Of a DNA stretch of 36,638 nucleotides, positions 1 to 36,638 are shown piece after piece. Made by a program: the position numbers and the translations under genes. Source of the DNA: an uncultured bacterium. GTDB lineage: Bacteria; Patescibacteriota; Microgenomatia; UBA1400; PJMF01. Positions within the stretch are counted from its first letter, which is position 1; each line of letters opens with the position of its first letter. The notes beneath the pieces were generated by a model. The model did no database searches, was not told where the DNA came from, and saw only the letters and a list, made by a program, of their open reading frames with translations. The DNA lies in contig CAITDX010000019.1 of the NCBI GenBank assembly GCA_903891335.1, positions 1 to 36,638 on the forward strand. Direction: 5' to 3'.

Positions 1-184
1 GAATTTACCAACTAAACTTCGTGATTTAGTTTTTGCTCTAGTTTTTCCTCTAACTTCTGATCAATGAGATCGCCAATTGCCTGCAAGTCTTGAGGAGTTA
101 AGGACATATAAGTCGGATTTTAGCACCTTTTGAAAAAAACCAAATGAGAACAACTAGATCGTAAGAAATCAGGATAAAAAAAGC

Positions 185-1243
185 TTAGTAGGTCGGTAAA
201 AAGATCTTGTAATTATCTGGACCGATTTCAACTTTATCAAAACCGCGCTCAACAATAATCCGCGCTGCTTTACGAGCAGCACCTTGAATGGTGCGCTGTA
301 GCGTACGAATACCAGCGTCGAAACCAAGGGGACGAACCATTTTTTGCCACATTTCTTCCCGGATCACAAACTGATCTGGCTTAAGGCCAACTTCCTTGAG
401 CACCTTTGGCATCACATATTTCTTGGCGATGGCCACTTTTTCTTCATCAGTGTAAGAAGGCATGGTAATTTTTTCCATACGATCCATCACCGCAGTGGCA
501 ATCTTGCGGGTATTGTTACAAGTAGCTAAGAAAATTGCTTGCGAGAGATTGACTGGGTAGTTGATGTAGTCGTCAGTAAAGGCGTGATTCTGGGCCGGGT
601 CAAGCAACTCGACCAACACACCCATAATATCCATGTTGGCATCGTCAGCTCCACGATCAATTTCATCAAGCAAAATAATTGGATTCATCACTCCCGCCTC
701 ACAAACACCCCGCAAAACCTTGCCTGGCTCAGAGCCAAGTAAAAGGCGCGAATTGCCGCGTAATTCTTTGGCACTACCCATGCCACCAAAAGGAATACGG
801 ACTAGCTGACGATTAAGCGCCTCAGCCAGCGAATAGGCAAACGTAGTTTTACCAGTACCCACCAGACCGACCAATAGCAAAATTGGAGCAGAAAATTCTT
901 GATCTCCTAAGTTATTTTTTTGCAAATTCAGCACCGCTAAATACTCAAGAAAACGATCTTTCACTTCCTGCATACCGAAATGATGCTCATCAAAAACTGC
1001 TTTGGCCTTTTGGATGTCCAAAATATCCTCTGACTTTTTACCAAAAGGAATGCGCAAGCACCAGTCTACATACTTAGATACTTTTTCATACTTCTCGTCA
1101 TAGCTCCCAAGCTCTACACTGCGCTCAAGCGCCACGATTTCTTTTTTGAGCTGATAGCGCATTTCATCAGGAAGTTCTGCCTGTTCAACTTTGGCAGCTA
1201 AACCAGCAATTTCTTGGGCGAGAATTTCTTTGTAGTCAGACAT
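185..1243 (-). CDS. Lon-family AAA+ ATPase module without the S16 protease domain
   Basis: 352-aa ORF. Walker A is GLVGTGKTT and Walker B is ILLDEID. HHFGMQEVKDRFLEYLAV matches the conserved Lon segment just before the P-loop. The ORF stops just after the AAA+ lid (GIRTLQRTIQGAARKA...), where Lon proteases continue into the Ser-Lys protease domain. Confidence 0.8.
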   Translation of the reverse strand: MSDYKEILAQEIAGLAAKVEQAELPDEMRYQLKKEIVALERSVELGSYDEKYEKVSKYVDWCLRIPFGKKSEDILDIQKAKAVFDEHHFGMQEVKDRFLEYLAVLNLQKNNLGDQEFSAPILLLVGLVGTGKTTFAYSLAEALNRQLVRIPFGGMGSAKELRGNSRLLLGSEPGKVLRGVCEAGVMNPIILLDEIDRGADDANMDIMGVLVELLDPAQNHAFTDDYINYPVNLSQAIFLATCNNTRKIATAVMDRMEKITMPSYTDEEKVAIAKKYVMPKVLKEVGLKPDQFVIREEMWQKMVRPLGFDAGIRTLQRTIQGAARKAARIIVERGFDKVEIGPDNYKIFLPTY

Positions 1244-1246
1244 AGT

Positions 1247-1783
1247 CTAGTTGCGATAGCGCAAGCTAACTCCAACACCAAACATAATCATAGCTAGAGC
1301 AGCCAACAAATAAGTGTTGTCGAGAGCGCCTGAGACCGGCAGCGTTGCTGAACTCGTGCCACCCTTTGTAGCACTAGTGGTTGTGGTCACCGTTGGAGTA
1401 GGAGTGGCTGCAGCAGAACTGATTGTCAAAGCAAAGTTGAGACTCGTCTCACCAGTGGTACTAATTGTCACCTGATGAGTATCATAGGTCAGATTTGCTA
1501 GATAGGTCGACCAATCACCTGCGGCGTTGGCCGTAGATGAGTATGTCACATCATCAATCTTGACTGAAACAGATTTTGAAGCCTCTGCTTTACCATACAA
1601 ACTAAAGGAACGCAGTGAATAAGTGTATGCGGAAGTTGTCGAGCCGATACCTTTACCTGTCAGATCAGTGGTGCCTATTTTAGTCAACTCGAGCGCTCGA
1701 GCTACACCACTAGAAACAAAAAACATCGACAAAAAAGCTAGAAAAACTACAACTTGTTTACGCATACAGTTTCTACTATCCAT
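1247..1783 (-). CDS. Secreted surface protein with an LPXTG-type (LPVSG) sortase sorting signal
   Basis: N-terminal signal peptide (MRKQVVVFLAFLSMFFVSSGVARA) and a Thr/Ser-rich linker (TPTPTVTTTTSATKGG). The C-terminus has LPVSG, a hydrophobic stretch (LLAALAMIMFGVGVSL) and a basic tail (RYRN). The start could instead be Met7. Confidence 0.65.
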   Translation of the reverse strand: MDSRNCMRKQVVVFLAFLSMFFVSSGVARALELTKIGTTDLTGKGIGSTTSAYTYSLRSFSLYGKAEASKSVSVKIDDVTYSSTANAAGDWSTYLANLTYDTHQVTISTTGETSLNFALTISSAAATPTPTVTTTTSATKGGTSSATLPVSGALDNTYLLAALAMIMFGVGVSLRYRN

Positions 1784-1789
1784 TTAACA

Positions 1790-2725
1790 CTACTTACGAT
1801 GCTTTGTTAACTCCAAAATTTGATGATGACGCAATAGACCAAGCTTAGCCCCAAAGTACGCCACTACATTGCCAGCATTTTTGACTCCCCAAGCAATTGC
1901 CTCTTGATTTGACAAGCCGTATAGGAGAGCAGCCACATACCCCGCAGCAAAAGCATCGCCAGCCCCCGTACTATCAACAGAAACAGTTGATTGGCCAATA
2001 AATTCAAAGGTTTTCTTACCAAAAAGATGGACCTCGCCACCTGCCTTACCTTTGGTAATTACTACCTGAGGAAAGTTAAGTAAAATTTCTTCATGGAGCG
2101 GCTCAATGAGTGCCCATTCTTCTTGATTGACAAAAAAAACTTCACAAGGAATTTGCGCAATTGGCCAATTCTCCTCAAGTAATAAATCGAGTTCCTTGCG
2201 ACCAGGGTTCCAAGAAAGCTTGGTGTCTTGATTGCCACGCAGCACCTTGAAGATTTTATCAAGTGTTTCTTTGCGTCCACCGATGCTTGAAAGGTGAACC
2301 CACCGACTTTTGGCCAGCCAAAATGCCGGAATATCAAAAGGGTCAAGCAGAGAAGCGGCACCACGATGCACCATTGCCACTCGCTCTGAATTTTTAGCAA
2401 CTAAAATAACTGATCCACCAGTTCTTTCAAGTTTTTCTTGAATCAGTAGGTTGGTTGCTACACCTTCTTTTTGGAAATCACTAGTAATCAAATTAGCAAA
2501 CTCATCTCGACCAGTTTCAGAAATCACCGCTGCATGCAGTCCCAAGCGGGCAAAAGCCACCGCCGTATTGCTCGCTCCACCTCCAGTCATCATATGGAAA
2601 TCAGATAATTCCATCTTGTCTCCATAGGTGAGAATTTGCCGATCACCATCGCGATCAGCTTCCAGATCATCAGACTTGATGAAAATATCTAAAAGCGATG
2701 AACCAATTGAAATAGTATCAAACAT
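1790..2725 (-). CDS. PfkB-family carbohydrate/ribo-kinase
   Basis: 311 aa. It has the GG motif (TGGGASNTAVAFARLG) and the C-terminal PfkB signature DSTGAGDAFAAGY. Substrate cannot be read from the sequence. Confidence 0.8.
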   Translation of the reverse strand: MFDTISIGSSLLDIFIKSDDLEADRDGDRQILTYGDKMELSDFHMMTGGGASNTAVAFARLGLHAAVISETGRDEFANLITSDFQKEGVATNLLIQEKLERTGGSVILVAKNSERVAMVHRGAASLLDPFDIPAFWLAKSRWVHLSSIGGRKETLDKIFKVLRGNQDTKLSWNPGRKELDLLLEENWPIAQIPCEVFFVNQEEWALIEPLHEEILLNFPQVVITKGKAGGEVHLFGKKTFEFIGQSTVSVDSTGAGDAFAAGYVAALLYGLSNQEAIAWGVKNAGNVVAYFGAKLGLLRHHQILELTKHRK

Positions 2726-2770
2726 AGGGCAGTGCTAATACTCGTTGATGCAATCAGTGTACTACAATCG

Positions 2771-3391
2771 CTATGATTGACGCAAACGGCGCGCCGCCAT
2801 TTCCTCTTCAAAAATACGCAAGGCCACTTTGAATTCTTCTAAGTTTTCGACAATGCGATACACCTGTGCTTCCTTGTAGCCAATCATGAAATGTTTATGG
2901 GTAACATCAAGAAATTCGCGCCAAAATGCTCCGTATAAAATCAAAGGCTTATGATTGCCATAATATAAGTGCGCCAGCAACCAGGCAGTGGCCCACTCAC
3001 TCAGCGTGCCCGTACCACCCTTGAAACAAACAAACAAATCAGCATTATCCATCAAACCAAACATACGCTCGATATAATTAGCGGTTTTGATTTCTTTATC
3101 GACGATATTGTTGCCATCGCGCCCTTCAAACTCTGGTAAATCCTCTGGATAAAAAGTCACTGCTAGGGTTTTGCCGCCACCGGCTTTGGCACCGCGAGTT
3201 GCTGCCTCCATAATGCCTGGACCACCACCATTAATGACTACTTTACCGCGCTTGGCTACGTGCTTTGCCGCCTCAAATGCCTCTTTATAGGCTGGGTCTT
3301 CTTTATCAAGATCAGCACTGCCATAGAAGGCAATTTTGTCGATTTTACATAATCGATTGGATTTGGGAATCAGAACTTTTTTAGCTGACAT
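2771..3391 (-). CDS. LOG-family (TIGR00730) nucleotide phosphoribohydrolase-like protein
   Basis: 206 aa with the two LOG-family motifs GGGPGIMEA and KGGTGTLSEW (PGGxGTxxE type). Confidence 0.8.
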   Translation of the reverse strand: MSAKKVLIPKSNRLCKIDKIAFYGSADLDKEDPAYKEAFEAAKHVAKRGKVVINGGGPGIMEAATRGAKAGGGKTLAVTFYPEDLPEFEGRDGNNIVDKEIKTANYIERMFGLMDNADLFVCFKGGTGTLSEWATAWLLAHLYYGNHKPLILYGAFWREFLDVTHKHFMIGYKEAQVYRIVENLEEFKVALRIFEEEMAARRLRQS

Positions 3392-4049
3392 GGGACAGAA
3401 ATTCCTCTACTGCTTGCTTGTAATTACTTGCCTTGTTGAAGGCTGAGTTGGCAGTCACACTATCAGCTCCAGCTGCCTGTAGAGCAACGACCGTGTCATG
3501 ATTGACTCCACAATCAATGAAAATCTTCATTGGCTCACCTTTTTGAATTTGCTCACGGGTTGCTTTGATTTTGTCAAAAATCGATGGATGGAGTGACTGA
3601 CCAGAGCGACCAGCTTCTGCCCCAAGCAATAAAATTGCATCCATCCACTCCCAACTATTTTCCTCAATCTCATCAAGTGGCGTGTACAGATCGAGTGCTA
3701 AACCAGCTTTCCAATCTTGTTTTTTCACTTCCTCAAGGAAGGCCTCCTGATACGACATTTTTTCAATTTGACCAAAGACACTGCGAATGGGCAAATGGCG
3801 ACAATACTCTTCCATTTCCCAGACATAGTCCATCGGCTCTTCGGTCATCAAATGAAAATCAATTTGCAGCTCACCAAAATCAATATCAACTAAATCCTGA
3901 GGAGTGAAGGTGTGTTCGTCGGCAAAAACCCCATCGATGATATCAATCTGGACGGCTGGCAGAAGACCGCTTTGTTTTGCTTGCTCTATCTGTCTTTTTG
4001 CTAATTGCAAATCACCGGTTAATACATTTGCTGTGACATCGAGTTTCAT
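3381..4049 (-). CDS. Ribulose-phosphate 3-epimerase family protein (divergent)
   Basis: 222 aa. It aligns by eye to Rpe blocks: VQIDIIDG (Rpe VHFDVMDN), IDFHLMTEEP (IDVHLMV.P), IFIDCGV (LEVDGGV) and GADSVTANSAF (GAD.FVAGSAIF). The first metal-binding His is Gln and the PGFGGQ loop is altered. Overlaps LOG by 11 nt and rpiB by 4 nt. Confidence 0.55.
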   Translation of the reverse strand: MKLDVTANVLTGDLQLAKRQIEQAKQSGLLPAVQIDIIDGVFADEHTFTPQDLVDIDFGELQIDFHLMTEEPMDYVWEMEEYCRHLPIRSVFGQIEKMSYQEAFLEEVKKQDWKAGLALDLYTPLDEIEENSWEWMDAILLLGAEAGRSGQSLHPSIFDKIKATREQIQKGEPMKIFIDCGVNHDTVVALQAAGADSVTANSAFNKASNYKQAVEEFLSHVS

Positions 4050-4522
4050 TGATTCCTTTGTTGTTCATAGTGAGTAATTTGTTGTAGTCGTCGAGCGTGG
4101 CGCTCACTAGAGTCAACTGGCGTACTCATAAAGGTTTCAAAATACGCCGTCATTTGTGCTTCCGTCAAATAATCGCCACTAAACGCAATCACGTTGGCCT
4201 TGTTGTGACTCTTGGCGTGAGCGGCGATGGTTTCATTATAAATTTCAACTGCTCGCACTCCTAATACTTTATTGGCAGCAATTACCACTCCAGAACCAGA
4301 TCGACAAAAAACAATACCCAGCACCTGGGAATCTTGATCTTCGCTCATCGCTACGACTTTATGGGCGACTTGTAAAGCAAACTCAGGATAGTCATCATCT
4401 GGATCAAGTAGATACGCTCCGCAGTCCTCAACTTTGTAGTCGGGATGTTGCTTGACTAGATACGCTTTAAACGATTCTTTGAGAGCAAAACCGCCGTGAT
4501 CGCTGCCGAGATAGATATGCAT
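4046..4522 (-). CDS. rpiB: Ribose-5-phosphate isomerase B (RpiB/LacAB family)
   Basis: 158 aa. IYLGSDHGGFALKE and CRSGSGVVIAANKVLGVRA are typical RpiB motifs. Confidence 0.85.
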   Translation of the reverse strand: MHIYLGSDHGGFALKESFKAYLVKQHPDYKVEDCGAYLLDPDDDYPEFALQVAHKVVAMSEDQDSQVLGIVFCRSGSGVVIAANKVLGVRAVEIYNETIAAHAKSHNKANVIAFSGDYLTEAQMTAYFETFMSTPVDSSERHARRLQQITHYEQQRNQ

Positions 4523-4556
4523 ACCCTCAAGTGTACTATATCTCCCTCGAAATAAA

Positions 4557-4581
4557 AACCCGCTGCCAAAAGCAGCGGGTT
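4557..4581 (-). terminator. Rho-independent terminator after the 67-aa gene, potentially bidirectional
   Basis: 10-bp stem aacccgctgc / gcagcgggtt with loop caaaa. On the minus strand it is followed by TTTTTATTT. A T-run (agttttt) also follows on the plus strand. Confidence 0.7.
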
Positions 4582-4608
4582 AGTTTTTCACAAAATGTGA
4601 TTGAAGTT

Positions 4609-4624
4609 GAGAAATTCTTATTTC
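4609..4624. repeat. Copy 1 of a 16-nt perfect direct repeat gagaaattcttatttc
   Basis: Identical 16-mer at 4609-4624 and 4677-4692. This copy lies in the 3' UTR of the 67-aa gene. Each copy can form a GAAAT/ATTTC mini-hairpin. Confidence 0.8.
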
Positions 4625-4676
4625 AAGAAATCGACGTTCTAATAAGCGAAACAAGAATGTCCCGATCATTAGATTC

Positions 4677-4692
4677 GAGAAATTCTTATTTC
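4677..4692. repeat. Copy 2 of the 16-nt direct repeat, overlapping the stop codon of the 67-aa gene
   Basis: Identical to 4609-4624. It covers the last two Lys codons, the TAA stop and 9 nt downstream. Confidence 0.8.
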
Positions 4693-4889
4693 TTCTTCAA
4701 AACTGGCATGCCAGTTCTCTTGGTCTCAACGACGGTGTAGCCAGCTGGCACATCATCCATGGAGCCGGAGCGAACATCACGAGCGAAGAAGTAGATAGTT
4801 TGTACTCTACCGTTCTTCAAAGTGACCTCTCTGGTGTGAAGGTAGTAGGTCTGACCCTTGGAGTTTGTGTAACTATAGGCACTTGCCAT
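4686..4889 (-). CDS. Small hypothetical protein (67 aa), monocistronic
   Basis: ORF with a GAAGGG Shine-Dalgarno about 9 nt upstream of the ATG and its own terminator downstream. The sequence looks beta-rich (KGQTYYLHTREVTLKNGRVQTIYFFARD). No family recognised with certainty. Confidence 0.6.
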   Translation of the reverse strand: MASAYSYTNSKGQTYYLHTREVTLKNGRVQTIYFFARDVRSGSMDDVPAGYTVVETKRTGMPVLKKK

Positions 4890-5019
4890 ATGATTACCCT
4901 TCTTTTTTAGCTCTTTGTCGATATGACAAAGAATACTTTTTATTACTTTAGCCTAGCACACTTGAGTAGCTAATCAAGAAGCAATTTGCTGTTGTTCTGA
5001 TGCATTCCTCAAGTAAAAC

Positions 5020-5523
5020 TTATTCCGTAGCAGAGATAGTTGCCTCCAAAACCGTATCTTGGAGGAGTAAATCAGAAGCCTTGCTCACTACCACCTGCAC
5101 TGGCAAAACCTCAGCTGACACCATGGCACTACCTACATACCCTGCTTTTGAATAGCTTAAATTAAAGACTCGCTTGCGAGTTTGCTTGGTGCTATCAGCC
5201 AACCACACCGCATAGTCTTCCTCCGACTCTGGTAAATTGGCGGTCACGGTAAAACTTAATTTGCCATCAGCAACTTGGTAACGAACTTCACCCATGGCAT
5301 TTTCATCGCCTTGCATTGCAACCATATTGTAATCAGTCGCACCTTTGATAATGCTGTTTTGCTCTTCGGCTGAGAGTGACTCGACAGCAAATTCTGGATC
5401 AAGTAAACCAGTGGGGGTGGCTGCGGTACGAGCTTGATACCAGCGCGCAAACATAATACCAACAAAAATCACGGCAATGAGGGGGAACACATAGGGTAAA
5501 AGATCTTGGAGTTTTTTTGACAT
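5020..5523 (-). CDS. Single-pass membrane protein; extracytoplasmic domain only faintly RskA-like
   Basis: 167 aa with an N-terminal TM helix (LLPYVFPLIAVIFVGIMFA) and a GAGGA SD 6 nt upstream. The YAVWLADS.. segment resembles anti-sigma-K RskA C-terminal domains, but only weakly. Confidence 0.5.
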   Translation of the reverse strand: MSKKLQDLLPYVFPLIAVIFVGIMFARWYQARTAATPTGLLDPEFAVESLSAEEQNSIIKGATDYNMVAMQGDENAMGEVRYQVADGKLSFTVTANLPESEEDYAVWLADSTKQTRKRVFNLSYSKAGYVGSAMVSAEVLPVQVVVSKASDLLLQDTVLEATISATE

Positions 5524-5610
5524 ATTTCCTCTTACTAAGTACTACTATGATGCTCATCGTGACAGTTTGCTAAAACTTTGTCAAGTACTGTACAAAATAA
5601 ACCCTGGAGG

Positions 5611-6171
5611 TTATTGGTTTTTTGACCCATACCACAAGCCAATTGCGAGTGAAGCAATGCTTGCATACTCTTGAGTGCGGTTAGTGAAGTGCCCAGTCAA
5701 ATAGCCAATCATGCCATATTTTTTTCGGGCGTCAGCATCACCCAATAACTCTCCCAAAGCTGGACCCATTTCCTGACCCTGATGAAGTAGGGTGGCAATG
5801 TGTGCCGGCAAGGGAAAGCGAGCGCCGTTGCTTTGAAAAAGATGATCCTTTTCATCAAGGGCGACTGCCCACACCGTCGACCATAGCTCTTGCACATCGA
5901 GAGCAAACTCAGGGTGAAACACTCCACCTTCCAAACCAATGCAGAGACTTGGTTGTGTGGGAGTGATTAGTTGACGCTGCAAAGCCAATTGACGAACTGC
6001 CTTGGCACGATTGGTTGCCCCTCTCATCGTCTCCTCATCAGAGAGCGGTTGCGGCCTAACTCCACTTGGAGCTTCCAAACCTTCAACATGAGCCTCAGGA
6101 AAATGTTCAGCTACTGCCAATTTGACGGCATTAATTTTGACTGGGTTGCTGGAAGCGACTATGAATTTCAT
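5611..6171 (-). CDS. yjjX: Non-canonical purine NTP phosphatase (inosine/xanthosine triphosphatase, YjjX family)
   Basis: 186 aa. The N-terminus KFIVASSNPVKINAV...APSGVRPQPLSDEETMRGATNRA matches my recollection of E. coli YjjX (TTNPAKI...[21 protein letters not shown]). Confidence 0.8.
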   Translation of the reverse strand: MKFIVASSNPVKINAVKLAVAEHFPEAHVEGLEAPSGVRPQPLSDEETMRGATNRAKAVRQLALQRQLITPTQPSLCIGLEGGVFHPEFALDVQELWSTVWAVALDEKDHLFQSNGARFPLPAHIATLLHQGQEMGPALGELLGDADARKKYGMIGYLTGHFTNRTQEYASIASLAIGLWYGSKNQ

Positions 6172-6668
6172 GAAAAACTAACAAAAGCCTGGGCAATCAT
6201 TTCTAATACAAAACTACCAGCCGCTCCACCAAAGTCATAGCGAGCAAGCTGGTCTTGCGTCACCCAAGCAAAACGCTGATGTTCTGCCGAAAGTTGAATT
6301 TCTGCCTGATCGGTATTAGTAAAATCAACCATCCAACCGACGATCACGGTGTAAATTTGCTTATCTGCAGCAAAATAGGTTGATAAATGAGTTATTTTTG
6401 ATAAATTAAGTTCATTTTCATCAAGCTGTAAACCTGTTTCTTCTTGAAGTTCTCTGGAGACATCTCGCAAGTGCAGATTGGCTTGACTCACTGCAGTTTC
6501 TGGCCATTCACTATTACCACCTGGCAAATCCCAGGCACCTGGTCTAGAGCTAGCAGCGTCACTGCGTTGTAACACTAGTACTTCTGGCTGTCCTGCCTGG
6601 TTGTGGCGCACAATGGCAATTTTTTGGAGGAGTTTAACGTTAGCGGTCAATTGATGAGGCATGTGCAT
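6168..6668 (-). CDS. Nudix hydrolase
   Basis: 166 aa. The Nudix box is recognisable (LPGGNSE...RELQEETGL) with an insertion. 4-nt overlap with yjjX. Confidence 0.75.
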   Translation of the reverse strand: MHMPHQLTANVKLLQKIAIVRHNQAGQPEVLVLQRSDAASSRPGAWDLPGGNSEWPETAVSQANLHLRDVSRELQEETGLQLDENELNLSKITHLSTYFAADKQIYTVIVGWMVDFTNTDQAEIQLSAEHQRFAWVTQDQLARYDFGGAAGSFVLEMIAQAFVSFS

Positions 6669-6680
6669 ACGGCAATTCTC

Positions 6681-7259
6681 TCAGGAACAGTGCTTCTTGG
6701 CAAGTTTGAAGGCAAGGGCAACTTCGGTGGCAATGGCAGGAGCAAGAGTAATTTCTAGGCTGCTTACAAGCTCTTGTTGACTGAAAAACCGCACTTCTTT
6801 CGATTCTCCTGGAGCTGGTTTAATTTCGAGAGGACCATCGAGTCGGGCTAAATAGGTAAAATTGAGATGGCGTTCACAGCCCTTCGACCACAATTTCGTT
6901 GGTTGATATACTGTTCCAGTCGCCATAGCAGCCTGCCGAGCCAAAAAATTCTCCTGACACACCCAGTGTTCATTAACAGCTAGAGGCACAGGATGAAAGA
7001 CATCGGTGGGGACTACAGAGGAAGTAGCAGTTATAGACTCTTCAAGAGAAGAACGCGAAAACGGTAACGCGCTGATAATGGCAACCTGCAGTCCAGTTTC
7101 TTCCAAAAATTCCCGGGCTGCTGCCAGATGTGGCAACTCGTCTTGATCAATGTGTCCTCCTGGACCAAGCCACATTTGAAGCTTTTTATGTTTAATCAAT
7201 AAAACTTGCTGCTGGTGAATAAGAAAGGCGGAAGCGGTGAAACAAATGCGAGGAGTCAT
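6681..7259 (-). CDS. Nudix hydrolase
   Basis: 192 aa with Nudix box GPGGHIDQDELPHLAAAREFLEETGL. 4-nt overlap with the upstream exonuclease gene. Confidence 0.75.
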   Translation of the reverse strand: MTPRICFTASAFLIHQQQVLLIKHKKLQMWLGPGGHIDQDELPHLAAAREFLEETGLQVAIISALPFSRSSLEESITATSSVVPTDVFHPVPLAVNEHWVCQENFLARQAAMATGTVYQPTKLWSKGCERHLNFTYLARLDGPLEIKPAPGESKEVRFFSQQELVSSLEITLAPAIATEVALAFKLAKKHCS

Positions 7260-7840
7260 AACAAACTCATCTGGACTCCATTTGCCTTGGAGCTGACAAA
7301 TGAAAAATCTACCGGCGTCTCAATGAGACGATTCCATTTATTGCGAAACTTAATTTTGCCATTTTTGAGGCCATAGTCATAGACATCACGAGTCACCGCC
7401 ACATCTTGCAAACAATATTTTTCAAGGGCTTCAAAATTACCAGATTTGTAGTACTTAATCGCATCAAGTCCATCACCACTTTTGCCAATCCCAAGGGTTT
7501 CTTTGGCCACTGCATCCAAACCAATCCGATGACCAGTGCTTTTTTTGATCCGATCCATCACATCAAGGGTGGGAATGCGACTAATATCTGCCTGATAGTA
7601 GGGAATAAAAGTAGGCATATCAAAGCCATCAATATTGAAGCCAACTACCACATCAGCCTGCTCCAGGAGTGGAAAAAGCTTGGGTAAATCTTGCTCGAAG
7701 TAAGAGCGCATTTCACCTTTACTACCACGATTCTCGCGCACACAAACACCAACGAAAGAAATACCCAGTTTCTCTGGAAAATAACCACCCACATCATCAA
7801 AAATTTGTTTTGTTTCAACGTCAAGAATTACTTCCAGCAT
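7256..7840 (-). CDS. DEDD-type 3'-5' exonuclease-like protein (RNase H-like fold)
   Basis: 194 aa with Exo I-like LDVET, Exo II-like GFNIDGFD and Exo III-like YCLQDV motifs. Confidence 0.6.
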   Translation of the reverse strand: MLEVILDVETKQIFDDVGGYFPEKLGISFVGVCVRENRGSKGEMRSYFEQDLPKLFPLLEQADVVVGFNIDGFDMPTFIPYYQADISRIPTLDVMDRIKKSTGHRIGLDAVAKETLGIGKSGDGLDAIKYYKSGNFEALEKYCLQDVAVTRDVYDYGLKNGKIKFRNKWNRLIETPVDFSFVSSKANGVQMSLL

Positions 7841-7863
7841 AAGAGAAAATCTTACCTAAAATG

Positions 7864-8484
7864 CTAGCGGGTGGTCAAGTAGCGAGCAGCAATCACATCC
7901 CAATTCAAAAGCTGCCAAACTGCTTCTAAATACTCAGGGCGACGATTCTGATACTTGAGGTAATAGGCATGCTCCCAGACATCAATACCGAGCAATGGTT
8001 GATGCTGTTGCATCAGCGGCGAATCTTGATTGGGCGTCGAATACACTGCCAATTTACCCATCTCATCCACCACCAACCAAGCCCAGCCAGAGCCAAATTG
8101 CTTGGTGGCAGCATCGACTAATTTAGTTTTTAGCCCAGCCATATCACCAAAAGCAGTTGCGATAGCAGCTGCTAGCTCTCCATTTGGTTCTTTCGCTCCA
8201 CCTGGAGTCAAGATTTCCCAAAACAGATTGTGATTGGCATAGCCGCCACCATGATTGCGCAAAGCAGCATAGATGTCTGCTGGTAAAGTCTGGACCTGAG
8301 CTGGTAACTGTTTCAACAATGCTTCAATTGGTAGCGCTGCTAATTCAGGATGGTTTTCGACAGCAGCATTGAGTTTATCTAAATAAGCCTGATGATGCTT
8401 ATCATGATGCAGCTGCATGGTCGTCGCGTCGATGTGTGGCTCAAGAGCCTCATAGGCATATGGAAGGGGGGCTAAGGTATACAT
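7864..8484 (-). CDS. sodA: Fe/Mn-family superoxide dismutase, Mn-type signatures
   Basis: 206 aa with [26 protein letters not shown] and PNQDSP (Mn-type Gln position). Confidence 0.9.
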
Positions 8485-8556
8485 AGATTTTTCAATCCTT
8501 TCTTAGGAGTATATTGATCTTAATCTATATGAAAAGGTCCAAAAAAGCAAGGTAAG

Positions 8557-9489
8557 CTAGAGTGGCTCAGTCAAATTTTCCTCTGCAATACGATTTAATT
8601 CCAAAACCCGATCGCGCACCGTCGTTTGGATAAAATTCGTCACCGCTTGCCGATCAAATGCTGCATTGGGAGTACGAAACTGTGCCAAATCCTGCCACAA
8701 CACGCTACCCACACAGTATCCACGAGCACCATTCTCCATAGCCAAGCGAAAACTCTCTTTGAAGGCTTCATAGGTATCGGTTGAGTGGCTCGTCACGATA
8801 CAAGGTTGATCTAATTCACTAACGATGGTCGCCATTGCGAGTGGATCAGCCGGATTTGGCACCACCAACACGTCACAAAAGCCTCGTAATTCTTGAATGG
8901 CGGTCAATAACTGTTCCGGATTATCGGAAGCTGGTATGGGTGCCAATTGCGGGTCAGCTGAAGTTGATTTTGATGATTGGTTGGACTGCTCTGCTGTCTT
9001 TACTATCGGAGCTTGACTACTTAACTTGAGCAAAAATTGCTGACCAAGCACTCGGGAGTACTCGCGAATTTCAGCGAGCAACTGCTTTTTCTCAATTGCT
9101 TTCGCCTCACCTGGATAATAATTGAGGTCTAGTTTCGCAGCTGCATAGTTATTGGCAATTTCTTCCAGGCTAAAATTAGGGAAAAGCAGCGGTAAGTTTT
9201 CAGGGAGAATTTCTTTATCCTGATCAAGGGCGATAAGCAGTGCAGCGGGGGTTTTTTGCTGTGCCAACAGCGCCAGTGTGTAGACTGGCTCAAGAACCAC
9301 TCCAGTAGTTTCCTTGCTAAGCTCAAAAAGACTCTGGTTGACTTGCGTAAGGAGCTCCAAATTATCTGGCAACTGTAGATCAAGGCCAAGAATCTCGGCT
9401 AATTCACGATTGTGATTGAGCTCGAGAATGGCAATCAGACCAGATTCATGCTGTAAGGGAGTGGCAGACATGAGAGTAGTATAAAACAA
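8557..9489 (-). CDS. Hypothetical protein with distant DeoC/LacD-type class I aldolase resemblance, probably non-catalytic
   Basis: 310 aa. Block-wise resemblance to my recollection of LacD: GLIAILELNHNR / GIISALAFDQRG, VVLEPVYTL / ILLDPEYGL, CDVLVVPNP / VDVLKVEVP, ELNRIAEE / ELNRVLEE. The Schiff-base Lys position reads Val, and there is a low-complexity insert (SSQAPIVKTAEQSNQSSKSTSADPQLAPIPASDNPEQ). Confidence 0.45.
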   Translation of the reverse strand: MFYTTLMSATPLQHESGLIAILELNHNRELAEILGLDLQLPDNLELLTQVNQSLFELSKETTGVVLEPVYTLALLAQQKTPAALLIALDQDKEILPENLPLLFPNFSLEEIANNYAAAKLDLNYYPGEAKAIEKKQLLAEIREYSRVLGQQFLLKLSSQAPIVKTAEQSNQSSKSTSADPQLAPIPASDNPEQLLTAIQELRGFCDVLVVPNPADPLAMATIVSELDQPCIVTSHSTDTYEAFKESFRLAMENGARGYCVGSVLWQDLAQFRTPNAAFDRQAVTNFIQTTVRDRVLELNRIAEENLTEPL

Positions 9490-9495
9490 TAACTC

Positions 9496-9975
9496 CTAGG
9501 GATCAAAAGCCTTTCTCTTCCACTCTAGTTCCCACGGGTGAATTTTTTTACGAGCAGCAGTTATAATACCGTCTTTAGTATTTTCAAAGGGAATATCTTC
9601 TCTTTGAAAAACAGACGCCAGTCCCTGTAGATTATGATGTCGTAGTAGCTCTTGAATTTCTGCATCAACTCTATCAACTGAGTCATCATATGTTCCAACC
9701 AAATCATTTAAGAGAAGTAAAATTTTATAAACGTCATCTCCTTTGATTCCTGGCGCAGGGAACCAGCCAACGATTTCTAAAACTTCTTTAGCTTTTTTAG
9801 CAATACTAATTAGTGTTTCGTTTTGTGCAATTTCTCTAGTGTATCTACCAAGAAGCAACACGTCTTCTGCTTTTACATTTTTCTCTCTCCCAATCACTTC
9901 GTATTCACTAAAAGCGCGTGCATTTAAATTGATAATTTCTCGTATAAAACCGTTTTGTTCTTGTGCTTCTATCAT
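9496..9975 (-). CDS. Orphan hypothetical protein (159 aa from ATG 9975) in an AT-rich segment
   Basis: The ORF track starts at a GTG at 10071, but those first 32 codons contain the pnp terminator hairpin. The first ATG (MIEAQEQ...) is at 9975. No recognisable domain. Confidence 0.5.
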   Translation of the reverse strand: MIEAQEQNGFIREIINLNARAFSEYEVIGREKNVKAEDVLLLGRYTREIAQNETLISIAKKAKEVLEIVGWFPAPGIKGDDVYKILLLLNDLVGTYDDSVDRVDAEIQELLRHHNLQGLASVFQREDIPFENTKDGIITAARKKIHPWELEWKRKAFDP

Positions 9976-10010
9976 TGTGAGTAGACTAGCACTTTTTGAG
10001 ACACTATGCA

Positions 10011-10045
10011 AAAACCCGCCCCTTCGTTCGAAAGTAGCGGGTTTT
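10011..10045 (-). terminator. Rho-independent terminator downstream of pnp
   Basis: Arms aaaacccgc (10011-10019) and gcgggtttt (10037-10045). On the minus strand the hairpin ends in GCGGGTTTTT, about 40 nt after the pnp stop. Confidence 0.7.
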
Positions 10046-10083
10046 ATAGTTTTAGTTAAAAAACTAATCACAAAAAAAGAGGC

Positions 10084-12432
10084 TTATCTTCTCCCGCCTC
10101 TGTCGCCGCCGCCAAATCTGCGACCGCCACCGAAACCACCACGGTCTCCGCCTCGACGATCACCGCCTCGGTCACCGCCGAAACGACGTCCGCCACGGTC
10201 GCCACCAAAACCGCCTCGACCACCAAATCCACCACGACCATTGTCTTCGCGATCACCTCTGGCAGCAGCTTTTTCTTTGGCTTCTGCTTCTTGTTCTTTG
10301 GTGAGTAGGGTTAAGGCAATTTTGCCCTCTGGGTTGTATTCTTTGACACGGACGTGAATCTGATCGCCAACCTGATAGAGCTCGCTGGCATCCTTAACAT
10401 ACTCAGTTGACATGTTGGAAACGTGGACGAGACCCTCGCGACCAGGCAAGAATTCGACAAACACTCCGTAGCCTTCGACACGAGTGACGATACCATCAAA
10501 CTCATCATCAACCTCAACTTCGCGAACGATATTGTCGATCATCTTCATCGCTTTATCAATTGCTTCCTGATTTGGAGATGACACATTGATGATGCCGAGT
10601 TTGTTTTCTTTATCTTCCTCGACATTGACCTCTGCACCGGATTTCTCAATGATATCCTTGATGACTGAGCCACCAGAGCCAATAACGGCACCGATTTTCT
10701 CAGCTGGAATGGTGATTTGAGACACTTTTGGAGCATACTGACTCAAAGCAGTACGAGGTTCACTAATGCATTTCATCATCTCGCCCATAATGTGCAAGCG
10801 ACCCTCAAGAGCTTGACCCAGTGCCTTGACTAAGACTTCTTTGGGAATACCCTTGAGTTTGATATCCATCTGAATCGCAGTGATGCCATCCTTGGTGCCG
10901 GCAACTTTGAAGTCCATGTCACCGACGTGATCTTCCAGACCTTGAATGTCGGAGAGGATGACAAATTTCTCACCATCGGACATCAAGCCCATGGCAATAC
11001 CTGCCACTGGTTTCTTGATTGGTACGCCAGCTGCCATCAAGGCCATGGTCGAACCACAGACTGAAGCCTGAGAAGTTGAACCATTGGAACTCATGATGTT
11101 GCTCACCACGTGAATGGTGTAAGGGAAAGCCTCTTGGCTAGGAATCATAGGTAGGAGAGCGCGCTCTGCTAAGGCTCCATGACCAATTTCACGACGCTTG
11201 GGATAGCCAATCCGACCAGCTTCACCAGAGGCATAAGGTGGCATATCATAGTGGTGGATGTAGTGGCGAGTTTGCTCACCAGACATATCCTCAATCAATT
11301 GACCTAGGGAAGGATCGCCGAGGGTGACAACGGTGAGGGCTTGGGTCGCGCCACGCTTAAACATGGCACTCCCGTGTACTCTAGGCAATAGATCGACTTC
11401 ACACCAGATGGGGCGGATTTCGGTGGTGGCGCGACCATCAGGGCGAACTTCGTCCTCGATGATCATGCGGCGAGCTTCGGCCTTCATCAGGTCGTGGAAA
11501 ATGCCCTTGAGCATGCCTTCGCTGAGCTCACTCACTTCACCTTCAGCAAGCTTAGCAGCATCATCGTCAAGAATTTGCTTGATGAGTTCGTCTAAACCGG
11601 TTGGTTCGAGACGACCTTCTTTATTGACCATATCGTTGACTTCCTGAGCGTAAGTTTTGGCTAAGTTGTCGACAAGCGCCTGCTTTTTCGCAGCAACTTC
11701 TGGATCAACTGCATCCACCAACTCAAGTTTGGCTTTGCCAATGGCAGCCACGACAGTCTCAATTTGAGCACAGACTTTAGTTGCCTCTTCTTGTGCACGA
11801 AGCAACGCTTCAATCATGACTGACTCAGCGACTTCGTTGGCACCAGCCTCGACCATCACGATGGAATTCTTGGAAGCAGACACAATTAAATCGAGATCAT
11901 TGCCTTCAATTTGACTGCGTTTGGGATTGATCAGGAATTGACCATCCACACTCAAACCAAGACGCATGCCAGCCACTGGACCGTCAAAAGGAATGTCAGA
12001 AATTTGCAAAGCCACGGCGGTGCTCAGTAAGGCAATCATGTCTGGCTCGTTCTCACCATCATAAGAGAGCACAGTATTGATGACCTGCACTTCATTAGTG
12101 ATGCCATCAGGAAACAATGGACGCATGGTACGATCGATCACCCGTGCACGCAGCACAGAGTCATCAGTAGGACGACCATCACGCTTGACCCAACGAGAAC
12201 CCTTGATGATGCCACCGGCAAAAAGTTTCTCAATGAATTCTACTGATAAAGGGAAGTAACCAAGATTGACCTTGCGACCAAGAGCCACAGTGGTGTGGAC
12301 AATGGTTTCGCCACAAGTGGCTAGCACCGCGGCACTCACCTGCTCACTAAATTTACCGACTTCGAGGTGAATTTCTTTGTCACCCACGACAATAGTTTGC
12401 GTATATGTATTTCCATATTTTGGATACGACAT
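10084..12432 (-). CDS. pnp: Polyribonucleotide nucleotidyltransferase (PNPase) with a C-terminal RGG-repeat tail
   Basis: 782 aa with two RNase PH-like cores plus KH and S1 regions (..GAVIGSGGSVIKDI.., ..FDGIVTRVEGYGVFVEF..), followed by a 58-aa Arg/Gly/Asp/Phe tail. Confidence 0.95.
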   Translation of the reverse strand: MSYPKYGNTYTQTIVVGDKEIHLEVGKFSEQVSAAVLATCGETIVHTTVALGRKVNLGYFPLSVEFIEKLFAGGIIKGSRWVKRDGRPTDDSVLRARVIDRTMRPLFPDGITNEVQVINTVLSYDGENEPDMIALLSTAVALQISDIPFDGPVAGMRLGLSVDGQFLINPKRSQIEGNDLDLIVSASKNSIVMVEAGANEVAESVMIEALLRAQEEATKVCAQIETVVAAIGKAKLELVDAVDPEVAAKKQALVDNLAKTYAQEVNDMVNKEGRLEPTGLDELIKQILDDDAAKLAEGEVSELSEGMLKGIFHDLMKAEARRMIIEDEVRPDGRATTEIRPIWCEVDLLPRVHGSAMFKRGATQALTVVTLGDPSLGQLIEDMSGEQTRHYIHHYDMPPYASGEAGRIGYPKRREIGHGALAERALLPMIPSQEAFPYTIHVVSNIMSSNGSTSQASVCGSTMALMAAGVPIKKPVAGIAMGLMSDGEKFVILSDIQGLEDHVGDMDFKVAGTKDGITAIQMDIKLKGIPKEVLVKALGQALEGRLHIMGEMMKCISEPRTALSQYAPKVSQITIPAEKIGAVIGSGGSVIKDIIEKSGAEVNVEEDKENKLGIINVSSPNQEAIDKAMKMIDNIVREVEVDDEFDGIVTRVEGYGVFVEFLPGREGLVHVSNMSTEYVKDASELYQVGDQIHVRVKEYNPEGKIALTLLTKEQEAEAKEKAAARGDREDNGRGGFGGRGGFGGDRGGRRFGGDRGGDRRGGDRGGFGGGRRFGGGDRGGRR
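10087..10260 (-). repeat. Low-complexity coding repeat (RGGFGG / DRGGRRFGG units)
   Basis: Translates to RGDREDNGRGGFGGRGGFGGDRGGRRFGGDRGGDRRGGDRGGFGGGRRFGGGDRGGRR. The GC-rich ccgcc/ccacc periodicity is visible in the DNA. Confidence 0.9.
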
Positions 12433-12613
12433 ATCGTTCTTTCTTGCCTCTAATGTTTATGGTAGGAGAGGCCTGCCTACTGAACTTCTGAAAGTGGAGA
12501 TGAGTATTCTGAAAAGAAGAGAAGTTCTTAACCTGATTAAGTCAAGTAAAGTTCTCGTCTTTTTGGAATCCTCAAAAATCTCCATTCTCGAAGTCAAAAA
12601 TACTAATAGGGGG

Positions 12614-12645
12614 ATTATACCATGGATCTGTAACCATCAGAAACA
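12614..12645 (-). promoter_or_regulatory. Putative pnp promoter (extended -10 TGGTATAAT)
   Basis: The minus strand reads ..catGGTATAATccc.. (-10 at 12614-12619, TG at 12621-12622), immediately downstream of the rpsO terminator. The -35 is weak (TTCTGA at 17 nt). Confidence 0.55.
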
Positions 12646-12647
12646 AA

Positions 12648-12670
12648 AACCCCGCCGAAGTGGCGGGGTT
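12648..12670 (-). terminator. Rho-independent terminator after rpsO
   Basis: 9-bp GC-rich stem aaccccgcc / ggcggggtt with loop gaagt. On the minus strand it is followed by TTTTGTTTCT, about 50 nt after the rpsO stop. Confidence 0.8.
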
Positions 12671-12722
12671 ATGATTTACTTGTATGAAGTATTTTTCCGC
12701 TCAGCGATGCGCTGAAGCAAAA

Positions 12723-12992
12723 TTATTTACTCAAACCTAATTTTTCGATCAACTTGCGATAGCGGTCTTCACTGCGAGAAAGCAAGAAATTGAGTAAGCG
12801 ACGACGTTTGGACACTTGTTTGAGCAAACCCTTGCGGGAATGGTTGTCTTTTTTGTGCAATTTCAAGTGCTCAGTCAACTGTTCAATTGAAGCAGTTAAA
12901 AGCGCCACCTGCACCTCTGGTGAACCAGTGTCACCCTCAAAAAGGGCAAAATCCTTGATAATTGAAGCTTTGTTTTGTTTTGCTAATGCCAT
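12723..12992 (-). CDS. rpsO: 30S ribosomal protein S15
   Basis: 89 aa. ..[46 protein letters not shown].. is typical S15. Confidence 0.95.
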
Positions 12993-13065
12993 AGTTCCTT
13001 TCGCCTTTATCCGCCCAGTGCTTCAAACCGGAGGGAAAAGTAAGCATCAATTGATATAGATTGAT

Positions 13066-13074
13066 AGTATAGCA
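13066..13074 (-). promoter_or_regulatory. Putative rpsO promoter (extended -10 TGCTATACT)
   Basis: The minus strand reads ttttttgTGCTATACTatc about 75 nt upstream of the rpsO ATG, with a T-rich upstream tract and no good -35. Confidence 0.45.
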
Positions 13075-13113
13075 CAAAAAAGGTAAAAATACGAGATAAA
13101 GCCAAGAATTTAA

Positions 13114-13515
13114 CTATGCTTCGTCGTCAACTAAACCAGCAAATTTATCGAGAAGCCAATGACCTGATTTTGTTGCAGTGGTAGACTGCGTTGAAGGTTT
13201 ATTTTGCGTATTTGCTAACACAAATTCCAAGGCACCGCGCTCTGCATCATTCAATAAGTCATTAGTAAATTCTTTTAATTGAGTGAGATTGTTAATCATC
13301 TCAATGTCTCTACTCTCTAAAATTTGTTTTTCTAAATTTACAGAGGCTTCTTCTAAATACTTGGCTATTTCATCTGCATCCGCTGAAGAGATAGAAGAAT
13401 ATTTATCTTCAGTCAGTAAACCAGACAAATAGTCAATTCTTTCACTCGGAGCAGTAGACTGACCAATCGCATCCCTAAGTAAAGAAAAAAATGAACCTGA
13501 ATCTTGGTTATTCAT
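13114..13515 (-). CDS. Small acidic hypothetical protein (133 aa, no Cys), partner of the 876-aa protein
   Basis: AGGAA SD 7 nt upstream, 21 nt after the stop of the upstream gene. It looks helical and Asp/Glu-rich with a Ser/Thr/Gln-rich linker (NKPSTQSTTATKS). No signal peptide or TM segment. Confidence 0.6.
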   Translation of the reverse strand: MNNQDSGSFFSLLRDAIGQSTAPSERIDYLSGLLTEDKYSSISSADADEIAKYLEEASVNLEKQILESRDIEMINNLTQLKEFTNDLLNDAERGALEFVLANTQNKPSTQSTTATKSGHWLLDKFAGLVDDEA

Positions 13516-13536
13516 AACGTATTCCTATTAAGTCTT

Positions 13537-16167
13537 TTATACTACGTTCACATCCTCAATCGTCTCAGCCTTATTAAAGGTATTAAATGATCTGTTACCA
13601 GGCATCAAATTCCAAGTAGGTCGAGCTAGAATCAAGAAAGGAACTATTTTAACTACCTTGTCCAAAGCATCTTTTACGTTTGGTGCATTATTTTCAAGGA
13701 ATTGAGTAGCCAGCCACCAAATTCCCTTGAGACCTACCTCAGCATTTTGGAAAGCAATATCAGCGTTAGCTCCTGATTCAGCACTTGGCAATCCACTTTC
13801 TGCGGCGATTTTGGCAATTTCAGCAGCACCCTGCTGCATCTTAGATAAGTCTGAGAGAGCTCCTCTCATTGAAGTCTCCGCAGCTTGCGCCCACTCTCCT
13901 GCCACTGCATCAACCCCATTAGCAATACCTAGTGCCATAAATACCGCGGCAGCACCGGCTCCAAGAGCAGCAATTTGTTCCCACATTTTATCTAATTTTG
14001 AACGCTCAAAAATTTGTCTAAGTTCCATCTTAGCAAAGCCACGCTGAGCATCTTGCAGAAGAAGCGCGGTAGCCTCTTGTATCGCAAGATTACTGCGCTC
14101 GACACCGCTCTCCATGGTCTTTAGCTGTTTTTTAAAGTGTTCAACAGCAAGAGTTGATTCTTTTCTTCTTTGATCTGTATTCTCAGCAACCTCATCTACA
14201 GATTGACGTTTGCTCCCCTCAGTGAGCATTCTCCACACTCGGCTATTTTGAGCAAGTTTTGTGTCAGGACCAAGAATCTTACGCATTAACTCAGCTGTTC
14301 TACTAAATACCGACCTATTAAGATGTCTCTCCATCGCATCTCTGCTCATGTATTGCTGAGGAATATTAGAGCTATCAATCTGATTATCCATCCATTGTTC
14401 TTCTAGAGTAAAAGAATTCTCAGCTAATGCGGACACCTCTTCTCCGCCCATCTTTTTCAAACCCTCATTAACTTCAGCCAAAACGCCTTTACCGTCAAGC
14501 ATTTTTTGTGCTCTCGTTTTCAGTTCCTTCAAAAGTTTGCCGGCATTCTCACGGAACATAATACCTCCAGTAACCGAATCAATTCCTGCAGAAGCCAATT
14601 CGAGTGGAGATAATACAGCTGAGAGAGCCAAACCCTTGCCTTCAGTAATCGAGATTGTGTCATTGGCTCGGGCAACCATCATCGCTGCTCGCATGAAAGC
14701 AGATTCGGCACCGCGCAAAATAGTCGCTGCCTTAACAACTTCTTTCTCGCCGTATTCTTCTGGGTTAGCGAGGATGTTATTGAGATTTTCGACTGCCATC
14801 TCTTTGGCAACAACTGCTGAACTCAAATCATTAACTGCGCTTTCAGCAATTGTCCCCTCCATGTTATTAACGGCGAAACCAACTTCCGTGCCCAAATCCT
14901 CGGCAAAAGTAAGAAAACCTTTTCCAATTCTCTTTGCCATAGGCACAGCCGCTTCTTTAAACCATTCAGGAAGAATAATATCCACATCGACTGCAGTCGC
15001 AGTCAAAACTTTTTGCCAATTTTGAGCATTGTCAAAATCAAATCCTAAATATTTCTTTTGTGCATTTTGATACTGCTCTAAAGATAGATCTTGCTGTCTC
15101 TGGAAATATTTTTGGAAATGCTCGGCTTGAACTCGACGATCTGCTTTCACAAAAACACCTTTTGTCATGAACTGTGGTAACTCACTACCTTCTTCAAGTG
15201 CCTTGCTTTCATCCGCTGTCAAAGGAGCACTCTTGCTATCTGCTGCGACTTCGGTCATTAGCTGCTTACGCAAATCTCCAAGTTCTGCGGTGCTTAAAAC
15301 ACCAGCTCGCCACATTTCCAAAACTGAGGCGGTGTCACCAGAACCAACAATCTTTGCTCTAAGCTCAACTGAAATATCAGACATTTTTGCTTCACGAGCG
15401 GCATCAGGAGCAACAAACTCATGAAGTCTTCTTCCAACGGCACCATGAAACAAAGCATCATCAGCCAAGGCTAAGACCTTACGCACTGGACCACCGGCCA
15501 TAGATGACCAAAACTTAAACTTATATTTATCTGGATCTGTTGAAGAAACGCCTAAGTCAGCTGTCGATCTAAATTTGTTAGCCTTATCTAAATCAGCTTG
15601 AGCTCTATGTAGCTCTTTTAAACTTGACCAGGTCTCACGCTTTGCTTTGTTTGCTTCTGTTATAAAAGCCTTAATAGCTTCCTTATCTTTGTCCTTGCTA
15701 TTCAGATAGGCTTCCCACAAAGCATTTATCTCTGTTTCCATCTCCTCTGAGTTTTTAAACTGTTTACGCACTTCCATTAACTGGTTGACCATTTCTCGCA
15801 AACTCTCAACGCCAGAAGCCATAAACTCCACTTGTTTCTCCTGTCCTTGTCCAGTTAATTCGCGATCAGCTATTGTTTGAAATACTTCAGCAGCTCCTTT
15901 TTCCTTTAAAAATTTAGCTAAGGTTTTTAATTCTCTGCTATCTTGGCTTAATCCAAGTTCAACTGCTAAAAACCTAGTGAGGTTTTCGGCATCAGCAAGA
16001 ACACTCACTTCACCATCTTCAAGTCCCTTTTGTTGACTTTTCAAATCTGCCCAAACCAAAGGCTGCTTCGTTTCTACCCACGAAAGCATGAAGACTGTCA
16101 GCAACTGCTGGTAATGCTCGATTAATCGACGGTTGAAGATCTTTGGCTTGTGGTTGTGGAGCTGCAT
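13537..16167 (-). CDS. Large orphan alpha-helical protein (876 aa, no Cys) with C-terminal hydrophobic/glycine-zipper segments
   Basis: Long uninterrupted ORF with no recognisable catalytic motif or signal peptide. It contains many charged, coiled-coil-like stretches. Hydrophobic segments are IAALGAGAAAVFMALGIANGVDAVAG and VVKIVPFLILARPTW. The start codon is uncertain because the SD is weak. Confidence 0.7.
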   Translation of the reverse strand: MQLHNHKPKIFNRRLIEHYQQLLTVFMLSWVETKQPLVWADLKSQQKGLEDGEVSVLADAENLTRFLAVELGLSQDSRELKTLAKFLKEKGAAEVFQTIADRELTGQGQEKQVEFMASGVESLREMVNQLMEVRKQFKNSEEMETEINALWEAYLNSKDKDKEAIKAFITEANKAKRETWSSLKELHRAQADLDKANKFRSTADLGVSSTDPDKYKFKFWSSMAGGPVRKVLALADDALFHGAVGRRLHEFVAPDAAREAKMSDISVELRAKIVGSGDTASVLEMWRAGVLSTAELGDLRKQLMTEVAADSKSAPLTADESKALEEGSELPQFMTKGVFVKADRRVQAEHFQKYFQRQQDLSLEQYQNAQKKYLGFDFDNAQNWQKVLTATAVDVDIILPEWFKEAAVPMAKRIGKGFLTFAEDLGTEVGFAVNNMEGTIAESAVNDLSSAVVAKEMAVENLNNILANPEEYGEKEVVKAATILRGAESAFMRAAMMVARANDTISITEGKGLALSAVLSPLELASAGIDSVTGGIMFRENAGKLLKELKTRAQKMLDGKGVLAEVNEGLKKMGGEEVSALAENSFTLEEQWMDNQIDSSNIPQQYMSRDAMERHLNRSVFSRTAELMRKILGPDTKLAQNSRVWRMLTEGSKRQSVDEVAENTDQRRKESTLAVEHFKKQLKTMESGVERSNLAIQEATALLLQDAQRGFAKMELRQIFERSKLDKMWEQIAALGAGAAAVFMALGIANGVDAVAGEWAQAAETSMRGALSDLSKMQQGAAEIAKIAAESGLPSAESGANADIAFQNAEVGLKGIWWLATQFLENNAPNVKDALDKVVKIVPFLILARPTWNLMPGNRSFNTFNKAETIEDVNVV

Positions 16168-16212
16168 TTGTTTCTGTCATAGGAACTTTCACATGAAAAA
16201 CTACTTGTTTCC

Positions 16213-16241
16213 ATTAAAAAACAATTTTCATGTCAAGTCAA
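16213..16241 (-). promoter_or_regulatory. Sigma70-type promoter for the 876-aa gene
   Basis: Minus strand: TTGACT (16236-16241), a 17-nt spacer, then TTTAAT (16213-16218). This predicts a 5' UTR of about 40 nt. Confidence 0.6.
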
Positions 16242-16380
16242 ACAAGCAAAATAAAAATGATTACTTTTGAATCATTTTGTTATATTTTTGAAACAGAATC
16301 GCACTCTGCTTAATGTAAAAAACCGAGAAAGTTACTAATTGCTCACTACAATGAATCTTTCATTCACGAAAGACAACTCT

Positions 16381-17865
16381 CTATCCCTCTTTTCGATACG
16401 CCACGATCACGTCGCCCACTTGAAAATCCAATTTCTTGTTTTTGAAAGTCAAACCACCTTCATTTTTGGTACCAATGCGCTCAATGTCTTCCTTGCCATG
16501 CTTCATCGACTTGAGGACAGGATTGGCGATAATTTCTTCACCACGCTTGAGGTGTAGTAAATCACTTTTCTTGATTTCACCAGTGCGCACACGCACACCT
16601 GCAATCACCTCACCCTTCATCTCAAACATTTGCAAAATCTCTGCCTCACCAGTCACCACCTCATCAAAAGTTGCATCCATCAACTTAAGCATGCTCTTCT
16701 GTAAATCTTCAATCAAATGATAAATAATATTGTATTCTTTAATCTTGACTCCTAAATTCTTAGCGGTTTTTTTGACTGTGCCATTAACCTTGATGTTAAA
16801 AGCGATCAGCAGCACCTTGCCATCGCGAGCCAACTCCAAGTCTTGCTCAGTAATCTGCCCCACACCACAAGCAATCACATCAACACTATCGCGATCAAGA
16901 CTTTGTAAAATCGCTTCAAGCGTACCTTTGACATCAGCCTTAATGATCAACTTAATCTTCTCTCGTTCACCCAACATCACGTCAAGATCGACATTCTCCC
17001 AGTTGATCTCATCACCCATGCGAAATGATTTCTCGAGTTCACCAGTCTTGGCGAATTCATCAGTCAAATCAGCATCATAGCTTCTCGAGCTATCGCGAAT
17101 CACACTCCCTACTTCTGGCACCTCTTCCAGACCAATAATTTCAGCTGGCTCACCAGGCAAAACCTGTTGCAACGACTGACCGCGCTCATTCTCTAGCAGG
17201 CGCACGCGCCCAGTAATCTCATCGACCACCAAATCTTGACGCACCGCCAAAGTGCCTGAACGGACAATCACCCGAGCCACCGAACCCTTGTTTTTTTCTT
17301 TACTTGACTCGATAACCACTGCCTCAAGCGGCGCTGCCGGATCAGCCTTCAGTTCCAAAAGATCAGCCATCACCACAATCGTCTCGAGGAGTTTATCCAC
17401 TCCCTGACCAGTGCGAGCTGACAATTCGATCGCCTCGATATCACCACCATATTCTTGAACCAACACCCCTGCTTCTGCCAACTGCGATTTCACCACTTCT
17501 AAGTGTAAATCGGGCAAATCAATTTTATTGATCGCCACGATAAAGGGCACTTGGCTTTCTTTGATGAAACGAATCGACTCGATAGTTTGAGGCTTGACGC
17601 CATCATTGGCAGCCACCACCAGCACCACTAAATCAGTAATCTGAGTACCACGCTGACGCATCTTGTTGAAAGCGGCGTGACCAGGAGTATCGATAAAGGT
17701 AATTTTCTGAGCAGCAAACTCGACCTGGTAGGCACCGATATGCTGGGTGATGCCGCCAGCTTCACGAGCAGCGACATTGCTATGACGAATGTAATCCAAG
17801 AGCGAGGTCTTGCCGTGATCGACATGACCCATAATCGTAATGATTGGCGCTCTTTTCTCTAACAT
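16381..17865 (-). CDS. infB: Translation initiation factor IF-2, minimal form
   Basis: 494 aa. The P-loop GHVDHGKT begins at residue 13, and DTPGH and NKID are present, followed by domains II to C2. AAGGA SD upstream. Only 40 nt separate it from the nusA stop, so no N-terminal region can be encoded. Confidence 0.9.
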   Translation of the reverse strand: MLEKRAPIITIMGHVDHGKTSLLDYIRHSNVAAREAGGITQHIGAYQVEFAAQKITFIDTPGHAAFNKMRQRGTQITDLVVLVVAANDGVKPQTIESIRFIKESQVPFIVAINKIDLPDLHLEVVKSQLAEAGVLVQEYGGDIEAIELSARTGQGVDKLLETIVVMADLLELKADPAAPLEAVVIESSKEKNKGSVARVIVRSGTLAVRQDLVVDEITGRVRLLENERGQSLQQVLPGEPAEIIGLEEVPEVGSVIRDSSRSYDADLTDEFAKTGELEKSFRMGDEINWENVDLDVMLGEREKIKLIIKADVKGTLEAILQSLDRDSVDVIACGVGQITEQDLELARDGKVLLIAFNIKVNGTVKKTAKNLGVKIKEYNIIYHLIEDLQKSMLKLMDATFDEVVTGEAEILQMFEMKGEVIAGVRVRTGEIKKSDLLHLKRGEEIIANPVLKSMKHGKEDIERIGTKNEGGLTFKNKKLDFQVGDVIVAYRKEG

Positions 17866-17905
17866 ACCGTCTTCCTTTTCTTGACTGTCGTAACTTTACA
17901 ATCGA

Positions 17906-19159
17906 TTACACTTGATCGCGACTTTGCTCTTCTTTCAAATAGGCATCAACGCGAGCAAGCAAGATTTCCTGATCAGCTGGAGTGATTTCATTCATCTTAA
18001 CCCATTTATCGCGGAAACGCACTAAATCGTTGAGCGTAGTCAATTTGTGCTGCACCAACACCTCACGGGTATCAGCAGCCAAACCAAAAGTGTCGATTTC
18101 GTATTCTTCTTTACCGGTTACGGCTGATTGGATCTGACCAGTGGCTGATTTAACCGTGATTTGATAGCCAGTTAATTTAGCAGCCAAACGGACGTTTTGA
18201 CCACCACGACCAATGACGAGCGACAGTTGGTCATCAGGAGCAGTCACCGTCACTTGGCGATTTTTCTGATCAACTTCGATCTGCAAGCCTTCAGCAGGAG
18301 CCAACGCACCTTGCAAGAGCAAGCGATCGTCTGCTGAGAAAGGAATGATGTCAACTTTTTCGTTGTTAAGTTCTTCAATCACTTTTTGGACACGCACGCC
18401 GCGCTGACCCACACAAGAACCAACTGGATCGACACCATCTTGAGTGGATTTAACGGTCAATTTAGTGCGCACGCCAGCTTCACGAGCAATGGCGACAATT
18501 TGCACTGCACCTGAAGCAACTTCTGGCACTTCTCGCTCAAATAATTTACTGACTAAGTCAGCACTGGAACGGGAAACAATAATCTGCTCACCGCGGACAG
18601 TTTCACTAATTTCTTTGATCAAAACGGCCAAGCGCTGATTGAGGCGATAAAATTCACCACGCATCTGCTCCTCGGGAGGCATAATCGCCTGACCACGACC
18701 GATATCCATAATCACACTGCGACCCTGCATGCGCAGGACTTGACCAGTGACAACTTCACCCATGCGATCACGATAGGCAGCAATGATGGTGTCACGCTCA
18801 CTACGACGAATGCGCTGGAGAATTACCTGCTTGGCGGTTTGGGCGGCAATCCGACCAAAACCAGCTGGAGTAACATCTTCAGCTTTTTTCTCATCCCACT
18901 CTAGAATCTCAAGGGTTTCCTCATCTTTTTTGATGGCTGGAGCACGCAAAATGCGAGCACTACCATTATTTTTGTCAAGATCAACGTAGTAATGGAAATT
19001 CTCATCAAGATCACCCATTTGCTTGCGATACGCTGATACTAAAGCCTGACGAATAGCTTCATAAATATCTTCTGGATCAATTTTGCGCTCGGTCGCAATC
19101 TGAGTGATCGCGGCAGCAAATTCAGTGCGGACGAGGTTGGCATTTTGAAGAGTAGCCAT
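17906..19159 (-). CDS. nusA: Transcription termination/antitermination factor NusA
   Basis: 417 aa with an N-terminal domain, S1 (GEVVTGQVLRMQGRSVIMDIG) and two KH regions (GVDPVGSCVGQRGVRVQ.., LVIGRGGQNVRLAAKLTG), plus a short C-terminal extension. Confidence 0.9.
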   Translation of the reverse strand: MATLQNANLVRTEFAAAITQIATERKIDPEDIYEAIRQALVSAYRKQMGDLDENFHYYVDLDKNNGSARILRAPAIKKDEETLEILEWDEKKAEDVTPAGFGRIAAQTAKQVILQRIRRSERDTIIAAYRDRMGEVVTGQVLRMQGRSVIMDIGRGQAIMPPEEQMRGEFYRLNQRLAVLIKEISETVRGEQIIVSRSSADLVSKLFEREVPEVASGAVQIVAIAREAGVRTKLTVKSTQDGVDPVGSCVGQRGVRVQKVIEELNNEKVDIIPFSADDRLLLQGALAPAEGLQIEVDQKNRQVTVTAPDDQLSLVIGRGGQNVRLAAKLTGYQITVKSATGQIQSAVTGKEEYEIDTFGLAADTREVLVQHKLTTLNDLVRFRDKWVKMNEITPADQEILLARVDAYLKEEQSRDQV

Positions 19160-19207
19160 AGGTTTCCTTTGTTGTTTTACAATTTGTATAAAAATACCTG
19201 TTATTAA

Positions 19208-19241
19208 GAAAAAAAGGACCTGGTGTCAACCAACAGTCCTT
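19208..19241 (-). terminator. Rho-independent terminator between the TA module and nusA
   Basis: The minus strand reads AAGGACTGttggttgacacCAGGTCCTTTTTTTCTT, a stem with one bulge followed by a 7-T run. Confidence 0.65.
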
Positions 19242-19323
19242 CCTCACTCAACAACGTATAGTGCTATTATAGCAGAAAAGATCAGAAAAACCAATTCGAG
19301 TGTGCTAGTCATTTCAGCAAGAA

Positions 19324-19581
19324 CTAATAGACTTGACCATGAGTCCCAATTGCTAAAAGATAGATATTTTCATCAACAAAACGAACCAAGATACGAATAC
19401 TCATGTTCACGGAGATTGAATAATCCTGGCGATTTGATAATTTATGTAAACGCAGTGAGGGATGATCTGGAGCAACAAGCAGTAGTTTTAATGTTTTGGT
19501 AATTTGTTTCTTTAAGCGGGGGTTCTTGGCAGCTATTTTCACCATGCTTTTATGAAAGGTTGAAGAAATAACCAAATTCAT
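19324..19581 (-). CDS. RelE/ParE-superfamily type II toxin
   Basis: 85 aa. HPSLRLHKLSNRQDYSISVNMSIRILVRFVDENIYLLAIGTHGQVY has the typical C-terminal pattern of this superfamily. The start overlaps the antitoxin stop (TAATG). Confidence 0.75.
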   Translation of the reverse strand: MNLVISSTFHKSMVKIAAKNPRLKKQITKTLKLLLVAPDHPSLRLHKLSNRQDYSISVNMSIRILVRFVDENIYLLAIGTHGQVY

Positions 19582-19829
19582 TAAGATAAGCCTTCAAAAA
19601 CTTGATCCACGTATTGGGCTACTGCCTGAGCATCTTTTAAGGTTTTTGCTTGACCGCTGCGATGTTCACTAATTGCTTGGTTTGCCAAAGAATTTAACTG
19701 GATTTCAGTTAAAGTTTGGCGTAAAGCAGTGCGCACCAGATCACTAAAGGATGCAAAATAGCCAGCCTGGATTAATTGATCAGCTTGTAACTTCAACTGA
19801 CTCGGCAATGATACATTTATTGTATGCAT
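19581..19829 (-). CDS. ParD-like ribbon-helix-helix antitoxin
   Basis: 82 aa. The N-terminus INVSLPSQLKLQADQLIQAGYFASFSDLVRTALRQ matches the ParD/CopG RHH pattern (VSLP...G.Y.S.SE.VR.ALR). Confidence 0.75.
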   Translation of the reverse strand: MHTINVSLPSQLKLQADQLIQAGYFASFSDLVRTALRQTLTEIQLNSLANQAISEHRSGQAKTLKDAQAVAQYVDQVFEGLS

Positions 19830-19838
19830 AATGTATGA

Positions 19839-19867
19839 ATTATGGCATAAATGAGCATTATTTACAA
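19839..19867 (-). promoter_or_regulatory. Putative TA promoter with palindromic operator candidates
   Basis: Minus strand: TTGTAA (19862-19867, overlapping the dnaJ stop), 17 nt, CATAAT (19839-19844), 9 nt, ATG. The palindrome TATGCATA (19823-19830) covers the start codon and the near-copy TATGCCATA (19841-19849) covers the -10. Confidence 0.55.
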
Positions 19868-20758
19868 GTCTAGCTTCGCCAATTGCTCAAGTGCTTTCTT
19901 CTGTTCACGCGTCAGTTTCTCTGGCACCTGCACGATCAGGCGAACATACAAATCACCTTTGCCGCGACTCTGTAAATGTTGGATGCCTTCGCCGCGGAGG
20001 CGAATCAGCGAGTGCGAAGCGGTGCCGGGTCGCACCTTCAGCTTAAACTTGCCTGAGAGTGTCTCTACTTCGATCTGACCACCAAGAGCGGCAGTGCTCA
20101 AAGAGATTGACTCATCCACAAAAACATCATAGCCATCGCGCTTGAAGCGAGGGTGGCTACCCACATCAATGGAGATATCAAAATCACTGAAACGAATTCG
20201 CGTGCCATCGTTGGCTCCGGGGGGGACTTTGATCTTTTGGCGCTTGCCATCGATCTCAACTTCTTTGGTCACTCCATTGACTGCATCCATGAAATCGATG
20301 CGGAGGGTGTAGTGGGGGCGGCGGCGCCTGGCGCCGCCGCCAAACCCACCACCAAAAAATTGTTCAAAAATATCAAAAGGATCGCCAAAATCAAACTGCG
20401 CGCCATCGGCGCCACTAGCTCCGCCAGCACCACCTGAAGATGAGTAAGACCAAGTAAATGGCCCGCCAGCTGCTCCAGAAAAACCACCAAAGCCACCAAA
20501 AGGACCAGCTCCACCACCCATACCTGATGAAGGATCAAAAGCCGCATGACCGAACTGGTCATAGGTTTGCTTTTTCTTAATATCGGACAGGACCTGATAA
20601 GCTTCGTTAATTTCTTTGAACTTGTCTTCTGCCCCCGCTTCTTTGTTGCGATCAGGGTGAAATTTTAGCGCCAACTTGCGATATGCCGACTTAATCTCTG
20701 CCGCACTGGCAGTTTTACTCAGACCCAAAACTTCGTAGTAATCGCGTTTCGCTGACAT
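19862..20758 (-). CDS. dnaJ: J-domain co-chaperone, class B (CbpA-like; no zinc-finger domain)
   Basis: 298 aa with a J domain (DYYEVLGL...HPDRN), a long G/F region and C-terminal substrate-binding domains. It contains no cysteine at all, so the CxxCxGxG repeats are absent. Confidence 0.85.
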
Positions 20759-20797
20759 AGCAATAGTTTCTTCAGTAATTTCTTTTCATCAACACAA

Positions 20798-20838
20798 GCG
20801 CCAGCGCCCAGATCAAATCAAAACCCGAGCACTGGCGC
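20798..20838 (-). promoter_or_regulatory. Intercistronic stem-loop after dnaK
   Basis: A roughly 14-bp stem forms only on the minus-strand RNA, because three pairs are G-U there but C-A mismatches on the plus strand. It has no U-run and contains the 10-mer gcgccagcgc. Confidence 0.5.
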
Positions 20839-20849
20839 CTCAACTTCTA

Positions 20850-22790
20850 TTATTCCTTTACCACTTCACCTTCTTCTGCGTCCTTGGCATCTTTGGTATC
20901 ACCAGCTTTGGCGGTATCGTCGGTAGCTTTAGCCTCACCAGCGGTTTCACTGCCAGCGGCACCAGCTCCAGCTTTCGCAGCCTGAGCTTTTTGCATGGCT
21001 TCACCAATTTTTTGCGCTGAAGTCATCGTTGCTTCAATTGCTTTCTCTAAGTCCTCTTTTGCCACATCTTCTTTGGCAGCTAATTCTTTGAGCTTAGCAA
21101 TATCTTCCTCGATCTTAGTTTTATCAGCTGCTTCCAGATGTTCGCCATATTCTTTGACTTGCTTGTCCATCTCAAAAGCGACACTATTGGCACGATTCTT
21201 GGCTTCAATGAGGTCTTTTTTGGCCTTATCTGCCTCAGCATATTTCTCTGCCTCTGCCTTCATCCGCTCAACTTCTTCATCAGAGAGATTGGTGGAGTTG
21301 GCAATGGTAATTTTTTGCTCCTTACCAGAGGTTTTATCCTTAGCGGTGACGTGCAAAATACCATTACTGTCGATATCAAAAGTCACCTCGACTTGGGGCA
21401 CACCACGCATCGCCGCAGGAATACCATCGAGGATGAAACGACCTAAACTCTTGTTATCAGCTGCCATTTCACGCTCACCCTGCAGCACGTTGATTTCCAC
21501 CTGCGTCTGATTATCAGCAGCAGTCGAGAACACCTGTGACTTGCTAGTTGGAATGGTGGTGTTGCGCTCGATCAGAGGCGTGCGAATTCCACCCAAGGTC
21601 TCAATGCCCAAAGTCAATGGCGTGACGTCGAGTAAAACTACGTCGTTAACGTCACCAGCAATGACGCCTGCCTGGACAGCGGCACCTACTGCCACCACCT
21701 CATCAGGATTAACACCTTTGTGTGGCTCTTTGCCAAAAAACTCCTTAACCACTTCTTGGACCTTAGGCATGCGCGTCATGCCACCCACCAACACCACTTC
21801 ACTGATGTCTTTAGCACTCAGCTTTGCATCAGCTAGAGCTTTTTTGACTGGTTCGATGGAGCGCTTGATCAAATCATCAACCAGCTCTTCCAACTTCGCA
21901 CGGGTCAAAGTTAAAGTGAGGTGCAAAGGCTGACCATCATCGCCCTGAGTAATAAAGGGCTGGTTAATCTCAGTACTGGATGAAGCAGACAGCTCAATTT
22001 TAGCCTTCTCAGCCGCATCTTTGATGCGTTGCATGGCTTGTGGATCTTTGGTGAGATCTTTACCCTGGTCTTTTTTGAACTCAGCCACTACCCAATCGAT
22101 GATAGCGCTATCAAAGTCATCACCACCGAGGAAGGTGTCACCATTAGTCGATTTAACTTCGAAGACCCCATCACCGATTTCCAAGATCGAAATATCAAAA
22201 GTACCACCACCGAGATCGTAGACAGCGATTGTTTTAACACCTTTTTTATCCAAACCATAAGCGAGAGCAGCAGCGGTTGGCTCGTTGACGATGCGCTCGA
22301 CCTTGAGTCCAGCAATTTCACCAGCTTGTTTGGTGGCTTGGCGCTGAGCATCATTGAAATAAGCAGGCACGGTAATCACTGCTTGAGTGACTTTTTCACC
22401 CAAGAAACTCTCAGCATCGGCCTTAGCCTTAGCGAGAATTTTGGCGGAAATTTCTTGAGGAGTATATTTTTTGCCATCAATGTCCACCACTGCCATACCA
22501 TCTTTGCCTTCAGCAACGACATAGGACACGTGCTTGATAGCCTGCTTCACCGCAGCATCATTGAGCTTGCGACCCATAAAGCGCTTAACTGAATTGACGG
22601 TCTTCTTGGCATTAAGCACCATCTGGCGCTTGGCTGGATCGCCGACGATCACATCATCATTTTTGAAAGCCACAATTGAAGGGAAGGTATTGCGTCCCTC
22701 GCTCGTAGGGATAATTGTCGGACTACCACCTTGCATGACTGCAATAGCAGAGTTAGTTGTTCCAAGATCGATACCAATAATTTTTGACAT
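20850..22790 (-). CDS. dnaK: Chaperone DnaK (Hsp70)
   Basis: 646 aa with [18 protein letters not shown] and [18 protein letters not shown] upstream. Confidence 0.97.
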
Positions 22791-22843
22791 ATGCGTTCCT
22801 TTTTTCCTTTATTAAATTTCGTTTGTATTGTTTTGCTTCAATC

Positions 22844-22861
22844 ACTTGCGCCAGCGCAAGT
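22844..22861 (-). promoter_or_regulatory. Intercistronic hairpin after grpE
   Basis: Perfect 8-bp inverted repeat acttgcgc-ca-gcgcaagt. It contains the same 10-mer gcgccagcgc as the dnaK-dnaJ spacer and has no U-run. Confidence 0.45.
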
Positions 22862-22892
22862 TTGTGAGCATTTTTTAAACAGTGGTCCTATT

Positions 22893-22919
22893 TTAGCAGA
22901 CAAGATCATCGACTGCTAG
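22893..22919. promoter_or_regulatory. CIRCE-like inverted repeat upstream of dnaK
   Basis: TTAGCAGAC-N9-GACTGCTAG matches the CIRCE consensus TTAGCACTC-N9-GAGTGCTAA at 14/18 positions. It lies about 100 nt upstream of the dnaK ATG and is abutted by a TTGACT hexamer (22920-22925, minus strand). Confidence 0.55.
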
Positions 22920-22944
22920 AGTCAATTTAGATTGATAAATCAAA

Positions 22945-23445
22945 CTAATCTAGAATAACCTGAGCGTGTTGAAGCACCTCACCACTCAGTAAATAACCTT
23001 TGCGCACCACTTCAATGACTCGCTCACCTTTGGCTCTTTTTTCGACCACTTCCATGGTCGCCACGTCAAAGGTTTTGCCCAACACTTCCATCTCGGTAAG
23101 ACCAAAACGCGCCAGTTCTTTCCAAAACTGCGCTAACACCATATCCAAACCCTTGTCATGCAAACTTAAAGCCGCTAGAGACAAATGCTCAAGTGGCTGC
23201 AGCAGAGCCTCACACAAATCTTTATTGGCAAACTTGACGAGAGTCGCTCGCTCTTCTTGGGTGCGTCGCACTAAATTCTGATAATCAGCCAAACTGCGCT
23301 TCTCTCTCTCCAGAGCAATCCGAAGTTGCTCACGTAACGACACCACTTCTTGCTCTAAAGCACTCAACTGAACATCATCTTGCTGTTGAGTAGTTGAGGC
23401 ATTTTCTGCCTGACTAGGACCAGAAGTTTTAGACTGCTGTTTCAT
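22945..23445 (-). CDS. grpE: Nucleotide exchange factor GrpE
   Basis: 166 aa with a coiled-coil N-terminal part and a GrpE-like C-terminal half (..YQNLVRRTQEE.., ..FDVATMEVV.., ..GYLLSGEVLQHAQV..). Operon context is hrcA-grpE-dnaK. Confidence 0.9.
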   Translation of the reverse strand: MKQQSKTSGPSQAENASTTQQQDDVQLSALEQEVVSLREQLRIALEREKRSLADYQNLVRRTQEERATLVKFANKDLCEALLQPLEHLSLAALSLHDKGLDMVLAQFWKELARFGLTEMEVLGKTFDVATMEVVEKRAKGERVIEVVRKGYLLSGEVLQHAQVILD

Positions 23446-23481
23446 AGATAGTACATTCCTTCTCTTTCGACTTTGTAAAAT

Positions 23482-24198
23482 TTACTCCACCACACTCTCA
23501 ATCAAGCCCTTGAAATATTTCATCACTGGCAACACGTAAGAATAATCAAAACGAGTTGAGCCAAGGACACCAAAACGACAATTGGAGTTAGGAATTTCCA
23601 CATACATGATGCTGATTTGCTCAAGATCACGATTGCCCAGGTCTTGACCAAAGACGACTTTAACGGCATTTTCACTGTGATTGCTCTCGAAAATCTGATC
23701 CATAACTTGTTCTTCTTCAATCATGTGCAAAACTTGTCTGGTCAAATTAATGTCATAAAACTCTGGCATTTGCAGCAAATTGGCATACCCTGAGTGATAG
23801 AGTCGTCCATCGGCGGTCATAGCAATGCCCAAAGCATGAGATTTTTCTGCCAGTACTCTTGAAGTTTCGTAGAGCAAATCTTCCATTTGATTGCGGTAGC
23901 GCCAAATTTTTTCTTTGACACTGACTTCATCGGCAACTGACAATTCTTTTTCTTTGACTAATTCATTGATGTAGAGGCGCATTGCTAGCGCAGTTGGCAC
24001 CCGGCCAGCACTAATGTGTGATTTGATGAGATACCCTTGTTTGGTTAGATAAACCATTTCATTGCGAATGGTCGCAGGCGAGACACCAATGTTGAATTTC
24101 TTATCGATTTTCTCTGAACCAACCGGCATGCCAGTCTCAATGAATTCTTCAATGATGGCACGTAAAATTTGAATCTGGCGGGCAACGAGGTCGATCAT
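23482..24198 (-). CDS. hrcA: Heat-inducible transcription repressor HrcA, short form
   Basis: 238 aa. The N-terminal winged HTH LRAIIEEFIETGMPVGSEKI...SPATIRNEMVYLTKQGYL is a typical HrcA pattern. By recollection it is about 100 aa shorter than Bacillus-type HrcA. Confidence 0.85.
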   Translation of the reverse strand: MIDLVARQIQILRAIIEEFIETGMPVGSEKIDKKFNIGVSPATIRNEMVYLTKQGYLIKSHISAGRVPTALAMRLYINELVKEKELSVADEVSVKEKIWRYRNQMEDLLYETSRVLAEKSHALGIAMTADGRLYHSGYANLLQMPEFYDINLTRQVLHMIEEEQVMDQIFESNHSENAVKVVFGQDLGNRDLEQISIMYVEIPNSNCRFGVLGSTRFDYSYVLPVMKYFKGLIESVVE

Positions 24199-24201
24199 AT
24201 A

Positions 24202-24228
24202 TTAGCAATCGTAGCAAGAGTTTGCTAA
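24202..24228. promoter_or_regulatory. CIRCE operator at hrcA
   Basis: TTAGCAATC-N9-GTTTGCTAA matches the consensus at 15/18 positions and its own arms match 8/9. It ends 3 nt from the hrcA ATG. Confidence 0.75.
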
Positions 24229-24236
24229 AGTGTCAA
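24208..24236 (-). promoter_or_regulatory. Sigma70-type promoter of the hrcA operon, overlapping CIRCE
   Basis: Minus strand: TTGACA (24231-24236), 17 nt, TACGAT (24208-24213), 9 nt, ATG. No SD is present. Confidence 0.65.
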
Positions 24237-24296
24237 GAGAATTGTGTAAATGTAAAGCAGAATCCTGTATGAAGCAGCGCTTGAGGCAGCACCTAA

Positions 24297-24710
24297 TTAG
24301 TTCTTCTTCTTATTCGCTAGCTGCACTTCCCAGAAGAGTTGCTTGAGTGAAGCTTCAATCATCAGTAGTTCTTGCTTGTCCTTGGACATGCGATATGCTT
24401 CTTTGGCTCGAGCTAGTGCGGCACGAATCTTAGCGTTGCTGAGTTCACGGGCACTAAATGCTGAATCAACGACCACTAAAACTTGATTGTCTGGTTTCTT
24501 ATTAACGAAACCCTGTGTCAACAGCATGCTGTGCTCTTGACCGGCTACTACATAAGAAAGCTCACCAAATTCGAGTTTACTAATCAGTGGCTGATGATCT
24601 TTGAGAATTGTAATCACTCCATTGTTGGTAGGCAACGTCACTGACTCCACCTCCTGATCAAACAGTTTTTCTTCCTGCGACACAATGGTTAAGTGTAATT
24701 TAGTGCTCAT
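24297..24710 (-). CDS. atpC: F1 ATP synthase epsilon subunit
   Basis: 137 aa with a beta-sandwich N-terminal part and helical C-terminus. Last gene after atpD. Confidence 0.85.
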   Translation of the reverse strand: MSTKLHLTIVSQEEKLFDQEVESVTLPTNNGVITILKDHQPLISKLEFGELSYVVAGQEHSMLLTQGFVNKKPDNQVLVVVDSAFSARELSNAKIRAALARAKEAYRMSKDKQELLMIEASLKQLFWEVQLANKKKN

Positions 24711-24738
24711 GACAACAAGTATCTATCTATTTAATCTA

Positions 24739-26145
<1,407 letters not shown>

Positions 26146-26179
26146 TTAGTGTTCCTTATTGTGTTTCGTAGTTTTGTGA

Positions 26180-27088
26180 TTAGCGCATCTTGGCACTATT
26201 GATATCAAGTAATTCATTCGTAATCATAGCCTGACGAGACTTGTTAAAGTCAAGCTGAAGAGTACCCACCAATTCCTTGGCATTGTCACTAGCGCTCTTC
26301 ATCGCCAGCATTCGGGCAGAATGTTCACTCGCCAAAGCCTCAAGTACGAGGTGATAAAAACTTAGTTCCAAATAATAATCCAGCAAAAAGTCCATCAGCT
26401 CACGAGGACTTGGCTCAAGTAAATAATTGGCTCGTTTTTTCTTGATCTCACTAGCCGTCTGTTTAGACTGAACTTTAATAGTCTTATTTTGGAATTCACT
26501 ATTGAGTTGCTGAATTTGCAAGTCCTCCAATGGCAGTAAGCGAAAAAGCAGGCTGCGTTGTTGGAGTGAATTGATGAAATCAGTAAAAAGCACATCAACT
26601 CGGTTGATTTGACCAGCTAGATATTTCGCTCTCACCAAATCAATCAATGGCAAGACATCACTCAGCTTGGTTTTTTCTGGCCAATCAGTGAAACCAGCAA
26701 TCATATTAAAGCCATACATGCGCAAAAAGTTGACTGCCTTCTGACCGACTGCGATATATGCTGCATCAGGACGAGATTTCGACCACAACACTAGCTTCTT
26801 AAACAAATTAGTATTGAGCGAACCACACAAGCCTTTGTTGGTGGAAATCACAATCAAAACGTCTGTGCCAGAGCGATCGCGGTTGAGATAAGGATGCAGT
26901 CCCGCTTCAGCGAAGTTGGCCACTGTCTCAAGTGAATCAAGCAGTGCATTAACGTATGGCAAAGAACTTGTCGCCACTTTCTGAGAATAGCGAGTTTTAC
27001 TTGCCGAAACCAACTGCATTGCTTTGGTAATTTTGGCAATGTTTTTAACAGAATTGACGCGGCGTTTGATAATTCTTGCGTTCGCCAT
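26180..27088 (-). CDS. atpG: F1 ATP synthase gamma subunit
   Basis: 302 aa. N-terminus IKRRVNSVKNIAKITKAMQLVSASK and C-terminus ..RQAMITNELLDI.. are typical. Confidence 0.9.
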   Translation of the reverse strand: MANARIIKRRVNSVKNIAKITKAMQLVSASKTRYSQKVATSSLPYVNALLDSLETVANFAEAGLHPYLNRDRSGTDVLIVISTNKGLCGSLNTNLFKKLVLWSKSRPDAAYIAVGQKAVNFLRMYGFNMIAGFTDWPEKTKLSDVLPLIDLVRAKYLAGQINRVDVLFTDFINSLQQRSLLFRLLPLEDLQIQQLNSEFQNKTIKVQSKQTASEIKKKRANYLLEPSPRELMDFLLDYYLELSFYHLVLEALASEHSARMLAMKSASDNAKELVGTLQLDFNKSRQAMITNELLDINSAKMR

Positions 27089-27094
27089 AAGGCT

Positions 27095-28612
27095 TTAAGC
27101 TTCCTTCTGATAAAAATGAGGGTGAGTCTTGGCAAAATCACTCAGCAGTGCTTTTATATCAGTCTCAAGCTTCCCTTCAATTTTTGGTCCTTTATTGAGT
27201 GTCTCTACCAGCTCAGCATAATTACTCTTCGCAAAGTGCAGGTAATCAGCTTCAAAAGTTAAGAGGTCAGCAATAGCAATCTCATCTAAGTAGCCGTTCA
27301 CTGCTGCATAAATCACCAACACCTGATCAGCGACTGACATTTGCCAATCCCAAGCTTGTTTCAAGATCTCACTTACCCGCTTGCCACGTTCGAGTTGCTT
27401 CTTGGTGGCTGCATCAAGATCAGAACTAAATTGAGCAAATGCTTCCAATTCTCTGAACTGAGCCAGGTCAAGCTTCAAACTTCCTGCAACCTGCTTCATA
27501 GCTTTCAGTTGTGCAGCTGAACCTACACGAGACACTGAAAGACCAATGTTGATAGCAGGACGAACACCAGAGTTAAACAATTCAGTTTCAAGATAAATCT
27601 GACCGTCAGTGATAGAAATCACGTTGGTTGGAATATAAGCTGAAACGTCATTGGCTTGGGTTTCGATAATTGGAAGAGCGGTGATTGAACCACCACCATT
27701 TTCTTGATTGAGCTTACAGGCACGTTCGAGCAAACGAGAGTGCAAGTAAAAAACGTCACCAGGATAGGCTTCACGACCAGAAGGACGCTTGAGCAGAAGT
27801 GAAATCTCACGATATGCTTGAGCATGCTTACTTAGGTCGTCAAAAACGATCAAAACATCTTTGCCTTTGGCTAGAAAGTATTCTGCTACTGCTTGACCAG
27901 CATAGGGAGCCAAAAACTGGAGAGATGCTGATTCAGATGCAGAGGCTGACACTACGGCGGTGTATTCCATTGCGCCCTTGTCTTCCAAAACCTGCACAAA
28001 TTGAGCAAGTGTAGATTTTTTCTGACCAATGGCCACATAGATACAAATCATATCCTGGCCTTTTTGGTTCAGGATACTCGCTAAAGCCACCGATGATTTA
28101 CCGGTATTGCGGTCACCAATAATCAATTCGCGCTGACCGCGACCAATTGGAATCAAAGCATCAATTGCCTTGATGCCAGTTTGCATAGGCTGATTCACAC
28201 CTTCACGCGTAATGACACCAGGGGCAATCTTCTCCAAAAACATTTCTTTGTCTTTGGCGATAGCTGACTTACCGTCAATCGCTTGACCCATGGGATTGAT
28301 CACCCGACCAATCACTTCATCAGAAACATTGATCGATAAAATTTTACCCGTACGATAGACATTATCACCTGCCTTTAAAGTTTCTGGCCCTGCAAGAACA
28401 ATGATACCCACGCGCTCTTTTTCGAGATTGAGCACGAGTCCATAAGTATCCCCTCCAAATGTTACTAATTCACCTGCCTGCACATCATGAAGTTGATCAG
28501 CAAACACAATGCCATCAGCATAAGAAATAATTGTTCCCACAGAGGTTTCCTGAGGGGCAAGATCATCTTTGGAAATTGCACTGAGGTTGGCGAAAATATC
28601 TGATTTTGTCAT
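27095..28612 (-). CDS. atpA: F1 ATP synthase alpha subunit
   Basis: 505 aa with [20 protein letters not shown] and [14 protein letters not shown]. Confidence 0.97.
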
Positions 28613-28617
28613 AAAAT

Positions 28618-28833
28618 TTAAAGTTTAGCCGCAAGTTGGTTAAGGCGAGCGCGCACACTAGCATCATAGAGTTTGCCAGCCATGCTGACACTCAGTCCGC
28701 CCAGTAGTTGTGGTTGTAACTGATACACAAAAGACAACTCCTCTTGAGGATGCTTCTTTTGCATACCTGTTTCTAGTTTTTTCTTTTGCTCGTCGCTTAA
28801 GGCAACTGCACTCGCAATAGTAATTTGCAACAT
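28618..28833 (-). CDS. atpH: ATP synthase delta (OSCP) subunit, C-terminal domain only
   Basis: 71 aa in the canonical slot between atpF and atpA. ..[29 protein letters not shown] resembles the delta C-terminal signature (..GG..V..G....D.S....L). The N-terminal domain is absent. Confidence 0.6.
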
Positions 28834-28839
28834 AGTTTG

Positions 28840-29325
28840 TTAAAGACTTTCAATAACTTGATCGATTTGCTCGTCAATCAACTTTTGGTGTTTTTTGGCA
28901 TCAATAGCCTGACCAAGAACTTTTTCTGCCATAAGCACTGCAGCTTGCTTGATCATGGCTTCATTTTTCTTGAGCTCCTCTTTCTTCATTTTAGTAAGCT
29001 CAGCATTGAATTTATTTTCACGAGCAGTCATCTCTGCTTTTGCCTGATCAAGGATAGCCTTGGCTTGCTCACGAGCCTCGCGCTTGGCATCATCCTCAAT
29101 CTTCTTGGCTTTTTGACTTGCCTTCACTAAGGTTTTCTCGCGTACACGCTCCAGCTCTTCCTTCTCTTGCATGACTTCACCAGCAGCAGCAGCGGCGGCG
29201 GCGACTTTCTCGCGACGGTCATTGAGCAACTTCAAAACTGGCTTATACACGAAATAAGTCAAGGCGCCCAAGACCACACCGAAGTTGATAATTTGGAAAA
29301 TAATTTGGGTTAATTGTATCTCCAT
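28840..29325 (-). CDS. atpF: Fo ATP synthase b subunit
   Basis: 161 aa with an N-terminal TM helix (IIFQIINFGVVLGALTYFVY) and a long charged helix. Confidence 0.8.
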   Translation of the reverse strand: MEIQLTQIIFQIINFGVVLGALTYFVYKPVLKLLNDRREKVAAAAAAAGEVMQEKEELERVREKTLVKASQKAKKIEDDAKREAREQAKAILDQAKAEMTARENKFNAELTKMKKEELKKNEAMIKQAAVLMAEKVLGQAIDAKKHQKLIDEQIDQVIESL

Positions 29326-29354
29326 AGCTTAGACTCCTTTGTTTTGGCCTCTCT

Positions 29355-29588
<234 letters not shown>

Positions 29589-29643
29589 TTATTTTTTTGT
29601 TAATTACTTATTAATTGCGTAGTTGCTAATTTAGAATAACGAA

Positions 29644-30579
29644 TTAGGCCTGCGCCACCTCATGCTCTTCTTCATGATGACCTTTGGTGGCCAAGTTAAA
29701 GAATAAGAGGGTTAGCATTGAAAAAACCAATCCCTGGATGAAGCCCACAAACAGTTCAAGTGCATAGAAAGGAGCTGGCACCAATACACCAACTAAGTAG
29801 GTCATTACTGCCAACAATACTTCTCCAGCAAAAATATTACCAAATAAACGGAAGGCAAAGGAAACAATCTTAGCAGTTTCCAAAATCATTTCCAAAATGC
29901 CAACAAAAAATCCAATTGGGCTTGAAAAATCGATAAATTTCTTAAAATAGGCTAGGCCCAAATGACTGACACCAAAGACCTGAGTCAAAACTACTGAAAT
30001 AATTGCCAATGCAAGGGTTGTGTTTAAATCAGCAGTGGCAGCACGCATGAGTGGCACTGCTTTGTGAAGAGCACTCCCTTCGCCAGAATCCGCAGTCTCA
30101 TCATGAGTCACTGATGCATCTGTGGTCTCTTCAGTAGCGTGCTCTCCTTCTGCGACCTCAGTCACCGGAACTGCGGTTTCAGCTGGAGCAGTAGAAGCCA
30201 TTGCTTGTGTCGATAGGTCAGATTGACTAATGTGTTGTTCTTGCACCATCACATACCCTACACCAGGAAACAAACCTAAGTAGTTATTAAGGACAATGAA
30301 AATAAAAAAAGTAGCAATAATCGGAAAAAATAAGGCAGATTTCTTGTGATTCTCGGTGATGAAATGAACAAAATTATATAAACTCTCCACGATCATCTCG
30401 ACAAAATTCTGCAAAGCACTGGGCTTGTCAGTGTGTCGAAATTGAGAACGAAAATACAACGCAAAACCAACTAAGAAAAAACTCACAATCAAGCTGGTGA
30501 AGATCGAATTACTAATTTCTAAACCAAAAAAATTAAGAATTGTTTCAGCGGAAATAGAAACATGTAAGCTTGCTGCCAT
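29644..30579 (-). CDS. atpB: Fo ATP synthase a subunit with an acidic loop insertion
   Basis: Conserved C-terminal half (..FRLFGNIFAGEVLL.., ..FVGFIQGLVFSMLT..). I place the start at ATG 30579, which has an AAGGA SD, rather than the TTG at 30666 used by the ORF track. Confidence 0.85.
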   Translation of the reverse strand: MAASLHVSISAETILNFFGLEISNSIFTSLIVSFFLVGFALYFRSQFRHTDKPSALQNFVEMIVESLYNFVHFITENHKKSALFFPIIATFFIFIVLNNYLGLFPGVGYVMVQEQHISQSDLSTQAMASTAPAETAVPVTEVAEGEHATEETTDASVTHDETADSGEGSALHKAVPLMRAATADLNTTLALAIISVVLTQVFGVSHLGLAYFKKFIDFSSPIGFFVGILEMILETAKIVSFAFRLFGNIFAGEVLLAVMTYLVGVLVPAPFYALELFVGFIQGLVFSMLTLLFFNLATKGHHEEEHEVAQA

Positions 30580-30726
30580 GTAATTCCTTTTTGTATTGTG
30601 TATCCAGTCAATAAATTGAGTTGGGAAAACTGGCAATAACAAAAAATTATCAATTTTCCCCACCAATTTATTGATCTGTTAATTGTTGCTGTCAGGATAA
30701 AGCGCTAGCTCGATCTGACGGGGTCG

Positions 30727-30755
30727 ATTATAAAGACAGAAAGTCAATAAGACAA
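30727..30755 (-). promoter_or_regulatory. Sigma70-type promoter of the atp operon
   Basis: Minus strand: TTGTCT (30750-30755), 17 nt, perfect TATAAT (30727-30732). It lies about 140 nt upstream of the atpB ATG. Confidence 0.65.
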
Positions 30756-30786
30756 GCGGTGGATTTTTTGCTAGCATGAATACCGT

Positions 30787-32232
30787 ATGTCAACTCCGTC
30801 CACTACCAACAAATACCCCGTTAACCCTCGTCTCAAAAAGAAACGCCAGGCGATTCTGTCTTTCTTGGGAATTATCGTCATTTTAGTGGCGGTCTTGGCT
30901 GGAGCCTGGCAAATCAAAGTTGTACGCGAATTCTTTGGTCAGGCGAGCGGCACCCCTGCCAACCTCATTGTCGACACCACTGCAGTTTTGGGCGAAATTC
31001 AACGACCTTGGCGAAACTTAGCTCAGGGTGGTGAAGATCATAATTGGCGCATCGGACAACTCACTCAACCTGTGGCAGCACTCAAACCAGAATATATTCG
31101 GATTGACCATATTTACGATTTCTATGATATCGTCCAAGGTACTCCCGGCAACATCACCTTCAATTGGACCAAGTTTGATCTGATTATTGATGATATCTTA
31201 GCAACTGGAGCCAAACCCTATATCGCTCTCAGCTACATGCCACCAGCGATTTCTTCAGGAGATATTTTGGCTTATCCAACCAACTGGGCAGACTGGCAAC
31301 TTACCGTCCAAAAAACCATCGAGCACCTCAGTGGCACCCGTAAAATTAGCGATGTCTACTATGAGGTTTGGAATGAACCAGATTTATTTGGTTCATATAA
31401 GTATTATGGCGACAAAAACTACCTAACCATGTATGCCTATGCTAGTACCGGAGCAAAGAATGCCCGAGGTGTGATGCCTTTCAAGCTTGGCGGTCCGGCC
31501 ATCACCGCTCTCTATAAAAATTGGTTTGATGCGTGGGCCAAAGGCTGCATTGAAAACAATTGGCGTTGCGACTTCTTCTCTTGGCATCGCTACACTACGG
31601 ATCTAGGTAAATTTGCCGAAGATATGCAACTCGCTAAAGAATGGGTGCAGGCTTATCCTCAACTTGAACCAACCCTCGAGTTTCATATTACCGAATGGGG
31701 TCATGATAGTAATAATCATGCTGGTTATGACTCGGCTTATTCAGCAGCTCACACCGTTGCCGCTGCAATCTCCATGAGCAATAAAGTCACTCGTGCCTTT
31801 GCTTTTGAAATTCAAGATGGCAAAGATCCTGAGGGTAAAGCCAATTGGGGTCGTTGGGGTATGTTCACTCATAATGACTTTGGAGCCAACAGTAAGCCTC
31901 GTTATCGAGCCCTGCGCTTGCTTGATAGCATTCCTGAGCAGCGTCTGCAGATCACTGGACTTGGTTCTTTCGTCAAAGCCCTTGCTGCTCGCAATGACCT
32001 CGGTCAAACCGAGCTAATCATCGCTAACTTCGATCCAAAGGCTAGAAATAGCGAACTCGTTCCTATCACCTTCCTCAATATTGAGCCGGGCAACTATACA
32101 CTTAGCACTGAATTCCTCGGTGGGAATAAGCAAAATCAACAAATTGCGACTGATGCCGCAGCCCTACGCGCAGAAGTGTTCATGCCGATCAATGAAGTAG
32201 CAAAAGTCAAAATGATTAAGAATGAACCCTAA
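30787..32232 (+). CDS. Membrane-anchored clan GH-A glycoside hydrolase (GH39-like)
   Basis: 481 aa with an N-terminal TM anchor (ILSFLGIIVILVAVLAGAW). YYEVWNEPD is a candidate acid/base NEP motif and HITEWG a candidate nucleophile. Only plus-strand gene in the window. Confidence 0.65.
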   Translation: MSTPSTTNKYPVNPRLKKKRQAILSFLGIIVILVAVLAGAWQIKVVREFFGQASGTPANLIVDTTAVLGEIQRPWRNLAQGGEDHNWRIGQLTQPVAALKPEYIRIDHIYDFYDIVQGTPGNITFNWTKFDLIIDDILATGAKPYIALSYMPPAISSGDILAYPTNWADWQLTVQKTIEHLSGTRKISDVYYEVWNEPDLFGSYKYYGDKNYLTMYAYASTGAKNARGVMPFKLGGPAITALYKNWFDAWAKGCIENNWRCDFFSWHRYTTDLGKFAEDMQLAKEWVQAYPQLEPTLEFHITEWGHDSNNHAGYDSAYSAAHTVAAAISMSNKVTRAFAFEIQDGKDPEGKANWGRWGMFTHNDFGANSKPRYRALRLLDSIPEQRLQITGLGSFVKALAARNDLGQTELIIANFDPKARNSELVPITFLNIEPGNYTLSTEFLGGNKQNQQIATDAAALRAEVFMPINEVAKVKMIKNEP

Positions 32233-33419
32233 TTTCTAAATTTGCCCAGTTGTCGAGCAATAAGAGTGGTGATTTGCTTGGTAAAATTCTCAACTGAATA
32301 AGCTCTAGCAGCTTGATGGATCTCTCGTGGATTGGTAACAAAATCACGCTCAAAATCCTTAATTGCTGCCACCAACGCTGATGCGCTCAACTCATCAAAA
32401 AAGACTCCTGTGCGCCCTTCACGAATTGTTTCTTTCGGTCCACCAGAACGGTGAGCGATGACAGGCGTTCCAAAAGCCATAGCCTCCACTGGCACCATCC
32501 CGAAATCTTCATCAACTGCTGGATAAATTAGAGCTCGGGCATTTCGATAGAGTTCCATGAGTTGCTGATCATCCACGCCACCCAAAAATTCAACATTAGG
32601 TAATGCGAGTTTTTGTAAATCAACAAGCATTGAGCCCGTTCCTACCACTTTTAATGGAACTCCCAGTGTGTTCGCTGCCTTCACTGCTAATTCTGGATGT
32701 TTCGCCAAAGCCAAGCGATTCACATACAGATAGTATGACTGATGTTTGTGCTTGGTTAGTTTCTGAAGTCCAGCTTTGTCCAAATTTTTGAAAAAAGCTG
32801 CTGCTTCCTCAAATACCATAATCGGCGGATGAACCACCACGCTATCACGCTTATAAAATTTCTTAATGCGCAACGCAGTTTCTACTGAATTAGCAATCAT
32901 CAGATCAGGATTCTGTCCAGCCTTGAAATCCTGTTGGCGGACTACGTGATTGAGTAAATTGCCTGCAAAACGAGTGTACGGATTGGCTTGCCAATTACTC
33001 TTGGCACTATAGCCATAGAGCACTCTAGGCGGAGTATGGCAATAGCACAGATGACGACCAATACGAGCGCGTGCTGCCTTGGCAAAATAGGCATTGGATG
33101 AACTAATAATGAGGTCATAACTGCTAAAATCAAATTGTTCAAATGCCCATTTCGCAAAGACTCGCAATGGAGAAAATAATTGCTTATACAGCGGAAAGCG
33201 CGTGATAACACTCTCACGAATGTCCCAAGTTGCAAACCGCTGCCAGTTAGTCCCCATGGCTTTTTTATCAGTGAAAGCTGTGTACACTGGTGCCTCTGGA
33301 AACAGTTCATGTAGCACTTCCAAAACTCGCTCAGCTCCACCGTATTCACGTAAATAATCATGAACGAGGGCAATTTTGAGGTGTGAGAGTTGCTGAGCTA
33401 CTTGAGTTTGACGTGACAT
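32229..33419 (-). CDS. GT4-family (GT-B) glycosyltransferase
   Basis: 396 aa. KIALVHDYLREYGGAERV at the N-terminus and the E-x7-E region EDFGMVPVEAMAFGTPVIAHRSGGPKETI. Confidence 0.85.
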   Translation of the reverse strand: MSRQTQVAQQLSHLKIALVHDYLREYGGAERVLEVLHELFPEAPVYTAFTDKKAMGTNWQRFATWDIRESVITRFPLYKQLFSPLRVFAKWAFEQFDFSSYDLIISSSNAYFAKAARARIGRHLCYCHTPPRVLYGYSAKSNWQANPYTRFAGNLLNHVVRQQDFKAGQNPDLMIANSVETALRIKKFYKRDSVVVHPPIMVFEEAAAFFKNLDKAGLQKLTKHKHQSYYLYVNRLALAKHPELAVKAANTLGVPLKVVGTGSMLVDLQKLALPNVEFLGGVDDQQLMELYRNARALIYPAVDEDFGMVPVEAMAFGTPVIAHRSGGPKETIREGRTGVFFDELSASALVAAIKDFERDFVTNPREIHQAARAYSVENFTKQITTLIARQLGKFRN

Positions 33420-33436
33420 AGATTTGGTAAAAATTG

Positions 33437-34369
33437 CTAAAACAAGGCTTCTTGCACTGAAGTTTCAAATGCATCCTGAGGCAAACTCGCGATCAGTGAC
33501 TTGAAACCAAACTTCTGAAACAACGCAATCACCTGATTTTTATCGTAACCAGTTACTCGACATTGTTCTAAATCAAAATCAATTGGCACGTCACAACGGA
33601 TGCGAGCCAAATCCTGACTGAGAAAGGCTTGGTCTTTTTGGGTGAGGAGCTTCGTCAAGAGCGCACCTTTGAGCAACTGTCCATCACCGGCAGGATGTGT
33701 CTCAAGATAATCATAGATAGCCTGCAAACTACCAAAATGCTGAATTAAACTCAGCGCAGTTTTTGGACCAACCCCACTAACACCCGGAATATTATCAGAT
33801 GTATCACCCATCAGTGCTTTAAGGTCGACAACTTGATCGGGGGCAATACCCCATTTTTTTTTCACCAATTCACTATCATACTCGATATCACCTTTTTGTT
33901 TACCTCGAGAAGGCATGAAAATATGTGTATCGTTGTCAACCAACTGAAAAGAGTCTTGATCACCAGTCACAATTACCGTAAGTAATTGACGATCGAGATT
34001 TTCCACACGTGCATTGACGGTACCAATCAAGTCATCAGCTTCATAACCAGGCACTTCGAATAAGGGGATGCCCATTGCTTCAACCACCTGCTTGACCAAA
34101 GCAATTTGAGGAATGAGGTCATCTGGCATTTTGGCGCGCTTGGCTTTGTAACCATCAAACTTCTCATGACGAAAGGTTGGTTTCGGATGATCAAAGCAAA
34201 CGGCGATATACTCTGGCTCAAAATAAGAAATGGCATTCAATGTTTGCTTGCTGAAACCATAGACTGCGTTAACCAATGTTCCCTCTGGATCAGTTAAATT
34301 GGGGATCGCGTAGTAATTACGATAAATGAGTGCATGAGCATCGAGCAAGAGAAAAGTTTTTCGCTTCAT
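33437..34369 (-). CDS. Standalone 5'-3' exonuclease / flap endonuclease (Pol I N-terminal domain type)
   Basis: LLLDAHALIYRNYYA, GYEADDLIGT, VTGDQDSFQLV and an H3TH (GDTSDNIPGVSGVGPKTA). No polymerase domain. Start set at ATG 34369 (MKRKTF..), 1 nt after the upstream gene's TGA. The track's longer start overlaps that gene. Confidence 0.85.
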   Translation of the reverse strand: MKRKTFLLLDAHALIYRNYYAIPNLTDPEGTLVNAVYGFSKQTLNAISYFEPEYIAVCFDHPKPTFRHEKFDGYKAKRAKMPDDLIPQIALVKQVVEAMGIPLFEVPGYEADDLIGTVNARVENLDRQLLTVIVTGDQDSFQLVDNDTHIFMPSRGKQKGDIEYDSELVKKKWGIAPDQVVDLKALMGDTSDNIPGVSGVGPKTALSLIQHFGSLQAIYDYLETHPAGDGQLLKGALLTKLLTQKDQAFLSQDLARIRCDVPIDFDLEQCRVTGYDKNQVIALFQKFGFKSLIASLPQDAFETSVQEALF

Positions 34370-34370
34370 A

Positions 34371-34802
34371 TCAATTTTTTTTCTGTTTCTCTCCATTTTG
34401 CAAAATAATGAAATCAAGTTTACGACGGTTTTCTTCAAGCTCGGCAGTAATTTGGTCAAGTTTAGCGGCAGTTTTCATCCATTCATAGGTTTCACGCTTG
34501 CGACTTAACTCTGACACAATACTCCCAATCAAACTACCCATCAATAAAACTCCAATTACCTGCAGCACTACTCCGATGACTCGCCCCTCCCAAGTAACTG
34601 GCACCACATCGCCATACCCAACCGAAGTAATCGTGGTAGTAGCCCACCACAATGCATCACCCAGACCAGCGATGCTCGCCCCCGGCCGACCAACCTCCAG
34701 AGGAACAATCATAATTGCCAGGGATAAACTTAAGAAAAATAAAGCCAATAACACTTTTCGCAAGGTTCTCCGTCCGAAAAGCTGAAGCAAAATTCGCCGC
34801 AT
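34371..34802 (-). CDS. Two-TM potassium channel (KcsA-like)
   Basis: 143 aa with the selectivity filter TSVGYGD between two hydrophobic helices and a charged C-terminal helix. Confidence 0.85.
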   Translation of the reverse strand: MRRILLQLFGRRTLRKVLLALFFLSLSLAIMIVPLEVGRPGASIAGLGDALWWATTTITSVGYGDVVPVTWEGRVIGVVLQVIGVLLMGSLIGSIVSELSRKRETYEWMKTAAKLDQITAELEENRRKLDFIILQNGEKQKKN

Positions 34803-34821
34803 GCTCCTATCTTATCATTCT

Positions 34822-36638
34822 TTAGGCAGCCTTGGCTTTTGGCATTTCCATCAATTTGGTAAACTCATCACCATCGAGAGTTTCTTTGTCGAGGAGTTCC
34901 TCCGTAACACGCTCAAGCTGTTTGCGATATTTTTTCAAGAGAGTCATGGCTTGCTCTTCAGCTTGCTTGATGTATTCAATCATTTCCTCATCGACTTTTT
35001 CTTGAATCTTCAGTGAAGGACGATCTGGTTCACCCCAAGCACGACTATAATCTTCGGTTTCATACTGAGGTGCAAAGTGCACTGGGCCTAACTTACTCAT
35101 ACCAAAGCGCATAACCATACTCCGCGCAATGCGAGTAGCTCGATCGATATCATTGCTCGCACCCGCAGTTTGCTCATTGAAGATTAACATTTCCGCTGCC
35201 CGACCACCCAACATCACTGTCATGTCATCTAATAATTCTGACTTGAGGATCTGGAGTTTATCTTTTTCTGGAGGAGTGAAGGTGTAGCCTAAAGCCTGGC
35301 CTCGAGAAACGATTGAAATTCGATGCACTGGATCAGCATAGGGCAAAACATGAGCCAAAACTGCATGACCGGCTTCATGATACGCAGTCATTTTCTTCTC
35401 TAACTCATCTTGGAGACGTTTTTTACTTGGACCATACTTAACCTTCATTGAAGCCTCTTCGATGTCTTCCATAGTGATCGCCTCGCGGTTTTCACGGGCG
35501 GTAGCAATGGCAGCTTCATTGAGCATATTTTCCAGATCAGCTCCAGAAAAACCAACAGTGCGCTTGGCTACTTTTTCCCAATTAAGCTCAGGCACAAAGG
35601 CTTTATTCTTGGCATGGATACTCAAGATATATTTACGCTCTTCTAAATCGGGAAGATTGACTTGAACGCGACGATCAAAACGACCGGGACGAACTAAAGC
35701 TGGGTCAAGCATGTCGCCACGATTGGTGGCTGCCATCACGATCACATTGTCGTTTTGAGCAAAGCCATCCATTTCCACCAAAATCTGATTGAGGGTTTGT
35801 TCACGTTCATCATGAGAAGACATGCTATTGCGACTGCGAGTTCGACCAATAGCATCGATCTCGTCGATGAAAATAATTGATGGAGCAATCCTTTTTGCGG
35901 TATCAAATAGATCTCTCACCCGAGAAGCACCCACACCCACCAACATCTCCATAAATTCACTACCTGCAATCGAGAGGAATTGGACGTTGGCTTCACCAGC
36001 CACTGCTCGAGCGAGCAAAGTTTTACCTGTCCCTGCTGGACCAACCAATAGCACACCCTTGGGAGTACGAGCACCAACCTTAGTGTATTTCTTGGGATTT
36101 TTGAGAAAATCTACAATCTCTTCAAGTTCTTTCTTGGCTTCATCCATACCACCCACGTCTTTAAAGGAAATGGTTTGCTTGCCTTTGACGAAAACTTTAG
36201 CCTTACTCTTACCCATGCCAAACATCATGTCCCCACCCCCACGAGCTTGACGGAACATGATCATCAAGAAGACAAACATCAAGATAATTGGCAAGAAGTT
36301 AATGATCAATTCCCACAACAGCTGGAAAAAGGTTGCATCGTGCACTTCCGTATCAACTTTGCTCAAATCAATGCCAGCTGCGTTGAGGATTTGCAGAGCC
36401 TGCTGACCTTCTTCTTTTTTGGCGATTTTCTTGGCTTCATCTTTGTAGGTGAGGCGCAGTTCTTGACCATAGACTTCCATCTTAGCAACCTTGTCTTCAC
36501 GAATGTCAGTCACCATTTGACTAATGGTGATTTGCTCAGTCCGACCACTTAAACCAAAAGCTCCAAGGAGTGATGGTACAAAGAGAAAAAGAATCAGCAA
36601 ATAGATCAAGGTTTTATTAAAAAATTTATTTAAATTAA
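34822..36638 (-). CDS. ftsH: ATP-dependent zinc metalloprotease FtsH (5' end runs off the window)
   Basis: [26 protein letters not shown] and the zinc site HEAGHAV. The reading frame stays open from 36609 to the window edge (..[14 protein letters not shown]..), so the true start lies beyond 36638. Confidence 0.95.

Follow-up and report, generated by a model that had tools for sequence, protein, structure and literature searches.

The interval between infB and rpsO is usually occupied by rbfA and truB. Large helical proteins co-encoded with small partners are found in the type III translocators with their class II chaperones (IpaB/IpgC, YopB/SycD), where the large protein carries two moderately hydrophobic helices in its central part and the acidic helical partner, of ~130-170 aa, is a TPR protein. 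Phage tape-measure proteins, long and all-alpha with Ala/Gly-rich hydrophobic segments, have chaperones of the gpG/gpGT type encoded upstream. Tail- or C-terminally anchored bacterial membrane scaffolds lack a signal peptide and end in a single terminal anchor after a large cytoplasmic domain, and the eukaryotic helix bundles of the talin rod, vinculin tail and FAT bind amphipathic helices. Here we compare with these systems a two-gene locus in the window, that is, the whole stretch of 36,638 nucleotides that was analysed. On its minus strand the order is nusA, infB, big gene, small gene, rpsO and pnp, with nusA upstream and pnp downstream:

16381-17865, minus strand: infB, flanking the pair
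13537-16180, minus strand: the big gene, ~880 aa after repair of a 1-nt frameshift
13516-13536, minus strand: gap of 21 nt between the two genes, with an AGGA Shine-Dalgarno sequence inside
13114-13515, minus strand: the small gene, 133 aa, acidic, pI 4.26
12723-12992, minus strand: rpsO, flanking the pair

The two minus-strand open reading frames that an earlier note had read from the sequence, 13537-16167 (876 aa) and 13114-13515 (133 aa), are present, as are the 21-nt spacing and the AGGA upstream of the second start. Both genes use the same reading frame, with three stop codons between them. Together they fill the infB-rpsO interval, which is 3.4 kb long in the window. For comparison, the pair is absent from this interval in 19 of 19 unrelated bacterial infB loci holding rpsO, and in 13 of them the interval measures 1.3-2.0 kb, a length that rbfA plus truB would account for, judged by size alone. 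The infB-seeded metagenome scan was dominated by generic IF2 genes (39-45% identity) and contained no close relatives; it supplied interval sizes and a negative control, nothing more. As the earlier note had seen, the pair takes the genomic position of rbfA-truB. Neither protein is similar to RbfA or TruB; the RBFA and TruB_N/PseudoU-synthase profiles of Pfam and NCBIfam did not match either one (nothing at E <= 1 but noise).

Searches of Pfam, NCBIfam, PHROGs and PADLOC were empty for both window proteins, in agreement with the initial impression that they had no recognisable family, and running Pfam, PHROGs and NCBIfam on all 17 members of the big-protein family returned scattered single-member noise only. 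Sequence-profile searches of the PDB gave nothing significant; matches to an STI1 domain and a paramyxovirus phosphoprotein (E ~0.04-0.1) were taken as chance. With Foldseek, no significant fold was found for the big model in the PDB (best E = 0.8) or in BFVD (best E = 0.03, TM-score 0.08), or for the small model in the PDB (best E = 0.6). Tblastn found no match in 50,697 phage records or in the plasmid collection. The pair matches no described protein family or fold and is therefore a real, lineage-specific module not assigned to a described family.

The genes are nevertheless not orphans, as the earlier note had supposed, since homologues of both occur in several metagenomic lineages. When 1.84 billion representative proteins were searched with a profile, 12 family clusters were recovered, of 789-926 aa bar one 374-aa entry. 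The family is thus narrow, and the lack of an assignment is not in itself surprising. A second word-indexed homologue search, with the 17-sequence alignment, added nothing to the six proteins returned by the first. The module is confined to a narrow group of Patescibacteria/CPR (Minisyncoccota). In every lineage whose flank could be read, 12 out of 12 (the window, L005, the P0003/P0009 contig, L001, L004, L099, L008, L010, L012, L013, L015 and L097), a homologous acidic gene follows the big one; it encodes 122-157 aa (one 98-aa call starts later) and begins 7-22 nt after the big gene in the called genes. An HMM built from the close-clade partners alone matched the distant partners with E = 2e-42 to 6e-7, and the identities of the big and small proteins covary over 36 genome pairs (r = 0.95). 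Hhalign found no relation between the two families and so gave no sign that the small protein is a detached domain of the big one. The constant pairing, the homology of the partners and their parallel divergence support the joint function proposed for the two proteins. Judged from these sequence comparisons, they are almost certainly an undescribed unit working together, and the module travels through genomes only as a pair.

The beginning of the big protein had to be corrected. The N-terminus of the 876-aa frame is false: the N-terminus shared by the homologues (MSE...KPSI...AFALGRF.KSEKG) is encoded in the window in another frame, which starts at the ATG at 16180 and stops at 16021-16019, at the following site:

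16019-16022, minus strand: frameshift site, where one T too many (16021/16022) interrupts the true N-terminal frame with a TGA

Deleting one T at 16021/16022 restores the ~880-aa open reading frame. The homologues are intact at this site, and the extra T stems either from an error in the assembly or from a recent lesion. The NCBI call for the gene starts at an internal Met and gives an 850-aa product. Programmed +1 frameshifting at ACT-TGA was also considered and was rejected, given the poor re-pairing at the site and the uninterrupted reading frame in all homologues.

The idea that the pair is an inserted or foreign cassette that displaced rbfA-truB finds no support. The pair occupies the same infB-rpsO site in every close relative, with all six close-clade loci covered, and also in the 37%-identity relative L099, the relatives spanning 37-78% identity. 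Its GC content is 0.429 for the big gene and 0.361 for the small gene, against 0.442 for the window; the suggestion of a lower GC is thus weakly borne out, as the big gene falls within the range of its neighbours and the small gene is low, with another native-looking ORF similar to it. Both genes are under purifying selection (dN/dS 0.08 for the big and 0.10 for the small gene, 0.009-0.056 for the flanking genes), and the edges of the pair carry no integrase, transposase, repeats or tRNA. Near-native composition and a dN/dS of ~0.1 therefore indicate vertical inheritance, and no link to phages, plasmids or defence systems was seen. The two genes thus form a module passed on by vertical descent and are no foreign cassette. 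The earlier note would have given up its reading on three joint observations in the relatives. Two of them, the common locus and the native composition, were found; the third, a lack of partner-specific co-occurrence, was not: the genes are always together.

These data also bear on the idea that the pair is a toxin-immunity or other conflict or defence module on a mobile cassette, which we consider highly improbable. A large protein followed across a tight gap by a small acidic one, the low GC of the small gene, the differing position of the unit among lineages and the one context where a HEPN/NTase toxin-antitoxin pair adjoins the module would all suit such a system. Against it stand the syntenic, vertical inheritance under purifying selection, the clean borders and the absence from phage and plasmid collections. 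Polymorphic-toxin architecture was not found either: PADLOC is empty, Pfam detects neither a toxin domain nor LXG, RHS or the like, the homologues align collinearly from end to end without variable or swapped C-terminal domains, and the partner is conserved. The collinearity, with no variable toxin end, makes the immunity-type partner of the earlier note unlikely. The pair does change 2-4 times faster than the housekeeping genes beside it (for the same genome pair, 78% identity for the pair versus 92-93% for infB and nusA), a divergence that a role in interaction or conflict could explain as well.

Transcription signals around the pair are these:

16213-16241, minus strand: promoter of the pair, TTGACT (16241-16236), 17-nt spacer, TTTAAT (16218-16213)
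13066-13074, minus strand: extended -10 of rpsO, TGcTATACT, its TATAMT core common to the window, L005, L004 and L006
12993-13065, minus strand: conserved 5' leader of rpsO with a covarying hairpin; it matches the S15 leader family of Rfam below threshold
12648-12670, minus strand: intrinsic-terminator-like site after rpsO, 9-bp stem with 7 G-C pairs, T-run

The independent promoter that had been proposed for the pair is present, and it is supported by conservation: the -35, the 17-18-nt spacing and the -10 of TTGACT-17-T(T/G)TAAT are kept in five lineages while the flanks diverge. A generic promoter scanner misses the TTGACT/TTTAAT site, and by this scanner the region is no richer in promoter-like sites than shuffled sequence. 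The AT-rich inverted repeats reported upstream do exist (16254-16278 and others), but they have no equivalent in relatives, and we rejected them as an operator on this ground. The separate extended -10 promoter of rpsO was likewise recovered, its core being shared with three relatives and its TG with the closest relative only. A scan of the whole window at Rfam gathering thresholds gave no match. On the minus strand between 12300 and 17000 the site at 12648-12670 is the sole terminator-like site; neither the stretch from infB to the pair nor that from the pair to rpsO has one. On this evidence the two genes are co-transcribed, and their conserved sigma-70-type promoter lies within the gene-expression cluster nusA-infB ... 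rpsO-pnp.

This setting raises the question of a factor linked to gene expression, which would, for instance, act as a membrane tether for ribosomes, RNA polymerase or the degradosome, or stand in for ribosome-maturation factors. Such a factor would explain the recurring position of the pair in core expression operons, namely infB-[pair]-rpsO-pnp in the window clade and L099, rplK-rplA-[pair] and [pair]-x-rplJ-rplL in L098 and L015, and [pair]-rpoB in L011; moreover, in L008 RNase J lies two genes downstream. Distant relatives carry the pair by rplA/rplJ, before rpoB, at AAA/UDG-RNase J, by trxB or by glycosyltransferases. Three to four of about seven independent positions are inside or beside core expression operons, and the missing terminators on both sides of the pair agree with this. 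The remaining positions (trxB, glycosyltransferases, the HEPN/NTase pair), however, are unrelated, and 3/7 is only weakly above chance (binomial p estimated at ~0.03-0.15 for a background of 10-20%) in genomes that are small and rich in expression genes. Profiles of Pfam and NCBIfam detect no RNA-binding or ribosome-factor domain, and co-regulation is not forced, since separate promoters serve the pair and rpsO, the latter with a leader besides. We regard this explanation as quite unlikely.

The big protein has no Cys, no signal peptide and no N-terminal hydrophobic segment. Its AF2 model is all-alpha with middling confidence (pLDDT 67.6; below 50 in the hydrophobic region). The alignment of the 17 members is collinear end to end, with the best-conserved motifs in the C-terminal half. 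Three features of the C-terminal region are of interest:

13990-14004, minus strand: RxxLD motif (RSKLD, then KMW), directly before hydrophobic helix 1
13918-13974, minus strand: hydrophobic helix 1, Ala/Gly-rich, IAALGAGAAAVFMALGIAN, Kyte-Doolittle 1.85
13600-13656, minus strand: hydrophobic helix 2, the VVKIVPFLILARPTWNLMP region, weaker, Kyte-Doolittle 1.0-1.85 across the family

R-x-x-L-D is invariant in the 17-member family, and G-S-x-R is the sole other invariant residue cluster. Helix 1 follows RxxLD by ~10 residues in all members, helix 2 lies about 50-90 (mostly ~80) residues further on, and both occupy conserved positions in 17 of 17 members with moderate hydrophobicity (Kyte-Doolittle 1.0-2.1). 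Net charge is positive before helix 1 in all 17, negative in the loop in all 17 and positive after helix 2 in 13. These flanking charges fit a predicted topology of N-in, loop-out and C-in, derived from simple hydropathy and a charge count. As to the membrane role suggested by the earlier note, the two conserved helices make membrane association plausible. The moderate hydrophobicity and Ala/Gly richness of the helices also fit proteins that are synthesised in soluble form and enter the membrane of another cell afterwards.

Judged by hydropathy and charge, the big protein resembles the C-terminally anchored scaffolds: no signal peptide, a large N-terminal domain, hydrophobic helices in the last ~150 residues and charges that follow the positive-inside rule. 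The likeness is one of topology only, with no member related by sequence or fold, and differs in that the big protein has two helices ~80 residues apart instead of a single anchor.

For the small protein a 5-helix bundle (residues 5-101) is predicted. A Ser/Thr-rich linker (103-117), predicted to be disordered, connects it to a short helix at the end of the chain, which contains:

13132-13158, minus strand: C-terminal peptide WLLDKFAGL, conserved and amphipathic, a short helix after the disordered linker and before the acidic tail

Its best fold matches are the talin rod, vinculin tail and FAT bundles (TM-score ~0.43-0.48), matches that are non-significant (E >= 0.6), generic among helical bundles and without any sequence relation. 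Those bundles bind amphipathic helices, whereas the small protein itself carries a short amphipathic Leu-rich peptide.

Tentatively, we favour the reading in which a helical scaffold in the cytoplasm, anchored to the membrane, is served by a soluble acidic protein that is its adaptor or chaperone. The ~880-aa protein would be a large cytoplasmic all-alpha scaffold, anchored at the cell membrane by its C-terminal pair of Ala/Gly-rich hydrophobic helices, with the N-terminus inside, an acidic loop of ~80 residues outside and a short basic C-terminal tail inside, and with the invariant RxxLD motif at the membrane interface. The acidic ~130-aa protein would be produced in step with it, because of the tight gap and its own Shine-Dalgarno sequence, and would be its soluble adaptor or holding chaperone, whose five-helix bundle displays the amphipathic WLLDKFAGL on a flexible linker; this peptide may dock onto the big protein or the membrane. 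Given the purifying selection and the position in housekeeping operons, the pair most likely has a cell-intrinsic task in the envelope or in cellular organisation and none in warfare.

The same layout could instead belong to a translocator or effector with its dedicated chaperone, the small protein keeping the big one soluble until, once exported, it inserts its helices into the membrane of the host cell of an episymbiont. The pair would then resemble the type III translocators or the membrane-inserting end of phage tape-measure proteins. Two moderately hydrophobic, small-residue-rich helices at conserved positions are found in all members, a feature that is not specific to translocators, and a small, acidic, helical partner of ~130 aa is always co-encoded, as in the class II systems. 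Patescibacteria are largely inferred to be episymbionts, and the faster divergence of the pair would also suit such a role, as would the tape-measure and minor tail proteins that make up most of the top BFVD matches, non-significant as these are (E = 0.03-0.5, TM-score <= 0.13). However, neither a signal peptide nor a recognised secretion domain is found in the family, the neighbours within +/-6-10 kb are housekeeping genes in each of about ten contexts, none of them belonging to a secretion system or a phage tail, and dN/dS of ~0.1 gives no sign of an arms race. The Foldseek matches stay at TM-score <= 0.13 and E >0.01, and no tape-measure family of PHROGs or Pfam matches the 17 members. Similarity to the type III proteins is limited to layout, with no likeness in sequence or fold; the helices lie at the C-terminal end instead of centrally, and Foldseek against the PDB shows the small protein, a bundle with a tethered peptide, to be unlike TPR-type or other known secretion chaperones. 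With respect to the tape-measure proteins, the chaperone-like gene lies downstream, not upstream. We therefore think a translocator unlikely, and the host interaction put forward by the earlier note stays speculative, since no secretion signal or machinery is seen.

A further, unlikely reading is that of a hitherto unrecognised membrane machine specific to this lineage of ultra-small CPR bacteria: either a tether or organiser of the transcription-translation-RNA-decay apparatus, suggested by the repeated placement in nusA-infB/rpsO-pnp, rplKA/rplJL and rpoB clusters, or a new translocator that inserts into host membranes with its chaperone and works without a known secretion system.

The Patescibacteria/CPR comprise a large share of bacterial diversity, with tiny genomes and a poorly understood cell biology and episymbiotic lifestyle. 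A protein of nearly 900 residues takes up ~0.3% of a ~1-Mb genome. This share, together with the purifying selection, the constant small partner and the position in core operons, makes it likely that the protein does something important for these cells. With its function defined, one more protein family, and probably one more complex, would be gained.

The block between dnaJ and the genes downstream of pnp contains two genes, big (a product of ~880 aa, modelled as all-helical) and small (an acidic partner of ~133 aa), and reads on the minus strand in the order nusA, infB, big, small, rpsO, pnp:

17906-19159, minus strand: nusA
16381-17865, minus strand: infB, short form, 494 aa
16241-16213, minus strand: promoter of the pair, TTGACT-17-TTTAAT, assigned from sequence and conservation
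13537-16167, minus strand: big ORF as first read, 876 aa
13114-13515, minus strand: small ORF, 133 aa
12723-12992, minus strand: rpsO
10084-12432, minus strand: pnp

Big and small are spaced by 21 nt, and AGGA precedes the start of small. The 494-aa IF2 (16381-17865, minus strand), which does without the extended N-terminal part seen in E. coli IF2, has the same length in all close relatives.

The N-terminus of big had to be revised. All homologues begin with MSE..(P)Q..KPSI.KA.P...NE.AFALGRF.KSEKG..GEVSV; in the window a start of this kind is encoded in another frame, from ATG 16180 to a TGA at 16021-16019, and the frame of the 876-aa ORF resumes downstream of the frameshift with LEDGEVSV. 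Alignment of the DNA with the closest relative shows one surplus base at 16019-16022 (minus strand), and deleting one T at 16021/16022 gives a big protein of ~880 aa, close relatives having 875-881 aa. Since the true N-terminus is read from ATG 16180 after this one-base repair, the first ~49 residues of the 876-aa ORF are spurious. The insertion splits the gene, and therefore the public annotation also gives a truncated product (NCBI, 850 aa from an internal Met). An assembly error and a recent frameshift lesion are the two candidate sources of the extra base; with a dN/dS of 0.23 against the nearest relative, the 53 codons of the N-terminus (from ATG 16180) still look constrained.

The earlier note had described the pair as an orphan without recognisable family. 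The second half of this description was borne out, as neither protein matched Pfam, NCBIfam, PHROGs or PADLOC, and the pair had no match in phage and plasmid collections. The first half was not, because both genes have homologues and are therefore not singletons but members of a rare, lineage-restricted family. For the big protein, word-indexed searching among 5.8 billion proteins returned six clusters, at 55-100% identity, and full HMMER profile searching among 1.84 billion representatives returned just 12, of 789-926 aa except for one entry of 374 aa, most of them aligning over most of their length. A pattern scan of GTDB contigs (one genome per species) matched two species, among them 'Candidatus Pacebacteria bacterium UBA6180' (Minisyncoccota, i.e. 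Patescibacteria/CPR). The relatives of the small protein match the set found for the big one.

Every close relative (55-78% identity) carries the order nusA-infB-big-small-rpsO-(variable)-pnp, and at 37% identity infB-big-small-rpsO is visible on the short contig of L099, one of the homologous loci from related metagenomic lineages. Among 80 infB loci of unrelated bacteria not one contained the pair, and in those showing rpsO the infB-rpsO interval is mostly 1.3-2.0 kb, in agreement with the view of rbfA-truB as its usual occupants. In distant members (19-30% identity) the pair lies at other loci:

L008: AAA+ gene, pair, then UDG, RNase J and FtsK
L010 and L011: yceG, pair, directly followed by rpoB (L011 422-7187)
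L012: pair amid glycosyltransferases
L013: trxB, then pair
L015 (1082-11074) and L098 (1675-6668): pair between rplA and rplJ-rplL
L097: pair, then a HEPN/nucleotidyltransferase pair

The secE-nusG-rplK-rplA ... rplJ-rplL-rpoB region, to which some of these placements in distant relatives belong (downstream of rplA, ahead of rplJ, or immediately preceding rpoB), is thus a second group of core expression operons that accommodates the pair.

The smaller spaces around the locus vary too. The rpsO-pnp spacer differs among close relatives: that of the window (12433-12722) is a 290-nt intergenic stretch and includes a strong terminator, that of L005 (7266-8309) holds a Fic-domain gene, and that of L001-L003 a 79-aa ORF (L001 13611-13850). 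The nusA-dnaJ interval of the window (19324-19829, minus strand) holds two small ORFs, of 82 aa and then 85 aa, which overlap by stop and start codon at 19581 in a layout like that of a toxin-antitoxin pair; the 85-aa product had no Pfam match at E <= 1e-3. At the same spot L004 has a gene of the RHH_8 type (96 aa), and L001 has two genes, one CDP-OH transferase-like and one coding for 181 aa. The C-terminus of pnp (10084-10260, minus strand) is an Arg/Gly/Asp-rich tail of ~55 residues, …GDREDNGRGGFGGRGGFGGDRGGRRFGGDRGGDRRGG…; RGG-like extensions are uncommon in bacterial PNPase. Downstream of pnp (8557-10071, minus strand) are ORFs of 310 and 191 aa (GC of the latter 0.368), neither matching Pfam; because relatives hold an unannotated 273-325-aa gene at the same place, the 310-aa ORF probably likewise belongs to a lineage-specific conserved family.

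A co-oriented gene lies directly 3' of big in all 12 lineages with readable downstream DNA, and in 11 of these it was called at 122-157 aa, starting 7-22 nt after big; the L004 call (98 aa, starting 114 nt downstream) looks N-terminally truncated. A small-protein profile built from the close clade only recovered the partners of the distant lineages with E-values of 2e-42 to 6e-7 (nominal database 1e6); the most divergent one scored only 16 bits, with size, charge and end motifs in common. Pairwise identities of big and small in nine genomes correlate with r = 0.95. The invariant pairing, the homology of the partners and this correlation make the pair a unit of inheritance and relocation. Further, the window (185-4522) and L008 (5396-9871) have in common the block rpiB-rpe-LOG(LDcluster4)-PfkB-x-AAA+(Lon-lid). 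In L008 the pair directly follows this block, and in the window, where the contig ends just past the AAA+ gene, it lies 12 kb off, between infB and rpsO; the two genes have therefore changed place together in surroundings that are conserved in other respects. The recurrence of the pair in the nusA-infB/rpsO-pnp, rplKA/rplJL and rpoB clusters could be taken as a clue to its function, but with ~7 independent positions in small, expression-gene-rich genomes it is only weakly above chance, and we regard this reading as improbable.

Comparison with the nearest relative gave the following values, the dN/dS ratios being rough because synonymous sites are near saturation:

big: dN/dS 0.08, amino-acid identity 78%
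small: dN/dS 0.10, amino-acid identity 77%
infB: dN/dS 0.02, amino-acid identity 92%
nusA: dN/dS 0.035, amino-acid identity 93%
pnp: dN/dS 0.056, amino-acid identity 87%
rpsO: dN/dS 0.009, amino-acid identity 99%

Judged from sequence, both genes of the pair are functional, but they evolve faster, by a factor of 2-4, than the genes beside them.

A generic promoter scanner did not call the promoter of the pair and found no excess of promoter-like sites in the region. However, TTTGACT, a 17-18-nt spacing and T(T/G)TAAT or TTAAAT are kept in all five lineages compared, whose big proteins are 37-78% identical to that of the window and whose other intergenic DNA has diverged, so that the comparative support for this putative promoter, proposed in the earlier note, is much stronger than the scanner result. 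The AT-rich inverted repeats reported upstream of the pair are present in the window, but no equivalent was found in relatives. As for the lower GC content also suggested, it holds for small (0.361, GC3 0.27, with one other local ORF similar) but not for big, which at 0.429 (whole window, 0.442) is inside the range of the remaining genes (0.368-0.509); the impression stems mostly from the AT-rich intergenic spacers (0.286). The separate extended -10 promoter of rpsO was upheld: the box TATAMT is common to the window and three relatives, its TG extension only to the window and the nearest relative. A conserved rpsO 5' leader (12993-13065, minus strand), also found upstream of rpsO in L004, L005, L006 and L099, forms a hairpin with six covarying (compensatory) pairs; its match to the Rfam S15 leader RF00114 (12936-13039) is sub-threshold at 22.1 bits (gathering score 39.5), and a CPR version of the autoregulatory S15 leader could be present here. 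The sole terminator-like site on the minus strand within the scanned 12300-17000 follows rpsO.

With a pI of 5.4 the big protein is acidic; it contains much Ala, Leu, Glu and Lys and no Cys, and lacks an N-terminal hydrophobic segment. Its AF2 model (17-sequence alignment; pLDDT 67.6, pTM 0.51, moderate confidence) is all-helical apart from one small beta-hairpin, and one helix of roughly 100 residues runs through both the motif of highest conservation and the hydrophobic stretch. Invariant motifs are few (G-S-x-R and R-x-x-L-D; LRGAE and TGG are near-invariant). Two Ala/Gly-rich hydrophobic helices occupy fixed positions in the C-terminal part of 17/17 members, helix 1 ~10 residues after RxxLD (Kyte-Doolittle 1.1-2.1) and helix 2 about 50-90, mostly ~80, residues further on (1.0-1.85). 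Net charge is positive before helix 1 and negative between the helices in all 17, and positive after helix 2 in 13, a pattern that would fit an N-in/loop-out/C-in topology. The small protein (pI 4.26) is predicted to form a five-helix bundle (residues 5-101), followed by a disordered Ser/Thr-rich linker, a short helix made of the conserved WLLDKFAGL and an acidic tail; comparison of the two families showed no relation that would make it a detached domain of big.

Fold comparisons of the big model were non-significant against both PDB (best E = 0.8) and BFVD (best E = 0.03-0.5, TM-scores <= 0.13); the BFVD matches are dominated by phage tape-measure and minor tail proteins, which, on the model, we read as a generic likeness among long helical proteins. 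The small model gave at best talin-rod and vinculin-tail-type bundles in PDB, non-significant at E >= 0.6, and PDB sequence profiles gave nothing below E ~0.002 and nothing consistent. By the tests run the pair is outside all described families and folds, which is absence of evidence, at below HHpred-grade sensitivity and without AFDB.

We consider it firmly established that the two genes are a real and conserved pair, inherited together, equipped with a promoter of their own and native to a narrow lineage of CPR, and that the pair is neither a mobile or foreign cassette nor any catalogued type of toxin-immunity or defence module. Tentatively, and at somewhat less than even chances, big could be a helical scaffold of the cytoplasm, with its C-terminal hydrophobic helices as the anchor, and small a soluble adaptor or chaperone with a tethered amphipathic peptide. 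That the helices are instead destined for the membrane of another cell, with small as an export or holding chaperone, is compatible with their moderate hydrophobicity, their richness in small residues and the faster evolution of the pair, but neither a secretion signal nor a secretion apparatus nor any significant similarity speaks for it, and we think it unlikely. With 54,343 lineage-specific clusters of unknown function counted in Patescibacteria (PMC9132574), a further unassigned family is unsurprising in itself; the pair stands above this background by its size, strict pairing, purifying selection, conserved promoter and operon contexts.

Follow-up and report, generated by a model that had tools for sequence, protein, structure and literature searches.

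In mitofusin/Fzo1, BDLP, atlastin, LegC of Legionella, and IncA of Chlamydia, a large cytoplasmic helical body precedes two hydrophobic helices that lie close together toward the end of the chain, with long coiled-coil helices next to the membrane segments. Translocators of type III secretion systems (T3SS) are helical, Cys-poor, and devoid of a signal peptide; they combine a hydrophobic helix pair with a small acidic partner encoded alongside, a class II chaperone (IpaB/IpgC, YopB/SycD, SipB/SicA). The pore-forming colicins Ia, E1, and A have a long helical body with an Ala/Gly-rich hydrophobic region near the C-terminus. In tail-anchored and SNARE-type proteins, a hydrophobic helix directly continues a coiled-coil one and is preceded by basic residues. 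Phage tape measure proteins combine great length, a helical structure, and few Cys with hydrophobic segments rich in Gly and Ala. As for small adaptors, a layout of folded domain, flexible linker, and terminal docking peptide is exemplified by the XB peptide of SspB, the C-terminal peptide of FtsZ, and the amphipathic membrane-targeting helices of MinD/FtsA.

The present study concerns a gene pair in the window, i.e., the whole 36,638-nucleotide stretch of DNA that was analyzed. Its large product shares the above features with each of the larger systems, and its small product has the layout of the adaptors. Still, to judge from its sequence, the large protein is an orphan, resembling no known protein. 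Our best reading, a tentative one with a little below an even chance, is that the large protein is a hairpin-anchored membrane scaffold and the small one its cytoplasmic adaptor, together forming a lineage-specific housekeeping module. The two genes are laid out as follows.

16168 to 16380, minus strand: intergenic region between infB and the large gene, with a putative promoter-like TTGACT ... TTTAAT kept in the closest homologue, L013
16022 to 16180, minus strand: conserved N-terminal coding segment MTETNAAPQPQAKDLQPSINRALPAVADSLHAFVGRNEAAFGLGRFEKSTKGT, 53 codons, in a frame that differs from that of the main ORF
16019 to 16024, minus strand: frameshift site ACT TGA, with one extra base relative to L013
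13537 to 16167, minus strand: large-protein ORF, 876 codons, genuine protein from about residue 50 on according to family alignments
13540 to 13611, minus strand: C-terminal tail of the large protein, residues 853-876, with conserved N853, P856, G857, and R859
13114 to 13515, minus strand: partner gene, 133 aa, acidic, starting 21 nt past the large-gene stop
13132 to 13158, minus strand: C-terminal peptide of the partner, WLLDKFAGL, residues 120-128, after a Ser/Thr-rich linker

Residues 1-49 of the large ORF are out-of-frame sequence. The true family N-terminus of the window copy begins at the ATG at 16180, and the conserved segment encoded there matches the N-termini of P0002 and P0004-P0012. 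The extra base, at about 16021-16022, results in a TGA stop in the N-terminal frame of the large gene; with the N-terminus rejoined, the reconstructed protein has 880 residues. Programmed +1 frameshifting at ACT-TGA was set aside, since the shift is missing from all homologues and, by our own reasoning, re-pairing from ACU to CUU would not be slippery. Homology was not restored either when UGA was taken as a sense codon, as worked through by hand from the sequence. With its frameshift, the window copy might be inactive. Upstream, the TTGACT ... TTTAAT stretch was not called by a consensus promoter scanner, and no terminator-like site was found from infB to rpsO. At the opposite end of the protein, the terminal VNVV is kept in the close clade.

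A profile search of 1.84 billion representatives yielded 12 clusters of the large family, 789-926 aa in length except for one 374-aa fragment. The partner family comprises 18 clusters. A word-indexed search for homologues, based on the 15-sequence alignment, added nothing to the six close homologues, and a metagenome scan with a closer alignment gave four loci. The gene pair has been found only in a narrow, Pacebacteria-like group of CPR/Patescibacteria. The pairing is obligate: a partner of 122-157 aa lies 7-21 nt downstream of the large gene in every locus with downstream sequence (the window, L001, L002, L003, L005, L006, L009, L010, L013, L014, and L016). Furthermore, the two proteins diverge at equal rates, with large/small identities of 55.5/56.2, 56.1/57.9, and 78.4/77.1%. 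Both evolve faster than NusA, IF-2, and PNPase, whose identities in the same comparison are 84-93%. The adjacency and the equal divergence bear out the original prediction in naming the small acidic gene as the partner of the large protein.

The window is part of a Pacebacteria-like CPR chromosome, with the gene order hrcA-grpE-dnaK-dnaJ-nusA-infB-large gene-small gene-rpsO-pnp. In the clade of the window, the pair occupies one fixed chromosomal site among core genes, which is consistent with vertical inheritance. Across the family, it occurs in six housekeeping contexts (infB/rpsO; trxB; mltG/rpoB; Lon-like AAA/udg-rnj-ftsK; liaF-like/smpB; rplJ-rplL), and the differing surroundings indicate that it moves as a unit. 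It was present once per contig examined. No neighboring gene is consistently linked across the loci; therefore, the scaffold role that we propose is a guess. The usual gene between infB and rpsO, of ~120-130 aa, encodes RbfA. A divergent RbfA was considered for the partner and rejected, since none of eight partner sequences matched RBFA (a KH-type domain) at E <= 1.

Several properties that had been predicted for the large protein hold. Neither the 876-codon ORF nor the 133-aa ORF contains a Cys. The Cys background is low, however, with 44 Cys among 10,034 residues (0.44%) in the other ORFs of the window; at this background, the probability of finding none is ~0.02 for 876 residues and ~0.56 for 133. 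The absence of Cys from the large protein is thus only mildly unusual for the window, where a 646-aa ORF (DnaK), a 298-aa ORF (DnaJ), a 595-aa ORF, and a 340-aa ORF are also Cys-free. Members of the large family have 0-2 Cys each. As predicted, there is no signal peptide, an N-terminal hydrophobic signal being found neither in the large ORF nor in the reconstructed N-terminus. The chain is also helical, with 78% helix and 2% strand in an AlphaFold2 model built from 15 sequences. This alignment gave a pLDDT of 65.7 (with only six close homologues, pLDDT was 38 and the model unusable), although the confidence stays low, at ~45-55, at hydrophobic segment 1 and the C-terminus.

Scans of 15 members and eight partners against Pfam, NCBIfam, PHROG, and PADLOC found no family common to the members, and PDB sequence-profile searches returned noise only. 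A Foldseek search of the 15-sequence model against PDB and BFVD gave nothing at E <= 0.001 or TM > 0.14; the list consists of generic long-helix proteins (MukB, cohesin, PrgA, and tape measures), with TM <= 0.14. A full-text literature search found nothing relevant. In contrast to the mitofusin, BDLP, and atlastin group, visual inspection of the family consensus shows no GTPase/P-loop motif, and the Pfam and NCBIfam scans of the 15 members found no dynamin- or mitofusin-like GTPase family. The protein also differs from mitofusin, BDLP, atlastin, LegC, and IncA in having no sequence or fold match with them and in the ~85-residue loop of paired amphipathic helix that separates its hydrophobic stretches, where those proteins have a short turn.

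The interval 13612-13971, on which the original prediction centered, spans residues 733-852 precisely; within it, AALGAGAAAVFMALGIANGVDAVAG begins at 733, followed by GIWWLATQFL from 815 and VVKIVPFLILARPTW from 838. The elements of this region are as follows.

13981 to 14004, minus strand: motif R-S-K-L-D-K-M-W, residues 722-729, directly before segment 1
13912 to 13974, minus strand: hydrophobic segment 1, residues 732-752, Ala/Gly-rich and uniformly apolar, a candidate transmembrane helix
13657 to 13911, minus strand: residues 753-837, two amphipathic helices with a break at 792-793 beside the conserved G792-L793-P794; acidic, pI 4.3
13612 to 13656, minus strand: hydrophobic stretch 2, residues 838-852, VVKIVPFLILARPTW, weak in the window copy and stronger in some relatives

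In all 15 aligned members, an apolar segment follows R-x-K-L-D-K-M-W, with R722, L725, and D726 invariant throughout, and a weaker apolar stretch comes ~100 residues further on. The position of segment 1 is kept and its sequence is variable. Its previous description as glycine-zipper-like is loose: 17 of 25 residues are Ala or Gly, with an Ala stripe at 733/737/741/745/749, and such a composition gives small-xxx-small in almost any register. On the 19-residue Kyte-Doolittle (KD) mean, segment 1 of the window copy reaches 1.85, soluble ORFs of the window peak at or below 1.51, and its clear membrane proteins lie at 2.0-2.85 (2.03 for the membrane helix of an ATP synthase b-subunit-like 161-aa ORF). 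Stretch 2 contains K, R, and P in the window copy and reaches only 1.12, within the soluble range. Of the two hydrophobic stretches originally predicted, the first therefore passes the membrane threshold, whereas the second falls below it in this copy. The predicted late membrane-insertable hairpin stands as far as the conserved late apolar element and the fitting charge pattern are concerned, but its hydrophobicity is borderline, toward the lower limit for true membrane helices, KD >= 1.6 being reached by segment 1 in nine of the 15 members and by segment 2 in four.

The charge pattern is the same throughout the 15 members: segment 1 is preceded by 4-7 K/R within 15 residues and followed by 0-2, and segment 2 is followed by 2-5. 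This asymmetry fits the positive-inside rule for a hairpin with both ends inside (N-in/C-in). Trp residues flank segment 1 on both sides (W729 and W759), as is typical of membrane helices. Segment 1 lacks amphipathic periodicity, and the next helix has a strong 3.6-residue periodicity. Taken from these patterns, the large protein is probably located in the cell membrane via its late hydrophobic segment. The analogy to tail-anchored proteins does not strictly apply: segment 1, whose last residue is 752, lies ~125 residues from the C-terminus (124 of the 876 remain), whereas the single transmembrane helix of a tail anchor lies within ~30-50. A SNARE-type relationship is likewise not borne out, since the only match to Synaptobrevin (Pfam) was sub-threshold (E = 0.015) and confined to one of the 15 members.

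According to our best reading, the first ~730 residues of the all-helical, ~880-aa protein would be cytoplasmic. Segment 1 (732-752) would cross the cytoplasmic membrane outward, residues 753-837 would form an acidic, amphipathic, antiparallel two-helix stalk on the extracytoplasmic side, and the weaker segment 2 (838-852) would return, with the short basic tail ending up inside. The acidic partner, presumably translated from the same transcript, would stay in the cytoplasm. Its disordered, Ser/Thr-rich linker would carry the terminal (W)LLDK(L/F)AG(L/I), whose docking site may be either the large protein or the membrane. The pair would serve as a scaffold and adaptor attached to the membrane rather than as a toxin.

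The partner has a pI of 4.26 and no hydrophobic segment (maximum KD 0.2), and it consists of a helical body, a variable Ser/Thr-rich linker, and a ~9-residue amphipathic peptide at or near the C-terminus. No part of the partner family is better conserved than this peptide, (W)LLDK(L/F)AG(L/I). We infer a physical interaction between the two proteins. The layout recalls SspB, FtsZ, and MinD/FtsA, to which the partner has no homology; to our knowledge, the peptide matches none of their motifs.

The strongest alternative, to which we give a sizeable minority chance, is that the large protein is a helical scaffold that is entirely soluble in the cytoplasm. In that case, segment 1 and stretch 2 would be the tightly packed core of a long antiparallel hairpin or of an alacoil/alanine-zipper bundle, buried in a dimer or tetramer and not in lipid, and the small protein would still be the docking partner. 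The marginal hydrophobicity of the segments is in favor of this explanation. When segment 1 is simply summed on the Hessa biological hydrophobicity scale, 14 of the 15 members fall at ~0 to +5 kcal/mol, and P0015 reaches +8.4. A charged residue interrupts the segment in four members (E in P0002, P0005, and P0014; K in P0015), and in 11 of 15, stretch 2 scores no higher than soluble proteins do. The AlphaFold2 model also speaks for it, as a single unbroken helix of ~100 residues (689-791) passes through segment 1 and is paired with a second long helix (794-854), an antiparallel pairing that is deduced from helix boundaries and not seen in the coordinates. The two-residue joint between these helices would bring segment 1 next to segment 2, which suits the membrane hairpin as well. 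Small-residue stripes at i, i+4 favor tight helix-helix packing, and both the lack of a signal peptide and the cytoplasmic housekeeping context agree with a soluble protein. Against it, segment 1 is apolar on all faces and more hydrophobic than every soluble ORF of the window, the K/R asymmetry holds at both segments in 15 of 15 members, and the flanking Trp residues are placed as in membrane helices.

A more specific form of the membrane scaffold, which we regard as unlikely, would be a CPR-specific envelope device. Here, a cytoplasmic platform of ~730 residues, loaded via the docking peptide of the small adaptor, would bear, across the membrane, a ~6 nm two-helix stalk outside the cell with a conserved G-L-P...G...D at its tip. 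Such a device might link the interior of an ultra-small episymbiont to the cell wall, the surface layer, or the host contact zone; it might, for instance, serve as a tether, relay signals, or take part in the acquisition of lipid or host material.

Very improbable, in our view, is a reading along the lines of the analogies in the original prediction, in which the large protein would be a pore-forming toxin or a translocator, secreted or contact-dependent, and the small acidic one would serve it as a chaperone or immunity factor. A toxin of this kind could be Cys-free and all-helical, without a signal peptide, and could carry a late hydrophobic helix pair; the obligate small acidic partner and the faster evolution relative to the neighbors would also suit it. 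The partner profile even gives a weak match to the chaperone-type STI1 domain, though this is sub-threshold (E = 0.0099 over 44 helical residues) and a lead only. However, those analogies found no significant or consistent match in Pfam, NCBIfam, PADLOC, PHROG, PDB, or Foldseek. The Foldseek search of the AlphaFold2 model gave no fold at E <= 0.001, and solved pore-formers did not rise above noise. The colicin and T3SS-translocator families, including the colicin pore-domain model, are assumed to be within Pfam-A and were not scanned individually. In contrast to the T3SS translocator pairs, no member falls into any Pfam family, and the eight partner sequences have no significant Pfam match and hence neither a TPR signature nor a chaperone family. 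No secretion-system genes, T3SS genes included, were seen in the window or in the loci read, which are contig fragments with a core housekeeping context, and CPR cells are not known to carry a T3SS. Compared with the ~40-residue hairpin within the 10-helix bundle of colicins, the large protein has one ~21-residue helix and a weak one. Immunity proteins of pore-formers are normally membrane proteins, and those of colicins are membrane-embedded and usually plasmid-encoded; the partner is soluble and acidic, and no plasmid relatives were found. The genes are chromosomal and syntenic, at a fixed core-gene site in the window's clade and in one copy per contig examined. In other words, there is no sign of a toxin or pore-former, and that reading is unsupported.

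A domesticated tape-measure-like or other mobile-element protein has a negligible chance and was rejected, for although tape measure proteins dominate the non-significant BFVD list, these matches have TM-scores <= 0.14 and E >= 0.0086, only one of 15 members matches a PHROG family below E = 0.001 (an unnamed one that is not shared, no matched family being annotated as tape measure), neither tblastn against 50,697 phage records and 72,556 plasmids nor the IMG/VR viral contigs gave a relative, and no phage genes lie nearby and no tail-gene cluster at any locus read.

A large part of bacterial diversity belongs to the CPR/Patescibacteria, whose lineage-specific proteins are mostly without an assigned role. 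The present study provides a cleanly delimited two-gene module from this group, always paired and set within core gene-expression operons. Its probable membrane anchor and its conserved docking peptide offer handles for studying topology, complex formation, and localization. Whichever way the hydrophobic segments are placed, the pair is not the toxin or translocon that had been suggested by analogy. If the large protein is soluble, it would be one more orphan helical scaffold. If it does form a membrane-spanning stalk, it would be a new structural element of the poorly understood CPR cell envelope.

The large gene and its small partner constitute a genuine orphan two-gene module, confined to a narrow CPR group, whose family matches nothing described. 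The minus strand carries almost all long ORFs of the window, and their order is typical of a bacterial chromosome. The genes, identified by eye from their translations, are as follows.

Window: hrcA, grpE, dnaK and dnaJ
19324-19829, minus strand: overlapping 82-aa and 85-aa genes between dnaJ and nusA, resembling an RHH-type antitoxin and a small toxin (kept at the same position in the related locus L002, 6268-6776)
Window: nusA, then a short infB (16381-17865, minus strand, 494 aa)
13537..16167, minus strand: large ORF, 876 codons
13114..13515, minus strand: partner ORF, 133 codons
Window: rpsO, then pnp with an RGG-rich tail (10084..12432, minus strand)
After pnp: two unknown genes and sodA
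Farther along: a cluster of ATP-synthase-like genes, plus an FtsH-like membrane AAA gene of 595 aa

Among named relatives, the one nearest to this locus is a 'Candidatus Pacebacteria' MAG (UBA6180), and a second relative is labeled 'Patescibacteria group bacterium'. These relatives, together with the chromosomal gene order, identify the window as CPR/Patescibacteria DNA, neither phage nor plasmid.

The classical arrangement of this region is nusA-infB-rbfA-truB-rpsO-pnp. In the window run (12723-19159), rbfA and truB are missing, and the pair fills their slot, as it does in the relatives' loci L001, L002, and L013 (the closest homologue). The partner was considered as RbfA and rejected, having no Pfam RBFA match. 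Several neighboring genes are unusual in their own right. IF-2 starts at the G domain without an N-terminal extension, likewise in L001 and L002. The PNPase has an Arg/Gly-rich C-terminal tail (10084-10260, GGFGGRGGFGGDRGGRRFGGDRGGDRRGG...), a feature shared by its L001 and L002 orthologues. Among the profiled 2-kb windows, the one at 10-12 kb peaks in GC (0.497). DnaJ (19862-20758, minus strand) is devoid of cysteine over its 298 residues and hence of the customary CxxCxGxG zinc-finger domain, though its J domain and an extended Gly/Phe-rich region remain. In L013, a Fic-domain gene (7266-8309, 347 aa) absent from the window lies between rpsO and pnp.

The genes flanking the module vary by lineage: infB / rpsO; trxA-trxB; ruvX-mltG / rpoB; Lon-like AAA / udg-rnj-ftsK; liaF-like / smpB; and rplJ-rplL. 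Judging by ORF order, sizes, and one identical peptide, the block ahead of the module in locus L010 (1225-5700: rpiB-like, 220-aa, LOG-like, sugar kinase, small membrane protein, and 352-aa Lon-like AAA genes) appears syntenic with window 4522..185 (minus strand). In L010 the module directly follows the AAA gene; the window contig ends there, with the module 12 kb away. The varied flanks and the module's absence from this block of the window indicate that the pair is the conserved unit and that it has shifted from one housekeeping operon to another. Between infB, the pair, and rpsO, nothing terminator-like was found; the sole clear terminator lies 3′ of rpsO (12648-12670, minus strand; strong hairpin of 9 pairs, 7 of them GC, with a T-run). 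An extended -10-like element (TGcTATACT) occurs between the partner gene and rpsO (13040-13113, minus strand). Upstream of the large gene, the intergenic sequence (window 16200-16260, minus strand; L013 3640-3715) is well conserved between these two genomes, GTTTGACTTGA ... TTTAATGGAAACAAGTAGTTTTT, their proteins being 78% identical. It may represent a dedicated promoter or leader; a consensus promoter scan made no call there.

A word-indexed search for the large protein returned six proteins only (55-100% identity), and an HMMER profile, run exhaustively against 1.84 billion cluster representatives, matched 12 clusters, all of 789-926 aa except a 374-aa fragment. The L014 member (885 aa), reached via its partner, aligned to the family profile with an hhalign E of 8e-100. 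Across 15 sequences (19-78% identity), 12 positions are invariant (G72, L130, A175, Q190, P400, R485, G486, G651, S652, R722, L725, and D726), which points to a defined fold, not a generic coiled coil. Scans of Pfam, NCBIfam, PHROG, and PADLOC found no family common to the members, and PDB profile searches gave noise only. When the AlphaFold2 model with pLDDT 65.7 was compared with PDB and BFVD by Foldseek, the matches were all generic long-helix proteins (TM ≤ 0.14). Residues 510-540 (~14548-14640, minus strand; KGLALSAVLSPLELASAGIDSVTGGIMFRE) are among the best-conserved stretches and nearly invariant in the close clade; they are moderately hydrophobic (Kyte-Doolittle score, KD, 1.22), yet their AlphaFold2 pLDDT is very low (34-39), making them a candidate binding site or folds-on-binding segment.

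The '876-aa protein' opens with ~49 residues of wrong-frame translation. All homologues start M-S/A/P-E ... ER-F-LGRF-KSE, and the window encodes this conserved 53-codon N-terminus in another frame, from ATG 16180 (minus strand) to a TGA at 16021-16019. A one-base insertion near 16021-16022 (ACT TGA, minus strand) splits it from the main ORF; L013 is one base shorter here, and deleting one base yields an 880-aa protein. The public annotation begins at an internal Met (P0001, 850 aa). The extra base may reflect misassembly or a recent pseudogenising mutation; recoding is unlikely.

The original prediction, of a cysteine-free helical protein with a late hydrophobic hairpin and an acidic partner, was largely correct as an observation. 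Neither ORF encodes Cys, helix accounts for 78% of the better AlphaFold2 model, and the partner has a pI of 4.26. The stated coordinates 13612-13971 correspond exactly to residues 733-852, the three quoted peptides starting at 733, 815, and 838. Because Cys is scarce in this genome (0.44% of residues in the other window ORFs), its absence from 876 residues has P ~0.02; absence from 133 residues is unremarkable (P ~0.56). The DnaK, DnaJ, and FtsH-like ORFs are likewise Cys-free, and the large-protein family has 0-2 Cys per ~870 residues. The depletion is therefore real but mild, and usual among long helical proteins. Of the two hydrophobic stretches, the first (segment 1, residues 732-752) stands out, whereas the second (stretch 2, residues 838-852; KD 1.12) is not membrane-grade in the window copy.

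Several features that recur across the family favor a probable membrane element in the large protein. The 19-residue mean KD of segment 1 (1.85) exceeds that of the soluble window ORFs (≤1.51) and falls below clear membrane helices (2.0-2.85). An R-x-K-L-D-K-M-W motif always precedes an apolar segment, 17-21 residues long and rich in small residues, conserved in composition, not in sequence. Segment 1, flanked by W729 and W759, lacks amphipathic periodicity; in the adjoining helix (753-791), a 3.6-residue period is pronounced. All 15 members have 4-7 K/R in the 15 residues before segment 1 and 0-2 in the 15 after, and a second apolar stretch ~100 residues downstream is followed by 2-5 K/R, a pattern that matches the positive-inside rule for a putative N-in/C-in hairpin. 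AlphaFold2 places helices at 689-791 and 794-854, with a two-residue gap beside the conserved G792-L793-P794. From these boundaries, antiparallel packing would bring segment 1 (center ~742) beside stretch 2 (center ~843) and would leave residues 753-837 as a putative two-helix stalk of ~6 nm, acidic in character (pI 4.3). However, plain summation on the Hessa scale puts segment 1 at ~0 to +5 kcal/mol in 14 of 15 members, four members carry a charged residue within it, AlphaFold2 confidence there is only ~45-55, and KD reaches 1.6 in just 9/15 (segment 1) and 4/15 (stretch 2).

Wherever downstream sequence exists (window, L001, L002, L003/L004, L005, L006/L007, L009, L010, L012, L013, L014/L015, and L016/L017), a 122-157-aa ORF begins 7-21 nt past the large-gene stop. 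This partner family comprises 18 clusters, and no Pfam domain was found in the eight aligned partners scanned. One homologue (P0031, L016 383-757) bears the JGI name 'flagellar basal body rod protein FlgG', which is probably wrong because its orthologues are all hypothetical or unnamed and neither P0031 (precomputed) nor the eight partners have such a domain. In three genome comparisons, large/small identities were 55.5/56.2, 56.1/57.9, and 78.4/77.1%, i.e., matching divergence rates; NusA, IF-2, and PNPase were 84-93% identical. The most conserved partner element is a peptide, (W)LLDK(L/F)AG(L/I), at or near the C-terminus after a variable Ser/Thr-rich linker (DVLNRFVGL in L010, SLLDKFAGI in P0035). 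Body, linker, and terminal peptide resemble the adaptor-like layout of SspB or the FtsZ C-terminal peptide, by analogy and not membership. By a similar analogy, the peptide could instead be a MinD/FtsA-type amphipathic membrane tag.

We tentatively rank first a membrane scaffold anchored by a hairpin and paired with a cytoplasmic adaptor, which would dock via its terminal peptide. Somewhat less probable is a fully soluble scaffold, in which the Ala/Gly-rich helices form a tightly packed oligomerisation core. The original analogy with pore-formers, translocators, or immunity proteins is very unlikely: generic resemblance alone remains, against the core-operon context, a chromosomal site fixed within the window clade, no homology or secretion genes found, and a partner without a membrane segment. 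A tape-measure or mobile-element origin ranks last and is effectively excluded; searches of phage records, plasmids, and IMG/VR contigs found no relatives of the large protein.

CPR genomes commonly hold orphan helical proteins, and the broad architecture (helical body, late hydrophobic hairpin, small partner) belongs to a familiar general type. That the stalk spans the envelope is unlikely; if it did, the module would be more noteworthy.
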